IMG/VR virus record: IMGVR_UViG_3300018476_000001 | Span: 1-49,812 of that record | Direction: 5' to 3' (one strand) | Source: a virus | Taxonomy: Duplodnaviria; Caudoviricetes | Length of the DNA stretch: 49,812 nucleotides | Shown: piece after piece, positions 1 through 49,812 of the stretch | Position numbering within the stretch: position 1 is the first letter of the stretch | How the letters are laid out: every line of letters starts with the position of its first letter | Notes under the pieces: generated by a model | Told to the model about the DNA's origin: nothing | The model's database searches: none | The model's input: only the letters and a program-made list of their open reading frames with translations | Translations under genes and position numbers: made by a program

Positions 1-104
1 CAAATGTCGGCGCGCGTGTTCGGATCGAAATGGCGCGGAACCGCCGCGTTGACCCGCCTCAATAGGTCGTGTTCGGGCTTGCCGCCGTCATGGATTAGGA
101 ACGG
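1..104 (+). repeat. Terminal direct repeat, identical to 49709-49812 (circular assembly overlap)
   Basis: caaatgtcgg...gattaggaacgg occurs at both ends. Confidence 0.97.
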
Positions 105-584
105 ATAGACAAGCTGCGGCCGCACGTCCCTGAGGTTCGAACCGGGGCGGCGCGGCCTCTGCGGAGCCCGGAATGTCCTCCACCCGCCCGCCCCCAGATT
201 CCTGCTTCTAGGACTGAACTCGCTAACGGGCGTTAGTCCGAAAGGGCCGCTTGGGTTAAGCCACCACACATATTCGCTGAGGTGCGGCATTTCGGCCATC
301 ACCGGCGAGTTGAGCTGGAGACGGCTAAGAAAGCTTCTAATCGCGAGGGCCTCTTTCTTGCGCTCGGGCATGCAAAGCTGCGAAAGCTCTGGGTTGAGCT
401 GTAGCCTCTGAGTCAGATCGGAAAGACCCGCTTCGTGTTCCATTCCGGACACGACGAGGTTCCACATTCGATGTGCGCGGCCGAGCGTGACGTTGCCCCG
501 GTACATGAGCAGGGGCCGCAGATGCCTCTCGAAGCCGGGGCGGATTATCTTGTCTTCAAGCTTGGCGAGCGGGACTTGTTTCAT
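1..584 (-). CDS. 5' part of a 262-aa hypothetical protein spanning the origin (continues 49708-49504)
   Basis: ATG at 584 overlaps the stop of the upstream gene (ATGA); frame open through position 1 into ORF 49504..49770 (MKQVPLAKLEDK...DDSIWERI). Confidence 0.8.
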   Translation of the reverse strand, partial: MKQVPLAKLEDKIIRPGFERHLRPLLMYRGNVTLGRAHRMWNLVVSGMEHEAGLSDLTQRLQLNPELSQLCMPERKKEALAIRSFLSRLQLNSPVMAEMPHLSEYVWWLNPSGPFGLTPVSEFSPRSRNLGAGGWRTFRAPQRPRRPGSNLRDVRPQLVYPFLIHDGGKPEHDLLRRVNAAVPRHFDPNTRADI

Positions 585-1066
585 CGGAAAAGCTCTTCGG
601 CGACATATCGAACAACGTGCTTGGCGGCGCGAACGGACGAGGGCCGCGCCGTCGAGTAGCGCGATCCTGGAATGCCCGTTGGCTCATCCCACCGGCAGAC
701 GTTTTCGAATATCTCCCACGCATAGCGCGGCACTTTCCCCTTGAAGTCAGCAAGCGTTCGAAGCGCTGCTGTGTGCGCTGCCCCGCCGTGTTCGAACTGG
801 CGCGGGCCGGGGCAGTTATTCCACAGGTCGGCGCAGTGTGCAAAAACCTTGATGTGCTGCGCCTCGAAAAACCCGTCGTTATCGTGAAGCCACCCGTCGA
901 TCACCTTGTGATCGATGTTGACGCTGACTCGGAAGTTGCCGCCGGGGTTGTCATTGCTCGACCACGGCACGCTGACGCTGCGCGTCCGGTAGCGGCTGTG
1001 TTGCTCGGCGCTGGGCTCGACGACCTGTCGGACTAACGCGCGTTTGATTTTGAGTGATGCGCTCAT
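581..1066 (-). CDS. Hypothetical protein
   Basis: ORF starting MSASLKIKR, coupled by ATGA overlaps at both ends. Confidence 0.7.
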   Translation of the reverse strand: MSASLKIKRALVRQVVEPSAEQHSRYRTRSVSVPWSSNDNPGGNFRVSVNIDHKVIDGWLHDNDGFFEAQHIKVFAHCADLWNNCPGPRQFEHGGAAHTAALRTLADFKGKVPRYAWEIFENVCRWDEPTGIPGSRYSTARPSSVRAAKHVVRYVAEELFR

Positions 1067-1149
1067 GCGATAGTCCGACACTCACCCGGAGGGCGGAGAC
1101 CGGAACGGGCTCCGTTCATGAGTGGCGGCGGTGCCGAAGGCAATCGCCC
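1067..1149 (+). repeat. Structured element E1 (orientation B)
   Basis: CACTCA/TGAGTG stem; cggagAccg-gaa-cggGctccg; ends tgccgaaggcaatcgccc. Confidence 0.85.
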
Positions 1150-1168
1150 AACCTGTGCATTTCCTGCA

Positions 1169-1354
1169 TCAGTTCCCATCTTCACCCCTCCTCCCTATGA
1201 GGTTGCGAAACTCTCGAAAGTCGCGGCGCATTTGCTCCCATGGATCGACGCCGATTTCGATGACGGGGCATCCCTTCGGCGGCTCGCTGTTTGAGTTGTC
1301 GCTCGTCCACACTTGCGCGAACCTCGGCGCGGCTTCACCCCTTCTTAGTGTCAT
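1169..1354 (-). CDS. Small hypothetical protein (61 aa)
   Basis: ATG at 1354 (MTLRRGEAAP...), fits operon packing. Confidence 0.5.
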   Translation of the reverse strand: MTLRRGEAAPRFAQVWTSDNSNSEPPKGCPVIEIGVDPWEQMRRDFREFRNLIGRRGEDGN

Positions 1355-1817
1355 GGCTGATCCCCGATGAAGGTTGGGCGTCCCGGCCTTCGGCCGTCGG
1401 GCTCTGCTCGCTTCGCTCATCGAGCCCCGCTTCGCGTGTCTCGCCCGCTGTCGCGGCGACGATCCCTGACGCGGCGCGGGCGTGGACCTCGCGCAGATCT
1501 GACTCTGCTGCCTCACGCCAGCCATCGCCGTGACGGAACCAATGTCCGAGGAACCGGTGAAGAAAGAACGCCTGCTCGTCCTCCGCCCGCTTCGGAATGT
1601 CGAAGCCTGCGGCCCGATAGACCCGCGAGAACCGAATGAACGTGAAGCACTGCCGGCCGAGGATGTCGGCCAACTCAGGCGTCAATTCATCGGGCCACGC
1701 CGCGTTAGGGACTAGCGGCTCTGCCTGAGACTGCGCAGCAGGCTCAGCCCCGAAGGGGCGCAGGCCCGGCGACGGCGAAGCCGACGCAACGCCCAATTCT
1801 CCTTTGTCCACAGACAT
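1335..1817 (-). CDS. Hypothetical protein; core paralogous to 9920..10372; both termini encoded by elements
   Basis: GGAGG RBS before ATG 1817; shared core AAWPDELTPxLADILGRQCFTF...FFLHRFLGHWFRHG. Confidence 0.8.
   Translation of the reverse strand: MSVDKGELGVASASPSPGLRPFGAEPAAQSQAEPLVPNAAWPDELTPELADILGRQCFTFIRFSRVYRAAGFDIPKRAEDEQAFFLHRFLGHWFRHGDGWREAAESDLREVHARAASGIVAATAGETREAGLDERSEQSPTAEGRDAQPSSGISHDTKKG
1376..1473 (+). repeat. Structured element E2 (orientation A)
   Basis: gggcg...gggct...cgagcc...gtctcg...gatccctgacgcg. Confidence 0.9.
1701..1794 (+). repeat. Structured element E3 (B)
   Basis: cgcgttaggga...tgagActgc-gca-gcagGctca...ccccgaagggg...cgccc. Confidence 0.9.
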
Positions 1818-1857
1818 TAAAACCTCCAGTCGATCTCGGCGAGAATGTCGGGGTGGG

Positions 1858-2262
1858 TCATGCCGAGTAATCCGGCAGCAGCCGCGGCATTTCGGCCGTC
1901 TCGTAGGCGTGGGCGATTTTGCGCCGAACCTCCTGCCCGACGAGCGTCCCATTCGGCAGCACGACGTTCGCCAGAAACTCATCCTCGAACAGGACGATGC
2001 CGCTCGCCACAGCCTCCAGCTTCGCCTTGATGACCAGCAGCAGGGCGCGCATGGCGACACGGCGATCCTGAGGGTCGCGGTCCTTGAGGCCGATGTAGAA
2101 GCGGACCTGTCGACCTTCCTTGGTGAAGGCGATCAGCCCCTCGTCCTCGCCCAGCATGTAGGCGAACTGCGCCCCATCGTAGCGGGCGACGACCGCGCGA
2201 ATGTCGGCTATGCTCTGCTCCACCGAAACCTTCGTGGTTTCAGCGTACCGGCGGGCGGCCAT
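1858..2262 (-). CDS. Phage hypothetical protein
   Basis: 134-aa ORF with GGAG RBS; first gene distal to attP. Confidence 0.8.
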   Translation of the reverse strand: MAARRYAETTKVSVEQSIADIRAVVARYDGAQFAYMLGEDEGLIAFTKEGRQVRFYIGLKDRDPQDRRVAMRALLLVIKAKLEAVASGIVLFEDEFLANVVLPNGTLVGQEVRRKIAHAYETAEMPRLLPDYSA

Positions 2263-2275
2263 TATCGGTCTCCAA

Positions 2276-2458
2276 GGTTAGCCACGAGAGGCGGGGCGGC
2301 GGCAGTTTTCCGTGCGCCTTCGGACGAGGTTAGACTAACTAAGGCGCTGTCCATAAACGGAAGGTACACTCCTTCCGGGCGCGCCACAACATCAAAGTTT
2401 TCCTTACGCATCAGCGGCTTGCTCCGGCGTTTGGCTAACCGAATTAGCCGGGTTAGAC
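2276..2458. promoter_or_regulatory. Putative integrase arm-type sites (GGTTAGMC)
   Basis: GGTTAGCC 2276, GGTTAGAC 2328 and 2451, inverted GGCTAACC 2433, flanking the core. Confidence 0.55.
2359..2386 (+). other. attP core matching a tRNA 3' end (T-arm plus acceptor, probably tRNA-Arg)
   Basis: GGAAGG-TACACT-CCTTCC-GGGCGCGCCA just beyond the integrase stop; CGGGCGCGCCA is typical of tRNA-Arg 3' ends. Confidence 0.75.
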
Positions 2459-3480
2459 AAACCCCCTCCTTCAAGAGCGTCCATCGCGGCGTCGGCCATG
2501 CGTGCCTGATCGGCTCCCCGGGTGTAGCGCGCGACCTCGGAATCGGTGCTGTGGCCGGTGATCGACTTGATGAGCTGGTTGGACAGCCCGAGCTCGGCCA
2601 TCCGCCGGGACGCGGCCTTCCGGAGCCCATGCGCCGCGCATTGAGGCAGGCCGGCTTCGACGCAGCGCTTCTTGAACCAGTTCCCGAGGCTTTCCTTCGT
2701 GAAGGGCGTCCCGCGCTCGGAAACGAGGAAGGTGGCGCCGCCGGACGGGCATGCGGCAATGGCCTCCCTCAGGCGCGGGTGAATGCGTATCGACAGAAGC
2801 GCGTCGGTCTTGAGCTGCCGCACCTTCACATAGCCGGGCTTGCGGGGATCCTCGCCCATGACGGCGGCATCGGAGCGCCGCTGGGCGGTGTAGAGGAAGA
2901 TGGCGAGCGCCAGCCTTGCCTTGGTGCTGATAGGATGGCGCTCCTGGAATTGCGTGATCTCAGGCTCGGTCCATTCGTGGAAGCCCTTGCCGGCATTCCC
3001 GAGGCCCTTGGCCGCCAGAGCTGGGTTGTCCGACCGCATCCCGAGGATGATCGCGTAATTGAAAAGCTGGCGCAGCCGCTTGAGCAGATTGTTCGCTGCG
3101 GCCGGAGTGTCGGCCATCTTCTCCATCAGCTTCTCGACGTTGAGCGCGCTCATGGTGGCGACGCGACGCTTGCCGAATGAGGCCCGGAAGCGCTCGAGCT
3201 CGCCGCGGTACGTCTTGCGCGTGCTTTCCTTGGGGATGCGCCGCCATGCCGTGCTACGGTAGAATTGGCTGATAAGATCGTCGAAGGTGCCCGGGGCGAA
3301 CCGTTCGGCGACGGGCGACGGCTCGCCATTTTTCCAAGCGAGATATTCTTTCCAGAAGTCATCCGTCCCCGGCAGCGCCTTGGGATAGAGGGTCGCCAGC
3401 CCCTTGCCACGGAAGCGCACCCGCATCCGCCCATGACGGTCGCGGAACTCGCTGGCGTAGGGCGGCAGCGTCCGATTCAT
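2404..3480 (-). CDS. int: Tyrosine recombinase / phage integrase
   Basis: Catalytic motifs TAQRRSD, HGLR, ITGH, ARY; ATG 3480 overlaps the stop of the upstream gene. Confidence 0.95.
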   Translation of the reverse strand: MNRTLPPYASEFRDRHGRMRVRFRGKGLATLYPKALPGTDDFWKEYLAWKNGEPSPVAERFAPGTFDDLISQFYRSTAWRRIPKESTRKTYRGELERFRASFGKRRVATMSALNVEKLMEKMADTPAAANNLLKRLRQLFNYAIILGMRSDNPALAAKGLGNAGKGFHEWTEPEITQFQERHPISTKARLALAIFLYTAQRRSDAAVMGEDPRKPGYVKVRQLKTDALLSIRIHPRLREAIAACPSGGATFLVSERGTPFTKESLGNWFKKRCVEAGLPQCAAHGLRKAASRRMAELGLSNQLIKSITGHSTDSEVARYTRGADQARMADAAMDALEGGGLSNPANSVSQTPEQAADA

Positions 3481-3650
3481 GCGAGGTCGGCCCATTCGTC
3501 GTTGTCATGCCGCTGTTTGCCGGTGGCGGGCAATATCTCAATGTTGCCGTTCGGGTCTATGCGGACGCGGCCGACGGACAGCCCGGCCGCGACGAAGCCC
3601 GAGACGGCGCGCTTGACGTCGGCTTTCGTAAAGCGGGCTGGAGCGGTCAT
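3477..3650 (-). CDS. Probable excisionase / recombination directionality factor
   Basis: 57-aa protein ARFTKADVKRAVSG...GRVRIDPNG immediately upstream of int. Confidence 0.65.
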   Translation of the reverse strand: MTAPARFTKADVKRAVSGFVAAGLSVGRVRIDPNGNIEILPATGKQRHDNDEWADLA

Positions 3651-3662
3651 GTCAGGCACCCT

Positions 3663-3738
3663 CGCCCCGATTGAAGCGGGAACCGGCGAGACGCGTAGCG
3701 GCTCGATCCGCGAAGCGGACGAAAGCGGGATAAGCGCC
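3663..3738 (+). repeat. Structured element E4 (B, lacks outer hairpin)
   Basis: gattgaagcg...cgagAcgc-gta-gcgGctcg-atccgcgaagcggacgaaagc. Confidence 0.85.
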
Positions 3739-3749
3739 TGAAAACACAG

Positions 3750-4664
3750 TCATTCCAGCCCCCCGGAAGGCTTGGTAACGGCGGCGAGGGCTTTGCCGAT
3801 ACGGCGCAGGTCGCCGACCGAATAGGCTGCGGCGGACTCTGTGTCCGTCTCAAGACAGTGGATCGTCGGGATCAGGGCATCAGGAACGCTTTCGGCGTAG
3901 AGACTCGCCTCGCGCGCGAACGGCTCCAGTACCTCTATCGATACGAGAACATGGTCGGGGGGTGACCCTGCTCCTTCGGCATAATCGACACAGTCTTTGC
4001 ATGACGGGTCGAACGCTCCGCTTCGATGCTCAGCGGCCGTCGGGCGAGTTTTGAGGAAGCCAGGGTCTTTCTGCCACGCCGCCGCGCAGTCCGCACAGGC
4101 TGGCATGATGTCGCTCTCATCGCTCACCGTCCCGACAGCCTCAGCCGTGCAAAACGAGCATCGTCCGTCCTCCGTCAGTCCATCAGGGGGTGAAGCGGCG
4201 AGGGCGGCGTAGAGGCGTCCCGCGATAGCCGATGCCCAGTGGCCCGGCGAGAAGGATAGGCGGCGACGGCCTAGCTGCTTGATGTCGAGCGGATGGCAGT
4301 TAGTGTCATCGCAGATTTCGTCCCACGTCGCCTGCATCGTTTCATCGACCAGTGTTTGAAGACGACGTTCGTCCAGCGCTTCTCTAAGTCCCCCATCTGT
4401 GGAGGAGATGGAGGCGAGGACGGCGCTGGCCTTGCTGCGGAAGCCGTCGGCGGCGTCACCACATTTCGCGACGATCTCCTGCCAAGAGAGGTCGGGCCAC
4501 GTCGCCTTAGCGAGCGCAATGGCCCCAAGCTCTACCACCTCCTTGTCCGGTAGAGGTGCGATGGCTACAGGAGTTGGGCGATGCCCTTCGGGCCGCTCTG
4601 CCGGGCTCCGCCCCGAGCCCGTTCCGGTCTCGGCCTGACGGCGGCTGCCGCTATCGCGGGTCAC
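3750..4664 (-). CDS. Mosaic hypothetical protein with CxxC motifs; N-terminus encoded by E5
   Basis: GTG start overlapping the upstream stop; CSFC, CADC, CKDC. Confidence 0.7.
   Translation of the reverse strand: MTRDSGSRRQAETGTGSGRSPAERPEGHRPTPVAIAPLPDKEVVELGAIALAKATWPDLSWQEIVAKCGDAADGFRSKASAVLASISSTDGGLREALDERRLQTLVDETMQATWDEICDDTNCHPLDIKQLGRRRLSFSPGHWASAIAGRLYAALAASPPDGLTEDGRCSFCTAEAVGTVSDESDIMPACADCAAAWQKDPGFLKTRPTAAEHRSGAFDPSCKDCVDYAEGAGSPPDHVLVSIEVLEPFAREASLYAESVPDALIPTIHCLETDTESAAAYSVGDLRRIGKALAAVTKPSGGLE
4576..4658 (+). repeat. Structured element E5 (A)
   Basis: gggcgatgcccttcgggc...ccgagcccgttccggtctcgg...ctatcgcg. Confidence 0.88.
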
Positions 4665-4867
4665 TGGAATATCCCCAGAGCGCCAATTAGTTTGGCCAGC
4701 GCCGCCATAATACAGAACGCGCCAGCCGCGCCTATTGTAAAGCCGAACCCCAGCAAGAACCCGACGCGAGCGCACTCCAGCGCCTTCTCCGGGAACAAAA
4801 TGTTCGTGAATTTGAGCGGATGCCCGTCCTGGTGTATGTGCAAATCGTTATAGAGTTGCGTCTTCAT
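4661..4867 (-). CDS. Small membrane protein
   Basis: MKTQLYND...; hydrophobic C-terminal half; ATGA-coupled. Confidence 0.7.
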   Translation of the reverse strand: MKTQLYNDLHIHQDGHPLKFTNILFPEKALECARVGFLLGFGFTIGAAGAFCIMAALAKLIGALGIFQ

Positions 4868-5331
4868 GCTGCCTCCTTCGTCCGATAACGGTTCTGATAT
4901 TCGGCAAGGCTGGGATCGGGGTCCGTCAGCTTGATCCCGTTCTCGACGCACTCGCGCTGCACCGCGTCGAGAAAGCGGACCATCTGCCGCACCCTCATTT
5001 CGCTCGTGACGGGGATGAACCGCATGGCCTCGACCTTGAGCTGGTACGGCAGCGGCTTGAGCGCCTTGTCGTAGAGCTCGCGGAACTCAGGGCTGTCCTC
5101 GCGCAGGATCGGCACGCCATGACGCAGCTTCCACTCACGCTGCAGCTCGTCGGGAGTCCGGTCCTGAAGCTGGAGAGCGGCTTCCGACGCCCACAGCCAC
5201 ATCAGGCTGTTCTGCTGGCCAGTCCTGTCCCGGCCGTCGATTGACGACACGGTGATCGGGAGCTTTCGCGACAGGAGGAACTTGATCCACAGATCGAGGT
5301 CTTCCGCGTTGGCGAGGATGCGTTCAGCCAT
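4864..5331 (-). CDS. NinB-like recombination protein
   Basis: RTGQQNSLMWLW motif and C-terminal TSEM...M.RFLD.V...GIKL resemble NinB. Confidence 0.7.
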   Translation of the reverse strand: MAERILANAEDLDLWIKFLLSRKLPITVSSIDGRDRTGQQNSLMWLWASEAALQLQDRTPDELQREWKLRHGVPILREDSPEFRELYDKALKPLPYQLKVEAMRFIPVTSEMRVRQMVRFLDAVQRECVENGIKLTDPDPSLAEYQNRYRTKEAA

Positions 5332-5590
5332 TTCTCACCTCGAAATTATGCCGGTTGAGCATGGCCAGATGGACCGTGTTGTGCCCCGTCTTTTCCTCGA
5401 ATTGCCGATCCCCGCCGAGGCTGTGCAGGAGCCGGTGACAGGCGTTGCACAGCTTCACGACCAGCCAATCGTCCTTGGTGATCCGCTGCCAGTTCACGTG
5501 GATAATGTGATGGATGCACTCCGCCGCGGCGCCGCATGGGCACCCGTCGGGCAGCCAGTCCCAATATCTCTGGACGGCAGCGGTCGCCAT
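5324..5590 (-). CDS. HNH-like zinc-binding nuclease (DUF968/Ref-like)
   Basis: CPCG...IHHI...LC..CH motif. Confidence 0.6.
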   Translation of the reverse strand: MATAAVQRYWDWLPDGCPCGAAAECIHHIIHVNWQRITKDDWLVVKLCNACHRLLHSLGGDRQFEEKTGHNTVHLAMLNRHNFEVRNG

Positions 5591-5799
5591 CAGGCAGCCC
5601 TCTCCGCTGCCCGCCTCGCCCGCGCTTTCGCAAGCTGGTTGGCGTTGAAGCACGTCCGGCACGTCCGCGTCCCGCAGTGCGTGATCATGGTGTTCTCGCG
5701 CGTGTAGGGGTGGCCCTTGCGGCAGTGAGTCACGGCTCCCCGCCAGCCCGCGCCCTTGCGGAGCTCGGGGTTCTGGAGAAGGGTGTCGACGGTGATCAT
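5590..5799 (-). CDS. Small Zn-binding protein
   Basis: THCRKGHPYTRENT...CRTC motif. Confidence 0.6.
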   Translation of the reverse strand: MITVDTLLQNPELRKGAGWRGAVTHCRKGHPYTRENTMITHCGTRTCRTCFNANQLAKARARRAAERAA

Positions 5800-6740
5800 G
5801 CCGTCACATTGTCCATGGCCGCGATTCCGCTTTCGTGGAGATCGTAGGCGAGTTGGAATGTGCGGCTCTCGGCGCCGTCGAGCGCTTCGATCGCGTCGGC
5901 GTTGGCGATGCTCCAGTTTTCGAGCATCTTCTTGGTGTCGCACTCCTTCATGCTGGCGATAAGCGGCTTGACCTCGCTGTCGTCGGCCAGCGGAGCAAGC
6001 TCCGCCTCGCGGCGAGCGATCCACGGGCCGAAGCCTTCGAAGTCCTCGCCGTCTCCGGTCCACCATCCGTGATTGGCGTCGCGGATCGTCTTGAGGTCGG
6101 CGCGGTTGTCGCGCTTGAGGTTCTTGAAGCCCTCCAACGTTATGTCGGAGGCGTCGCCGGCCGTCATCATCGCCCGCAGCCGCTCCTTGATCTTGGTGAT
6201 GCCCGGAACCGCGACGGCCTCGATGACCTCGCCGGTTTCGGGATCGTGGCGCGTGCCGTCGAAGCCCTCGACGGGAACTTCCTCGGCCGGCGTCGTCGCC
6301 AGCCCGGCGTTCATCATCACGACGACATGGGCGAAGGCCGACCGGCAGGCCCGCGAGATCGCCCGCGTCTGCGCCATGGCACGAATCGCGTAGTCGGCGC
6401 GCTTCGGAAGATCCTTGCCGCGCACCTTGCCGCCGTACCATGTCGGCTCATCCTCGCCGACGAAGCCCTCCCCGGTTGCTATGATCGTGCCGGTAAGCAT
6501 GTCCCTCACCTCGCCGACGGCCCTCACGCCCCCTTCGACGCGCTCGACGCCGGTAGCGCCCGCCGCGCACCCGTGCGCTCGAGCAATGGCCATCCAGCCT
6601 TCTACCGAGACGTAGCGCTTGCCCTGGATGTTGCTGGACGACGCAAGGACGATTTCCCTGCAAAGCTGCGCCGCGTTGGTGGAGGCGCGGTAGGCTTCCA
6701 CGTTCTCGGCATTGTTGGTGATCGGGACGACGGCGTTCAT
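5796..6740 (-). CDS. Putative ssDNA-annealing/recombination protein
   Basis: Start MNAVVPIT; IQGKRYVSVEGW, AMAQTRAISRA, TPAEE motifs; HDPETGEV linker; upstream of NinB. Confidence 0.5.
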   Translation of the reverse strand: MNAVVPITNNAENVEAYRASTNAAQLCREIVLASSSNIQGKRYVSVEGWMAIARAHGCAAGATGVERVEGGVRAVGEVRDMLTGTIIATGEGFVGEDEPTWYGGKVRGKDLPKRADYAIRAMAQTRAISRACRSAFAHVVVMMNAGLATTPAEEVPVEGFDGTRHDPETGEVIEAVAVPGITKIKERLRAMMTAGDASDITLEGFKNLKRDNRADLKTIRDANHGWWTGDGEDFEGFGPWIARREAELAPLADDSEVKPLIASMKECDTKKMLENWSIANADAIEALDGAESRTFQLAYDLHESGIAAMDNVTA

Positions 6741-6907
6741 TTGACGGCTCCTGCATGTTCGTGGAGATATTGAGAGGGGTGATCGCGGACCTCGCCGTAG
6801 GTCGGGAGGTCGCACTCGCAGTACGGATACAGCTCGCCGCAGACTGGGCAGCGATAGTCCTCGGGCGACTCCAGCGGCGGCGGATCGCGATAGCTCAGGA
6901 CGTTCAT
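6737..6907 (-). CDS. Small Zn-finger protein (56 aa, not in ORF track)
   Basis: MNVLSYRDPPP...CPVCGELYPYCEC; ATGA-coupled at both ends. Confidence 0.6.
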   Translation of the reverse strand: MNVLSYRDPPPLESPEDYRCPVCGELYPYCECDLPTYGEVRDHPSQYLHEHAGAVK

Positions 6908-6973
6908 TCGACCTCTCCCGCAATGGTGTGGTCGGGGGTGATTTGAGTTTGGATGGTCATGGCGTTGAACCTT

Positions 6974-7062
6974 GGGCGTCTCCCCCTTCGAGGGCCGGGC
7001 TCTCGCCTACGGCCGAGCCGCTGCGCGTCTCGTCGGCTGTCGCCGCTTCGATCCCTGACGCG
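6974..7062 (+). repeat. Structured element E6 (A)
   Basis: gggcg...ccgggct...cgagccgctgcgcgtctcg...gcttcgatccctgacgcg; inner end 1 nt from the stop at 7064. Confidence 0.92.
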
Positions 7063-7063
7063 A

Positions 7064-8248
7064 TCACAGCGCGATTCCGGCGGCTTTTTCAGATTGCAAA
7101 AGCAGCTCGTCGAAAAGCCAGGTCTGAAGCTGGCGCGTCATGTCGCTGTAGCCGGTCTTCAGGTGGACGAACTCTTCGAGCAGCGTGCTCGCAACCTCTT
7201 TGGTGCCTTTCTGGAAGGCGGCTTTGGCGATGAAAATGCGATCCTCTTTCGCGAGCCCGTAAACCCCTTCGCCAAGGTCTTCGACAATGGTGATGGGGTA
7301 GCGGTCCAAGTCGTAGCCGGCGGAGCGTAGGAAGCACTGAGCGCGATCAAAACGCTCCCGTTCGATGGGATGAAGATCAACGCTTTCGCTCGGGCCGAGA
7401 TCGGAAAGCGACATCATCCTAGCAAGCGCCATAGCTGACGGGTTAGCCTTGCCGATGTTGTCGAGGCGCCCACGCAATCCGGCAGCCACCCTCAAGAATG
7501 TGGGAGATGGTGAGTTGTGTTCGCGGAACGAGAGATGATGCTCTAGATACTGATCACCACAGGACAGAGCGCCGAGAACCAAATCCTCGCGGTCGCACTT
7601 GGCGAGGCCGAGCGTGATATGGGACTCAGCCTCCCAATCATATTTGATTGTGCGGTCTTCGGTGAGATCGATCTTCCGCAAGATGTTATAGGTATGGCTC
7701 GTCGGTCGACAGAGCGCGCCGACGCGCACATTCCTGTAATAAACGTGCCGTGACATTCCCGGCCGTATTTCGATAAAGTCGTTAGCATAGGCGGGCGCGC
7801 CTTCGAGGACGATCTCGCCGCGCGCATAATAGGCATCCTCAATCTCTTCCGACGCGACGGCAATGACGGTTTCGCTGTCTCCGATCTCGCCGATGTCTGG
7901 CCCGGAAGCGTAGTATCGGCCGCCTTCGTCCAAGGCGTTGCAGGCCAGTTCGCGGAAGGCCATCCAAGGCTTCCAGTCGCGGCCGAGAGAGGTGGTGAAG
8001 CCAAGTTCCTCGCCGTCGAAGGTGACGACGCTGAACGGCTTCCCGCGCACGTCCTTATCGATGGTGCCAAGGCGATGCTCGTCCTTGCCGCGATAGATCG
8101 TCACGGACCCGCCGCCTCGCAGGATGGTGGCGATGGCGAACTTTACCCCGGTGCCGAAGTAGCCAATCGCGCCCTCTTCCTTAACGGAGACGCCGAGAGT
8201 GCGCACCGCCGTCAAGTCAATGAGGCCGCCGTTTCGAAAAACGATCAT
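7064..8248 (-). CDS. GHKL (HATPase_c)-like ATPase with C-terminal zincin-like motif
   Basis: IGYFGTGVK (G2 box), RELACNALDEG (N box), TLLEEFVH. Confidence 0.65.
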   Translation of the reverse strand: MIVFRNGGLIDLTAVRTLGVSVKEEGAIGYFGTGVKFAIATILRGGGSVTIYRGKDEHRLGTIDKDVRGKPFSVVTFDGEELGFTTSLGRDWKPWMAFRELACNALDEGGRYYASGPDIGEIGDSETVIAVASEEIEDAYYARGEIVLEGAPAYANDFIEIRPGMSRHVYYRNVRVGALCRPTSHTYNILRKIDLTEDRTIKYDWEAESHITLGLAKCDREDLVLGALSCGDQYLEHHLSFREHNSPSPTFLRVAAGLRGRLDNIGKANPSAMALARMMSLSDLGPSESVDLHPIERERFDRAQCFLRSAGYDLDRYPITIVEDLGEGVYGLAKEDRIFIAKAAFQKGTKEVASTLLEEFVHLKTGYSDMTRQLQTWLFDELLLQSEKAAGIAL

Positions 8249-8260
8249 CGTACTGCTCCA

Positions 8261-8356
8261 GCGCCAGTGGATTGAAGCCCGTGAGGGTGGAGACGCGCAG
8301 CGGCTCCATCGCGAAGCGACGAAAGCCCGGTCGGCGCCGTAGGCGACGAGGCGCCC
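8261..8356 (+). repeat. Structured element E7 (B)
   Basis: ggattgaagc...tggagAcgc-gca-gcgGctcca...gaaagcccgg...cgccc. Confidence 0.92.
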
Positions 8357-8389
8357 AACCTTGCCATCACTTAGTGTATCCCAGGTAGG

Positions 8390-8647
8390 TCATTGGGGGT
8401 TCCGATCCGAGGTTTCGGGCGATGCGCTCGCTTCGCTCCCGCCGCTCTGGCTTGCTCCGCACTCAGCCTCGCTGCGCGAGTCTTCGCCCTTCGGGAGCCT
8501 GCTGCTATCGCGAAGGCACGACCACAGGAGCCCGAGCGCGCCCAGAATAAGCAACGCCGCAGCTAGGTGCTCCCCGTCAAACAGGCTGGTCACGCCCAGC
8601 GCCGCGCTCACTCCAGAGCCGAACAAGTTCCAGTCGCGAAGGCTCAT
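8390..8647 (-). CDS. Small membrane protein; C-terminus encoded by E8
   Basis: Hydrophobic segments; AAGGAG RBS. Confidence 0.7.
   Translation of the reverse strand: MSLRDWNLFGSGVSAALGVTSLFDGEHLAAALLILGALGLLWSCLRDSSRLPKGEDSRSEAECGASQSGGSEASASPETSDRNPQ
8417..8512 (+). repeat. Structured element E8 (A)
   Basis: gggcgatgc...cagcctcgctgcgcgagtcttc...cccttcggg...ctatcgcg. Confidence 0.85.
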
Positions 8648-8659
8648 ATAACGGCTCCT

Positions 8660-9148
8660 TTATGTGCGGGCGGGTAGCGGGTCTGGTTCGGGCGCGATGA
8701 CGACGCCCCCGGCGCCAATCTCTGTCGCGCCCGCGCTCCCGCCCGCGTTCGGTTTCAGCTTCACTCGCCCGACTTCCTGAAGGACGATGAAGGTGGACTC
8801 GGGGAAGGCGACCAACAGGCGCGCTGCCTCTGCCTCGGCCGCTTCGCGCGTCTTGTGGCGGAAGCTCGGCATCCGCTTACCGCCAGCTTTCTTGCTGAGC
8901 CCTCCCCTGCCGTGTGGCAGGCGCCGGTAGAGAAGGAACGAGCCGTCTTCCCACACCTTCGCCTCGGGAGCGTAGCGGTCGCGTTCGCGAAGAATGGCGT
9001 AGCGGGCGAACCGGAGGGCCACCAAGGTCTCTTCGCTGGAGAGACCGGCCGCAGCGCCCTGCAAGAGGTCGTCAAGTACCCTTAGCGCGCCGTTGTGGGC
9101 CGATCCGGGGTGGCCAACGGGGGCGATAGTGTCGAGGGCGTCAGGCAT
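8660..9148 (-). CDS. Hypothetical phage protein
   Basis: 162-aa ORF; HKTREAAEAEAARL...F.VL motif. Confidence 0.75.
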   Translation of the reverse strand: MPDALDTIAPVGHPGSAHNGALRVLDDLLQGAAAGLSSEETLVALRFARYAILRERDRYAPEAKVWEDGSFLLYRRLPHGRGGLSKKAGGKRMPSFRHKTREAAEAEAARLLVAFPESTFIVLQEVGRVKLKPNAGGSAGATEIGAGGVVIAPEPDPLPART

Positions 9149-9151
9149 CGT

Positions 9152-9325
9152 TCAAGCTCCTGCGAAGGCCGCGCACGCGGCGAAGAGGAAGAGGAAGAGC
9201 GCGGCGACCGCGTAGGGCTCCGCGATAGTTGACAGTCGGCCGAAGGCTGGAGACCGCTTGCGGGCTCCACTCGCGACTGGCGACGGTGCCGAAGGCAATC
9301 GCCCAAAAGGAAGCTCAGCCATCAT
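9152..9325 (-). CDS. Small membrane protein (57 aa); N-terminus encoded by E9
   Basis: MMAELPFGRLPSAP...TIAEPYAVAALFLFLFAACAAFAGA. Confidence 0.55.
   Translation of the reverse strand: MMAELPFGRLPSAPSPVASGARKRSPAFGRLSTIAEPYAVAALFLFLFAACAAFAGA
9221..9304 (+). repeat. Structured element E9 (B)
   Basis: cgcgatag; CAGTCG/CGACTG stem; tggagAccgc-tt-gcggGctcca; tgccgaaggcaatcgccc. Confidence 0.9.
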
Positions 9326-9396
9326 TCAAGCTCCAGAAAACAGGGGCAGGAGGATCGCAAGGACAAGAGCCTCGCCCGCGATAGTGAGGAGGAGCT

Positions 9397-9666
9397 TCAC
9401 AGCGATTCCACCTCCCCAAGCTCAAAGGATATGTCCCGCACCTTGTCGTACAGCCCATCGACTTCCGTCAGATCGTGCATCGCATTGACGAGGATCTTCC
9501 CCGCCTGGCTGGCGAACAGGTTCTCGCGAGACGCTTCCGCTCGAGCCGCCATTGCCGCGTTGATCACCGCGTCCAGTTTGACGAGCTGATCGGATGCCTC
9601 AAGGACCACCGGGCCTATCGTGCGCGCGCCCACAGCATTGCCGCCGCGATCTCTCCACGCGGTCAT
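9397..9666 (-). CDS. Hypothetical protein
   Basis: ATGA-coupled ORF in the left operon. Confidence 0.65.
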   Translation of the reverse strand: MTAWRDRGGNAVGARTIGPVVLEASDQLVKLDAVINAAMAARAEASRENLFASQAGKILVNAMHDLTEVDGLYDKVRDISFELGEVESL

Positions 9667-9923
9667 TTCGGTTGCTCCTCAAGGATGGCCCGGACCTCTA
9701 GGCCGAGAGGGGAGGGGTAAGCCTGTCGGAACAAGCCGCCCTCTGCCCTTGGGTCGATCAGTTCGCTTGGCAGGCCTTCGAACGCGGCGACGTTGAGCCG
9801 TCCGTTCGAGAAGCACAGCAACGACAAGTCTGATTGCTGCCCAGCAGTCAGCTTCCCGGTTATCTCCCGCGCGTTCATGGCTGCCCCGGTCCATGCTTCG
9901 CCGTCTTTGTTTGTGTCGGTCAT
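9663..9923 (-). CDS. Hypothetical protein
   Basis: ATGA-coupled ORF. Confidence 0.65.
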   Translation of the reverse strand: MTDTNKDGEAWTGAAMNAREITGKLTAGQQSDLSLLCFSNGRLNVAAFEGLPSELIDPRAEGGLFRQAYPSPLGLEVRAILEEQPK

Positions 9924-10372
9924 GGGTTTGATCCGGTTGGGTTTTCAGGGCTGGGCGCATCGGCGTTGCCGACCGCGCTCTCGTCTTCGACGGCACCCGT
10001 TCCGGTTGCCGCCCTGCGGGCTTCGATCGCTTGCGCGGCGCGAGTGTGCACCTCCCGCAAATCCGCCTCGGCGGCTGCTAGCCAGCCGCCACCGTGGCGG
10101 AACCAATGCCCGAGGAAGCGGTGAAGAAAGAACGCCTGCTCGGCTTCCGCCCTAGTCGGGATGTCGAACCCTGCGGCCCGGTAGACCTGCGCGAACTTGA
10201 TGAACGTGAAGCACTGGCGACCGAGAATGTCGGCCAGATCAGGCGTCAATTCGTCGGGCCACGCCGCGTTAGGGATGCCACTCTGCGAAGACCCGCCGCT
10301 TGGCGGGGCTGAGGCCGAAGGCTGGCAGCCCGACGGCGCGTCAGCGCCGGAACGCCCAACATCGCGGCTCAT
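9920..10372 (-). CDS. Hypothetical protein; core paralogous to 1335..1817, N-terminus near-identical to 48408..48860
   Basis: Direct sequence comparison. Confidence 0.85.
   Translation of the reverse strand: MSRDVGRSGADAPSGCQPSASAPPSGGSSQSGIPNAAWPDELTPDLADILGRQCFTFIKFAQVYRAAGFDIPTRAEAEQAFFLHRFLGHWFRHGGGWLAAAEADLREVHTRAAQAIEARRAATGTGAVEDESAVGNADAPSPENPTGSNP
9953..10037 (+). repeat. Structured element E10 (A)
   Basis: Central hairpin with compensatory changes (reverse strand cggcaAccg-gaa-cggGtgccg); ends gcttcgatcgcttgcgcg. Confidence 0.88.
10265..10357 (+). repeat. Structured element E11 (B), near-identical to E17
   Basis: cgcgttagggatgccactctgcgaagac...ggaacgccc. Confidence 0.92.
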
Positions 10373-10557
10373 ACCAACCCACCTTCACGAGCAAGACGGG
10401 AGGCGAGTTCACGCCTGACATCTTCGCCGCACGCGCAGTCGCAGATCGAGTAACTGGTCGAGACATTTTCGCCGGTCCAAATGCCGCCGTGCGATGTCTC
10501 CGCGTATCCGCTGTCGCCACAGCGTGGGCACGTTTCGTCTGCGATAGAGGGGGTCAT
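10369..10557 (-). CDS. Small Zn-finger protein
   Basis: CPRCGDSG...CDCACG. Confidence 0.65.
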   Translation of the reverse strand: MTPSIADETCPRCGDSGYAETSHGGIWTGENVSTSYSICDCACGEDVRRELASRLAREGGLV

Positions 10558-11042
10558 GCCGACACCCCGCGGGCCTTGGCGAGTGCGGCTAGCGCGCTTT
10601 CCCACGCATCTATGCAGCCGCTGTCGCCTGCGAAGTGATCGAACGCCGCCTCCATCGTTTTTGCTCGCGAGAGCGGCTTTTCGATTGCGGCCCCGTAGGC
10701 AATGAACATTTCGGCCAGATCGGCCACCGCCTCTGCGAGTTCAGGTGCGGCGGCGATAAGGTGAGCGTTGGCTTCGGCCGTCGGATCGTCTTCGTCGTCG
10801 AATAGGACCTCGGCAATGAACGTGTCGGGTGCGAACACGCCTCGCGACAGACAGCCGCCCATCGGCTCAAGAGTCTCCCCGAGTTTCCACGGCCCCTTCG
10901 TCCACCTTGCGCCAGTCGATGCCGACCCGGAGGGCGGAGACGCGTCAGCGGCTCCGTGCATCGCATCGGCAGCGCGGTCGTCGGCGTCAGCCGACGAGGC
11001 GCCCAACTCTTCCTCGAAATCTCCGTAACCTTCTGACATCAC
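10554..11042 (-). CDS. Phage hypothetical protein (TxGPW...ANAxLIAAAP family); N-terminus encoded by E12
   Basis: WTKGPW and EANAHLIAAAPEL motifs. Confidence 0.75.
   Translation of the reverse strand: MMSEGYGDFEEELGASSADADDRAADAMHGAADASPPSGSASTGARWTKGPWKLGETLEPMGGCLSRGVFAPDTFIAEVLFDDEDDPTAEANAHLIAAAPELAEAVADLAEMFIAYGAAIEKPLSRAKTMEAAFDHFAGDSGCIDAWESALAALAKARGVSA
10909..11004 (+). repeat. Structured element E12 (B)
   Basis: TGCCGA/TCGGCA stem closing three hairpins; cggagAcgc-gtca-gcgGctccg. Confidence 0.9.
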
Positions 11043-11072
11043 TCACATTCCTTCACGTCTGTCCTCGGGGAG

Positions 11073-11372
11073 TCAGGCGGCTTGCCCTTGTTCGCGCGCG
11101 TCTTCGTCGATCTCGTCGATGAAGGCCTTGGGGAATGTGCCCGCCTCGGCTTGAGCGCGCAGCTCGGGGACGGTGGGAACCGGCGGAAGTTCAGCGGTGA
11201 TCCAGTAAGTCGCGGCGGGCAGATGTCCGGCCTCGAGGTGCCAGCCGATCGCCGCGCTCATCGCGTCGGTGTGGTCCTTCGCGTCGAAGTCATCCGGCCC
11301 GACGCAAGTCAGGTGGCCGTCAAGAGCCTGCACGACGGCGAAGCGGATTGTATTGGGTGCGTCGGTTGCCAT
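11073..11372 (-). CDS. Hypothetical protein
   Basis: 99-aa ORF with GGAG RBS. Confidence 0.7.
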   Translation of the reverse strand: MATDAPNTIRFAVVQALDGHLTCVGPDDFDAKDHTDAMSAAIGWHLEAGHLPAATYWITAELPPVPTVPELRAQAEAGTFPKAFIDEIDEDAREQGQAA

Positions 11373-11443
11373 CGGTCAGCTCCATCTATGTCTAAGCTCA
11401 TCCTCGCCGTGGCACCGGGGGAGGGCGCCACAGTCCGGGGAGG

Positions 11444-11683
11444 CTAGGCGAGCCCGAGGGCGGCTTTGTAGGTTTCGAGGAGCGCTTCGCTTTCCTGCCG
11501 ATCATGAGTTTCCATGCGGCGGAGGCGGACGATGGCGCGGATGGTGGGCGCGTCGTAGCCGCGAGCTTTCGCCTCGCCATACACGTCCTTGATATCGTCG
11601 GAGATCGCCTTCTTCTCCTCCTCAAGGCGCTCGATGCGCTCGATGAGGAGGCGGAGTTCGTCGGCGGCTACGGTGTCGGTCAT
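11444..11683 (-). CDS. gapR: GapR / DUF2312 nucleoid-associated protein homolog
   Basis: ADELRLLIERIERLEEEKKAISDDIKDVYGEAKARGYD...LLETYKAALG. Confidence 0.92.
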   Translation of the reverse strand: MTDTVAADELRLLIERIERLEEEKKAISDDIKDVYGEAKARGYDAPTIRAIVRLRRMETHDRQESEALLETYKAALGLA

Positions 11684-11709
11684 CGGTCGGCTCCTATGTC
11701 GATAGAGCC

Positions 11710-11761
11710 GTTGTACACCTTACAACAGAGCGGTCAAGCGGAAAGTTGTGTGTCTTACAAC
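11710..11761 (-). promoter_or_regulatory. PL promoter with two 17-bp operators
   Basis: GTTGTACACCTTACAAC (11710-11726) and GTTGTGTGTCTTACAAC (11745-11761); TTGACC -35 on the minus strand between them. Confidence 0.8.
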
Positions 11762-11789
11762 TTTCTTGCGTGGGGGACTAGGCGGGCGC

Positions 11790-12101
11790 TCAGCCTGTCC
11801 TTACGAGCGCCGCCGCAACCTCGGTAATCTGTCGGCGCACTCCAGGTTTCGCCTGATCCCAGATCGACCAGATGCCTTCAGGGTCGGCCGGGTCCCGCAT
11901 CAACAGGCTCGCCGGCTCCGTGCCCAGCGCCTCGGCAAGCCGTTCTAGCATCTCCTGATTATAGGGCAAAAGGCTCCGCTCGACCCGGCTCAGATTGCCC
12001 TTGTCCATGGGCACCTTAGCCGCGAGCTGCTCCAGTGACATATGTTTGGCCGTGCGCCATGCGCGGATGAAGTTTGGTCCGAATCGCGGTTGCTTTGGCA
12101 T
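11790..12101 (-). CDS. CI-like XRE-HTH repressor (no peptidase domain)
   Basis: IRAWRTAKHMSLEQLAAKVPMDKGNLSRVER; divergent from the cro-like gene. Confidence 0.85.
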   Translation of the reverse strand: MPKQPRFGPNFIRAWRTAKHMSLEQLAAKVPMDKGNLSRVERSLLPYNQEMLERLAEALGTEPASLLMRDPADPEGIWSIWDQAKPGVRRQITEVAAALVRTG

Positions 12102-12123
12102 GGCCCATCGTCGGCCAAAAGCG

Positions 12124-12186
12124 TACAACGAACGAGCCCCGGCCGTACAACCGGCGCTTGACGAGGGCCGTTGTATCACTTACAAC
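12124..12186 (+). promoter_or_regulatory. PR promoter and operator
   Basis: TTGACG 12158; operator GTTGTATCACTTACAAC 12170-12186; TACAAC half-sites at 12124 and 12146. Confidence 0.8.
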
Positions 12187-12193
12187 CTCTGCC

Positions 12194-12412
12194 ATGGACC
12201 CCAAACAGCTCCTGCGCGACTATCTCCGCGGCCGGGAAATCGCTCCTGCGGTATTCGCCCGCCAGCTCGATTACGACAAAGGCAACTTTCATCGGCTTCT
12301 CAACAGCGATGATGCGTGGCCGTCGCTGGAGCTGGCGTTCCTGATCGACCAGGAAACCGGCGGCGCCGTTCCAATGGCCGCGTGGGCGGAAGCCAAGGCG
12401 AGGGCCGCATAA
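12194..12412 (+). CDS. Cro-like HTH protein
   Basis: LRDYL...FARQLDYDKGNFHRLL...PSLELA..I...TGGAV. Confidence 0.85.
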   Translation: MDPKQLLRDYLRGREIAPAVFARQLDYDKGNFHRLLNSDDAWPSLELAFLIDQETGGAVPMAAWAEAKARAA

Positions 12413-12558
12413 TGGCCACCCTCTCTCGCCAGCCGACGGAAATCGAAATCCGTCATTGGCTGATCCTCACCCGCTGCCGCATCTCCATGGCACACACGCC
12501 GCTCGATCCGACGCGGCTGATGAAGGCGCACAACGACAACCGAGGCGACGTCGCATGA
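12412..12558 (+). CDS. Small hypothetical protein
   Basis: Overlap-coupled between cro and the methylase. Confidence 0.5.
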   Translation: MATLSRQPTEIEIRHWLILTRCRISMAHTPLDPTRLMKAHNDNRGDVA

Positions 12559-13214
12559 CCGGCATGGGCCTCACCCTTCCCCCCGGTCCCTTCGGCTGCA
12601 TCCTCGCGGACCCGCCCTGGCGCTTCGCCACGTTCAGCGCGAAGGGGCGCGGACGCTGTCCGGACGGCCCGATCTCGCCGACGGCCACCCGCAACCTGCA
12701 GCGACAGAACCGCCCGGAGCGGCACTATCCGACGATGACCTTGGCCGAAATTCAGGCGCTTCCCGTTGCACGGCTCGCCGCCAAGGACTGCGTCCTCCTG
12801 ATGTGGGCAACGGACCCGCTGTTGCCGCAAGCCCTGCAGGTCGGTGCCGCCTGGGGCTTCACGTACAAGACGACCGGCTTCATCTGGGCAAAGGAGCGCC
12901 GCGTCACCAGCCGCCGGGGCGACGCCTTCTCCGATCCCGACGAGAAGCGCTTCCCGATGGGCACCGGCTACTGGACGCGCTCGAATCCCGAGCTGTGCCT
13001 GTTGTTCACCCGCGGCGCCCCAAGGCGCCTCTCCGCTGCAGTCCGCAAGCTTCTGATCGCCCCTCGCCGCGAGCACAGTCGGAAGCCCGACGAACAGTAC
13101 GAGCGGATCGAGGCGCTTGTCGGCGGACCCTATCTCGAGCTTTTCGCCCGCGCTCCTCGTGAAGGCTGGGCCGCATGGGGCAATGAGACCTCCAAATTCG
13201 CGGAGGCCGCATAG
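12555..13214 (+). CDS. MT-A70 family N6-adenine DNA methyltransferase
   Basis: ILADPPW, HYPTM, GTGYWTRSNPE, HSRKP, YLELFAR, WGNE. Confidence 0.92.
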   Translation: MTGMGLTLPPGPFGCILADPPWRFATFSAKGRGRCPDGPISPTATRNLQRQNRPERHYPTMTLAEIQALPVARLAAKDCVLLMWATDPLLPQALQVGAAWGFTYKTTGFIWAKERRVTSRRGDAFSDPDEKRFPMGTGYWTRSNPELCLLFTRGAPRRLSAAVRKLLIAPRREHSRKPDEQYERIEALVGGPYLELFARAPREGWAAWGNETSKFAEAA

Positions 13215-13550
13215 ATGTCGATGGGCCTCACCCCCCGGATGCGCAAGCTGCTGGTCTATATACAGGCGAGGGAGCTTTGCCCGAGCTTCGAGGAAATGCG
13301 GGCCGCGCTCGGCCTGTCGTCCAAGTGCCTCGTCTCCCGGGCGCTCGAGGATCTGGAGCGGGGGGGCTATATCCGGCGCCTGCCGAACCGGGCTCGCGCA
13401 ATTGAGGTGCTGATTCCGGCCGATAAGGCGCCCGTCGCTCGCCATCCCGACATCGCCCACTTGCCGATCTACCGCCCGCTTCGTTGGCGGCCAGAACTGC
13501 CAGCCCTCTCCGACTATGATCGTAGAGCCCTTGTTAGGAGGGGTGGGTAG
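13215..13550 (+). CDS. LexA DNA-binding-domain-only protein
   Basis: LTPR...PSFEEMRAALGLSSK...LERGGYIRRLPNRARAIEV; no peptidase domain. Confidence 0.85.
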   Translation: MSMGLTPRMRKLLVYIQARELCPSFEEMRAALGLSSKCLVSRALEDLERGGYIRRLPNRARAIEVLIPADKAPVARHPDIAHLPIYRPLRWRPELPALSDYDRRALVRRGG

Positions 13551-13553
13551 GCC

Positions 13554-14228
13554 ATGGAGGCTGGGCGCATCCCCTTCGGGGACCGGGCTGGCGGTCCTGC
13601 GGACCCGAGCCGCCAAGGCGTCTCGGCCGAAGGCGCTCATCCCTTGCGCGACGATAGCCGGTGGTCGCTTGACGAGGCAGTCGCCCTCTGCCGCGAGATA
13701 GAGGCCATCTGCCCTGGCTACGGCTGCCACGTCGCGCTGACCGGCGGCACGCTCTACAAGGACGGGCGCCGCAAGGATTGCGACCTTCTCTTCTACCGCA
13801 TCCGCCAGTCGCCGCAGATCGACGAGGATGGCCTGTTTGCCGCGCTGGCGTTGATCGGCGTCACCAAGACGGGTGGCTACGGCTGGTGCCACAAAGCCGA
13901 GTATCGCGGGAAGGCTATCGACTGCTTTTTCCCGGAAGAGGACGGCGAGTATCCGACTGAGGAAGAGGTCGATTTCACGCCGGAAGATGTCGCGTGGGCG
14001 CTCAGCGATAGTGCGATTGAAGCGCGAAGCGGCGAGACGCTTGCGGCTCGATCCGAAGGACGAAAGCGCCGGTTCCGCGAAGCGGAAATCGCCCAGAATA
14101 TCCCGGATCAACTCCCCGATTCGAACGAACCGACACCGTCGCTCTACACCCAGGGATGCAACTGCAATCCGGTGCCGGTCCTCGATTCCTCCCTTCATGA
14201 AGCCGCACATCGCATCGAAAGGCGCTAA
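13554..14228 (+). CDS. Putative minimal nucleotidyltransferase-fold protein flanked by E13/E14-encoded peptides
   Basis: ALTGGTLYKDGRRKDCDLL fits hG[GS]x9-13DxD. Confidence 0.55.
   Translation: MEAGRIPFGDRAGGPADPSRQGVSAEGAHPLRDDSRWSLDEAVALCREIEAICPGYGCHVALTGGTLYKDGRRKDCDLLFYRIRQSPQIDEDGLFAALALIGVTKTGGYGWCHKAEYRGKAIDCFFPEEDGEYPTEEEVDFTPEDVAWALSDSAIEARSGETLAARSEGRKRRFREAEIAQNIPDQLPDSNEPTPSLYTQGCNCNPVPVLDSSLHEAAHRIERR
13563..13650 (+). repeat. Structured element E13 (A)
   Basis: gggcgcatccccttcgggga...ccgagccgccaaggcgtctcgg...atcccttgcgcg. Confidence 0.9.
14006..14094 (+). repeat. Structured element E14 (B)
   Basis: gcgattgaagcgcgaagcg-gcgagAcgc-tt-gcgGctcg-atccgaaggacgaaagc...aatcgccc. Confidence 0.9.
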
Positions 14229-14233
14229 AGATC

Positions 14234-14656
14234 ATGCATGACGAATCTGAGATCGTTGGCATCATTCGCTACCGGCAGAAGAAGATGCGGGAGGCTATCG
14301 ACAAGCGGGGCCTGTTGATGAAGGCGGTCGCGGAGGACAGCGGCATTCCCTACACTACGCTGCTGACTTACTTTCCTGCCGATGACAAGAAGACGCCGGT
14401 TCAGATTCCCGGCTCCGTAATCTTCGCGCTCACCGGCCACTTGCCCGCCGACATCATGTCGCTCCTGCTCCCGGTTGGGCATGTCATCGTCAAGGCGCCC
14501 GAGGAAGTAGACCATGACGAAATCGCCGAATGTCTCCACGACTACCTACACGAAAAAGAGAAGGCGCACCATCCTTTAAGCGAGGACGGCCGCGAAATCG
14601 GGCCGGGCGAGGACAATGTTCTGCGGGGCAAGTTCGCGCGGGTGAGGGCGGTATGA
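14234..14656 (+). CDS. Hypothetical, possibly HTH/CII-like regulator
   Basis: VAEDSGIPYTTLLTYF HTH-like segment. Confidence 0.65.
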   Translation: MHDESEIVGIIRYRQKKMREAIDKRGLLMKAVAEDSGIPYTTLLTYFPADDKKTPVQIPGSVIFALTGHLPADIMSLLLPVGHVIVKAPEEVDHDEIAECLHDYLHEKEKAHHPLSEDGREIGPGEDNVLRGKFARVRAV

Positions 14657-14877
14657 AGTACGTCCCCCTCGAACAGCGCCCGCCGGCCGCACAGCGCGAG
14701 TTCCTGATCTTCTATGCGCGCGTCAACCTCAGGGAAGCGCGGGCTCGGCGGATCGGCGGCGATCGGGCTTTCGCGTCGATGCTGCTGGGCTGGGCTCAGC
14801 GGGCACGCCTGAAGGCTGCTGCAATTTGTCCCGCGCAAGGCTCACTGTTCCACGTGAAAGGGAGGGCGGCGGCATGA
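14653..14877 (+). CDS. Hypothetical protein
   Basis: ATGA-coupled, MKYVPLEQR. Confidence 0.65.
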   Translation: MKYVPLEQRPPAAQREFLIFYARVNLREARARRIGGDRAFASMLLGWAQRARLKAAAICPAQGSLFHVKGRAAA

Positions 14878-15155
14878 CCAAGCCCCTCTCCGCGACGATG
14901 GTAGCGTGCATCGACTGCGCGCAAGAGGCCGGCGGTGAGCTGGTCCGCTATCAGGGCGGCTATTGGGCTGATCGCGGAGGCGGCCATCCCATGACGAACC
15001 GGCGCGAGTTTCACAGTACGCCGACGGTTCAGGCGCTCGTCACGCGCGGATACGCCGAGTATTCCGAGCATCGCGACGGCCGAAACGAGGCGTTCCCAAT
15101 AGCCATGCGCCTTACGCCTCTGTGCGAGGCCATCATTGTCGTGAGGGCAGCATGA
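14874..15155 (+). CDS. Hypothetical protein
   Basis: ATGA-coupled, MTKPLSATM. Confidence 0.65.
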   Translation: MTKPLSATMVACIDCAQEAGGELVRYQGGYWADRGGGHPMTNRREFHSTPTVQALVTRGYAEYSEHRDGRNEAFPIAMRLTPLCEAIIVVRAA

Positions 15156-15322
15156 CCCGCCGCGACGACACCCCGCCCGGCGGCTGGATAGGCCCCTCCA
15201 CGACCGGATGGCCCGACCTTATCGAGCATGATCCTCCTGCCCAGCATCGGACCTCCCTCGCCCACGCTGTCCGGGGAGACGGGAAGGGCGGGTGGATTTG
15301 GGGGAAGGGGCCGACGCCGTGA
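15152..15322 (+). CDS. Small hypothetical protein
   Basis: ATGA-coupled, MTRRDDTP. Confidence 0.5.
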   Translation: MTRRDDTPPGGWIGPSTTGWPDLIEHDPPAQHRTSLAHAVRGDGKGGWIWGKGPTP

Positions 15323-15324
15323 GC

Positions 15325-15747
15325 ATGACTAGGCTCCACGAGACTGTCGGCCTCGAGCGCTACAAAGCCGCGATGCTGGCGACGGCACAGGTTCTACGCG
15401 CACCTAAGGCAGCGCCGACCCCAAAGCTCAGCTTCCCCGAACGTACGCGCCTGCCGACACGGCGCATCATGATAGCCGACATCCAGGCCGAGGTCGCGCG
15501 CCACTATCAGATCCCAGAAAGCGAGATGCGATCGCCCAGCCATGTTCGCAAGGTCGCCTGGCCGCGGCAGGTCGCGATCTACCTGTCCCGACAGTTGACC
15601 GGCCGCAGCCGCACCGAGATCGGCAACTGCTTCGGCGGCCGCGACAGCTCGACCATATACACATCGTGCCGGGCAGTAGAGGCGCGTCGAGACGCCGATC
15701 CCCGCCTCGATCGCGTGATCCGCATGCTGGCCTCGAGACTGGCATGA
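15325..15747 (+). CDS. DnaA C-terminal (domain IV) HTH protein
   Basis: IQAEVARHY...PRQVAIYLSRQLT..S..EIG..FGGRDSSTI. Confidence 0.88.
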   Translation: MTRLHETVGLERYKAAMLATAQVLRAPKAAPTPKLSFPERTRLPTRRIMIADIQAEVARHYQIPESEMRSPSHVRKVAWPRQVAIYLSRQLTGRSRTEIGNCFGGRDSSTIYTSCRAVEARRDADPRLDRVIRMLASRLA

Positions 15748-16091
15748 ACGCCCGCGTCAGCAAGAAGGGCTGCTACGTCAAAGGGCGGCGCTTCGAATAC
15801 GAAGTGCGCGACGACTTCGTTGCGTCCGGGCTGCCTTGTCGCCGCGTCCTCCAGTCCGGCTCCGGAATCGAGAAGGGTGATCTCGTCCTCACCTGCCGTT
15901 TTGGCGAGCAGAGGGGTGAGGCCAAGCGCCGCCGGACTCTTCCCGCCTACCTGACGGAAGCGCTTAACCAAGGCCACGACTTCGCTGTCTTCCGAGAGGA
16001 CCGCGGGCAAACCTTCGTCCTCATCACGCTCGATCGCTTCAAGCAGCTCGTGTCCCGTCCCTCCATGTCGAAGGAGGGGGTATGCGGATAG
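15744..16091 (+). CDS. Hjc-like PD-(D/E)xK Holliday junction resolvase
   Basis: KGRRFEYEV...RRVLQSGS...GDL...EAKRR. Confidence 0.75.
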   Translation: MNARVSKKGCYVKGRRFEYEVRDDFVASGLPCRRVLQSGSGIEKGDLVLTCRFGEQRGEAKRRRTLPAYLTEALNQGHDFAVFREDRGQTFVLITLDRFKQLVSRPSMSKEGVCG

Positions 16092-16462
16092 AGGATGGGC
16101 GCGTGGCTGCGCCACCGGGCTCTCACCCTTCGGGCCACGCCGGCTGCGCCGTCGATGGCGCTTCGCGTTTCGATCCCTCGCGCGTGATTAAGTTGGGACT
16201 GCCGTGGCCGTGGCGCTTCCGCAAGATAGCCATTCGTGGCGACACCTGCTTTTTCTGGGCCTACTCGCGTCGGACCTTCGCCGTTGGGTTCGAAGACCTG
16301 CAGGACGGCTTTATCGTCTTCCTAGGCTGCTTCTGTATCGGCTGGGGCAGCATCTCGGCTGCGATGGACCGTGAGCCGGAATATTACACCCGAGCCGACG
16401 TGGATGCCCTCTACGAGAAACTGAGGGGTGTGAAGTTCTGCGATAGCGATGAAGCGGCATGA
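16082..16462 (+). CDS. Hypothetical protein; N-terminus encoded by E15
   Basis: AAGGAGG RBS; 126 aa. Confidence 0.7.
   Translation: MRIEDGRVAAPPGSHPSGHAGCAVDGASRFDPSRVIKLGLPWPWRFRKIAIRGDTCFFWAYSRRTFAVGFEDLQDGFIVFLGCFCIGWGSISAAMDREPEYYTRADVDALYEKLRGVKFCDSDEAA
16097..16184 (+). repeat. Structured element E15 (A)
   Basis: gggcgcgtggctgcgccaccgggct...tttcgatccctcgcgcg. Confidence 0.88.
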
Positions 16463-16947
16463 GCGGGCAGCATCCCTTGGATCGCGCTTGTCCAGCTTGC
16501 GGCGCCGAGGCCGGCCAAAACTGCATTCGCAAGTGGGGCGGCGTTAGGCTGTCCTATCACCGCGCTCGTGGATCTCGACGCCGAGCTCCATTCGTCGCCC
16601 AGCAAGGCCGGGTAGCGACTGACAGCCCCATCGAAGCAATTCTGGCGAGCTTCATCCTGGGATGGATCGACCACCATGAAATTGGCGGGTTCAGCGTCCG
16701 CACGCAGGCGAAGCTGGGCCGCGGATACCGGGCCGACATTCTAATCGAAATGGCTGGGCGAAAGCTGGTTGTCGAGTGCGACGGAGACGCCTTCCACAGC
16801 TCACCAGAGCAAATTGCCCACGATAGGCGGCGGGATCGCTACTGCGCCTCCCAAGGTATGGCGGTGATGCGGTTCAGCGGAAGCGAGATCAACCGCGACC
16901 CGCGCGGCTGTGCGATCGAAGTCGGCGCGTGGATTAGGTTGCCATGA
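16459..16947 (+). CDS. Zn-finger plus DUF559/Vsr-like endonuclease
   Basis: CPACGA...C; YRADI, VVECDG..FH, DRRRD, RFSGSEI. Confidence 0.85.
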   Translation: MSGQHPLDRACPACGAEAGQNCIRKWGGVRLSYHRARGSRRRAPFVAQQGRVATDSPIEAILASFILGWIDHHEIGGFSVRTQAKLGRGYRADILIEMAGRKLVVECDGDAFHSSPEQIAHDRRRDRYCASQGMAVMRFSGSEINRDPRGCAIEVGAWIRLP

Positions 16948-17660
16948 GCTTCGACGCCCTCGCATGGGCCGGGAAGTGCCGGCCGGGGAGCGCCAGCCGC
17001 AAGCTGGTGTTGTTCGCGCTCGCCGACCGGCACAATGACGAGGCGAACGGAGCCTATCCGTCCATCGCGTGGATAGCCGACTTTACCGGCCTCAACCGCA
17101 AGACGGTGATAACGTGCCTAGGTGAGCTCGAGCGGCGTTCCTTCATCACCGACAGCGGCGAGCGGAAGGGCGAGACGGCGCAGATAAAACTCTATCGCCT
17201 GCATCTAGAAACGGTGCCGAAAGTGGAACAGTCCCAAAAACGGAACAGTTCCGAAAAGGTCACGAAACAGTCCCAAAAACGGGACACGGATACAGTTAGA
17301 ACCAGTACGAAGAAGGGCAAGCCTTCTTCGAGAGCGCGCGCAATACCGAAACATCCGCTTCCCGATGGATGGGAGCCGAAACCGCTTACCGCGGGCACCG
17401 TCTGTGCGCAGATCGTCGCCGCCTGGCAGGCAGGTCGCATCGAACGAGAACTTTCGAAATTCCGGGATCACCACCTGCGCAGCGATGCGCGGTGGAGCGA
17501 TTGGGATGCAGCGTGGCGGACTTGGGTACAGAGGACAGGCGATTTCGATGGACAGCAACGAACCAACGGCATGGGAAGAAATCGATCCCCCGATGGCCTT
17601 GGCCGCACGGCCCGCGCCGCGCTCGACGTTTTCGGACCTGGCCCCGGCCACTCCCACTGA
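16944..17660 (+). CDS. Replication initiator with N-terminal winged HTH
   Basis: KLVLFALADR...AYPSIAWIA..TGLNRKTV; C-terminal FRDHH...DWDAAWRTW. Confidence 0.8.
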   Translation: MSFDALAWAGKCRPGSASRKLVLFALADRHNDEANGAYPSIAWIADFTGLNRKTVITCLGELERRSFITDSGERKGETAQIKLYRLHLETVPKVEQSQKRNSSEKVTKQSQKRDTDTVRTSTKKGKPSSRARAIPKHPLPDGWEPKPLTAGTVCAQIVAAWQAGRIERELSKFRDHHLRSDARWSDWDAAWRTWVQRTGDFDGQQRTNGMGRNRSPDGLGRTARAALDVFGPGPGHSH

Positions 17661-18183
17661 GTTTCGCAACGAGCTGACCTCCTGCCTCGCCCTGGTAGCG
17701 CCGACCGGGATGGCCGAGGATGACCGCCGCGAATGGCTCCGCGTGGCATGGGGCACGCTGGGCCACCTTCCCGCCGACCTTCTCGCCCGAGGGTGCCGCA
17801 AGGCCCGTGAGACGTGCGACCACCCCAGCAAGGTTGTGCCCGCGATCATGGCCGAGACGGAAGAGCCGATGCGGGTACGCCGCCGTCTCGCCACGCCGGA
17901 ACCCCAGCGCAGGCTGGAGCCGCCCAAGCGCCACATCATGGACCGTCGAGGAGAACCCATGACCGCCGCCGAGACTGAAGAGCTGAACAAGATATTGACC
18001 AACCTCGGGGCAACGACCCGCTATCGGGAAGATGGCAGCCGCCATGCTGTCGAGGCGGAAAGCATCGGCAGGCGCGATAATCGCGGCCCGCCCCGCAAGC
18101 CAACCCGGCAAGACTATATCGAAATGGGAGTCGATCCGGCCGTTCTGGATGCTGGCGGAAACACAGTGGCGAGGGAGGGGTAG
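17548..18183 (+). CDS. Replication-associated hypothetical protein
   Basis: Follows the initiator; start site uncertain. Confidence 0.65.
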   Translation: MDSNEPTAWEEIDPPMALAARPAPRSTFSDLAPATPTEFRNELTSCLALVAPTGMAEDDRREWLRVAWGTLGHLPADLLARGCRKARETCDHPSKVVPAIMAETEEPMRVRRRLATPEPQRRLEPPKRHIMDRRGEPMTAAETEELNKILTNLGATTRYREDGSRHAVEAESIGRRDNRGPPRKPTRQDYIEMGVDPAVLDAGGNTVAREG

Positions 18184-18187
18184 GATA

Positions 18188-19126
18188 GTGAGCGCACTTG
18201 CAACAAACGAGATTGACCTGACCAACGGCGAGCGGCCGAGTCTCGCGCTCGACATTCCCCAGGAGCAGAGCTTCGAAGACTGGGAGGCGATGGGCCGCAA
18301 GCTCTGCGCATCGTCCCAGGTCATCAACTGGTGGATCGGAGATTGGTGGGCTGCCGGCAACCATCGCTACGGTGAGCGGGCGAAGAAAGCGGCCGAGGGC
18401 ATATTCGGGCGCGAGTTCGGTTCTCTGATGAACCTCGCTTCGATCTGCCGCTCATTCGAAGGCTCACGGCGCCGTGAGGTTCTGAGCTTCACACATCACG
18501 TTGAGGTGGCCGCGCTGCCGCCGGCCGAAGCCGACGCGCTGTTGGATAAGGCTGAGCGTCTTCACTGGTCGACGCGGGATCTGCGCGAGGCTGTCGCCTG
18601 CCGTCGCGGCGACGCCTATCCAGATGGGCGCAACGTCCTCCATTTCGAGCGCGGTGAACGGACGAACTATGATCGCACCGAAGCAAAGGAGGCTATATTC
18701 GATCGGCTGAACCTCGCGGCCGAACGCGGTGAAATCTGCCCGATTGCCGACGAGCTCCAGGAGATAGCAGGCGTCCAGTCCGTCTCGACCACCGTCGCTC
18801 TGATGCACAGCCTCGAGGAGGACAAGCGGATCACGGTCGAGCGTTATCAGCGCAGCCGAGTCGTCACGATCACCGGAACGGGGAAGTCCACGGCCACGCC
18901 GAACGACATGACCCCACACTGGCGCAGCATTCCACGCGACGTCCCCACGCCGCAGCAGGAGGCTATCCGCGAGAAACGCCCCGACGTTGCGCGGGACATA
19001 TTTCTGGAAGCGCGCCGGCTCGGAAAAAGCCCGGCAGAGTTCCTGGTCGATCTCGTCTTCATCGGCTGGGACGTGTGGAGCAGCGGCCGCGCGATTCAGG
19101 TCGGCGCGAGTGAGGGGTTAATCTAG
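18188..19126 (+). CDS. LmbU-like DNA-binding regulator; candidate late activator
   Basis: WWIGDW...RRREVLSFTHHVEVAALP...WSTRDLR; last gene before terS. Confidence 0.6.
   Translation: MSALATNEIDLTNGERPSLALDIPQEQSFEDWEAMGRKLCASSQVINWWIGDWWAAGNHRYGERAKKAAEGIFGREFGSLMNLASICRSFEGSRRREVLSFTHHVEVAALPPAEADALLDKAERLHWSTRDLREAVACRRGDAYPDGRNVLHFERGERTNYDRTEAKEAIFDRLNLAAERGEICPIADELQEIAGVQSVSTTVALMHSLEEDKRITVERYQRSRVVTITGTGKSTATPNDMTPHWRSIPRDVPTPQQEAIREKRPDVARDIFLEARRLGKSPAEFLVDLVFIGWDVWSSGRAIQVGASEGLI
19092..19122 (+). promoter_or_regulatory. Late promoter motif, variant CGATTCAG
   Basis: Starts 38 nt before the terS ATG. Confidence 0.55.
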
Positions 19127-19129
19127 GCC

Positions 19130-19609
19130 ATGGGCCAAGCCTATTCCCATAAAGAGCGCGAGCGCGTCATCACTCACGTCCTCGCGGAGCTTTCGGGTGG
19201 GCGGGCAGTCAGCCGCATATTGCGCGAAGATGAGGGGATGCCTGCCTCTAGTCTGTTCTGGCAGTGGCATCTTGAGAGCGAGGATCTTCAGGAGAAAGTC
19301 GCGCGTGCGCGTGCGAACGGCGTCGAAGCGCTGATGGACGAAACCATTGTCATCGCGGACGAGTCACAAGGTGATTGGCGGCGTTCCAAGGACGATGATG
19401 ATGAAATGGAGTTCGCGCCTGACCACGTTCAGCGGGCGAAGCTGCGCATCCACGCTCGCCACCAGTACGCCCAGATGATCGCCCCGCGGAAGTACGGGCC
19501 GAAGCTCGACCTGACCAGCGACGGCAAGGCACTCGGGCTGGCGGCCGAGATCGAAGCTGCGCGGCGCCGGGCGGCGGAGGGCCAAGGTGGCGACCAGCCC
19601 ACAGATTGA
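19130..19609 (+). CDS. terS: Terminase small subunit
   Basis: HTH N-terminus, AKLRI...APRKYG; immediately upstream of terL. Confidence 0.88.
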   Translation: MGQAYSHKERERVITHVLAELSGGRAVSRILREDEGMPASSLFWQWHLESEDLQEKVARARANGVEALMDETIVIADESQGDWRRSKDDDDEMEFAPDHVQRAKLRIHARHQYAQMIAPRKYGPKLDLTSDGKALGLAAEIEAARRRAAEGQGGDQPTD

Positions 19610-21158
19610 GCTTGCCCGCGACATCGGATCATACGCCTTCGATCCGCTCGGCCACGCGCTCTATGCGTTTCCCTGGAACCGACCCGGCACTCCGCTTGAA
19701 GGGGTGACCGGCCCGCGCCGATGGCAGGGCGACCTCATGGTCACCATCCGCGAGCATCTTGCCGACCCGTCGACCCGCTTCAAGCCGCTCCGCATAGCCA
19801 TCGCGTCGGGCCACGGCATCGGCAAGTCAGCCGAGATCGGGATGTTGTCGAAATGGGCGATGGACTGCTGGGTCGATGCCCGCGTCGTCATCACCGCCAA
19901 CACCGAGCAGCAGCTCGTCACCAAGACGTCGCCGGAGGTCCACAAGTGGCACCGCATGGCGATCACGCGCGATTGGTTCCGGCCGGCGACGATGAAGATC
20001 GCCTCGAACGAGGCCGGCCACGCCGATAGTTGGCGGCTGGATTTCGTCACCTGGTCGGAGAACAACACCGAGGCTTTCGCCGGTCTGCACAATGTCGGGC
20101 GCCTGATCCTGGTCATCTATGACGAGGGATCGAACATCGCGGACAAGGTGTGGGAGGTCACCGAGGGCGCGCTGACCGACGAGGACACGGTCATCATCTG
20201 GGTCGCGTTCGGCAATCCCACCCGCAATGTCGGTCGCTTCCGCGAGTGCTTCGGGAGATATCGGCATCTCTGGATCACCCGCCAGATCGACAGCCGCACC
20301 GTCGAGGGGACGAACAAGGAATATCTCCAGTCCGTTATCGAGACATACGGCATAGACAGCGACATCGCCAAGGTGCGCGTGCTGGGGCAATTCCCGTCGG
20401 CCAGCTCGCTGCAGCTCATTTCGTCCGACGTAGTGGCTGCGGCGAGAGTGCGCGAGCCTGGTCATCTTCCATCCGAGCCCGTTATCTTTGGCGTCGATCA
20501 CGCCCGCTTCGGCGATGACCAGAGTGTGCTTTCGATACGGCAGGGCAGGGATGCCCGTTCGCGCCCGTGGAAGCGCTGGCAGGGTCAATACGCGCTGAAC
20601 GAGGGCAATTCCATGCAGATTGCCGGCGACATCAACATGGAGATGCAAAGGTGGCATCCCGACGCGGTTTTCATCGATGGAGGTGGGCCGAACGCGGGCG
20701 GCATTATCGACCGGCTGCGGCAGCTCAATCCGGATTACGAGGGCATCTACGAGGTCAACTTCGGCGGCGAGGGGAGGGAGGCCAACTGGGCGAACGAAAT
20801 CAGGGTGAAGACGGCCAACAAGCGAGCCGAGATGTGGATGAATTTGCGCGCGTGGCTGCCCAAAGGCGCATTGCCCGACGAGCAGCAGATCCAGGACGAT
20901 TTATGCGGGGTCGAATACGGCTACGCCGAGGACCAGTCGACAATTATACTGGAGAAGAAGAAGCACATGAAGAAGCGCGGCCTGTCGTCACCGGACAATG
21001 GTGATGCGCTGGCGCTGACCTTCGCTGAGTTCGTGGCCCCGCGCGAGTTGCCGGAATATCTCAACCCTGAGAACTATGGGAGGCAGACAGGCTACGACCG
21101 CTACAGCGAATTGCCTGCTTACACGGCGATGCAGGACGGCTATGATCGCTATCGGTGA
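19587..21158 (+). CDS. terL: Terminase large subunit
   Basis: Walker A SGHGIGKS; Walker B VIYDE; GNPTR; nuclease GVDHARFGDD and SPDNGDALALTF. Confidence 0.96.
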   Translation: MATSPQIELARDIGSYAFDPLGHALYAFPWNRPGTPLEGVTGPRRWQGDLMVTIREHLADPSTRFKPLRIAIASGHGIGKSAEIGMLSKWAMDCWVDARVVITANTEQQLVTKTSPEVHKWHRMAITRDWFRPATMKIASNEAGHADSWRLDFVTWSENNTEAFAGLHNVGRLILVIYDEGSNIADKVWEVTEGALTDEDTVIIWVAFGNPTRNVGRFRECFGRYRHLWITRQIDSRTVEGTNKEYLQSVIETYGIDSDIAKVRVLGQFPSASSLQLISSDVVAAARVREPGHLPSEPVIFGVDHARFGDDQSVLSIRQGRDARSRPWKRWQGQYALNEGNSMQIAGDINMEMQRWHPDAVFIDGGGPNAGGIIDRLRQLNPDYEGIYEVNFGGEGREANWANEIRVKTANKRAEMWMNLRAWLPKGALPDEQQIQDDLCGVEYGYAEDQSTIILEKKKHMKKRGLSSPDNGDALALTFAEFVAPRELPEYLNPENYGRQTGYDRYSELPAYTAMQDGYDRYR

Positions 21159-21403
21159 AGCTCCCTCCCGATCTTCTGCGGCGCGTGATCGGCCTCAAGG
21201 CGAGGCTGGAGCATGTGAAGCGAAGGGAGGGGCAGGAGGCCAAGCCGGCAGTCGAAGAGGTAGGCAATGGTGCGGCTGCATATAAGCTTTAGGGCATGGT
21301 CAGAGGCAGAGCGCAAAGGCCGGCTCGCTCAGTTGCGCTCGCCAGAAGTCCGTGCGTGGCTACAAGAGGTTAGCGCCATATTCAATCAGCGACTTTGGTC
21401 CGC

Positions 21404-21432
21404 CGATTCAACCCCTGAGGGCTGACGCATAA
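21404..21432 (+). promoter_or_regulatory. Late promoter motif CGATTCAA-N16-CATAA
   Basis: Intergenic; 39 nt before ATG 21443. Confidence 0.7.
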
Positions 21433-21442
21433 CCAAGCGGGC

Positions 21443-21595
21443 ATGTGCTCGCCCAAATTGCTCCTCAGCCCCGCGACTGCGCTCATGGGCGGCGGACGGG
21501 GCGCGCTGGCGATGCTCTCTCCCGCCGCAGCCCTGCTTACCAAGAAGCGCAAGGACAAGCCCGCCACCGGGACCATGCCGGGGAGCGATTACTGA
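21443..21595 (+). CDS. Small Met-Cys protein (50 aa)
   Basis: MCSPKLLLSPATALMGG...; follows the promoter motif. Confidence 0.6.
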   Translation: MCSPKLLLSPATALMGGGRGALAMLSPAAALLTKKRKDKPATGTMPGSDY

Positions 21596-21738
21596 TGTGC
21601 ATGTATTATCCCGGCCCTGCCGTCGCGCGGCCTATGCCGACCACAACCGACATGAAGAAGGCACGGCAAGCCGATAGCACATTTCTGTCAGACTTGGCCG
21701 AGCGGGCTCACGCGAAATCCCTCGAAAGGGCGCGCTGA
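21595..21738 (+). CDS. Small Met-Cys protein (47 aa)
   Basis: MCMYYPGP...; TGATG coupling. Confidence 0.5.
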   Translation: MCMYYPGPAVARPMPTTTDMKKARQADSTFLSDLAERAHAKSLERAR

Positions 21739-21941
21739 TGTGCATCGTCCCCAAGGCGCCGAAGATCCCGCCCCCGGTCGAGAGGCAGGCCCAGCAGCCC
21801 GCTCAGGAGCCGATGGACCGCCGCACCGGCCTCCACATGCGCAAGCGCCGCGGCTTCTGGGCTTCGATCATGACCGGCCCCAAGGGCTTGACGGGCCTCC
21901 CGCGCGTCACCGGCTCTGGCTCAGCGATCACCGGCGGATAG
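21738..21941 (+). CDS. Small virion protein, T7 gp6.7-like position
   Basis: MCIVPKAPKIPPP...SIMTGPKGL; just before portal. Confidence 0.7.
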   Translation: MCIVPKAPKIPPPVERQAQQPAQEPMDRRTGLHMRKRRGFWASIMTGPKGLTGLPRVTGSGSAITGG

Positions 21942-23630
21942 ATGGCCCTCAACCTTCGCGAGCGCTGCACGAAAAGGCTGGTCGGCATGAAGGCCGCTCG
22001 CCTGCCCTACGAGGACGAATGGCGCGAGACTGCTTCTTGCGCCCAACCGGCGCGCTCACGGTTCCTCAACAAGGACACCAACCAGAACGCCCGCCAGCGC
22101 AACAAGAAGCTCAACAGCAGCCACGGCATCTTCGCCTTCCGCACACTGCAAGGGGGAATGACGTCGGGGCTTTCCTCCCCCTCCCGGCCGTGGAAGGTGC
22201 TGCGCAGTTACGACGAAGGCCTGATGGAGGATCAGGAAGCGAAGGTGTGGTTCGGCGAGGTCGACCGCCGGATGGATTCCTTCCTCGCGCAGACGAACTT
22301 CTACCAGGCCGCTAAGACCGGCTATCTCGAAATGGGCCTGTTCGGCGGCGAGGCCTGCGTCATGGTCGAGCATCCGTCCGAGGGCGCGGTCTGCCATCAG
22401 CTTACGGCCGGCGAATATTGGATCGGGCTCGGCTCGGCAATGACTCCGGAAGCTCTTTATCGCCGGGTGCCGATGACGGTCATCCAGGCGGTCCAGCGTT
22501 TCCCGTGGAACAGGCTCTGCCGGCGCATTCGCGAGGCTTACGACAACAGCCGCTATGAGGAGATTTGCAACCTCTTCCACGCGATCGAGCTGAACGACGA
22601 GCGCGACCCGTCCTATGTCGATGCCCGCGGCAAGATGTTCCGCTCAGTCTGGTGGGACGAGAGCAACGACACGAAGGGCGGCTCGGAATATGGGGCGTGC
22701 CTCGAAGTCAGCGGCTACGAGGAGCAGCCCTTCTGGGCGCCGCGCTGGGACACGACGGGCGCCGACGTCTATGGAGTAGGACCGGGCGCCGACGCGCTTC
22801 CCGATCTTCGCGAGCTCCAGCTTCAGACGAAGCGCAAGGGCGAGGCGACCGACTTTCTCTTGAAGCCCGAGATCGTCGCCCCGTCCCGGGTGAAGCTCCG
22901 CCGCGTGCCCGGATCCGTGGTCAGCGCGGCCAGCGTCGACATCGAGAAGGTCTCGGTCCCTTATACGGTACCCTATCAGGCCATCGACGCCGTCAACCAG
23001 GACGTGCAGCGCTGCATGGAGGCCATCGACCGCGCTTCCTACGCCGACCTCTTCATGGCAATCACCAACATGCAGGGCATCCAGCCTCGCAACGTCGAGG
23101 AGATCGCGTCGCGCAACGAGGAGAAGCTGACCCAGCTCGGCCCCGTCATCGAGCGGGTCAACAATGAAAAGCTCGAGGTGGCGATTGAGCGCACTCTCGG
23201 GATCATGTCGCGCGCCGGCCTTCTGCCCCCACCCCCGGAATCGCTGGCCGAAACCGAGATCAAGACCGAGTTCGTCTCCATTCTGACCCAGATGCAACGA
23301 ATGGTCGGCTTGGGACAGATCGAGCGCTTCGCTGGCTTTGCCTCCGCGACTATGGCGGCGCATCCGGAGGCCAAGCACAAGATCGCCGTCTTCGAGATGA
23401 TCGACGAGTACGGCCAGCGAGCGGGCGTACCCCCGAAGATCATCATCCCGACCGAGCAGGCCCAGGCATCGCTCATGGGCGAGATCGAGGATCAGCGCGC
23501 CGCCGCGATGGCTGAGCAGATCGCCAACATGGCGCCGGTCGGCAAGGTGGCTGTGGATGCTGCCAAGGTCGCCGCCGATGCGCCGCCGGGCATCATCTCG
23601 CCGATTAATGAGTTGATGCCGCTGCCATGA
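21942..23630 (+). CDS. Portal (head-tail connector), T7/BPP-1 type
   Basis: 562 aa; SGLSSPSRPW, PRW...YG.GP, EEKLTQLGPVIER. Confidence 0.93.
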   Translation: MALNLRERCTKRLVGMKAARLPYEDEWRETASCAQPARSRFLNKDTNQNARQRNKKLNSSHGIFAFRTLQGGMTSGLSSPSRPWKVLRSYDEGLMEDQEAKVWFGEVDRRMDSFLAQTNFYQAAKTGYLEMGLFGGEACVMVEHPSEGAVCHQLTAGEYWIGLGSAMTPEALYRRVPMTVIQAVQRFPWNRLCRRIREAYDNSRYEEICNLFHAIELNDERDPSYVDARGKMFRSVWWDESNDTKGGSEYGACLEVSGYEEQPFWAPRWDTTGADVYGVGPGADALPDLRELQLQTKRKGEATDFLLKPEIVAPSRVKLRRVPGSVVSAASVDIEKVSVPYTVPYQAIDAVNQDVQRCMEAIDRASYADLFMAITNMQGIQPRNVEEIASRNEEKLTQLGPVIERVNNEKLEVAIERTLGIMSRAGLLPPPPESLAETEIKTEFVSILTQMQRMVGLGQIERFAGFASATMAAHPEAKHKIAVFEMIDEYGQRAGVPPKIIIPTEQAQASLMGEIEDQRAAAMAEQIANMAPVGKVAVDAAKVAADAPPGIISPINELMPLP

Positions 23631-23974
23631 GCGCCGACCTTCAGACCGAGGACATGCAATTCCTCAACGCGCAGCCGCAGTTCCGCAGATTTTTGTGGCG
23701 CGTGATTCAAATGGCGGGGATTTTGGCCCCTGCAACCAATGGGGCCGATGGCCGCGATCTCAGCTTTGCTGAGGGGCGCAGGAACCTGGGGTTCGAAATC
23801 CTCGCCGATGCCGAGATGGGGCAGCCCATCCAGCATCACGAAAGCCTGATGACCCTTCTTCAGGTGCTTCGCGAGGAAGCCCAGCAATCGGAGAAACCCA
23901 ATGGCAGACGAAAACCCCGATATGACCGAAACGACGACCTCGCAGACGGAGACGAGCGGGACGTCGACGGATGA
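23627..23974 (+). CDS. Bbp19-like head-associated protein
   Basis: RRFLWRVI...FAEGRRNLG motif after portal. Confidence 0.7.
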   Translation: MSADLQTEDMQFLNAQPQFRRFLWRVIQMAGILAPATNGADGRDLSFAEGRRNLGFEILADAEMGQPIQHHESLMTLLQVLREEAQQSEKPNGRRKPRYDRNDDLADGDERDVDG

Positions 23975-24611
23975 CGCCGCCGATCCATCGCTGATGAGCG
24001 CGGCCGGGGGCGACAAGAAGGACGACGAGGGCGGGGACAAGGCCGACGGTGGCGACAAGAAGGAGGGCGAAGACAAAGCCGCTGACGCCGACAAAGCCCC
24101 CGAGCCGCCCGAGAAGTACGAGCTCACCGCCCCGGAAGGGCTGGAGCTGACGCCCGAGATCGAGGCCGAGGTAACGCCCGTGCTGCGCGAGGCCGGCGTT
24201 ATGTCGGACGAGGCGGCGAACAAGGTGCTGTCGCTGGCGCCCAAGTTTCTCGAGCGGATTACCAAGGCGCAGACCGACGCACACGAGGAGCAGGGCGCCG
24301 AATGGGCGAAGGAAGCCCAGGCCGACCCGCGTCTCGGCGGCAAGGAATGGGCGAACACCGAGCGCTTCGTGGCCAAAGCCTTCGACACCGCAGCCGCCGG
24401 CCTCGGCAAGGACGGCGCCGAACAGGTGGCCGCCTTCAAGAAGCTGCTGGATGACACCCGCCTCGGCAACCATCCGGTCCTGATGCGCATGTTCCGCTTC
24501 TACGGCGAGCGCATCTCCGAGGATTCCGATTTCACTCGCGGCGGGGACGCTCCGGTCAAGAAGACCGCCGAAGCGGCCCTGTACGACGAAGCATTCCAGC
24601 CCAAGACGTGA
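23901..24611 (+). CDS. Scaffolding protein
   Basis: Acidic N-terminus, PEKYEL, LGNHP..ISED; precedes the capsid gene. Confidence 0.8.
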   Translation: MADENPDMTETTTSQTETSGTSTDDAADPSLMSAAGGDKKDDEGGDKADGGDKKEGEDKAADADKAPEPPEKYELTAPEGLELTPEIEAEVTPVLREAGVMSDEAANKVLSLAPKFLERITKAQTDAHEEQGAEWAKEAQADPRLGGKEWANTERFVAKAFDTAAAGLGKDGAEQVAAFKKLLDDTRLGNHPVLMRMFRFYGERISEDSDFTRGGDAPVKKTAEAALYDEAFQPKT

Positions 24612-24622
24612 GGAGCTAGATC

Positions 24623-25660
24623 ATGGCTGCAAGGAACGGAACTGTCGCGACCCTTGTGGACGTGACCGCCGGCTATGGAGCGGACGGCGCCGCCCAGGGC
24701 ACGATCGCCGAGGTCCTCGAGAAGGACAATCCGGTCATCCAGGATATCCCGTGGAAGGAGGGCAACCTCCTCACCGGCGAGCGGACGTGGGTCCGCACCG
24801 GCAAGCCGGGCGTGGCCTGGAGGCGCTACAACCAGGGCGTGCCGCGCTCCAAGGGCACTGTCGGCGCGTTCGACGAGGCCGCGGCCCAGCTCGCGGCAAC
24901 GTCGCAGATGGACCGCTCGCTCGCCATCCTCGGCGGCAACCCGGCCAAGGCGAGGATGAACTTCGCCAAGCCGTTCTTCAGCGCCATGAACGACGAGTTC
25001 GTGGAGACGCTGTTCTACGGCAACAGCTTTCTGGAGAGCAAGGAGTTCACGGGCCTCGCCCCGCGTTACAACGATCTCGATGGCCCGACCGGGGACTACA
25101 TCATCGACGCCGGCGGCACCGGGACGGACAACCGCTCGGTGTGGGTCATCAACTGGGACCTCGACGCGATCGGCGGCCTCTATCCGATGGGCTCCAAGGC
25201 CGGCCTGATGCACATGGACATGACCAAGGGCCGCGAATCCGGCCCCGACGGCTGGCCCGTGGGCGATCTCGTCAACGACAGCGACGGCAATCCGTACCCC
25301 GCCTACACCGACTATTTCCAGTGGGATTGCGGCCTGTTCGTCAAGGACCACCGTCACGCGGTGAGGATCGCCAACATCGACTTCTCGCTGCTCATCAAGG
25401 ACCGGACGACCGGCGCCGACCTGGAGGATCTGCTCATCCAGGCATTCCACCGTATCCAGGCGACCGGCTCGAACGCCGCGATCTACGTGCCGAAGCCGCT
25501 GGGCGCGATGCTGCATCGCCAGGCGGTGACCGACGCCCGCAACGGGCGGGGCATCGTCGGCATGGACGAGGTCGGAGGCCGCAAGGTGCCGACGGTCCTC
25601 GGCCTTCCCATCCGTTCGCTCGACGCTCTCAACGTCGATGAAGCCCGCGTCGTCGCTTAA
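24623..25660 (+). CDS. Major capsid protein (BPP-1 Bbp17-like)
   Basis: 345 aa; WRRYNQGV, TLFYG, FTGLAPRY, VRIANID; GAGGAG RBS. Confidence 0.92.
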   Translation: MAARNGTVATLVDVTAGYGADGAAQGTIAEVLEKDNPVIQDIPWKEGNLLTGERTWVRTGKPGVAWRRYNQGVPRSKGTVGAFDEAAAQLAATSQMDRSLAILGGNPAKARMNFAKPFFSAMNDEFVETLFYGNSFLESKEFTGLAPRYNDLDGPTGDYIIDAGGTGTDNRSVWVINWDLDAIGGLYPMGSKAGLMHMDMTKGRESGPDGWPVGDLVNDSDGNPYPAYTDYFQWDCGLFVKDHRHAVRIANIDFSLLIKDRTTGADLEDLLIQAFHRIQATGSNAAIYVPKPLGAMLHRQAVTDARNGRGIVGMDEVGGRKVPTVLGLPIRSLDALNVDEARVVA

Positions 25661-25672
25661 GGAGACTGAGAG

Positions 25673-26122
25673 ATGAACACCGACAAGGAACTGCTCTGCT
25701 CCGAGAAGCAGGCAATCACGGCGGACGCCGTTTCGACTGACGGCCTTCTGTGGAGCGGGCTGCTCGGCGCCGACCGGACGCTTCCGCTTCGCCTTTTCGC
25801 TCAGATCGAGACGAGCTTCACGCCCGACGGCGCGGCCACGGGCATCACGTTCGAGGTTATCGGGGCCGACAACGCGGCGCTGACGACCAATGTCGTATCG
25901 CTCTACTCGGTCACGGTCACGAATGGCGCGTCGAACGTCAATCTGGTCGCGGGGACGCGCGTGATCGACATTCCGCTGCCGGCCACGATTAAGGCCTATG
26001 TGGGCTTCCGCTACACCACGAACGCGGGTGATTATACCACCGGCAAGGTGACGGCCGGCGCCGTGATCGGCACCGAGACGCCGCAGTCGCTTCGCCCGGC
26101 GCTCGAAAGCCACGGCTTCTAG
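25673..26122 (+). CDS. Capsid cement/decoration protein (Bbp16-like)
   Basis: MNTDKEL..SEKQAITADAVST...YVGFRY...TGKVTAG. Confidence 0.8.
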   Translation: MNTDKELLCSEKQAITADAVSTDGLLWSGLLGADRTLPLRLFAQIETSFTPDGAATGITFEVIGADNAALTTNVVSLYSVTVTNGASNVNLVAGTRVIDIPLPATIKAYVGFRYTTNAGDYTTGKVTAGAVIGTETPQSLRPALESHGF

Positions 26123-26135
26123 GAAGGGATGAGAC

Positions 26136-26588
26136 ATGGTTGAGAAGGTCATCACCAAGAAGACGTTCACCGGTCGCGGCGGCATGGGCCACCTCGCCTA
26201 TCCCGGCGACATCGTGGACGTCGACGCGAAGGGCGAGGTCATGCCCGCCGCGTCCACTCCCATCGGCAGCCTGACGGTCGACCAGCTCCGCTCGCTGCTT
26301 GCCGCCAAGGAGTCGGAGAAGCCCGAGGATAAGTTCGGGGACAACGTCGCCGACCCGGTCGAGACGAACACCGGCTCGCAGGAGCTGGCCATGGCACCGG
26401 TGGCCCCGGCCTCACCCGGCTCGGTCCAGCCTCAGGGCATCCCGCCGGGCTCGGTCCCCGTCGGCGGCGGGTTCCTTCGCCGCGCCCCGGAAGACGCGCC
26501 GGCCGCGGTCGAGGAGATCATCTCCCCCGAGCAGTCGACCGAGGAGGAGGACAAGCCTCGCCGCGGTCGTCCTCCCAGGGGCAAGTAA
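26136..26588 (+). CDS. Hypothetical virion-module protein
   Basis: 150 aa; C-terminal RRGRPP. Confidence 0.75.
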   Translation: MVEKVITKKTFTGRGGMGHLAYPGDIVDVDAKGEVMPAASTPIGSLTVDQLRSLLAAKESEKPEDKFGDNVADPVETNTGSQELAMAPVAPASPGSVQPQGIPPGSVPVGGGFLRRAPEDAPAAVEEIISPEQSTEEEDKPRRGRPPRGK

Positions 26589-26639
26589 GGCGTGCCGGGG
26601 AGGGGCTGACACCTCTCCCCCAAAGTTGGGGAGCAGAGC

Positions 26640-26924
26640 ATGGCAATCTTGAAGATTTGGGAAACGGTTCGCACGTCCACCGGGCTTCCCGTCATCTCGC
26701 CTGATGCGCGCATGGCCTATCAGGAGGTGGACTTCAGCGCGGGCGAGGCGAGGTCCGACCCGTTCGCAGAGACGACTGGGATCATCTCCGTCCTCGCCGA
26801 CGTCGATTGCGCCGTTCGGATCAACGGCGACGACGCGACCACGGACGACTTCCCAGTCATAGCGGACGAGCGCGAGGACTTCGCGGCTCTTCCGTCGGGA
26901 ACAATCTCCGTAATCGCCGTCTGA
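26640..26924 (+). CDS. Hypothetical beta-rich virion protein
   Basis: 94 aa with RBS. Confidence 0.7.
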   Translation: MAILKIWETVRTSTGLPVISPDARMAYQEVDFSAGEARSDPFAETTGIISVLADVDCAVRINGDDATTDDFPVIADEREDFAALPSGTISVIAV

Positions 26925-27730
26925 TGCTGGGGCGTCTCGGCAGGCTCGGTGAATTGGGGCTGCGTCGCCGCACCCCGGCGCCTGCCGAGCCCGAAGACCC
27001 CTCCAACCTCATCGCCAATGGCGGCTTTGACGATTCAAGCGCTTGGACGCTAGGCGGAGATGCGGCAATTGCCGGCGGCAAGCTGGAAATCGTCATCGGC
27101 CCGGGCACAGCCGCTCAGGACACGCTTACTCCAATCACGGAGAACCTGTTCTACCTCCTGGGGATGACCGTTTCGGACCGGGTGGAGGGGGTGGCTACTC
27201 CATCACTGGGAGGCACAGCCGGTACGACGAGAGGGACAGACGGAACCTTCAGCGAATATCTACGGGCCGGCGCAACTCAACAGTTCCTGCTCGATGGCGA
27301 GGCATTGCTCCGAATTGACAACGTGTCGCTAACCGGCCCTGTCGCCACAGCGCTCAACGCGGAACTGGTGCCCGATCCGACTTTCGACGACGACACCCTA
27401 TGGTCAATATCCGGCTCCGGCCTGTCGGTCACGGGCAGCCAGTTGATGGCGACCGGCGGCGTCGGCAACCGCTCCGCGACATGCGTTCCGGAGGGCTATC
27501 CCCTCAATGCCGGAACCTACGATGTAACCTTCACGCTCGTCTCGCGCACCGCAGGCACGGCGAGGATCGACCTCTGCGGCATCATCGGCACGGGCCGCAC
27601 AGTGCCGGGGACATACACGCAGCAGTTCGTCGTGACTGAAGCAGACACGGTTTTCCAGACCATCATCGTTCGTGCGATCACCAGCCCGAACCTTATTGTG
27701 GACGATTTGAGCGTCAAAAAGATAGCCTAA
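26924..27730 (+). CDS. Virion protein with two carbohydrate-binding-like repeats
   Basis: NLIANGGFD...IDNVSL and ELVPDPTFD...VDDLSVK. Confidence 0.7.
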   Translation: MLGRLGRLGELGLRRRTPAPAEPEDPSNLIANGGFDDSSAWTLGGDAAIAGGKLEIVIGPGTAAQDTLTPITENLFYLLGMTVSDRVEGVATPSLGGTAGTTRGTDGTFSEYLRAGATQQFLLDGEALLRIDNVSLTGPVATALNAELVPDPTFDDDTLWSISGSGLSVTGSQLMATGGVGNRSATCVPEGYPLNAGTYDVTFTLVSRTAGTARIDLCGIIGTGRTVPGTYTQQFVVTEADTVFQTIIVRAITSPNLIVDDLSVKKIA

Positions 27731-27757
27731 GCCTCGGGAATCTGCCATATTCGGCGG

Positions 27758-28453
27758 GTGAAGATCGCGATCCTCGTCCCCGTTGCAGGCGACACCGTAA
27801 AAGCTCAGTTCTCCTTCTGCCTTGCCAACCTTATGGCGCGGACGGCGACCGCGAGTATTTCTCTGAACGACGTTCCCGCCAAGCCTGAGCTGAAACTGTT
27901 TATGCGGCCCTCAGGCAGCGTCCTAACGAACCGAACCCGGCTGGTGGAGGGAGCTCTTGGATGGGGCGCCGACTTCATGCTGTTTCTCGACGCGGACATG
28001 ACGTTCCCGTCGGATACGCTGCTGAGGATGATGGCACCGAGCAAGCCGGTGATGGTCGCCAACTGCGCGCGCCGATCGCGGCCGACGGCGCCTACAGCAA
28101 CAGGCTTGGACGGGAAGTTCGTCTATTCCACCCTCCAGAAAGCGGAGGCGGGCGAGCTGGAAGAGGTAAGCCATAGCGGGCTGGCGGTTTGCTTCTTGCA
28201 GGTAGCGCCCGTGTTCAACGCGTTGCAGGCGAAGGCAGAGGCGGACGGGCTCCAGTCGATCTTCCCGCTGTTTCTTTTCGAGCCGCGCCCCGACGGGCGC
28301 AGTTTCGCCGGCGAGGACTTTTACTTCTTGAGCAAGATAAGGGCGGCGGGGCTCCCAATTTTCGTTGACCATGCCGTTTCCCGCGAAGTCGAGCATCTGC
28401 ACGAAATGGGCCTCACGCACGACCATATCGAGGCGGATCGGGCGGCCACATAA
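27758..28453 (+). CDS. GT-A fold (GT2-like) glycosyltransferase
   Basis: KIAILVP, FLDADM (DxD), GEDFYF...G.PIFVD. Confidence 0.8.
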   Translation: MKIAILVPVAGDTVKAQFSFCLANLMARTATASISLNDVPAKPELKLFMRPSGSVLTNRTRLVEGALGWGADFMLFLDADMTFPSDTLLRMMAPSKPVMVANCARRSRPTAPTATGLDGKFVYSTLQKAEAGELEEVSHSGLAVCFLQVAPVFNALQAKAEADGLQSIFPLFLFEPRPDGRSFAGEDFYFLSKIRAAGLPIFVDHAVSREVEHLHEMGLTHDHIEADRAAT

Positions 28454-28483
28454 CCGAGACGGTGTTGACCTTCCCGCGCTGAG

Positions 28484-28512
28484 CGATTCAACCCTCTCGC
28501 TTCCAAGCATAG
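28484..28512 (+). promoter_or_regulatory. Late promoter motif CGATTCAA-N16-CATAG
   Basis: 38 nt before ATG 28522. Confidence 0.7.
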
Positions 28513-28521
28513 CCCTCTCCC

Positions 28522-29958
28522 ATGGCCCGAGACGTCCCCATGTACCGAGGGCAGGGCAACCAGCCTTTCAACACCGCCGACTCACGCGGCCCGGCCAAGC
28601 GCGGCCAGACGGTGCCCTACGATGTGAACGGGGCTCCGACAGGCGGGACCGGGGCTGCGCTCGCCGATGGCGACTATGGCGATATCATCGCATCGGGCGG
28701 CGGAGCCTCGCTGGATATCGATCCAGCCCTGCTGACGGCCTACATGCGTACCGTCCTCGCAGCGGCGGATCAGGCGGCAGCTCGCGCCGTCCTCGCTGCG
28801 CAGGCCGCCCATGCCCTGCTCGACGGGCTGGCGGGCATGGGAGCATCCACCGGGCTCCTCGAGCAGACGGGCGCGGCGAGCTTCGGCAAGCGTGCGATCG
28901 GTGTCGGGGCGGGGACGAGTATCCTGTCGCGTGCCGATGGCGACGGGCGCTACCTTTTGGCCACCTTGCTCGGTGCGGTCGGAGGCGTTGCCTCGCTCGA
29001 CGGGTCCGGGCTCATTCCGACCAGCCAGCTTCCTGCCTTGGCAATCACCAAGCCCAATGTGGTCGCGTCCCAGGCGGCGCAGCTCGCGCTCACCGCCCAA
29101 GAGGGCGACGTCGCTATCCGCACGGATCTGAACAAATCCTACATCCACAATGGCGGGACCGCCGGCACCATGGCCGACTGGACCGAGATACTTACCCCGA
29201 CCGACTCCGTCCTCTCCGTCAACGGCGAAACCGGGGCCGTCTCCCTGATCGCCTCTGAAATCCCCTTCACCCCGGCCGGAAGCCTCGCCGCCGCCGACGT
29301 GCAGGCCGCACTGGTCGAGCTGGATGCGGAGAAGCAGCCGCTGGCCGGGAACCTCTCCGCCTTCGCAGCCCTCACCGGCATTGCCGACAGGCTGGCCTAT
29401 TTCAACGGCGCGGGAACGATGGCACTGGCGACCTTCACCGCCGCCGGCCGGGCGGTCGCGGCGGCGACCGGCTCGACCGGGACGGGAACCGTCACCGTCT
29501 TCTCGATCGCCCCGGCATTCACCGGCACGACCACGTTCGAGGCCCTCACCGCAAGCGGCAACGTTACTCTCGGCGACGCCACGGCCGACGCTCACACCAT
29601 AAATGGCAATGTCACGCACAACGTCACGGGCGCCAGCGCCTCCAACTATCGCTGGATCAACGCTGGGCAGTTAGCGTCACTCAAGGTGGGCTTTAGCAGC
29701 GGCTCGACGTACCTCTCCGCTCAGGACAACACCGGCGCATCGTGGGCTCCCTGGGTCATCGGCGGTAGTCAGATCAACTTCCAGATCAGCGCCGCCAACG
29801 TCCTGATCGCGAGAAGTACCGGAACTGAGACTATCGGCGAGCATCGCTGCGACACGCTGCGGATCGACGTCGCACCGACGGCCGCCACCCCGACCCCGAC
29901 GCACACCATCCCCGTCAACTTCAACGGCACGGTCTACCGCGTGCCCTGTGTGATCTAG
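28522..29958 (+). CDS. Fiber-like virion structural protein
   Basis: Ala/Gly/Thr-rich; GVASLDGSGLIPTSQLP, GDVAIRTD, VLSVNGETGAV. Confidence 0.7.
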   Translation: MARDVPMYRGQGNQPFNTADSRGPAKRGQTVPYDVNGAPTGGTGAALADGDYGDIIASGGGASLDIDPALLTAYMRTVLAAADQAAARAVLAAQAAHALLDGLAGMGASTGLLEQTGAASFGKRAIGVGAGTSILSRADGDGRYLLATLLGAVGGVASLDGSGLIPTSQLPALAITKPNVVASQAAQLALTAQEGDVAIRTDLNKSYIHNGGTAGTMADWTEILTPTDSVLSVNGETGAVSLIASEIPFTPAGSLAAADVQAALVELDAEKQPLAGNLSAFAALTGIADRLAYFNGAGTMALATFTAAGRAVAAATGSTGTGTVTVFSIAPAFTGTTTFEALTASGNVTLGDATADAHTINGNVTHNVTGASASNYRWINAGQLASLKVGFSSGSTYLSAQDNTGASWAPWVIGGSQINFQISAANVLIARSTGTETIGEHRCDTLRIDVAPTAATPTPTHTIPVNFNGTVYRVPCVI

Positions 29959-29968
29959 CTGAGAGCCC

Positions 29969-29997
29969 CGATTCAAGGCGCCGGTGTCTCGCCTTAG
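29969..29997 (+). promoter_or_regulatory. Late promoter motif CGATTCAA-N16-CTTAG
   Basis: 38 nt before ATG 30007. Confidence 0.7.
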
Positions 29998-30006
29998 GCC
30001 AAGGCC

Positions 30007-30672
30007 ATGCCCGCCACCTCCCGCCTGGACATCTGCAATCAGGCCGTCGGCGAGATTGCTGCCCATCCCATCGCTTCGGTTGACGAGACCAGCCTCGAAG
30101 CCCGCGAGTGCCGGCGCTTCTATCCCCAAGTCATCTCCGAAATGCTGGAGGGCCCGCACGACTGGAGCTTCGCCAACCGGCGCGTCGCCCTGGCCGCTGT
30201 GGCAACGAACGACCGCGAGGCGGAGTGGTCCTACGCCTATGCCCTCCCCGCCGACATGGCGAGCCCCATCGGGATCGTCCCCAATCTCGCCGCCCTGGGC
30301 TTTGCGCTTCCGACGCTGTTGGAGGGCCAGAGCTACGCCAGCATCGTCCAGGGCTTCCCGGCTCAGTACGCGGTCGCCTACGTCATCGAGAATGGCGTCC
30401 TCTACACCGGCGCCGCCGATGCGTCGCTCGAATACGTGATCAACGACGTCTCCGAAGTCGTCCTGCCGAAGCTCGTCTCGAGGGCGATCATCCTCGACCT
30501 CGCATCTCGCCTCGCCATGCCGGTCAAGAAGGACCGCGAGCTGAAGCAAGGGCTGGAGGCACGCGCCGCCCTCGCATGGGAGCGGGCCATGGCCGACGAT
30601 CTCAACCGTTCCCCGCGTGGCCGGGCCGACTATATCCCCGAGGCGATACTGGCGCGCGACGGCATCATCTGA
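30007..30672 (+). CDS. Tail tubular protein A / adaptor (T7 gp11-like)
   Basis: LDICNQAV..I, HDWSFA, WSYAYALPAD. Confidence 0.85.
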   Translation: MPATSRLDICNQAVGEIAAHPIASVDETSLEARECRRFYPQVISEMLEGPHDWSFANRRVALAAVATNDREAEWSYAYALPADMASPIGIVPNLAALGFALPTLLEGQSYASIVQGFPAQYAVAYVIENGVLYTGAADASLEYVINDVSEVVLPKLVSRAIILDLASRLAMPVKKDRELKQGLEARAALAWERAMADDLNRSPRGRADYIPEAILARDGII

Positions 30673-31340
30673 TGGGCTATCGCGCCGCCCTGTTGAATTT
30701 CACGAAGGGCGAGATCAGCCCCGAAATCCTGGCGCGCTTCGATCTCTCCGCCTACCAGGCCGGCGCGCGGCGAGCCCGCAACGTCGTAATCAGGCGCACC
30801 GGTGGGCTGGAAAAGCGCATGGGGACGCGCTTCGTTGCCGAATGCCTCGGCACTTCCGCTCGCCTGATCCCGTTCCAGTTCAACGATGAGCAAGCCTATG
30901 CGCTGGAGTTCGGACAGGGCTACATGCGTCCCCTCGCTCTGGGCGGGGCCGTGCTCGAGGAAGGGCTTCTCGTCACGGCCATCACCAAGGCGGCCAACGC
31001 GAAGATCACCGCGGCCTTTCACGCCTACGAGGTTGGCGATCCCGTCTACCTCACCGGCATAACGGGCATGACCCAGATCAACGACAGGTTCCTCACCGTC
31101 GTTTCCGTGATCGACGCCAACAACTTCACCGTGGATATCGACTCGACCGACTTCGACACCTTCACGGGCTCCGGGGGCGGGACGGCGCGGGTCGGCTCAC
31201 CTCCTCCCCCACCTCCACCTCCAGCTGTTCCCCCACCTCCGCCTCCGCCTCCCGCCCCTCCCGTCGGTTCCGGCTCAGGCGGCGGTTACGGCTCGGGCGG
31301 CGGCTGGGAAAGGCCGGAAGGGACGGAGGGGCTTCCCTGA
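30672..31340 (+). CDS. Tail tubular protein B, N-terminal part with poly-Pro tail
   Basis: NFTKGEISP...R.D...Y...N...GG...R.GT.FV. Confidence 0.8.
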   Translation: MGYRAALLNFTKGEISPEILARFDLSAYQAGARRARNVVIRRTGGLEKRMGTRFVAECLGTSARLIPFQFNDEQAYALEFGQGYMRPLALGGAVLEEGLLVTAITKAANAKITAAFHAYEVGDPVYLTGITGMTQINDRFLTVVSVIDANNFTVDIDSTDFDTFTGSGGGTARVGSPPPPPPPPAVPPPPPPPPAPPVGSGSGGGYGSGGGWERPEGTEGLP

Positions 31341-33142
31341 TGCCCGTCTATCGCGTCCATCAGACAGGCTCGCCCTACAACGCCTCAGAGCTCGCCGATA
31401 TCGACTACGAGCAGACGGCGGACGTCCTCTACATGGCGCACCCCAGCCATGCCCCAACCAAGCTCCTGAGGCTCGATCATGCCTCGTGGAGCTTCGTGAC
31501 GATCGCGTTCGGGCCGACCATCGCGGCGCCGGCCAATTTGAGCGCCGTCGCCACCAACCCGAACACCGACGCGGCCAACGGCGGCAATGCTTATTTCCCG
31601 CAGGAGGCAACTTATGTCGTCACCGCCTACTCTGACGAGACGGGGCAGGAAAGCCGGGCGTCGAACGCCGACAGCGCGACCAACGATATCGCCCTGAAGC
31701 GCAACTTCAATACGATCACCTGGGACGCCGTGACGGGCGCGACCGAGTACCGCGTCTACAAGGCGGAAGAATCCCAGCGTTACGGGGCCATCGGCTCGAC
31801 CGAAGCGCTAAGCTTCGTTGACGACAATATCGGTCCGGATCTGTCCGAGGGGCCTCCAACCGGCGACAATCCCTTCGCCGATGCCGACGACTATCCCGCG
31901 ACAGTGACCTTCCACGAGCAGCGTTCGGCATGGGCGCGGTCGAACAACAATCCGAACGGGCTATGGTGTTCGAAGTCGGCCGACTATGAGAATTTCGATT
32001 TTAGCAAGCCGGGGCGCGAGGATGACGCCTTCGCGATCCGGCTGGTGGCGAACAAGGTCAACTCGGTCAACCAGCTCGTCTCCTCGAAGCAGGGGCTTCT
32101 TGCGCTCACGTCGAACAACATCTTCTCGATCACCGGCGCGAACGGGGACTATCTAGCCGCCGTTCCTCCCCCGAGGGTGAGGCCCGAGGTCAGCCGCGGC
32201 GTCAGCCGGCTCAATCCGATCACGGTCGACAACGTCGTCTTCTACGAGACAGCGAAATCCTCAGAGGTGAGGACGCTGGGCTATACGCTGGAGCTGGACG
32301 GCATCCGAACCGACGACCTCACCGTCTTCTCGCGCCACCTGTTCGAGAATCAGGACATTGTCGACTGGGCTTTCGCGGAGAAGCCAGGCTCGATCATTCC
32401 CCTCGTTCGTAGCGACGGAGCGATCGTCTGCCTTACTTGGGACCAGGCCCAAGAGGTTGCGGGATGGACCTATTGGGACACTCCCCACGGAGCGTTTGAG
32501 GGCATTTGCTCAATAACTGAGCAGGGAGAGGACAGGCCCTATCTGCTCGTCCGCCGCACGATAAATGGCGAAGAGAAACTTTATATCGAGCGTATGGCCT
32601 CGCCCCTCTGGGAGGATCAGGAGGACGCCTGCTATCTCGACTGCGCCCGATCCTTCGTCAATGCGGCGCCGGTGGCGACGGTGGACAGGCTCGACCATTT
32701 GGAGGGAATGGACGTTGTCGCTTGGGTCGATGGCAATGTCGTGACCGGACTGACCGTCGAAGACGGGTCCGTGACCCTGCCGAATGCGGGAACGAAGATC
32801 ACCGTCGGCCTGCCCTTCACCTCGCTTGTCGAAACTCTGCCCCTTGCCATCCAGACTGGCGGCGGTTGGAATGTGGCCCGGCCGCAGCAAGCGGGGAAGG
32901 TCGTTCTCCGAGTGGTCGACACCCGCAATATCGAGGCCGGTCCGGCAGACGACCAGCTTTTCCCGGTAAAGACGCGCGAGACGGAAGGCTACGGCTCGCC
33001 GAACGCGCTGATCACCGACGACCTTGAAGTGGACATGGCCGGCACCTCGGGGAACGAGACAGTCGTCGTCGTGCGTTCGACCGACCCGACGCCCATGCAC
33101 ATCGCCGCGATCCTTATCGAGCCGGTCATCAGTGCGGGTTGA
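31340..33142 (+). CDS. Tail tubular protein B / nozzle, main part
   Basis: YEQTADVLY, YPATVTFHEQR, DLTVFSRHLF, LDHLEG..V. Confidence 0.85.
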   Translation: MPVYRVHQTGSPYNASELADIDYEQTADVLYMAHPSHAPTKLLRLDHASWSFVTIAFGPTIAAPANLSAVATNPNTDAANGGNAYFPQEATYVVTAYSDETGQESRASNADSATNDIALKRNFNTITWDAVTGATEYRVYKAEESQRYGAIGSTEALSFVDDNIGPDLSEGPPTGDNPFADADDYPATVTFHEQRSAWARSNNNPNGLWCSKSADYENFDFSKPGREDDAFAIRLVANKVNSVNQLVSSKQGLLALTSNNIFSITGANGDYLAAVPPPRVRPEVSRGVSRLNPITVDNVVFYETAKSSEVRTLGYTLELDGIRTDDLTVFSRHLFENQDIVDWAFAEKPGSIIPLVRSDGAIVCLTWDQAQEVAGWTYWDTPHGAFEGICSITEQGEDRPYLLVRRTINGEEKLYIERMASPLWEDQEDACYLDCARSFVNAAPVATVDRLDHLEGMDVVAWVDGNVVTGLTVEDGSVTLPNAGTKITVGLPFTSLVETLPLAIQTGGGWNVARPQQAGKVVLRVVDTRNIEAGPADDQLFPVKTRETEGYGSPNALITDDLEVDMAGTSGNETVVVVRSTDPTPMHIAAILIEPVISAG

Positions 33143-33695
33143 GCTCGTTCCGGCGCGGCTCGTCCACGTCGGCCCCATCGCCAGCCGGATGCGCGAGATC
33201 GACCGCATCGAAGCCGAGGCGATGGGCCGCACCCCCAAGGATGCCCTCAGGATTGGGCTGCGGGCCTCGCTAAGCGCGTTCACGGCCCTCGGGGAGGGAA
33301 AACCGCTGGCGATGATGGGCGTCGTCTCCACCAGCCTTATTTCCAGCCGGGCGGCGGTCTGGTTTCTGGGCCGGGACGAGGTGTTCGATCATGGGCGCGA
33401 GATGCTGACCATCGGCCCGAAGGTGCTGGGGCACTGGCTGGAGACATTCGAGGTGCTGGAGAACATTGTCGCGGTCCAGAACGTGCGCGCGACCCGGATG
33501 CTTAGAAAGTGGGGGTTCGAGATCGGGGACGCGGTTCAAGCCCATGGAGGCGTCGACTTCGTGCCGTTCCGCCTAAGACGGCGAGTCGGTGCTCAGCTTG
33601 CCCCAAGCGACGACGGGAGGGATGAGCAGCACAACGAGGCAAATCCAGAAGAAGCTCTCGTTCGAGAACCAATAGCGCTCAGCGATCAGGCCTAG
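33132..33695 (+). CDS. Internal virion protein A-like (T7 gp13 / GNAT-like)
   Basis: MREIDRIE...VWFLG...LENIV...N....RMLRKWGF. Confidence 0.7.
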   Translation: MRVELVPARLVHVGPIASRMREIDRIEAEAMGRTPKDALRIGLRASLSAFTALGEGKPLAMMGVVSTSLISSRAAVWFLGRDEVFDHGREMLTIGPKVLGHWLETFEVLENIVAVQNVRATRMLRKWGFEIGDAVQAHGGVDFVPFRLRRRVGAQLAPSDDGRDEQHNEANPEEALVREPIALSDQA

Positions 33696-33749
33696 TACGC
33701 CGACTATTGCGGGCCAGCCGATGGACCAGAAGATAAGTCCGGGGTTCAT
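33573..33749 (-). CDS. Antisense small two-TM membrane protein (moron)
   Basis: MNPGLIFWSIGWPAIVGVLGLIA...FFWICLVVLLIPPVVAW. Confidence 0.6.
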   Translation of the reverse strand: MNPGLIFWSIGWPAIVGVLGLIAERYWFSNESFFWICLVVLLIPPVVAWGKLSTDSPS

Positions 33750-33779
33750 CCAAAATCGCCCATGGACCTTTTGGCGGCC

Positions 33780-33808
33780 CGATTCAAGGCTGCGCACTCG
33801 TCCCGTAG
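33780..33808 (+). promoter_or_regulatory. Late promoter motif CGATTCAA-N16-CGTAG
   Basis: 38 nt before ATG 33818. Confidence 0.7.
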
Positions 33809-33817
33809 CAACGACGC

Positions 33818-34339
33818 ATGTGCGCTCCCCCCATGGTCATGGCCGCCGTCGCGACAGCCGCGTCAACAATGATCGGGGGGATGCAGGCCAACGCGCAGGG
33901 CAATTACGAAAGCAAGATCTCCCAGCGCAACGCCCAGATGGAGCGGGACGCGGCGCGCGATTCAATCGAACGTGGACAAGGCGAGGCGCGCACCTTCTGG
34001 CGTGACGTCGGACGGACCAAGGGCGAGCAGATCGCCTCCATGGCGGCGAACGGGATCGACGTCGGCTACGGGTCCGCGGCCCGCCTTCAGGACGACACCG
34101 CCACCCTCGCCGACGAGGACGCTGCCAACCTCTACCGCAACATCAACGAGCGCACCAAAGGCAGCATCGTCAACGCGCAGAACTTCGTCGCCGAGGCCAA
34201 GGCGGCGAAGATGCGCGGGCGGGCGGCGCTGGTCGGCTCCGCCTTTGAGAGCGCCACAAGCCTGATGAGCGCATTCGCCCAGCAGAAGCTTCTTAAGGCG
34301 AAGCTGGGCGGCGGCAAGTTCGGCAGGGTAGGCGGCTGA
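33818..34339 (+). CDS. Internal virion protein B-like (T7 gp14 type)
   Basis: MCAPP start; Ala-rich; AANGIDVGYGSA. Confidence 0.8.
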   Translation: MCAPPMVMAAVATAASTMIGGMQANAQGNYESKISQRNAQMERDAARDSIERGQGEARTFWRDVGRTKGEQIASMAANGIDVGYGSAARLQDDTATLADEDAANLYRNINERTKGSIVNAQNFVAEAKAAKMRGRAALVGSAFESATSLMSAFAQQKLLKAKLGGGKFGRVGG

Positions 34340-36504
34340 TGGCGCGCGTCCCCGTCTACCAAGGCGACAACATCGAGCGGACGGGTCTTTCCGGCGCCAG
34401 GCTTCGCCCCGCCGACTTCTCAGCCAATCCTCTCGCCGAGGGCTTGAAACAGGCCGGCAGGGGTCTCGCCGACGTCGCCGACAAAATGGACCAGATCGAG
34501 GACGTCAAGGCCCGGATCGAAGCGAACGACCTCGACCTTGAACATCTGGAAGCCGAACGGCTGATCCGCCAGCGGGTGCGCCAGACGCTGGGGCAGGGAG
34601 CTGAGGCCGCAGCCGACAAGGGCGCGGAGGATCTGGAAAAGTCGTCCAAGGAGATATTGGGCCGTGCCACCCCTCGCGCGCGCCTGTTGCTCGAGCAGTC
34701 GATCCGGCGCCGCAACTCCCAAGCCGCCGACAGCTATCAGGAGCATGGCTTCGGCGAGACGGTGAAGGCTTTCGACACGGGGTCGCGCGCGCGCCTCAAG
34801 CGCCAGAGCGAGGTTTTGGCCGACGAGCCCGACGAGGCCAAGGCCGATCAGATGTTCGCGGAAACCATCCCGGCGATCATCAACGAAAGGGCGGCTTTCT
34901 TCGGTACGCCCAAGGAGGTTGCGGAAGCCGAAGTCGCGGCCGAGCTGTCGAGCTATCGCATCTCGCGGGCCAAGAAGCTCGTCGCGTCCAGCGCCACGGC
35001 CGCGCGCGAATATGTCCTCGCCCATCGCGGCACGATAGACGACGAGGATTATGACCGCTTCCTCAGTGCGTATGAGGACGAGGCGCTGTCCGAATGGGCG
35101 GAGTCGGCTATCAGCGAGGCACCGGCGCCGGCGGTCGCGGACACCCCGCCGGAACGACCCGCCCCGCCTCGCCAGGAAAAGCCGCTCGATTTGACTCGCG
35201 GACACACGGCCCGGTCGGGGATCGGCCGCCGTGCCCCACCCGCGACGGGAGGAGGGCGCAGGGGCTCGTCCAATCACAAGGGCCTCGACCTCGATTATTC
35301 GGCAGGCGCCCCGGTTCCCGCCTCGATGTCCGGAACCGCTCACGTGAAGCGTGATCCGAACGGTTACGGGAATTACGTCGTCATCGACCATGGGGGAGGG
35401 CTGGAAACCCGCTATGCCCACCTCTCCTCTTTCGCCATTCGGGACGGGCAGAAGGTCGGCAAGGGCGACATCGTCGGGGCGGCAGGGAGCACCGGCAACA
35501 GCAGCGGCCCCCATCTCCATTATGAGGCTCGGCAGGACGGCCGGCCGATCGATCCGCGCACCATCGGCGAGCGGACCGTCCATCCTCGGGGGACGGCTCC
35601 CGTCCGGGTCGCCGCGGGAACGAATATCGGCGAGATCATCGACGGCATCAGAGGACGGGAAGACCTCTCCCACAAGCAGAAACAGGCTCTGATCAGCGCC
35701 TATCGGGGACGCTTCAACGAAGCTCAGCAGGCGCGGGCACTGGTCGAGAACGAGGCGCAGCGCGAAGCCGACCGCGTCCTGGTTGGGCTCGGGGACAAGT
35801 TCACCAGCACGTCTCAAATCCCCAATTTCGAGCAGCTCGCACCGAATGACCAGCGAGCTTACGCCTCCATGGCGCGGCAGAACAAGGAAGGTGGCGGGAG
35901 GCTGTCCCCCGAGGCGGCCGCTCTCATCCAATTCACTGAGCTTGCCGACCCTGATCAATTCATCACCCCGGCGTTCCGCGCGAGGCTCGCGTCGATGGGC
36001 GTTCCCGCCGCGGTGATTACGAGCGTCGCTGGACGGGCGGGGCAGATTGCGGGGGCTCGCGCGGCCGCGAAACCGGAGCCGATCAGCGACGGCACGCTCT
36101 GGACCGTAGCGAAGCCTGCCTTCGAGGCTGCGGGGCTCGACTTCGAGAACCTCCAGGCGAAGACGAGAGGGGCCAAGAATGCGGAGCGGGTCGCCGACGC
36201 TCAGCGCAAGCTGCGCGCCATCTCCTATCTTCGCGACGTGGCCGTGAGGTGGGCGAACGCCAATCCGGGCAAGCAGCCCGACGAGGCGACTATGCGCGGA
36301 TGGGTCGGCTCAGCCTTGCGGGGGGTAGGTCCGGCCGGAACCTATGCCTTCGAGGCGGGTGACGCACAGATCGCCGCGAACATGGAGCCGGGGTATCGTG
36401 CGCGCGCCTCGGAAGCGCTTCGAGCGGCCGGTATTCCGGTCAACGCACAGACCCTTGCCAGCTATCACCGCGAAGCCCTGGCGCGCCGCGCAAGGGCGCA
36501 ATAA
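34339..36504 (+). CDS. Ejection protein with M23 peptidase domain
   Basis: HKGLD, GYGNYVVIDH, TRYAHL, GSTGNSSGPHLHYE. Confidence 0.88.
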   Translation: MARVPVYQGDNIERTGLSGARLRPADFSANPLAEGLKQAGRGLADVADKMDQIEDVKARIEANDLDLEHLEAERLIRQRVRQTLGQGAEAAADKGAEDLEKSSKEILGRATPRARLLLEQSIRRRNSQAADSYQEHGFGETVKAFDTGSRARLKRQSEVLADEPDEAKADQMFAETIPAIINERAAFFGTPKEVAEAEVAAELSSYRISRAKKLVASSATAAREYVLAHRGTIDDEDYDRFLSAYEDEALSEWAESAISEAPAPAVADTPPERPAPPRQEKPLDLTRGHTARSGIGRRAPPATGGGRRGSSNHKGLDLDYSAGAPVPASMSGTAHVKRDPNGYGNYVVIDHGGGLETRYAHLSSFAIRDGQKVGKGDIVGAAGSTGNSSGPHLHYEARQDGRPIDPRTIGERTVHPRGTAPVRVAAGTNIGEIIDGIRGREDLSHKQKQALISAYRGRFNEAQQARALVENEAQREADRVLVGLGDKFTSTSQIPNFEQLAPNDQRAYASMARQNKEGGGRLSPEAAALIQFTELADPDQFITPAFRARLASMGVPAAVITSVAGRAGQIAGARAAAKPEPISDGTLWTVAKPAFEAAGLDFENLQAKTRGAKNAERVADAQRKLRAISYLRDVAVRWANANPGKQPDEATMRGWVGSALRGVGPAGTYAFEAGDAQIAANMEPGYRARASEALRAAGIPVNAQTLASYHREALARRARAQ

Positions 36505-39500
36505 TGCCGCCACGCCCGGAAGAGCTGGACATCGCCCGGAGCGTGGCCGCCCAGAGCGCCCACGGATCGATTTACAGCGCCCAGTATGGCGACTCGCAGA
36601 AGGCCGCCAAGGCGAACGAGATGGCCCGCCGGCTCGGCATTCCCGCCGATGTTGTCGAGGCCGATCTGCCCAACATGTCGGCAGAGGATCGGCTGAGGCG
36701 GGCTCGGGAAGCGGCACGGCACAACCCGGTCTATGCCGGGATGATGGCGAACCCGCGTTTCGCTGCCGCGGCGATAGACGACGACAATCTGCGCCCTCTG
36801 GCCCATGCGGTAGCCCAGGTCCGCGAGATGGCGGAGCGGGCGACTCAGGTTCATTCCTGGCCGCGCAGCCGCGACCCCAAGATCAAGGGATGGTCGGCCG
36901 GCCCCGGAGCCGAGAACCTGTCCTATCCCATGCAGATCCTCGCGGCGGCGGACAGGCGTTTCGAGGGCCTCGGGGCCGGGATGGGTCGCTTGCTGGCTGC
37001 CACCACTCCTATTTCTGGAGCTCGGCCCGTCTTTACTCGGATGGCGGCCGAGAGCGAGGAATATGCCCAATGGGCGCCGCAGCGCTCCAGCCTGTCAAGC
37101 TGGCAGGACGTCAAGCGCAAACCCTTGCTCGCGCCCATGTTCGGCGTCGAGCAACTGACCACCTCGTTTCCCGACATGGTCACGCTGATCGCCGCTTTCC
37201 CCGGCTATATCGCGGCGCGTTCTGGCGAAATCGGACAGCAGCGCGCGCGGAACAACGGCAAGACGGATGCGAGTATTGGCGATATCCTGAAGGCTGCTCC
37301 CGCCGCGACTCTCTCCGCCTATCTCGACCGGCTCGGACTCAGGGGGATCGGCGCCGCGATTGCCAACCCGGCGCTTCGGGCAACGGTAACGGCGGCCACG
37401 CGAGAAGCCGGAACGGAGTTCCTCCAGAGCGGCATAGAATATCTCGGCTCGAACCTTGGGACCGATGCGGGCTGGGACGGCCATGAGATGGTCGACCAGA
37501 TGGTGGCAGGCGCCGTGGGGGGATTCTTCGCGGGCGGCATCATCGGCGGCGGTGGTGGGTCGATCAATCACGGGCTGAGCAAGATATATGAAAGCCGGGC
37601 GGCTCAAGACGCCGCCGCGACCGTCGATCACGTCATGGAAGCGGCTTCGAGAGCCGAGACGCGGACCAGCAACCCCGGCGACTTCGAAGAGGTGCTTAAT
37701 CAGCAACTGGAGGGCCGGGCGGGCGAAACCCTTTACATTCCCGGCGAACAGGTGGCCGCCCTGTTTCAGGAAGGCAATATCGCCGAACATGCCTTCTGGG
37801 GGCAACATGCCGCACAGGTGGCCGAGGCCGTTGCTATCGGCGGGGACGTGGTCATTCCGCTTGCGGCAGCAGCGACTCATCTGGCGGGAACTCCCGAATG
37901 GCAGGCCCTGCGCGAGCATGTGCGCGCCACGCCCGGCGGAATGTCGATTGTTGAGGCGAAGCAAAGGCAGACCCCCGAGGAGATCGAGGCGCTGGCGGCT
38001 CAGCTCACGGACGAGATCGAACGGCGCGTGCCAGAGATACAGGCAACCCGCGCGGTCAAGAAGTTCGCGACGGACATGGGCTATGAGGGCGAGCAGGCGG
38101 GGGCGATCACGCAGCTTGTCGCCGCCCGCCTCGCCGTGGCTGCGAAACTGTCGGGTGTGTCGCCGACGGAGATGTGGAAGCGCTGGGGGCTGTTTTCCGA
38201 GAAGACGACTCAGGCGGATTTCGAGGCGCTTGGCAAGACGGGAGCGCTAGCGCAAAGCGCAAATTCCCCGGAGTTTCGTCGCTGGTTTGGCGACTCGCGG
38301 GTTGTCGATGAAACCGGCTCACCGCGAGTGGTCTATCACGGCACTGGCGCGATGTTCGATACCTTTGAAGCGACGGGCGGGACGGTGCTGGAGGGGGTCT
38401 TTTTCTCTTCTGAGCGAGACGGCGCTTTTGATTGGGGGCTTAGGCGTGCTGGCAGCGAGAGCGATGTCAGGGTGGTCCCCGCTTATATCTCACTCAAAAA
38501 CCCTGCGGATCAGGACTCGGTTGACGAGGCCATCGCCGATTATCGGGACGAAAACGGGGAAGAGCCGAGCCCTGCCCAACTTACAGAATACCTACAGGAG
38601 CAAGGCTACGACGGCTTCCTGGATCAAAGCTCGTTCGAAAACGCGTTGGAAATCGTCGCCTTCAATCCCTCACAGATCAAGGCGACCGAGAACCGCGGCA
38701 CCTTCGACCCGAACGATCCCAACATCTACAACCAGCCCACTCGCGGCAACATCAGCCTCCTAAAGGACGAATCCGGCACGATGACCGGCGCCGTCATCCG
38801 CGCCTTCGAAAGCGCCAATTTCTCGACCGCCATTCACGAACTCGGCCACTTCTGGCTTGAAGACTTGAAGGGGCGTGCGGATGCCGACTGGCAGACCATC
38901 CAGCAATGGTTCGCAGAGAATGGCCACGACGCCGGCGAGTCCATTCCCGTCGAAGCGCACGAAATGTGGGCGCGCGGGATGGAGCGCTACATCTTCGAAG
39001 GCAAGGCGCCGTCGAAAAAGCTCAAGCCCCTGTTCGCGAAGATGCGCGACTGGATGATGGACCTCTATCGCAGCGTCACCGCGTTCAACTCCCCCATCTC
39101 TCCCGAGATTCGGGACGTCATGGACCGCATGTTCGCCAGCGATGAAGAGATCGCCATCCAGCGCGAGGAAATGCGCCTCGCCACAGCCAATCTCGAAGGC
39201 CTGATGACCGAAGCCGAGCAGGAAGATTATCTGCGCGTGGCCGATGACGTCCGGAACGACGCGCGGGACAAGCTGATCGAGCGCATCCTCTCGACGCTGC
39301 GCCGGGAGCGGACGGACGAGGCCAACGCGCGCCGCAAGGCGATCCGCACTGAAGTTGAGACTGTGGTGGATGCGGAGCCGGTCTTCCGCGCGCTTCGGAT
39401 GCTCAGGGTCGGCATCGAGCAGGAGGAGGGCGAGGCGACGAAGGTCCGCCTGTCCAGCCAATGGCTGATCGACGCCTATGGCGAGGAAATCCTCCCCCGC

Positions 39501-42500
39501 CTGCCGCAATGGATACAGCCCATTCACGGCGATGCTGACACCATGGAAGCCGACGAGTTGGCGGAGATGGCGGGTTTCGAATCTGGCGACCAGATGGTGG
39601 TGGCCCTTGTGAGCCTCGAAGAGGGGCGCATGGAAAGGAAGGCCGCGGGCGACAAGAGATCGCCCCGGCAATATGCGGTCGATGAGATGACGCAGGCCCG
39701 CGTTCGCGACGAAATCGGCGATCCACTGCAGAACATCGAGGAAGAAGCGCAGGCGGTCCTTGCGTCCGAACGGCAAGCGGATTTGATGTCGCTGGAGCTT
39801 CGCGCCCTCGCCCGCAAGACACGTCAGCGCCCTACCCCGTGGCAGGTGGCGCGGGACTGGGCAGAAACGCGGATCGCCGCGTCGAGGACGAGGGATGCCC
39901 TCACTGGTGCCGCCATCCAGATGTACGTCCGCAACGCCGGAAAAGCCGGCCGGGGTGCCGAGGAAGCACTGATCAAGGGCGACTTCGAAGAGGCCTTCCG
40001 GTTCAAGCAGCAGCAGATGCTCAATCTCGCTTTGCTCTCCGAAGGGAAGAAAGCAAAGGACAGGGTCGAAAAAGCGGTCCGCCGGCTGCAGAGGGTCGCC
40101 GCGAAGAAGACGATGGCGAGCGTCGATCAGGACTATCTCGACCAGGCTCACCAACTCCTCGAAGGCGTGGAGATGCGGACCCGTCCCCTCAGCCAGGTCG
40201 ACCGACGCCGAGCCTTTGAAGTGTGGTACGCAGATCAAGTCGCGCAGGGCCGCGAGCCCATCGTCCCGCCGCAATATCAGCGGACCTTGGGGCAGGTGAA
40301 CTGGCAGCAGTTGACCGTGGCGGAATTGCTCGAGCTCGATGACGTCGTGCAGCAGGTGGTCCAACTCGGCCGCCTGAAACAGCGGCTGCGGGACGGGCAG
40401 GAGGAGCGCGACTTCGCCGAGGTCCGCGCCGAGGCCGTGGCCCAGCTCGCCACGCTGCGGCAGCTTCCGCGCACCGACTTGATGGATGAGGGGCGATCCC
40501 GCTGGCTGACGTTCAAGCGTGGCATCCGCTGGGCAGACGCTGCCCTCATCAAGATCGAGGTGCTGTGCGACTGGATGGACGGTCGCAATTCCAACGGCCT
40601 CTTCAATCGCCTCGTCTTCCGCCCTCTCGCCGACGCACAAGGCCGCAAGACGCGCATGGTCGCCGACTATGCCGGGCGGCTGGACAAGATCATCTCCGAA
40701 ATTCCCGCCAGCCATGCGCGGGTTTGGGAGCGGACCGTCGACACGCCCGAGCTGATCAACCGCGAGACGGGCGAGCCCTTCGACATCACGCATGGCGGCG
40801 TCGTCATGATGGCCCTGAACTGGGGCAATGAGGGCAACCGCCAACGCCTCGCCGACGGCTATGACTGGTCGCCCGACGCGATACAGTCCGTGCTAGACCG
40901 CGTTCTGACGCAGGATGACTGGACCTTCGTTCAGAAGATTTGGGCCGAGATCGACACGCTCGGACCGGAGCTTTTCGAGATGGAGCGCCGCGTCAACGGG
41001 GTCGCTCCTCCCAAGGTCGAGGGAACGGAGGTCGTCACACCGTTCGGAACCTTCAAAGGCGGATATTTCCCCGCGGTCTATGACCTTTCGAAGGATCGCA
41101 ACCCGCCTCCGCCGAGCGAGCGCGACCTGTTCTCAGGGGACTACCAGCGCGCCACGACCCGTGCCGGCTCGACTCACGAGCGGTCCGCAAGGGTAAGCCG
41201 TCCGATCCTCCTCAACATGTCCGTCATCAATCGGCACATCGAGGAGGTCATCCACGACATCACTCATCGCGAGGCGATCATCGCGGTCGACAAGCTGACC
41301 AGCGACCGCGAGGTCCAGAAAGCCGTTTCGGACGCATTCGGCCCGGAATATGCGGCGCTGTTCCGTCCGTGGTTGAAACAGATCGCCAACGAGCCCAGCG
41401 GCGGCGGCGCGGCCAAGTCGAAGATCGACGCCAGGATACAGGCCGCCTTCCGAAGCATCCGGACGCGAGTGACCATCGTCGGGCTGGGCTTCCGCCTCGG
41501 TTCGGCTCTGGCTCAGGTTGCCGGCGCTCCCAATATCGTCGGCGAGATCGGCGCCGCGCGCTTCCTGCAGGGTGTGACGCAGATGCTCGCCCATCCAGTC
41601 TCGAACCCGCTGTCCGGACAGAGCCTCTACCGAACCGTCACGGAAAAATCAGCGGAGATGGCCGGCCGTTTCGCCAACATGGACCGCGACGTGCGCGAGA
41701 ACCTACGCCAACACGCGCGGACCACGGGCCCGATGGCGCCGATCCGGTTCATCCAGCGGCACGCCTATGACCTCATCCTCGCGATGGACATGCTAATTAC
41801 TCTGCCGGGATGGGTCGGCGCCTATGAAAAAGCGCTGGGACAGGGAATGGAAGAGCAGGAGGCGATCTATTACGCGGACAAGGTGATCCGGGTTTCGCAA
41901 GGCGCGGGCGGCTCGAAGGACCAGGCCGCGATCATGACGAGTCACGAGGCCACCCGCTTCTTCACGATGTTCTTCTCCTACTTCTCGGCTCTCTACAATC
42001 GGCAGCGTGACATCGTCCGTCTTTACGGGGAGGCGGTCCGCGAGCGTGACATCGCGAAGGCCGTCGAGGCGGCGCAGCGCTCGTTCTGGATCATGCTCCT
42101 CCCGCCCGTACTCGACGCCGCTATCCGGGGCTTGGAGCCGGAAGACGAGGACGAGGACGGCGAAAAATCCTGGGCGGAAACCGGCCGCTGGCTGATGCGC
42201 AAAATTCTCTTCGGCAATATGGCGTCGATTCCTGGCGTGAGGGACGTTCTTTCGGCGATCGACAGCGGCTACGGCTACAAGGTGTCGCCGGTGCAGGGTA
42301 TCGGTGAGACGTTCATCAAATCTCTCGATGACGCGCAGGATCTGGCCGACGAAGACGCCGAGCCGTCCTCCACGCGGCTCAAGCGCGCCTTCATGCTTCT
42401 CGGCTACGTCGCCAAGCTTCCGACGGGGTATCTGGGACAGGAGGCGCAGCTCGGCCTCGACATCTACGAGGGCGAGCAGGAGGCGCCCGAGACGGCCTCC

Positions 42501-42545
42501 GAGGCCTACAGTGCCGCCACCAGGGGCAAGGTCGAGGTCGAGTAG
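36504..42545 (+). CDS. Large (2013 aa) ejection / polyvalent protein with ART-like and zincin-like domains
   Basis: FRRWFGDS..VD..G.P.VVYHGT...FFS...YISLKNP...GYDG...EIVAF.P.QIK; STAIHELGH. Confidence 0.8.
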   Translation: MPPRPEELDIARSVAAQSAHGSIYSAQYGDSQKAAKANEMARRLGIPADVVEADLPNMSAEDRLRRAREAARHNPVYAGMMANPRFAAAAIDDDNLRPLAHAVAQVREMAERATQVHSWPRSRDPKIKGWSAGPGAENLSYPMQILAAADRRFEGLGAGMGRLLAATTPISGARPVFTRMAAESEEYAQWAPQRSSLSSWQDVKRKPLLAPMFGVEQLTTSFPDMVTLIAAFPGYIAARSGEIGQQRARNNGKTDASIGDILKAAPAATLSAYLDRLGLRGIGAAIANPALRATVTAATREAGTEFLQSGIEYLGSNLGTDAGWDGHEMVDQMVAGAVGGFFAGGIIGGGGGSINHGLSKIYESRAAQDAAATVDHVMEAASRAETRTSNPGDFEEVLNQQLEGRAGETLYIPGEQVAALFQEGNIAEHAFWGQHAAQVAEAVAIGGDVVIPLAAAATHLAGTPEWQALREHVRATPGGMSIVEAKQRQTPEEIEALAAQLTDEIERRVPEIQATRAVKKFATDMGYEGEQAGAITQLVAARLAVAAKLSGVSPTEMWKRWGLFSEKTTQADFEALGKTGALAQSANSPEFRRWFGDSRVVDETGSPRVVYHGTGAMFDTFEATGGTVLEGVFFSSERDGAFDWGLRRAGSESDVRVVPAYISLKNPADQDSVDEAIADYRDENGEEPSPAQLTEYLQEQGYDGFLDQSSFENALEIVAFNPSQIKATENRGTFDPNDPNIYNQPTRGNISLLKDESGTMTGAVIRAFESANFSTAIHELGHFWLEDLKGRADADWQTIQQWFAENGHDAGESIPVEAHEMWARGMERYIFEGKAPSKKLKPLFAKMRDWMMDLYRSVTAFNSPISPEIRDVMDRMFASDEEIAIQREEMRLATANLEGLMTEAEQEDYLRVADDVRNDARDKLIERILSTLRRERTDEANARRKAIRTEVETVVDAEPVFRALRMLRVGIEQEEGEATKVRLSSQWLIDAYGEEILPRLPQWIQPIHGDADTMEADELAEMAGFESGDQMVVALVSLEEGRMERKAAGDKRSPRQYAVDEMTQARVRDEIGDPLQNIEEEAQAVLASERQADLMSLELRALARKTRQRPTPWQVARDWAETRIAASRTRDALTGAAIQMYVRNAGKAGRGAEEALIKGDFEEAFRFKQQQMLNLALLSEGKKAKDRVEKAVRRLQRVAAKKTMASVDQDYLDQAHQLLEGVEMRTRPLSQVDRRRAFEVWYADQVAQGREPIVPPQYQRTLGQVNWQQLTVAELLELDDVVQQVVQLGRLKQRLRDGQEERDFAEVRAEAVAQLATLRQLPRTDLMDEGRSRWLTFKRGIRWADAALIKIEVLCDWMDGRNSNGLFNRLVFRPLADAQGRKTRMVADYAGRLDKIISEIPASHARVWERTVDTPELINRETGEPFDITHGGVVMMALNWGNEGNRQRLADGYDWSPDAIQSVLDRVLTQDDWTFVQKIWAEIDTLGPELFEMERRVNGVAPPKVEGTEVVTPFGTFKGGYFPAVYDLSKDRNPPPPSERDLFSGDYQRATTRAGSTHERSARVSRPILLNMSVINRHIEEVIHDITHREAIIAVDKLTSDREVQKAVSDAFGPEYAALFRPWLKQIANEPSGGGAAKSKIDARIQAAFRSIRTRVTIVGLGFRLGSALAQVAGAPNIVGEIGAARFLQGVTQMLAHPVSNPLSGQSLYRTVTEKSAEMAGRFANMDRDVRENLRQHARTTGPMAPIRFIQRHAYDLILAMDMLITLPGWVGAYEKALGQGMEEQEAIYYADKVIRVSQGAGGSKDQAAIMTSHEATRFFTMFFSYFSALYNRQRDIVRLYGEAVRERDIAKAVEAAQRSFWIMLLPPVLDAAIRGLEPEDEDEDGEKSWAETGRWLMRKILFGNMASIPGVRDVLSAIDSGYGYKVSPVQGIGETFIKSLDDAQDLADEDAEPSSTRLKRAFMLLGYVAKLPTGYLGQEAQLGLDIYEGEQEAPETASEAYSAATRGKVEVE

Positions 42546-42547
42546 CC

Positions 42548-42576
42548 CGATTCAAGCTGTAGAGCGCGAGGAATAG
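42548..42576 (+). promoter_or_regulatory. Late promoter motif CGATTCAA-N16-AATAG
   Basis: 53 nt before ATG 42601; this gene has an RBS. Confidence 0.65.
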
Positions 42577-42600
42577 GTCTTCCCTTCAAGGGAGACCCGG

Positions 42601-45210
42601 ATGACCGTCGCTGCCACCAACGCCTATTCCGGGCCGTATGTCGGCAACGGCTCGACGACCTCCTTCCCCTTCACCTTCAAGGCCATGGCTGCCGGCGAAG
42701 TCGGGGCGGTGGTCGACGGGGTCGAAATATCGTCTTCTCTTTTTGAGGTCGCGGTAGCGAGCCAGGGCGGGACGCTGACGTTCAACGGCGCCCCGATAAG
42801 CGGCGCCGAGATTTACATCGTCTCCAGGCCCGATTTTTCGCAGGACATCAGCTTCACGAACGCCGGCGCCTTCTTGCCGGAAGCGCATGACGAGGCGCTC
42901 GACCGGGCTGCGGTACGTGACATCTCCCTACGGGCCGATGTCGACCGAGCCCTCAAGGTGCCTATCGGGGCCGTCGCGCCAGACTACGACGATTTCGCTA
43001 CCGCCTTCCAAGGCGATCCCGGCGGCAATATCGAGAGTGTCGCGCTCTTCACCACGCTCGCGCTGGGGCTGACTGATATTCCGGCCGGCACGAACCGGGT
43101 CCGCAGCTCAGGCCACACCGAGGACGGCTGGGGCGATGCGAACTACGCCCACAACATCCTCGCCTTCCCGGTTCAGGATGCGGCCTATGTCGCAGCCAAT
43201 CCGACATCCTCGTTCCTCGCGCTCGACGGCCGCGCCTTCGTCCTCGCCGAGGTAACGCGAACCCCGGCCATGTTCGGCTGTATCGGCTTCAAGCGCGGTC
43301 TCGACACCGATCTCACCTGCAATGACGACGGCCCTGCCCTGCAGAAATTCTTCGACTATTCCATGAAGGAAGAAAACCGTCATCTCGCTTTCGACCTGTC
43401 CGGCCGGGAGTGGATGACGGGACAGGAGCTTTTCGCAACCTATCCCGTGGTCGTCGAGGGCAGTCTCGAACGGCACGTCCTGCGCCGCTTCATCAACGGC
43501 AGGATTCGTTGTCTCCCGCTCAGTCGGCAGGCCGGGGGCGTCCCGATGGATTATATCCTGACCATCGGTGGGCATCATCAATTCTGGGGCGGACTGCTTT
43601 CGCTCAGCGGGTTCGACGAAAACGGCTCCTGCCCGGCGTGGGCTTCGATGCGCGCGAAGAACGGCATCCGCCTGTTCTTCGCTACCCAGACCCTGTTCGG
43701 GAAGGTCGTTATCGAGGGCGTCAAGCGAGACGGCGTCTATTATGATCCCTATTTCGAGCTCGACGGGGGCGGGGACACCATTCCCTTCACCTTTCGGGAT
43801 GGCGAACCCAATGAGGTCACCTACAGCTACAGCAACAATATCGGCGTCCGCTTCGATCACCTGTTCGTCCGCACCTACGGCATGGGCAGCATGGCCGCGG
43901 GCAAGATATCGAAAAGCTGGACGCTCAAGGTTCACGGGGGAATGCCCGTCGGCGGTCCGTTCGATCCGGATCACGCTGCCTATGTCAGCTCCAACAATCC
44001 CCTGCAGCGGACGAAGCTGACCTTCGACACGACTGAAGATTTTCGCCAGAATGATTATGGCAAGGTTCGGCTCGAGCTGTTCCCAGCGACCTACGGGACC
44101 ATCGCGGCCGATGCGGTGGCGGGCACCCTCACATGGTCTGCGGGCGATCCGGTCTCGGCCAACCTCGTTGTGGGCGACGTCATTATTCCACAGTCGGGCA
44201 TCAACGAAGGCAAGCGTCTGGAGATCATCAGCTTTACGGGAACGTCGAATCGGGTGATCACAGTTTCCTCAAGCATCCAGACCGAGGAACTGGCTAAGGT
44301 GTTGGAGACAGAGGCCGCCACAGCGGTCACTGGCCTCTTCACCCGCTGGGCGCCCTATCTGGTCACGGACATCCTCAGCGCTACCGAAGTCCTCGTATGG
44401 CCGTGGATGGAGGATCGAGTCGGAGCGACCGGCAAATGGAACTTCTGCGGCGGCTTCGCTGCCAACGTCACCGGTTCCAACACCACGACCGTAAGCTTCG
44501 CCAATCTAACCGGACTGAACGGCGCTGGAACGCTCAACTCGCAGTCACTCTATGGTCCGTTAGTCGGAAGCATGCGCGCCGAGGCGGTCGAGTTCGGGGT
44601 GGTCCAGGGCTTGACTTACTCCTCGTCCAACCTCGCCGTCGTGGTCGAATACGCCCATTGCGAGCTGTGCGAGTGGCATATCCTCCAGACCACCGCCGGG
44701 AACAACGTCGAGGGCTTTGCCAAAGGCGGCTCCAATCTGTTCAAGAGTCGCATTCTAGCGATGAACAACAAGACAGCGGCGGGTAATACGGTGATGCCGT
44801 TCCGCACACTGAATAACTTCACGATCATCATTCGCGGCGAAGTGTTGACAAGCCGGATGGAGCGTCCCTTCTCGGGCGTCGATACGGCGACCTTCACGCT
44901 CAGCAATATCGACAGACAGTGCTACGCCGTTCGACCACAGAACGGGCCAATCACCTGTAATCTTGCGTTCAACTTTGAGACCGCAAGACTCGCGGGCCGT
45001 CATAATTACGCAGCGGTGTTTTGGGTCGGACCGACTGGAGCGGCGCCGACTGGAGACATGACCTTCGGCCTGAGTGCCGATCTGACGCTGCGCGGCTGGG
45101 CAATTCTCGGCGCCAATCCGGTCAGCGCGCCAGCGAAGCCGTGCGAGATACGCGCAACCTATTACGAGGTGACTAAGAAGGTCATTCTCACCCGCTTCGA
45201 CTCGGCATAG
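42601..45210 (+). CDS. Tail fiber/tailspike (T7 gp17-like N-terminal anchor)
   Basis: GNGSTTSFPFTF...HDEALDR; DDGPALQ spike-type motif. Confidence 0.85.
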   Translation: MTVAATNAYSGPYVGNGSTTSFPFTFKAMAAGEVGAVVDGVEISSSLFEVAVASQGGTLTFNGAPISGAEIYIVSRPDFSQDISFTNAGAFLPEAHDEALDRAAVRDISLRADVDRALKVPIGAVAPDYDDFATAFQGDPGGNIESVALFTTLALGLTDIPAGTNRVRSSGHTEDGWGDANYAHNILAFPVQDAAYVAANPTSSFLALDGRAFVLAEVTRTPAMFGCIGFKRGLDTDLTCNDDGPALQKFFDYSMKEENRHLAFDLSGREWMTGQELFATYPVVVEGSLERHVLRRFINGRIRCLPLSRQAGGVPMDYILTIGGHHQFWGGLLSLSGFDENGSCPAWASMRAKNGIRLFFATQTLFGKVVIEGVKRDGVYYDPYFELDGGGDTIPFTFRDGEPNEVTYSYSNNIGVRFDHLFVRTYGMGSMAAGKISKSWTLKVHGGMPVGGPFDPDHAAYVSSNNPLQRTKLTFDTTEDFRQNDYGKVRLELFPATYGTIAADAVAGTLTWSAGDPVSANLVVGDVIIPQSGINEGKRLEIISFTGTSNRVITVSSSIQTEELAKVLETEAATAVTGLFTRWAPYLVTDILSATEVLVWPWMEDRVGATGKWNFCGGFAANVTGSNTTTVSFANLTGLNGAGTLNSQSLYGPLVGSMRAEAVEFGVVQGLTYSSSNLAVVVEYAHCELCEWHILQTTAGNNVEGFAKGGSNLFKSRILAMNNKTAAGNTVMPFRTLNNFTIIIRGEVLTSRMERPFSGVDTATFTLSNIDRQCYAVRPQNGPITCNLAFNFETARLAGRHNYAAVFWVGPTGAAPTGDMTFGLSADLTLRGWAILGANPVSAPAKPCEIRATYYEVTKKVILTRFDSA

Positions 45211-45243
45211 GATCGCAAGGCCAATCTGGCAGGAGAAACGACC

Positions 45244-45378
45244 ATGAACGACAAACGCAAAGACGAGGACAGGGGGCGCCCGCCCACCGCAGAGCCGCTG
45301 GATGGCGGCGGCACTGGCAACCCGCCGGCACCACCGCCGCCTCCCCCGCCCCCAACTCCTCGCGATCCCGACGAGTAA
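45244..45378 (+). CDS. Small Pro-rich protein (44 aa)
   Basis: AGGAG RBS; MNDKRKDEDRGRPP... Confidence 0.5.
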   Translation: MNDKRKDEDRGRPPTAEPLDGGGTGNPPAPPPPPPPPTPRDPDE

Positions 45379-45906
45379 ATGTCGCTTCCCGCATTCGTCA
45401 TGTGGGCGGTCGTGGCGGGGATCGGTTTCCCCGCCGCGTTCCGTTTCCGGAAGAGAGGCTTCATCGTGCATGTCCGCAACCGGACTGCGCTCGCGCTATG
45501 CGTGGCATGGCTGTGCGGGGAGCTGATATGGAGAATGACGGGCGAGAACCTGCCCATCACGCTCTATTTCATACTCGACTATTTCGTCCTGCTGGTGATC
45601 TTCACCAAGCCCGAACTCCGCGATCTCTCGCCGTACCGCACCTTCGCCGACCAGATGAAGGCGCTGGTGAAAGAGCGATCGAAAGAGGACGTGTTTATCG
45701 CCTGCATCTTCCCCGTGATGTGGGCCGTCTACGTGGCGAACATTGGGGACTTCTATCGTTGGTGGATGCTGTGGGGCCTCGTCCAGCTTCAATTCTACGC
45801 GGCCGGTTGGGAGGCGTGGGGCCTCTGGCGAGCGGCGCGCGCGGAAAAGGCGCTCGATAACAAACCTCCCGGCCTTTTCAAGCTGGGGATGGCAGGCCAT
45901 GGGTGA
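45379..45906 (+). CDS. Multi-pass membrane protein
   Basis: Several hydrophobic segments. Confidence 0.75.
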   Translation: MSLPAFVMWAVVAGIGFPAAFRFRKRGFIVHVRNRTALALCVAWLCGELIWRMTGENLPITLYFILDYFVLLVIFTKPELRDLSPYRTFADQMKALVKERSKEDVFIACIFPVMWAVYVANIGDFYRWWMLWGLVQLQFYAAGWEAWGLWRAARAEKALDNKPPGLFKLGMAGHG

Positions 45907-46324
45907 TGGAATCGCGCTCTCCGAAATCGGCTCGCCTTCGTCGATTGCCTCCTTCTTCATCCTTGCGGCATGGGCGATTCGAACTTGGCCTTATTGGAAA
46001 ATGCGGATCAACGAAGCGCGCAAGATACAGCTTGATGCGGACGGTGAGCGACTGGCGCAGGCTTTCGCGCGCATCCGCGATTTGGAGGAAGCGCAAAGCG
46101 CCGACCGCCGCGAGTTCAGCAAGGCTATGTCGGACGAGCGCAAGCGCTGCGACCTTGAGCTTGATGATATCCGCAAGCGCCTCTCCGCAGCGGAGGATGA
46201 GAACCGAGGGCTTCAGGCGATGATCCGGCAGAACAGCTCTTCGACCGCCGTGATGATGGGGCGGCCCGGCGCCGTCGCGGAGAGCGCAGCGGCACGACGG
46301 AAGCGAGACTCGTCCGATGGCTGA
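45899..46324 (+). CDS. TM plus coiled-coil protein (lysis region)
   Basis: N-terminal hydrophobic segment followed by heptad-rich region. Confidence 0.7.
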   Translation: MGDGIALSEIGSPSSIASFFILAAWAIRTWPYWKMRINEARKIQLDADGERLAQAFARIRDLEEAQSADRREFSKAMSDERKRCDLELDDIRKRLSAAEDENRGLQAMIRQNSSSTAVMMGRPGAVAESAAARRKRDSSDG

Positions 46325-46580
46325 GGGCAATTCGAAGGGCTGGTCCTTCGACGCTTTCGAGACATGGGTAAAGTCTGAGCTGATCGGATACAACCGGGCT
46401 ATCGATGCCGCCCTTGTCGCGAGGAAAGAAGAGGCGCTGCACCATAACGGCCTGATCGACCAGATGAAGGATCAGCAGAGCAAGTTCGTGACGCGCGGGC
46501 AACTGGCGGCGGTCATCATCGCGGCCGTAGGAGGGGTTGGAACGCTGATCGGAGTTCTCAATTACCTGGGAAGCATTTGA
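46317..46580 (+). CDS. Small protein with C-terminal TM
   Basis: LAAVIIAAVGGVGTLIGVL. Confidence 0.65.
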   Translation: MAEGNSKGWSFDAFETWVKSELIGYNRAIDAALVARKEEALHHNGLIDQMKDQQSKFVTRGQLAAVIIAAVGGVGTLIGVLNYLGSI

Positions 46581-46867
46581 TGCTTGCACTCATCGGCAGG
46601 ATCAGCGAACGCGGCTGGCTGGTCATCCTCGCCACCGCGATGTTCGCCTACATCATCTCGCTCGTCGCGTTCGTGCCCGGTCTGGACGATTCGCAGCTCT
46701 TCACCGCGCTTGCTTCGGGCGTAGGCGGCGCCGTCTTTCGCGACGTGATCGGCATGTGGACCTCTTCCACGAAAGCAGGGGCCGAGCTGGCAGACAAGGC
46801 GATCAGCACGCTCCAGAACCAAACGAGCAGCACGAGTGCGGGCAATTCGGGAGAAGCAAAGCCATGA
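46577..46867 (+). CDS. Putative holin
   Basis: Two TM segments, tandem Met start, polar tail; upstream of spanins. Confidence 0.6.
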   Translation: MMLALIGRISERGWLVILATAMFAYIISLVAFVPGLDDSQLFTALASGVGGAVFRDVIGMWTSSTKAGAELADKAISTLQNQTSSTSAGNSGEAKP

Positions 46868-47259
46868 TCGTCGCTTTCCTCACCCGCTACTGGCCACAGC
46901 TCGGCATCCTCGCCGCCCTTGTCCTCGGACTATGGTACGTCGACCATCGCGGCTACCAGCGCGCCAAGGGGCATTACGAGGCCGCCGAGGCGAAGGCGCA
47001 GGCGAGGGCCGAAGCGCTGGCACGCCGCCTCGAGCAAGTCATGACGGCCAAGCTCGCTGAGCTGGACACGCGCACGGCCGAGCGCCTTTCCCAAATCGAC
47101 GTCGAGGAGCGGACCATCGTCCAGCCTGTAATCACTCGGGAGATTCGAAATGATCCGCGGCTTTCCAATCCTGCTGCTGGCATCTCTAACGGCGTGCGAG
47201 ACGCCCTCAATTCTGCGCGCGGCGCGTCCAACAATCCCCCCGCTCCCCGCCAGCGTTAG
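46864..47259 (+). CDS. Inner-membrane spanin (Rz-like)
   Basis: N-terminal TM plus coiled coil; overlapped by a lipoprotein ORF. Confidence 0.75.
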   Translation: MIVAFLTRYWPQLGILAALVLGLWYVDHRGYQRAKGHYEAAEAKAQARAEALARRLEQVMTAKLAELDTRTAERLSQIDVEERTIVQPVITREIRNDPRLSNPAAGISNGVRDALNSARGASNNPPAPRQR

Positions 47260-47329
47260 GGAGGAGTGCCCACCGGCGGCGCAGATCAAGGGCAATGAAG
47301 GGTCGAGATGCCGTCACAACCGCCCTTAA
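47150..47329 (+). CDS. Outer-membrane spanin lipoprotein (Rz1-like, not in ORF track)
   Basis: MIRGFPILLLASLTAC lipobox, Pro-rich; +1 frame overlap with Rz. Confidence 0.75.
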   Translation: MIRGFPILLLASLTACETPSILRAARPTIPPLPASVREECPPAAQIKGNEGSRCRHNRP

Positions 47330-47882
47330 GGCGATGAGTAAGCCTGTCGACTTGGAAGCAAAAGATGCCATCGCAACCTATGTCAACAACCTTTGGAACG
47401 AGAACGACCGGGGCGTCATCATCCTCAATGGGAGCGCCATCGAGGAAATCCTGGAAGACCAGATTAGGAGGCTCATGCCTCAACTCAATAGCGACGAGCG
47501 CTCCTACCTCTTCGACTTCAATGGTCCAATTGGCACTTTCTCATCTAAAATCCGGATGGCGAACGCGCTGGGGATTATAAGCCGTCAGATCTATCGCAAA
47601 ATCGACCTCGTACGTGAGATGCGAAACACGTGCGCTCACGCCCGACAACCTATCTCGTTTCAAGCAGAACCAATTTTCGATGCGGTAGTTTGTTTGGTCC
47701 ACGATCTTAGGTTTACGCTCCCGAAGCCGGACGACAATGACGGCATCCGAAAGACGTTCATGGTCGCCTGTCTCTTCCTGATGATGGTGTCGCTCGGAAT
47801 GCCCCTAGAGGATGCACACAGCATCCTTCGGAAGGGCATCGCTAAGCACAAGCCCGCATCGCCAGATACACCTGCCGAATGA
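47295..47882 (+). CDS. MtlR-like / HEPN-type moron protein
   Basis: DRGVII...GPIGTFSSKI...LGII...REMRNTCAH (RxxxxH); visibly more AT-rich. Confidence 0.7.
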   Translation: MKGRDAVTTALKAMSKPVDLEAKDAIATYVNNLWNENDRGVIILNGSAIEEILEDQIRRLMPQLNSDERSYLFDFNGPIGTFSSKIRMANALGIISRQIYRKIDLVREMRNTCAHARQPISFQAEPIFDAVVCLVHDLRFTLPKPDDNDGIRKTFMVACLFLMMVSLGMPLEDAHSILRKGIAKHKPASPDTPAE

Positions 47883-48090
47883 TCATTTCAGGCGAGTCCT
47901 CACCGGGATGGAATAGCGAGTAGGTGCTTAGCCCCGCCTCGATCATCTCCTCAGTGATTTCTCGTTCTAGCGCCGGCCCGTCGCCTTCGCCTATCTGGTT
48001 TTCGTCATGGTACGTCAAGTGGGGTATCCCCCTCGCGATAGTCGATTGAAGCCTTTGGTGGAGACGATTTATCGGCTCCATGCGTAGCAC
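47842..48090 (-). CDS. Hypothetical protein
   Basis: EITEEMIEAG motif; end of the left operon. Confidence 0.55.
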   Translation of the reverse strand: MLRMEPINRLHQRLQSTIARGIPHLTYHDENQIGEGDGPALEREITEEMIEAGLSTYSLFHPGEDSPEMIIRQVYLAMRACA

Positions 48091-48136
48091 GAAAGCGACG
48101 GTTTGCGCAGCAAAATCGCCCTCACTCCGGAGTAGG

Positions 48137-48388
48137 TCAGTTGCTATCTGGCTGGCGGGCAGCGTCGATCATTTCTTGCCAACAGTTAGTAAGCATCTCG
48201 TCGCCGTGCCCGTGATAGCGGTGTCCTGCGTTCAGCATCGCCTCGGTCGGCTCGCGCAGCTCGTCAAGGATGGCGTCGGCTTTCGCCAGCAGGGGTTCCT
48301 GAGCTTCCTCGCGCCAGCTATCGAACTCGGCGCCTGCCCATTCTAGCCTTGCGAGTCGAGCGGCGATCCTCCAGCGCATCGTCTTCAT
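48137..48388 (-). CDS. Hypothetical protein
   Basis: LREPTEAMLNAG...WQEMIDAA phage motif; GGAGG RBS. Confidence 0.75.
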   Translation of the reverse strand: MKTMRWRIAARLARLEWAGAEFDSWREEAQEPLLAKADAILDELREPTEAMLNAGHRYHGHGDEMLTNCWQEMIDAARQPDSN

Positions 48389-48407
48389 CTACTGTTCCTC
48401 CGCTACC

Positions 48408-48860
48408 CTAGGGGTTGGGCGTCTCGGCGCTTGTCGCGCCGACCTGGCTCTCGTCTACGACCGCGCCACTCTTCGGTGTCGCGGCCCTACGGGCTTCGAT
48501 CCATGACGCAAGATCAGCCGCCCACGCTGCTTCTTGCGCGGTCACCCAAGCCTCGACCGCGTCCCAATCATGGTAGCCGGGCTCTCCATAGCGCTGCCCT
48601 TCGTTCAGAATGTCGTGGAGGGCGCCAGTGAGGTTATCGTGCCATTTGCCGGTCGGGCTCGAGCCCCAGTCAAATGCCGTGGCCTCTTCTGTCCCCCGCT
48701 GAGTGCCAGCGTAATAGATGTCCCGTATCCCGCCGTATGAGAGCGTCAACGCGTTAGGGATGCCACTCTGCGAAGACGCCGGAACGGCGGCTGAGGCCGA
48801 AGGCTGGCAGCCCGATGGCGCGTCAGCGCCGGAACGCCCATTCTCCAGCTCGTCAGCCAT
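48408..48860 (-). CDS. Hypothetical protein; both termini encoded by E17/E16
   Basis: Shares GRSGADAPSGCQPSASA...SSQSGIPNA and IEARRAAT..GAV.DES with 9920..10372 but has an unrelated core. Confidence 0.8.
   Translation of the reverse strand: MADELENGRSGADAPSGCQPSASAAVPASSQSGIPNALTLSYGGIRDIYYAGTQRGTEEATAFDWGSSPTGKWHDNLTGALHDILNEGQRYGEPGYHDWDAVEAWVTAQEAAWAADLASWIEARRAATPKSGAVVDESQVGATSAETPNP
48417..48510 (+). repeat. Structured element E16 (A)
   Basis: gggcgtctcggc...ccgcgccactcttcggtgtcgcgg...gcttcgatccatgacgca. Confidence 0.88.
48750..48839 (+). repeat. Structured element E17 (B)
   Basis: Near-identical to E11. Confidence 0.92.
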
Positions 48861-48897
48861 GTTACTCTCCCTCTCTATTTGAGTGGCCCGAAGGTGT

Positions 48898-48988
48898 GGG
48901 CGCCTCGGCTACGCCGACCGCGCTACCCTTGCTGCGCACGGAGCCCCGTTCCGGGTCTCCGCCCTTCGGGAGGGTATCGACTGGCGCG
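48898..48988 (+). repeat. Structured element E18 (A)
   Basis: TACCCT/AGGGTA stem; cggagccccgttccgggtctccg; ends atcgactggcgcg, 1 nt from the stop at 48990. Confidence 0.9.
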
Positions 48989-48989
48989 G

Positions 48990-49286
48990 TCATGCGATCC
49001 GCCAGCAACGAATGATCGAGCCGTCGATGATGCGGGTCGCGAACTTGGCTCCTGGCTTATAGCGGGTTGCCCAATACAGAGAATGAGACTTGATGTTGGT
49101 CTGCCGCCTGTCGGCATAGGAGGGGGCTGGAGCTACGCCTTGGTCGCGGGGCGCGTCGAAGCAGTCCCCTATGTCCATTTGATCGAACGGGTACATGCAA
49201 GGCTTGCCCCCGTAACGGCCGGGAGAGCCGCCGCGAGAAGGCGGGATTGGGATGCCCTTTTTGATGACGAAGCCGCCGGTCTTCAT
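48990..49286 (-). CDS. Small DNA-binding-like phage protein
   Basis: IKKGIPIP...YPFDQMDIGDCF...IRCWR. Confidence 0.75.
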   Translation of the reverse strand: MKTGGFVIKKGIPIPPSRGGSPGRYGGKPCMYPFDQMDIGDCFDAPRDQGVAPAPSYADRRQTNIKSHSLYWATRYKPGAKFATRIIDGSIIRCWRIA

Positions 49287-49504
49287 CGTTGGCCAGCGCC
49301 CCGCTGTTCAATAGTGTCGAAGTCTATCTCAATGCGAAAACCACCCGCGCTCCAGTCCACGACCGAAATTTTGGGACCGGGCACGCCAAGCGCCTTCTGG
49401 AGCATCGCATCTAGGCGTTTTGCTGCTTCGTCTGGAGTATACCAGTCGTCCGGATTTTCCTCCATTAGGCCGCGAATGTAATCAAAGTCGATTGGCTTAG
49501 GCAT
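49283..49504 (-). CDS. Hypothetical protein
   Basis: MPKPIDFD...; TGATG-coupled. Confidence 0.65.
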   Translation of the reverse strand: MPKPIDFDYIRGLMEENPDDWYTPDEAAKRLDAMLQKALGVPGPKISVVDWSAGGFRIEIDFDTIEQRGAGQR

Positions 49505-49812
49505 CAAATCCTCTCCCAAATGCTGTCATCTTCGCTGATGGTATCGATGAGCCTGAAACCATCTGTTCCAGGCATTTCCGCATCAAGCGACAGAGGCCCG
49601 TACTTGGTCGGAAACATCTTCATTACGCGCTTCGTCATTTCCTTGGCCGGCAGCGTAAGGTTGTCCGGGTCGAAGTCGCCGCAGAGGATGCCAACCATAA
49701 TGTCCTGACAAATGTCGGCGCGCGTGTTCGGATCGAAATGGCGCGGAACCGCCGCGTTGACCCGCCTCAATAGGTCGTGTTCGGGCTTGCCGCCGTCATG
49801 GATTAGGAACGG
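49504..49812 (-). CDS. 3' part of the origin-spanning hypothetical protein
   Basis: In frame with 584..1 across the terminal overlap. Confidence 0.8.
   Translation of the reverse strand, partial: PFLIHDGGKPEHDLLRRVNAAVPRHFDPNTRADICQDIMVGILCGDFDPDNLTLPAKEMTKRVMKMFPTKYGPLSLDAEMPGTDGFRLIDTISEDDSIWERI
49709..49812 (+). repeat. Terminal direct repeat, copy 2
   Basis: Identical to 1-104. Confidence 0.97.

Follow-up and report, generated by a model that had tools for sequence, protein, structure and literature searches.

Branched repeats with conserved A.G mismatches in a temperate podovirus: a probable folded single-stranded DNA signal with relatives in conjugative plasmids and microviruses

What is the role of a short, hairpin-rich repeat that recurs in a phage genome, and does it act as DNA or as RNA? 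The question is raised by positions 6974 to 7061 of the window, the whole 49,812-nucleotide stretch analysed here, which is a complete circular phage record with an end repeat of 104 nt. Family searches of the window proteins identified a tyrosine integrase, a repressor, a terminase and podovirus-type virion genes; the phage is a temperate podovirus. Its host is probably alphaproteobacterial, because a GapR-like gene is present and Sphingopyxis phage VSN-002 is matched, the sole cultured tailed phage for which this was the case. The GapR-like DNA-binding protein is encoded at 11444-11683, an MT-A70 methyltransferase at 12537-13214, and a DUF559-type nuclease at 16459-16947.

A covariance model search of the window gave 18 full copies of the element and one truncated copy, all confined to the early and accessory regions of the phage. 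Two more model matches, at 28431 (E 0.07) and 8690 (E 0.8), were discarded because the element ends are absent. Strand B denotes the folding strand, and strand A its complement. The copies are as follows:

1067..1149, plus strand: copy facing 48898-48987 across the genome end
1376..1472, minus strand: copy, end of the cassette 1376-1794
1702..1794, plus strand: copy
3662..3739, plus strand: truncated copy, without P0 and P5; weak match to the Rfam family Flavo-1 (21.5 bits against a gathering cut-off of 42)
4576..4657, minus strand: copy with no near partner
6974..7061, B strand minus: the element under study; its B strand comprises the terminal stem P0 (GCGTC/GACGC), an unpaired 3' CC, the side hairpin P5 with a GAA loop, and a core in which P2, P3 and P4 meet the basal stem (P1, holding a tandem GA/GA as well as two A.G pairs) at a four-way junction
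7014..7032, minus strand: central hairpin P3 of 6974-7061, CGAG-A-CGC-GCA-GCG-G-CTCG, with an A.G mismatch and a C-GCA-G loop
8261..8356, plus strand: inward-facing partner copy, which brackets the cargo together with 6974-7061
8417..8511, minus strand: copy, end of the cassette 8417-9304 (E 0.12, then read by eye)
9222..9304, plus strand: copy
9953..10036, minus strand: copy
10266..10357, plus strand: copy (E 0.06)
10909..11004, plus strand: copy with no near partner
13563..13649, minus strand: copy
14005..14094, plus strand: copy, end of the cassette 13563-14094
16097..16183, minus strand: copy with no near partner
48035..48121, plus strand: copy with no near partner
48417..48509, minus strand: copy, end of the cassette 48417-48839
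48751..48839, plus strand: copy
48898..48987, minus strand: copy

Three of these copies (1702-1794, 10266-10357 and 48751-48839) form one subtype with a reduced P2, and the latter two enclose different cargo and are near-identical to each other over 52 nt (98%).

The repeat is predicted to form a branched one-strand structure with three conserved A.G mismatches. Strand B consists of a 5-bp terminal stem, P0 (GCGNN/NNCGC, with NN in at least eight paired forms), an unpaired CC on the 3' side, a three-way junction from which the hairpin P5 branches, the basal stem P1, often with a tandem GA/GA, and a four-way junction with P2, P3, which holds the central A.G, and an optional P4. A sequence-only reading of this locus had described the central A opposite G as invariant and had quoted four hairpins as examples, all of which are present among the window copies. 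The mismatch is invariant in the window (19/19 copies, by eye) but only near-invariant elsewhere, being kept in 48/52 viral copies found with a search pattern that left the centre free, and in 120 of 131 unique model-aligned copies, where three of the 11 exceptions are Flavo-1 copies. Two further A.G pairs, absent from that reading, were found in P1 in 117/131 and 127/131 of the model-aligned copies; the second of these, but not the first, was partly fixed by the search pattern. In the P5 hairpin of 8261-8356, the GGC/GAC context is the same but the mismatch is reversed (G.A), and nested irregularities are also seen in other P5 hairpins (window 8261-8356 and 48417-48509).

The structure rests on covariation; single copies fold no better than their shuffles (z -0.55 for 6974-7061 as DNA). 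Both-side changes were observed in 24 of 25 pairs in the alignment fitted to the model, and in 19 of 25 on the MAFFT seed. The 3207 paired cells comprise 3034 Watson-Crick pairs, 54 G.T pairs (1.7%) and 25 A.C pairs. Strand B outfolds strand A in 109/113 copies with DNA parameters, and in 94/113 with RNA parameters.

Copies are paired, facing inward around one small gene (GGGCG...cargo...CGCCC). Neighbours less than 1 kb apart were inward-facing in 66 of 95 cases, with some contigs counted twice, and in 28 of 40 in a second set. The features of the cassettes to be considered are:

6957..7067, minus strand: 36-codon frame through the element; its GTG overlaps the cargo stop and its TGA overlaps the next ATG
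6968..6973, plus strand: AACCTT, a direct repeat of 8357-8362 beyond the other cassette end
7064..8248, minus strand: cargo gene, 394 aa, phrog_8203, function unknown
1473..1701, minus strand: 229-nt cargo with 83% identity to 10037-10265 over its full length, flanked by different element variants
10037..10265, minus strand: second copy of the 229-nt cargo

Judged from its overlaps, the 36-codon frame is likely to provide translational coupling. The frame at 9920-10372 spans the A end, the cargo and the B end, with its own start and stop outside the cassette, and 21/28 cassettes are open in one frame throughout, compared with 33% of random stretches. The AACCTT repeat is the sole flanking repeat longer than 3 nt (1/36 cassettes in one set and 0/28 in another), and a general model of target-site duplication was rejected on these counts. 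Antisense pairing between the A and B ends, of the c4/CI type, had been offered as an alternative in the sequence-only reading. It gained no support: Rfam c4 gave no match, and similarity between the ends of one cassette (0.63) is no higher than between randomly chosen ends (0.64), so that co-adapted ends were rejected.

The GNA loop types are stable in DNA. The central loops of the 19 window copies include 12 GNA loops (6 GAA, 5 GCA, and 1 GTA, all closed by C-G), 4 TT, 1 GTCA and 2 others. A census over the four hairpins (n=419) gave 244 GNA loops (157 GAA, 42 GCA, 31 GTA, and 14 GGA), of which 214 are closed by C-G, along with 27 GNYA, 21 TT/TTT, 10 GNRA and 117 other loops; it replaced an early and noisy census of 113 copies, in which 183 GNA loops were counted against 12 in shuffles. 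On the mirror strand, 7 GNA loops and 1 TTCG loop were found. These counts bear out the claim that most loops are GNA triloops with all four N, usually closed by C-G. Two of the checks proposed with it, G.T against A.C pairs and loop classes per strand, have been run with the outcomes given above, and the RNA-type tetraloop bias that had been named as refuting evidence is not dominant. Both orientations do occur in one transcription direction, as had been stated, with 8 copies read as B and 11 as A when the direction is taken from gene orientation.

Relatives of the element were found outside tailed phages. In the 99 kb of plasmid F there are two full copies, both in the leading region (58.1 and 63.5 kb); they occupy the distal ends of the repeats that precede ssb and the last leading genes. 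A Serratia IncF plasmid contains three copies, three further plasmids contain a single copy each before a leading-type operon, and seven ICE-like alphaproteobacterial contigs contain a single copy before genes that, from their translations, we take to be ardC/ardA/parB-like. The R46 plasmid has three copies, two of them at the distal ends of 655-nt repeats upstream of ccg genes, and these repeats are taken to be the CUP repeats (PMC5027574). The repeats of both F and R46 stop at the outer end of the element. Strand B lies opposite the leading genes in F (2/2), R46 (3), the Serratia plasmid (3), the three plasmids and the seven contigs, and its placement is unclear in one contig (L140). According to a published rule (10.1101/2023.02.15.528439), such a position opposite the leading genes marks the transferred strand. 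Three published Frpo* candidates (PMC11541004) terminate in the element, in which a -35/-10 pair was not seen. The F copy was found by blastn in 4274 plasmids, 3268 of which were called conjugative, and in a Xanthobacter plasmid a copy lies beside repA/parA. The element was not found in the 12-62 kb segment of ColIb-P9, which has Frpo, in ColE1, or in the phiX174 F-G gap, and the phiX174 pas region likewise gave no match.

Four microviruses contain one copy each, on the VP1-sense strand (that of the capsid gene and the virion) in 4/4, although the gaps in which the copies lie differ; among 79 related microviruses, none has the element. Short contigs that had been suspected to be inoviruses proved to be tailed-phage fragments where they could be identified. 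In two contigs (L111 at 3150-3450 and L142 at 10000-10400), degenerate hairpin repeats, one of which is a partial second element, occupy 350 nt between the element and an ardC-like gene, and these are a candidate alphaproteobacterial single-strand promoter. Two element-bearing phage contigs (L323 and L352) also contain a DUF932 gene, from the family to which the last leading gene of F belongs.

Pattern hits from Treponema and Flavobacteriaceae reach the cut-off of Flavo-1 (RF01705; 6 hits); outside the limits of the Rfam model, P0, P5 and the CGCCC end are present in these hits as well; the element model in turn matches three Flavo-1 hits weakly, at 31-33 bits. Both anchors were present in 15 of 117 pattern hits in genome contigs, most of the hits being chance matches. 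The basal stem of RF01705 with its A.G pair, the tandem GA and the GCGNNAG lead-in are present in the element. Rfam searches gave no match at gathering in the window and four weak ones at E<=10 in positions 1-15000, the best Flavo-1 match being that of the truncated copy; a search of F gave sok only, with Flavo-1 absent from the F copies. The element is related to Flavo-1, yet it is a member of no tested family. In a Treponema genome with more than 150 Flavo-1 copies, many contigs have a plus copy close to their start and a minus copy close to their end, so that the assembly seems to be interrupted within inward-facing composites like those of the phages. TD-2 lies directly 5' of some Flavo-1 copies in the same genome (L213 and L217).

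Does the fold act in DNA or in RNA? We consider it very likely that the element acts as folded single-stranded DNA, because strand B is antisense to mRNA in the plasmids and sense in the microviruses, yet is the single-stranded DNA strand in both, and because of the loop types and the scarcity of G.T pairs. The strand-specific reading proposed from the sequence is well supported on the same grounds, above all by the strand used in conjugative elements and microviruses. A structured RNA (a small RNA, a processing site or an antisense pair), as Flavo-1 is filed, is highly unlikely. Covariation fits RNA equally well, Flavo-1 is an sRNA candidate in Rfam, and many GAA loops are readable as UUCG on the other strand, 100 of the 157 being preceded by CC, such that they could refold there as cUUCGg. 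These points are met by the few GNRA loops (10/419) and G.U pairs (1.7%), by both orientations within one phage operon, by cassette ends that are not co-adapted, and by the switch between non-transcribed sense in plasmids and transcribed sense in microviruses. In F. psychrophilum, Flavo-1 hits are sense, antisense or outside transcripts (PMC9723704). The element is real, well beyond chance, and most likely a folded single-stranded DNA signal of wide reach.

Comparisons between related phages indicate what is exchanged at these sites. In a pool of 238 copies, 15 pairs had only the outer flank in common, and 22 pairs only the inner side. In 10 of the 15 outer-flank pairs, the two elements match at 85-99%, and unrelated sequence begins on the inner side at the base before GCG. 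One phage contig (L376) has the same element and outer flank as window 13563-13649, with unrelated sequence inward of GCG, and two other contigs (L010 and L036) have both ends and flanks in common around unrelated cargo. Six of the 22 inner-side pairs are phage cassettes with homologous cargo and a different element, switching at GCG, and two of these six are accounted for by the duplicated 229-nt cargo of the window; 15 consist of single copies within one group of phages; in the last, that of L387 with window 9222, the break is at the outer end instead. Elements appear mostly to belong to the slot, and cargo to be what changes, because the outer-flank pairs switch at GCG and the phrog_8203 cargo gene lacks flanking elements in 5/5 homologs from other phages. 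The evidence for swapping consists of genome comparisons, with no exchange event observed directly. An empty site for the cassette 6974-8356 was not found in 26 loci, and none of three joints listed for one contig set is at the element edge. A group of tailed phages (L317, L322, L337, L357, L388, L001 and L021) has a single copy, with a conserved 5' flank and an element variant exchanged at GCG. The exact swap point, the inward-facing pairs, and the plasmid, microvirus and Flavo-1 relatives were not part of the sequence-only reading.

Our main reading, to which we assign a rough probability of 0.45, is that the element is a putative site for cutting and rejoining at the P0 foot by a trans-acting enzyme. 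A cut-and-join protein would be the simplest account, since the junction at the 5' edge is sharp, and the sequence of the fold varies while its unpaired bases are constant. Strand B would fold whenever it is single-stranded, during replication, recombination by phage annealing proteins or conjugative entry, or in virion DNA, and P0 would draw the two ends of the element together. The protein would read the A.G-studded axis of P1 and P3, and cut at the foot of P0. With one B at the 3' side of each cassette strand, one cut per strand could free or receive cargo, and with frames open through both ends, new cargo could borrow the start and stop signals of the slot.

The enzyme would have to be supplied by the host or by another element, as family searches found no mobiliser among the window proteins. 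None was found either in the 145 of 187 cargo frames, from 102 cassettes, that were searched; matches there were to DUF1643, Fic, a deaminase, methylases, an RNA ligase and one HNH, with core genes arising from mis-paired ends. The comparison with integron integrases and HUH transposases made in the sequence-only reading remains an analogy, given that neither the phage nor the first 145 cargo frames yielded a gene of either kind. Among 53 RAYT/IS200 or GIY-YIG loci in Flavo-1 genomes and relatives (partial genomes), about three are near the element, all of them in the genome with more than 150 copies, and an association with either family is unsupported; the counts are rough, as the search pattern missed at least one long copy (L421). 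That Treponema genome also has 13 short RAYT-like frames (L419-L429), of which three that were read seem to be without a clear HUH motif, and two or three lie near the element, about as expected from density.

Against cutting and rejoining stand the negative searches for an enzyme and an empty site, the break at the outer end in L387 with window 9222, and the F and R46 repeats, which also stop at that end. In addition, there is no obvious benefit of a cutting site on an entering plasmid strand or a microvirus genome, and the constant position of the element, distal in single-strand promoter repeats, suggests selection for a different function. The main alternative, possible if rather unlikely, is that the element is a second-strand priming signal (ssi/sso), at which a host primase, primosome or RNA polymerase starts synthesis; from two inward copies, the cargo would be amplified much as in PCR, and new strands would begin at the sharp edge. 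Such a signal suits the microvirus and plasmid positions better than cutting and rejoining does, with one copy on the virion strand of four microviruses, which need it, a copy beside repA/parA in the Xanthobacter plasmid, and copies on the transferred strand immediately 3' to Frpo, the copying of which would call for a primer at that place. However, some 95 nt separate the end of the published ssiD fragment from the element, which also has no relation to ssiE (compared by eye; PMC11541004), and the lack of matches in phiX174 pas, ColE1 and the 79 related microviruses also speaks against priming. Moreover, the F loci past ssp2, both copies included, convert late, and early events are lost with rifampicin (10.64898/2026.01.09.698686), which argues against efficient priming by primase or PriA.

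It is unlikely that the element is a passive or protein-bound single-stranded DNA structure, serving as a brake on second-strand synthesis, a nuclease shield or a loading site, with breakpoints arising from template switching or annealing at a stable fold without a dedicated enzyme. The fixed distal position in the Frpo repeats of F and in the R46 repeats upstream of ccg/ard genes would suit such a structure, as would the ERF, YqaJ and NinB genes that are common beside phage copies. On the other hand, a stall would mark the outer end, whereas the phage breakpoints are at the inner edge, and the invariant unpaired bases point to specific recognition. Furthermore, ssp2 is where the F roadblock was mapped (10.64898/2026.01.09.698686), and the nearer copy is some 1.5-2 kb away; once this roadblock is removed, psiA is only 14 s behind yfgB.

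These findings connect an Rfam entry, listed as an "RNA" of unknown function, with DNA that occurs naturally in single-stranded form. They also reveal a conserved, uncharacterised structure in the leading region of F, which is open to direct testing in E. coli K-12. Should exchange be the correct reading, phages would be able to acquire and replace accessory genes with single-base precision, and its enzyme would offer a new tool for work on single-stranded DNA. A published description of the element was not found in the literature searched, which was mostly without subscription papers, the original ssi, Frpo and CUP papers among them.

How does the element compare with known systems? Like the ssi/sso signals, it lies on the single-stranded strand, but it shows no likeness to phiX174 pas, the ColE1 sites, ssiD or ssiE. 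It occurs in the same repeats and on the same strand as the Frpo/ssiD and CUP modules of the F and IncN leading regions, but lies outside the ssiD fragment and is absent from the Frpo-bearing ColIb-P9 segment. A DDE-type MITE or composite with terminal inverted repeats was rejected, as there is no target-site duplication, the ends are unlike, and they stay with the slot. The pdif modules of Acinetobacter plasmids, each a gene flanked by inverted sites, are exchanged as units by an enzyme acting in trans; their sites have dif-like XerC/XerD arms, whereas the element has none, and is a fold of about 90 nt with little sequence conservation. REP/REPIN-RAYT and NTS-Ssn GIY-YIG systems (PMC11893778) involve repeated single-stranded DNA hairpins with fixed irregularities, inverted pairs and cleavage beside the hairpin. 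The element has such repeats and pairs, but is longer and multi-branched, and no flanked cognate nuclease gene was found in the partial genomes searched. Flavo-1 has the same basal stem and outer frame as the element (RF01705; Weinberg 2010, PMC2864571), but forms one long hairpin without a central A.G, where the element has the P2-P3-P4 junction; it is dispersed in chromosomes, at 5 to more than 150 copies per genome, and the window copies fall below its cut-off.

The search for integron site features in the element gave negative results: the RYYYAAC core is not conserved (A 69%, A 53%, and A 44% after CGCCC), and an R''/R' core (RYYYAAC...GTTRRRY) with L boxes in one hairpin was not found. 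The integrase seen among the window proteins is the phage's own tyrosine integrase. In integron attC sites, one strand folds, structure is conserved over sequence, unpaired bases are conserved and the cargo genes are small. The element has the same one-strand fold, structure kept above sequence, conserved unpaired bases and small cargo; however, attC is a single hairpin with one direct site per cassette, whereas the element is branched, with two inverted sites that stay with the slot. We tentatively suggest that Flavo-1 and the elements of F/IncN plasmids, microviruses and temperate phages form one branched single-stranded DNA family that may be the substrate of a probably host-encoded strand transfer, and that the inward pairs of phages may be in-frame expression slots that capture and swap foreign genes lacking sites of their own, in an integron-like manner without an integrase.

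Follow-up and report, generated by a model that had tools for sequence, protein, structure and literature searches.

How can one gene core come to lie between different flanking sequences, and one flanking sequence beside different cores, within a single phage genome? This question is raised by positions 9953–10357 of the stretch of DNA analysed here (the window, 49,812 nucleotides), where a sequence-only reading had proposed that cores and flanks were exchanged by crossover at the motif CGCGTNAGGGA. The window represents a circular temperate phage (104-bp terminal overlap) with genes for an integrase, NinB, a replication initiator, terminase, head proteins and GapR, and the closest cultured match for its repeated element, a Sphingopyxis phage, suggests that the host may be a sphingomonad. 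A covariance model built from 80 copies of the element, 13 of these from the window, recovered 19 window copies of a multi-hairpin structure of about 90 nt, 14 of which form seven inverted pairs and none of which lies between 16184 and 48034. These copies, their cores and the recombination genes of the window are as follows.

9953–10037, minus strand: E10, folded element with its GNA-loop strand on minus, coding for the C-terminal peptide of the ORF at 9920–10372
10038–10264, minus strand: core B, 227 bp, a phage domain of about 75 aa without Pfam or PHROG match
10265–10357 (or 10358), plus strand: E11, folded element inverted relative to E10, with its GNA-loop strand on plus, coding for the N-terminal peptide
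9920–10372, minus strand: 150-aa ORF through E11, core B and E10
1376–1473, minus strand: E2, left element of the paralogous unit
1474–1700, minus strand: core A, 227 bp, 83% identical to core B
1701–1794, plus strand: E3, right element of the paralogous unit
1335–1817, minus strand: 160-aa ORF (P0002) through E3, core A and E2
48417–48510, minus strand: E16, its inner end reading CGC then A, not CGCG
48511–48749, minus strand: core C, 239 bp
48750–48839 (or 48840), plus strand: E17, a near copy of E11 differing mainly in one hairpin arm
48408–48860, minus strand: 150-aa ORF through E17, core C and E16
6974–8356: inverted pair (6974–7062 and 8260–8356) enclosing a 394-aa phrog_8203 gene
8417–9304: inverted pair (8417–8512 and 9221–9304)
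13563–14094: inverted pair (13563–13650 and 14004–14094)
48898–48988, minus strand: element paired with 1066–1149 across the circular origin
1066–1149, plus strand: element paired with 48898–48988 across the origin
3663–3739, plus strand: unpaired element, degenerate
4576–4658, minus strand: unpaired element
10908–11004, plus strand: unpaired element
16097–16184, minus strand: unpaired element whose outer flank is shared with phage record G437, there with another element and core
48034–48121, plus strand: unpaired element
5796–6740, minus strand: candidate single-strand annealing protein, clustering with Erf proteins of relatives
4864–5331, minus strand: NinB/Orf recombination mediator
2404–3495, minus strand: ordinary phage tyrosine integrase, without integron-integrase match

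The early region also carries an MT-A70-type methyltransferase gene (12456–13214) and a gene for a GapR-like DNA-binding protein (11444–11683).

In each of the three units with cores A, B and C, a single ORF reads through element, core and element, and none of these fused ORFs matched Pfam or PHROGs. Cores A and B agree without gaps at 189 of 227 positions (83%), with mismatches distributed 7/7/24 over codon positions 1/2/3, and 20 of their 77 codons differ synonymously and 11 by replacement; this preponderance of third-position differences marks them as old paralogues under protein constraint. Their match extends by only four bases (CGCG) into the left elements and by 11 bases (CGCGTTAGGGA) into the right elements, which are otherwise 63% (left) and 66% (right) alike. 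E11 and E17, conversely, are 90.4% alike across 94 bases, yet border cores that are unrelated (the E11- and E17-bearing ORFs are nonetheless 150 aa each), and their match breaks off past CGCG on the core side and also directly beyond TGGGCG on the outer side. No relatives of core C were found among proteins of 82–263 aa. Core B occurs with other element types, as judged from the P0003 and P0011 peptides, and also without elements: its distant homologues had no element across 26 loci.

The similarities on which the sequence-only reading was built (close paralogous cores of equal length between differing flanks, and E17 as a near copy of E11 beside an unrelated 239-bp core) are thus confirmed as a real feature of this genome. 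The argument from the window is partly circular, because the similarity of any repeat necessarily stops at its own edge. Within the window, the elements flanking the old A/B duplicate would have been exchanged later, and the common ancestor of E11 and E17 would be more recent than that of the two cores.

Pattern scans and 43 phage records yielded 344 copies of the element, 335 of them distinct, with 1 to 19 copies per record; because these records were picked for holding a copy, they provide no estimate of prevalence. The copies are mostly 55–75% alike and share a fold with a 5-bp closing stem, an inner stem and three or four hairpins. At the closing stem, 304 of 333 copies had variable dinucleotides that complement each other, whereas shuffles averaged 50 and peaked at 74; the observed count is somewhat inflated by an end-picking script that preferred complementary ends. 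Compensatory pairing, with changes on both sides, was seen in 12 of 18 pairs, and the covariation score was reached by none of 500 shuffles. Two positions, which lack a pairing partner in 79 of 80 rows and in 79 of 79, place an A opposite a G, and these fixed A·G mismatches are, together with GCG/CGC, the almost invariant parts of the element. Loops are mostly GNA on the GNA-loop strand, which was the better folder in 324 of 333 copies with DNA energies and in 255 of 333 with RNA energies. DNA accommodates both GNA loops and sheared G·A pairs stably, and the element, as modelled, is probably a single-stranded DNA fold. On the opposite strand, the TNC loops (n = 325) divide into 158 that do not fit an RNA UNCG loop and 167 that do, and a search of the window against Rfam returned no match. 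In two comparisons (G428:34119 with L313:2110, and L160:40 with L236:301) the flanks are nearly identical and the inner hairpin arms have been replaced, indicating that the arms are modules too.

Among 149 adjacencies within 3 kb, 77 were inverted with inner edges facing, and the other layouts numbered 38, 18 and 16. Of the 78 copies that could be classified, 67 had the CGC (inner) edge on the side of the gene body (p 7e-11); the other 55 of the 133 were unclassifiable. Among 65 units, the gap between the two elements belonged to a single frame class in 39 (p 1e-5), and a stop-free frame ran across both elements in 41, compared to 30% of controls; the elements use several reading frames, and one transcript can hold elements of either orientation (72 and 61 copies). 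The 77 enclosed cores are nearly all mutually unrelated, and those assignable to a family are accessory genes (such as DNA methyltransferases, HNH nucleases and dCMP deaminase), in which the match often starts at the very first residues.

Related phages reveal where the switches fall. Of 22 pairs that share an outer flank but differ in the inner flank, eight (five slots) switch at the inner edge, six at the outer edge or linker and three in the interior of the element; five were dropped (two with possible diverged methyltransferase homologues, one with a mis-parsed end, and two from one ambiguous slot). A further 45 pairs with the same inner flank, mostly from one small-phage clade, were excluded from the event count. 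In the inner-edge pairs the outer flank and element are 89–97% alike and the cores unrelated, with identity running for 19–75 bases up to CGC and then for 0, 0, 0, 0, 1, 1, 5 and 5 bases, so that the edge is CGC and not CGCG. The exchange at the inner edge thus recurs outside the window; what does not survive is the motif itself. The full CGCGTNAGGGA is present in only five of the 19 window copies and absent at E10 and E16; a G follows CGC in 13 of the 18 window copies ending in CGC and in 206 of 333 copies of the phage set, and this base differs between partners in four of the eight inner-edge pairs. Nor are switches confined to the inner edge: with six further slots at the outer edge and three within the element, 11 of 14 mapped slots switch at either end of the stem. 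Outer-edge switches are spread over about 0–11 bases, and core homology begins 0–15 bases past the element edge. A T-to-C shadow was not seen beside these elements, the counts being 114 against 113 on inner flanks (23 pairs) and 85 against 82 on outer flanks (28 pairs).

Individual comparisons show the enclosed gene being replaced. The slot gene of phage record G419 is present without elements in G409, and the matching slot of G409 holds another core; elsewhere, G409 contains an element-core-element unit (44664–45535) that is absent from G419 (37023–37046) and is bounded by 11-bp direct repeats copying the start of the downstream gene. In another record (G406), an identical element lies between unrelated flanks. 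Unrelated cores in the same slot of related phages show that one gene has taken the place of another at sites bracketed by elements. The elements account for a minority of mosaicism: of 624 homology ends in the accessory arms, 590 lay away from elements (expected, 586) under strict settings that likewise break up matches within the variable arms, and no global enrichment of homology ends at elements was seen. Among element-free homologues of cores, CGC was present at the junction in 1 of 19, and the last 8 bases of capture junctions showed a weak excess of matches (51 vs 41, p 0.047), so homology does not explain the capture of new genes. Empty sites numbered zero and zero in two pattern scans of viral contigs covering some subtypes of the element, and none of the element-free homologues inspected by eye (35 of inner flanks, 23 of outer flanks) joined both flanks of a single element.

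The genes common among the 43 records include a replication initiator (32/43), the Erf-containing cluster (27/43) and the NinB cluster (19/43); for the Erf-related protein of the window, a likeness to Rad52/Sak is a lead only. No gene convincingly tracked element number when 13 element-rich were compared with 14 element-poor records (best p 0.011, uncorrected). A protein with a DnaA C-terminal DNA-binding domain, encoded in the window at 15292–15747, was present in seven of the 13 element-rich records and in one of the 14 element-poor ones (p 0.011, uncorrected). No Y1/HUH transposase was detected among 57 shared proteins or the 61 scanned ORFs of the window, and an integron integrase was rejected: the window integrase had no TIGR02249 match, and the other integrase cluster scored 39 against a cut-off of 265. 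No dedicated recombinase, element-binding protein or enzyme was thus identified among the phage proteins scanned, and with neither an empty junction nor a gene tied to element-rich phages, the site-specific crossover that had been proposed is unproven.

The element is not confined to phages with inverted pairs. Its inner end and its central stem, with A·G mismatches and a GCGTTAGGGAT-type end, are also those of Flavo-1 (RF01705), a motif reported as an RNA of Bacteroidota with no known function, and the seed rows published in the accessible part of that description start like the inner end of E11 (PMC2864571). AT-richer members of the element score 27–35 bits against RF01705, under its gathering score of 42; the window has no match at E values up to 1, and neither the F region nor VSN-002, a Sphingopyxis phage in culture, has a match at threshold. 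The phage element differs from Flavo-1 in its four-way inner junction, its position inside ORFs and its inverted pairs. Judged from these resemblances in sequence and fold, the element is related to the orphan Flavo-1 motif but has diverged from it, falling below the Flavo-1 threshold.

Two full-length model matches (67 and 61 bits) lie in the leading region of F, at L417:23092–23174 and L417:28480–28562, corresponding to F plasmid positions 58091–58173 and 63479–63561, and near copies are present in 4,309 plasmid records. Both F copies sit at the edge (start) of the repeated Frpo regions, Frpo2 and Frpo1, on the same strand as the ssiD sequence and about 95 bases beyond its end, as ssiD is given in the accessible text of PMC9849209 and PMC11541004. 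An identity with the Frpo/ssiD promoter was rejected, the element lying outside ssiD as published there and having no -10/-35 boxes.

Single copies are also present in a gokushovirus record and in microvirus- and inovirus-like contigs (a likeness judged from size and proteins), where they occupy a gene-free gap (L150, L153, L160, L164, L184, L196, L216 and related loci). Among the microvirus-like contigs, the GNA loops lie on the coding strand in four and on the opposite strand in seven, which weakens a simple priming role. A likeness to the PriA primosome assembly sites of phiX174 and ColE1 was rejected: the element model (R1) found no match in the phiX174 genome and a best E of 6.9 in ColE1. 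In sphingomonad chromosomes, the pattern matched in 5 of 401 genomes, and all three of the matches checked with the model scored; a pattern scan of GTDB gave mostly chance matches, with 3 of 120 loci scoring with the profile. The cultured phage VSN-002 carries four copies, two of them inside one gene: gene_19 (L420:13749–14306), hypothetical and directly after NinB, starts and ends in an inverted element pair. Directly oriented copies (L034:1372–1452 and 2933–3021; L059:2932–3021) lie among SSB, toprim and similar genes; judged from its ORFs, this could be the leading region of a conjugative element that has integrated. At four loci (L187, L206, L255, L256) the element adjoins a small gene resembling that of a terminase small subunit, and in three of these it lies immediately behind a TTGACA hexamer.

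The explanation that we favour, and to which we give an even chance of being correct, is that the elements serve as portable folded joints for the annealing-type recombination of the phage, with fold and reading frame acting as filters. Such recombination would act on the short conserved ends of the fold and replace the enclosed gene, and a host replication or repair protein that binds the fold on single-stranded DNA may keep it conserved, as suggested by the single copies in the F leading region and in small ssDNA phages. Between diverged copies, most surviving crossovers would be those at the two ends, held close to each other by the closing stem, since one in the middle of the element breaks the fold and one out of frame breaks the fused protein. 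Annealing proteins tolerate diverged or short homology, which favours this explanation: in the accessible text of PMC2896510, recombination by Redβ works on DNA that is 22% divergent, and sequences of 40–50 bases are paired by enzymes of this kind. However, element copies only 55–75% alike are at or beyond the divergence cited for Redβ, and the data may fit a hot spot at the stem base and selection against chimeric folds alike. Alternatively, an enzyme, probably one of the host, would recognise the fold in single-stranded form and cut or exchange strands at the base of the closing stem, so that any DNA could be joined at the CGC edge; this is the crossover of the sequence-only reading with its site moved from CGCGTNAGGGA to the stem base. 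We consider such structure-guided cutting and joining rather unlikely, but it is kept alive by the clustering of switches at stem ends (11 of 14 mapped slots) and by the capture of cores from element-free genes without CGC homology; it would also account for identity that runs 19–75 bases up to the edge and only 0–1 base past it in six of eight inner-edge pairs, for the identical G406 element between unrelated flanks, and for the near-invariant GCG/CGC and A·G mismatches. It is at odds with the scatter of outer-edge switches (about 0–11 bases) and of core homology starts (0–15 bases past the edge), with the three slots that switch inside the element, with the lack of empty junctions in two scans of viral contigs, and with the failure to find a gene tracking element number, a Y1/HUH transposase or an integron integrase. 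Its fuller form, equally tentative, is a gene-capture system in which two inverted, folded single-stranded DNA sites make up a fixed expression slot and a conserved host enzyme cuts or joins at the stem base; ribosome site, start and stop would then come from outside, and almost any gene body could be loaded in frame.

By contrast to either form of recombination at joints, the elements might be selfish REP- or MITE-like repeats that insert themselves and survive near gene ends where they remain in frame, with pairs and swaps as by-products of the mosaicism usual in phages at gene borders. The range of 1 to 19 copies per record, the 335 variants and the several reading frames are as expected of such repeats, as are mosaic ends that mostly lie away from elements and the fact that the E11/E17 and G406 pairs differ on both sides. 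Independent insertion, however, predicts no polarity, and 67 of 78 copies turn their inner edge to the gene body; no element-free homologue joins the flanks of a single element (35 inner and 23 outer, by eye), the sole presence/absence case (G409 vs G419) removes a whole element-core-element unit, and sphingomonad chromosomes seldom carry the element (5/401), leaving self-insertion improbable. That the elements lie within transcribed and translated DNA, that Flavo-1 is filed as an sRNA in Rfam and that 167 of 325 TNC loops fit UNCG RNA loops would agree with a role as RNA (as processing, stability or translation signals of the early transcript), the swaps then being plain homologous recombination as in the PeSL cassettes of T4-type phages. 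This is very unlikely, since 72 and 61 copies have opposite orientations in one transcript, positions 8200–11100 contain no promoter-like site and no terminator-like site within elements, strand asymmetry is stronger with DNA than with RNA energies (324 vs 255 of 333), and Flavo-1 matches in Flavobacterium psychrophilum are sense, antisense or outside transcribed regions in the accessible text of PMC9723704. A chimera assembled through repeats is conceivable for a metagenomic contig with internal repeats, but we discount it almost entirely: a contig from the sole listed run covers 900–11200 with zero differences to the window, a second contig of that run, which is possibly the source of the window and hence not independent, holds the E17 copy with its own core, and dozens of records as well as a cultured phage show this layout too.

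How do these joints compare with known systems? Integron attC sites likewise fold as single strands in which certain bases always stay unpaired, and they exchange variable cargo near the base of the stem, but they form direct repeats with RYYYAAC...GTTRRRY polarity. The phage element is inverted, has a branched fold and no IntI, and its core-site polarity is reversed: its fold has GTT at the 5' end and AAC at the 3' end, and an attC identity failed on this polarity and on the inverted pairs. The PeSL cassettes of T4-type phages work in a similar way: they are repeats of about 100 bp in variable regions, flanking ORFans and proposed to be shuffled by recombination (PMC2839356, in its accessible text), just as the present elements flank variable genes that differ between close relatives. 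According to the same text, PeSLs are intergenic promoter-terminator units from which recombination excises mini-circles, leaving one element. The elements described here are inverted and translated in frame, without a promoter-like site or a collapsed site being found, and failed both as promoter plus terminator (0 promoter-like sites in 8200–11100, the sole terminator-like site there outside elements) and as direct repeats that collapse (inverted pairs 77/149, and no collapsed junction in the scans). Lambdoid boundary sequences are short conserved sequences at module junctions (PMC3029335, as far as its accessible text goes), comparable to the outer linker of about 45–60 bp plus element; the family described here differs in being dispersed, kept by structure rather than sequence, and placed within the reading frame.

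A literature search, thin in subscription papers, returned no account of these phage elements. The sharp mosaic boundaries of phages are an old question, and conserved joints are said, in the accessible text of PMC3029335, to be missing at most of them; here, a family conserved in its fold marks repeated in-frame gene swaps. The element is already kin to a known but unexplained motif, and its form as inverted pairs in phages is new: the fold ties to Flavo-1, unexplained since 2010, and adjoins the single-strand promoters of F. If the gene-capture reading were true, the same orphan fold would serve F-type plasmids and small ssDNA phages singly, and this would explain Flavo-1.

Follow-up and report, generated by a model that had tools for sequence, protein, structure and literature searches.

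The window analysed here, a stretch of 49,812 nucleotides, spans the whole of a virus record (IMGVR_UViG_3300018476_000001) that is complete at 49.8 kb and has repeats at its termini. It represents a temperate podovirus that carries integrase and GapR genes together with virion genes like those of BPP-1. The GapR gene, a Sphingomonas-named protein among the homologues of the 5796-6740 product and related element copies in Sphingopyxis phage VSN-002 together suggest an alphaproteobacterial host. Nineteen copies of an element of about 90 bases lie in the accessory and early regions of the phage (Table 1), and none of the 18 complete copies falls within the 30 kb from 17000 to 47300. E12, whose nearest relative is E18 (78% identity over 97 nt), sits inside a phrog_1273 gene, while the shortened E4 lies directly upstream of a small gene preceding int; short copies of this kind also occur in three other loci (L128, L043 and L044). 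Other genes of the window encode a phage GapR-like DNA-binding protein (11444-11683, minus strand), an MT-A70 methyltransferase (12456-13214, plus strand) and a polyvalent, injected virion protein of 2013 aa that has LPD22 and ART-PolyVal domains (36504-42545, plus strand).

Table 1. Positions of the elements, of the parts of E12 and of two genes in the window.
Feature	Position	Strand	Basis or remark
E1	1067-1150	+	structure grammar
E2, one end of cassette E2-E3	1375-1472	-	structure grammar
E3	1702-1795	+	structure grammar
E4, short subtype without hairpin D	3663-3740	+	sequence-only HMM; ends approximate
E5	4575-4657	-	structure grammar
E6, with E7 flanks the lower-GC phrog_8203 gene 7064-8248	6973-7061	-	structure grammar
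E7	8261-8357	+	structure grammar
E8	8416-8511	-	structure grammar
E9	9222-9305	+	structure grammar
E10, in cassette E10-E11	9952-10036	-	structure grammar
E11	10266-10358	+	structure grammar
E12, complete element	10909-11005	+	DNA fold and structure grammar
E12 P1 5' strand, GCGCC, partner 10998-11002	10909-10913	+	sequence, covariation
E12 P2 5' strand	10915-10925	+	outer pairs, then A10919 opposite G10972, then TGCCGA pairing with 10966-10971
E12 arm A, CCC-GGA-GGG, GNA triloop	10926-10934	+	DNA fold
E12 arm B, 5 bp, A10940·G10951 mismatch, tip CGC-GTCA-GCG	10935-10956	+	
E12 arm C, TGC-ATC-GCA	10957-10965	+	DNA fold
E12 hairpin D	10978-10997	+	
E12 unpaired CCA at P1 foot, predicted priming site	11003-11005	+	base conservation
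E13	13562-13649	-	structure grammar
E14	14005-14095	+	structure grammar
E15, immediately past the resolvase-like gene	16096-16183	-	structure grammar
E16 (our numbering)	48035-48122	+	structure grammar
E16b (our numbering), with E17 encloses one ORF, 48408-48860	48416-48509	-	structure grammar
E17	48751-48840	+	structure grammar
E18	48897-48987	-	structure grammar
phrog_1273 gene containing E12	10554-11039	-	
Holliday-junction-resolvase-like gene	15744-16091	+	phrog_244, E 1e-8

A core pattern matched the window seven times, against 0.01 matches expected, and a structure grammar recovered 18 true copies together with one false match at 8667, in a region (8660-8780) that is a GC-rich nested inverted repeat. 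E4 was added by a sequence-only HMM grown from the window copies. In a 739-kb shuffled control, no grammar match reached a score of 21. Relatives were gathered from three viral scans, one genome scan and named records; the first viral pattern returned 125 loci, mostly by chance, and 9 of 120 loci of the genome scan were true copies, the remainder being chance. The resulting covariation set comprised 186-200 copies across many genomes. Rfam covariance models gave no match at the gathering threshold in the window and a single chance match (E 0.69), outside the elements, in five loci. A literature search found no description of the fold, with most older subscription papers out of reach.

Adjacent copies face opposite ways in 122 of 165 cases. 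Those with their CCA ends outward lie less than 900 bp apart in 55 of 66 cases (a few near-duplicate loci included), compared with 29 of 56 for CCA-inward pairs, and a single ORF is held by 16 of the 36 short CCA-outward pairs versus 7.4% of 6010 control windows. The ORF of such a cassette begins 4-37 nt beyond one end, continues through both elements and terminates inside the opposite end or a little beyond it. E12 lies in frame between the phrog_1273 ATG and the WT(K/P)GPW start motif of the family, with which element-free homologues begin; at the same place in the phrog_1273 gene, another locus (L153) carries a different element. Element-free relatives keep their own start and stop at the positions where carriers have elements, and the joints fall 0-12 nt outside CCA and show no duplication. 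The bodies of E2-E3 and E10-E11 are 83% identical although their elements differ, and E11 and E17 are nearly the same element in unrelated flanks. Inverted pairs bracket exchangeable gene bodies in this phage. The sole DNA run holding the phage, probably its source, contained no independent excision joint, and no RNA run was listed as containing the phage.

Fold and covariation of the element

Folded as DNA, E12 reaches a minimum free energy of -36.8 kcal/mol (z -4.5), which none of 200 shuffles equalled. The minimum-energy structure holds the arms as the sequence-only reading had first drawn them, with TGCCGA/TCGGCA closing around CCC-GGA-GGG, CGGAG..CTCCG and TGC-ATC-GCA; the centroid fold omits both 3-bp arms, and RNA parameters yield another, rod-like interior. 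On the folding strand, called B (its complement being A), the element begins with the terminal stem P1 (GCGNN/N'N'CGC), one A and P2, which meets arms A, B and C at the junction; GG or GA then leads to hairpin D, followed by the returning strand of P1 and CC(A). P2, the closing stem, is interrupted past its outer pairs by an A·G mismatch, and a second A·G mismatch stands five pairs into arm B. Hairpin D is dispensable: in E4 and in the gokushovirus KT264808, three or four A-rich bases take its place.

The closing stems quoted earlier for E1, E9, E11, E12, E17 and E18 match the sequence. Another variant, poorly anchored by the parser, includes E5 and E8; these two were read only by eye. The pairing of GCGAT with ATCGC at the element ends, previously noted for several copies, is real but far more general, as it represents one form of a universal 5-bp stem, GCGNN/N'N'CGC, with eight common variants. 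Likewise, the 4-nt segments TTCA and CTCG of E1 and E9 are present as described, but they are not plain linkers, since each can close one base pair; among 40 such four-base segments, TTCA occurs 29 times, CTTG six times and CTCG twice. In the commonest subtype (58 of 127 parsed copies) P2 is only partly Watson-Crick and consists of two pairs, a tandem G·A/A·G, a bulged A and one pair.

That structure is kept where the letters vary, as had been proposed from the window copies, holds over 186-200 copies from many genomes. With the element ends set from sequence only, the variable positions of P1 are paired in 171 and 176 of 186 copies, against shuffled means of 75 and 83. For P2, anchors were made without use of the inner closing stem; 127 of 186 copies were parsed and 44 failed, 15 mis-anchored ones having been left out beforehand. 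In the Watson-Crick subtype (n = 46), positions 1-5 are paired in 41, 39, 37, 34 and 37 copies (shuffled, 26, 17, 24, 18 and 19), and in the tandem-G·A subtype position 2 is paired in 57 of 58 copies (shuffled, 25) and the junction pair closed in 56 of 58 (shuffled, 41). Against a tree-based null on 160 distinct cores, support was obtained for P2 pair 2 and for the fourth and fifth pairs of arm B (E below 0.025); the outer P2 pair and P1 do not count here, having been forced by the filter. P2 pairs 1, 3 and 4 were not significant in this pooled set (E 1.8, 0.45 and 5.7) because the subtypes differ in register. When 26 hand-picked copies were aligned with MAFFT, the share of paired cells was 87.4%, versus 72.2% after shuffling, and the covariation score was 0.376 versus 0.129, with at most 0.094 for slid controls. 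Part of the pair compensation was spread by module exchange, since two loci (L207 and L242) have flanks 97-99% identical around different interiors. The conserved, covarying fold of the element is real.

The four-way junction drawn in the sequence-only reading also recurs: all four arms can be closed in 175 of 200 parsed copies versus 76.5 with shuffled interiors, as counted by a permissive parser that accepts 1-bp arms. In these copies four helices can meet without unpaired bases, as in a Holliday substrate. Arm C, however, is a single base pair in 79 of the 175 closed junctions, and arm A measures 1-3 bp in 160 of them, shorter than the arms that resolvases are known to grip. The element is a compact branched fold and not a convincing Holliday substrate.

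Carriers and strand placement

The proposal that the element folds as DNA on the B strand is borne out in 18 of 18 copies, in which B is more stable than its complement. GNA triloops, whose extra stability is confined to DNA, occur 459 times on B and 29 times on A.

Carriers beyond this phage include viruses with single-stranded genomes. All five microvirus carriers (L172, L191, L390, L447 and L525; four lineages, 4.2-5.9 kb, element intact) have one intergenic copy on the gene, that is the packaged, strand. Pf-type loci with a marker have one gene-strand copy in 10 of 10 cases, all of one lineage, and single-stranded-phage loci with a marker or annotation place the element on the single-stranded strand in 15 of 15. 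In Pf4-type inoviruses the copy directly precedes the single-strand-binding gene, and in KT264808 it lies between VP1 and VP2, just past the capsid gene, in the same slot as the minus-strand origins of phiX174 and G4. A second structured motif was seen just upstream of the Pf4 element and also in the element-free Pf1, another inovirus and a microvirus (L385:1060-1185, L381:7000-7080, L382:4520-4590 and L383:6270-6330); it is possibly another single-strand signal. In PfAC11, about 170 nt of AT-rich foreign DNA begins exactly past the element CCA (L384:1385-1560).

The leading regions of IncF and IncN plasmids carry the element as well (F, R100 and R46). In seven plasmids (F, R100, p720632_94, pK516_NDM1, R46, pR16.0676_34k and pAER57), 21 of 21 copies lie on the transferred strand as deduced from plasmid layout, which is the template of most leading genes; three copies in two further plasmids could not be assigned to a strand. 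pAER57 has two oppositely oriented regions, and the orientation of the element flips with each. In F, each copy ends an Frpo repeat of about 520 bp, some 120 nt past the published ssiD fragment, and the element is absent from ssiE. The third Frpo-like repeat of R100 ends in a different folded module at the usual place of the element (L393:30022-30097, minus strand), and two candidate windows of PMC11541004 Supplementary file 7 have yet another alternative there. At E 0.01 or better, a microvirus copy matches 782 plasmids, of which 587 are conjugative; an IncF copy with a few flanking bases matches 4331 plasmid records. Tn4371-type ICEs carry copies beside the relaxase in Bradyrhizobium, Sphingorhabdus and a third alphaproteobacterium, and two ICE contexts appear to fit the same strand geometry. 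The Bradyrhizobium and Sphingorhabdus copies (L274:10001-10096 and L284:10001-10096) are identical within ICE regions that are 88% identical, so the element is more conserved than its surroundings there. Six further loci (L410, L431, L470, L430, L432 and L142) are lower-GC, small-contig phages with single copies and variant terminal stems; the host range of the family may extend beyond the Alphaproteobacteria.

The element is absent from Pf1, M13, phiX174, G4, ColE1, one more inovirus and one more microvirus, and it is therefore not essential to these life styles. With respect to genes, B reads as sense in the single-stranded phages and as antisense to most leading genes of the plasmids; in this phage it does either. 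Whichever way the genes run, B is always the strand that goes single-stranded. Such placement and a conserved DNA secondary structure, both found here, characterize single-strand origins.

A dedicated phage enzyme was sought by clustering 4746 ORFs from 38 loci and rejected, as only a DUF968-like HNH protein is widely shared. This very divergent protein, encoded in the window at 5324-5662 (minus strand), occurs in 25 of the 38 loci; with no element-free phage control set, its presence is not evidence of a link to the element. Apart from it, the carriers have no phage enzyme in common, which points to a host reader. Neither Int nor the 5796-6740 protein is common to them, and the annealing-protein slot is filled by differing, partly Erf-type proteins. 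In the window this slot holds the 5796-6740 product (minus strand), which belongs to a large family (phrog_19042, 2889 homologues). It has no match in Pfam or NCBIfam and no confident Atlas family, Rad52/Sak leads scoring under 0.9, and it is probably a single-strand annealing protein.

The resolvase-like gene does adjoin E15, as had been pointed out, but only one of the 19 copies is so placed. Its protein has no Pfam, NCBIfam or PDB match, and among the partial loci examined, homologues occur in three contigs besides the window. An annotated resolvase is missing from two annotated microvirus records and from the Pf stretches examined, where the element is intact, and none of seven scanned ORFs of the microvirus L172 matches one. 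We judge that this gene is not dedicated to the element.

Priming and its alternatives

Immediately past P1, 187 distinct flanks have C (185), C (167) and a purine, A or G (151). On the opposite side, at the two positions where it could pair with this CC, G occurs at -1 in 2 and at -2 in 10 of 187 cases, against a background of 0.30; this avoidance of G leaves the 3' CC unpaired. The intergenic hairpin of M13 has ATCGCCC-T at its 3' foot (5729-5736). The likeness spans seven bases, at the foot of the stem on its 3' side. The family HMM does not match M13, and a search for the M13 primer string did not find it. The M13 primer start, which we take to be T5736, is consistent with the published M13ori description cited next. 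M13ori is described as needing no -10/-35 and as binding in the downstream channel of RNA polymerase, with an 18-nt primer, a mismatch at +5 and pre-melting at +2/+3 that improves escape (PMC3632114, PMC7430646).

By this seven-base analogy at the P1 foot, RNA polymerase becomes the leading candidate for the priming enzyme, and we put the probability that the element is a host-read single-strand origin primed by RNA polymerase at about one half. A host-read priming site of any kind, with primosome and primase counted in, is fairly probable. The strand of the element follows the single-stranded state and not transcription, which favours priming. For this phage we infer priming, the identity of the enzyme and a cassette model as follows. 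Host RNA polymerase would bind the stacked stems, a short primer would start on the unpaired CC at the P1 foot, and DNA polymerase would extend it through the element and on into the sequence 5' of it. If each strand of a gene body carries an element at its 3' end, inward re-priming would be possible on either strand. A new strand beginning at the CCA end would fit the variable joints 0-12 nt outside CCA, and a template switch past the copied element would fix the element to a new gene, as would fit joints at the GCG end; the phage annealing protein might then paste the pieces behind resident start codons. Cassettes would thus move by inward priming and template switching.

A still broader proposal is tentative and rather unlikely as a whole. 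One folded-DNA signal would be the shared priming site of proteobacterial plasmids, ICEs and single-stranded phages, and the inverted pairs of temperate phages would act as natural PCR primers. Each gene body, having an element at both 3' ends, would form a very small linear replicon that primes itself. Host enzymes would copy it, and the copies would be inserted behind start codons already in place, so that genes are captured without a dedicated recombinase.

Several observations weigh against priming. The mapped single-strand initiation signals in the table of PMC11541004 do not contain the element. Conversion to double strand follows entry by minutes (PMC9849209), and priming beside Frpo would shut Frpo off, which is at odds with that timing. 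The pyrimidines at -1/-2 could reflect a joining preference instead, and 19 copies in a double-stranded phage are not explained by priming alone.

An unlikely alternative is an attC-like or Ssn-like site, cut or joined by a single-strand nuclease or recombinase that the host or a mobile element encodes, cassettes moving by cleavage beside the fold. Mosaic breakpoints at both element ends, the divergence of the F Frpo repeats shortly past the CC end and the foreign DNA of PfAC11 right past CCA would suit such a site. The two A·G mismatches would give strand identity, as the extrahelical bases of attC do. Ssn nucleases that cut beside folded repeats exist (PMC11893778). The joints, however, vary over 0-12 nt without target duplication, unlike those of a site-specific recombinase, no conserved enzyme runs through the carriers, and several microviruses have a lone copy without a partner site.

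It is more doubtful that the priming signal is read by the primosome or a primase, as at the phiX174 pas or the G4 origin, and not by RNA polymerase. One gokushovirus has the element in the phiX174 origin slot, and by eye the tandem G·A step of the phiX174 F-G hairpin resembles the commonest P2 subtype. A pas heptamer occurs in 27 of 186 copies and in none of their complements, yet the other 159 lack it. The pas is described as a fork-like hairpin bound by PriA (PMC5778457). Neither HMM nor grammar matches phiX174, G4 or ColE1, and the conserved unpaired bases are CC(A/G), not the CTG found 3' of the G4 hairpin.

Less probable again is a protective or decoy fold, whether a nuclease-resistant cap, a block to complementary-strand synthesis by which the neighbouring single-strand promoter stays active, or a sponge taking up some host protein with affinity for branched DNA. 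GNA mini-hairpins dominate the element, which lies just upstream, in transcription terms, of both F Frpo copies, and an exonuclease stalling at the fold would leave short variable tails like those observed. A block of second-strand synthesis, however, would harm a microvirus, and a passive cap would need neither the invariant unpaired CC nor fixed mismatches.

We consider it improbable that the element acts as RNA, as a single-strand promoter for the adjacent gene, or as a selfish MITE-like insert without function for its carrier. On a crude count, cUUCGg-type loops can be read 72 times on A and GNRA-like loops 100 times on B, and G·T exceeds A·C in B-strand stems by 55 to 10. These counts partly favour RNA. 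The question of DNA versus RNA is decided by the distribution of the element, whose B strand is sense in some carriers and antisense in others. A stem followed by CCA resembles tRNA, but no Rfam model matches and a transcript from CCA would miss the start codon, 4-37 nt outside. The position next to Frpo would suit a promoter. As regards a selfish insert, the flank comparisons shown revealed no flank-joined empty site and no target duplication; in the few close genome pairs compared, neither hallmark of a MITE or IS, target-site duplication or precise empty sites, was found. A transposon with TG..CA ends was rejected for lack of a target duplication.

Least probable of all is the mechanism proposed in the sequence-only reading, a Holliday-junction mimic cut by the phage resolvase and starting recombination at gene boundaries: the closable arms, an interior exchangeable as one piece between flanks that are nearly identical (L207 versus L242) and the gene beside E15 speak for it, but side arms of 1-3 bp with arm C so often a single pair, homologues in few carrier loci and none annotated in the single-stranded phage carriers examined, and conservation that peaks at P1 and CC, away from the junction, all speak against it.

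Comparison with known systems

The element is a well-delimited candidate, 90 bases long, for the signal by which the transferred plasmid strand is converted to double-stranded DNA in the recipient and for the place where minus strands start in many Microviridae and inoviruses. It occurs in Pf4 and in F, R100, R46 and thousands of other plasmids, which makes it directly testable in laboratory E. coli. It would be a natural DNA fold with covariation support of a kind more familiar from RNA, and it suggests how temperate phages of Alphaproteobacteria could come by their sharp mosaicism at gene boundaries.

Like M13ori, the element would act on single-stranded DNA without needing -10/-35; the seven bases recur at the 3' foot of its stem, and it keeps unpaired the +2/+3 positions whose pre-melting helps M13ori to escape (PMC3632114, PMC7430646). 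M13ori is a rod-like hairpin, whereas the element is branched with fixed A·G mismatches and has no HMM match there. Like Frpo/ssiD, ssi1-3 of ColIb-P9 and ssiE of F, it lies on the transferred strand of leading regions and folds as DNA (PMC11541004, PMC12672017, PMC9849209, PMC7690428), and in F it ends the same repeat of about 520 bp. By eye and by its position in F, however, it falls outside all five published fragments (ssiD, ssiE and ColIb Frpo1-3; PMC11541004), lying incidentally inside three 400-nt candidate windows (Frpo* 2, 6 and 7; PMC11541004 Supplementary file 7). It also differs in its length of about 90 nt, in having no -10/-35 hairpin and in being carried by phages too. For Frpo itself, a part in priming in vivo has yet to be demonstrated, according to PMC7690428.

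The phiX174 pas and the G4 origin resemble the element in being intergenic, on the viral strand and built of small purine-loop hairpins (PMC5778457, bioRxiv 10.64898/2026.07.25.740675), and phiX174 also shares the tandem G·A step; they differ in topology, show no sequence or grammar match, and the element has no CTG. The IncN CUP repeats invite comparison, since element copies of R46 stand between the ccg/ard operons and recombination between CUPs reshuffles genes (PMC5371602, PMC3490853). In the description given there, CUPs are ArdK-controlled promoters with consensus blocks and have no such fold. The PeSLs of T4-type phages are likewise repeats that border exchangeable accessory genes (PMC2839356). 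They are described, however, as a promoter plus terminator in direct orientation that recombine by homology, whereas the elements are inverted and read in frame, half-and-half chimeras are rare and P1 is paired in over 90%.

Integron attC sites fold on their bottom strand, with asymmetric unpaired bases and GTTRRRY/RYYYAAC boxes. The element resembles them as a folded strand with asymmetric unpaired bases at cassette borders, but its consensus lacks these boxes, its pairs are inverted, its joints are imprecise and its carriers share no integrase. By the tests run, the element falls outside Frpo/ssiD, pas, the G4 origin, attC and PeSL, and it would work most like a single-strand origin.
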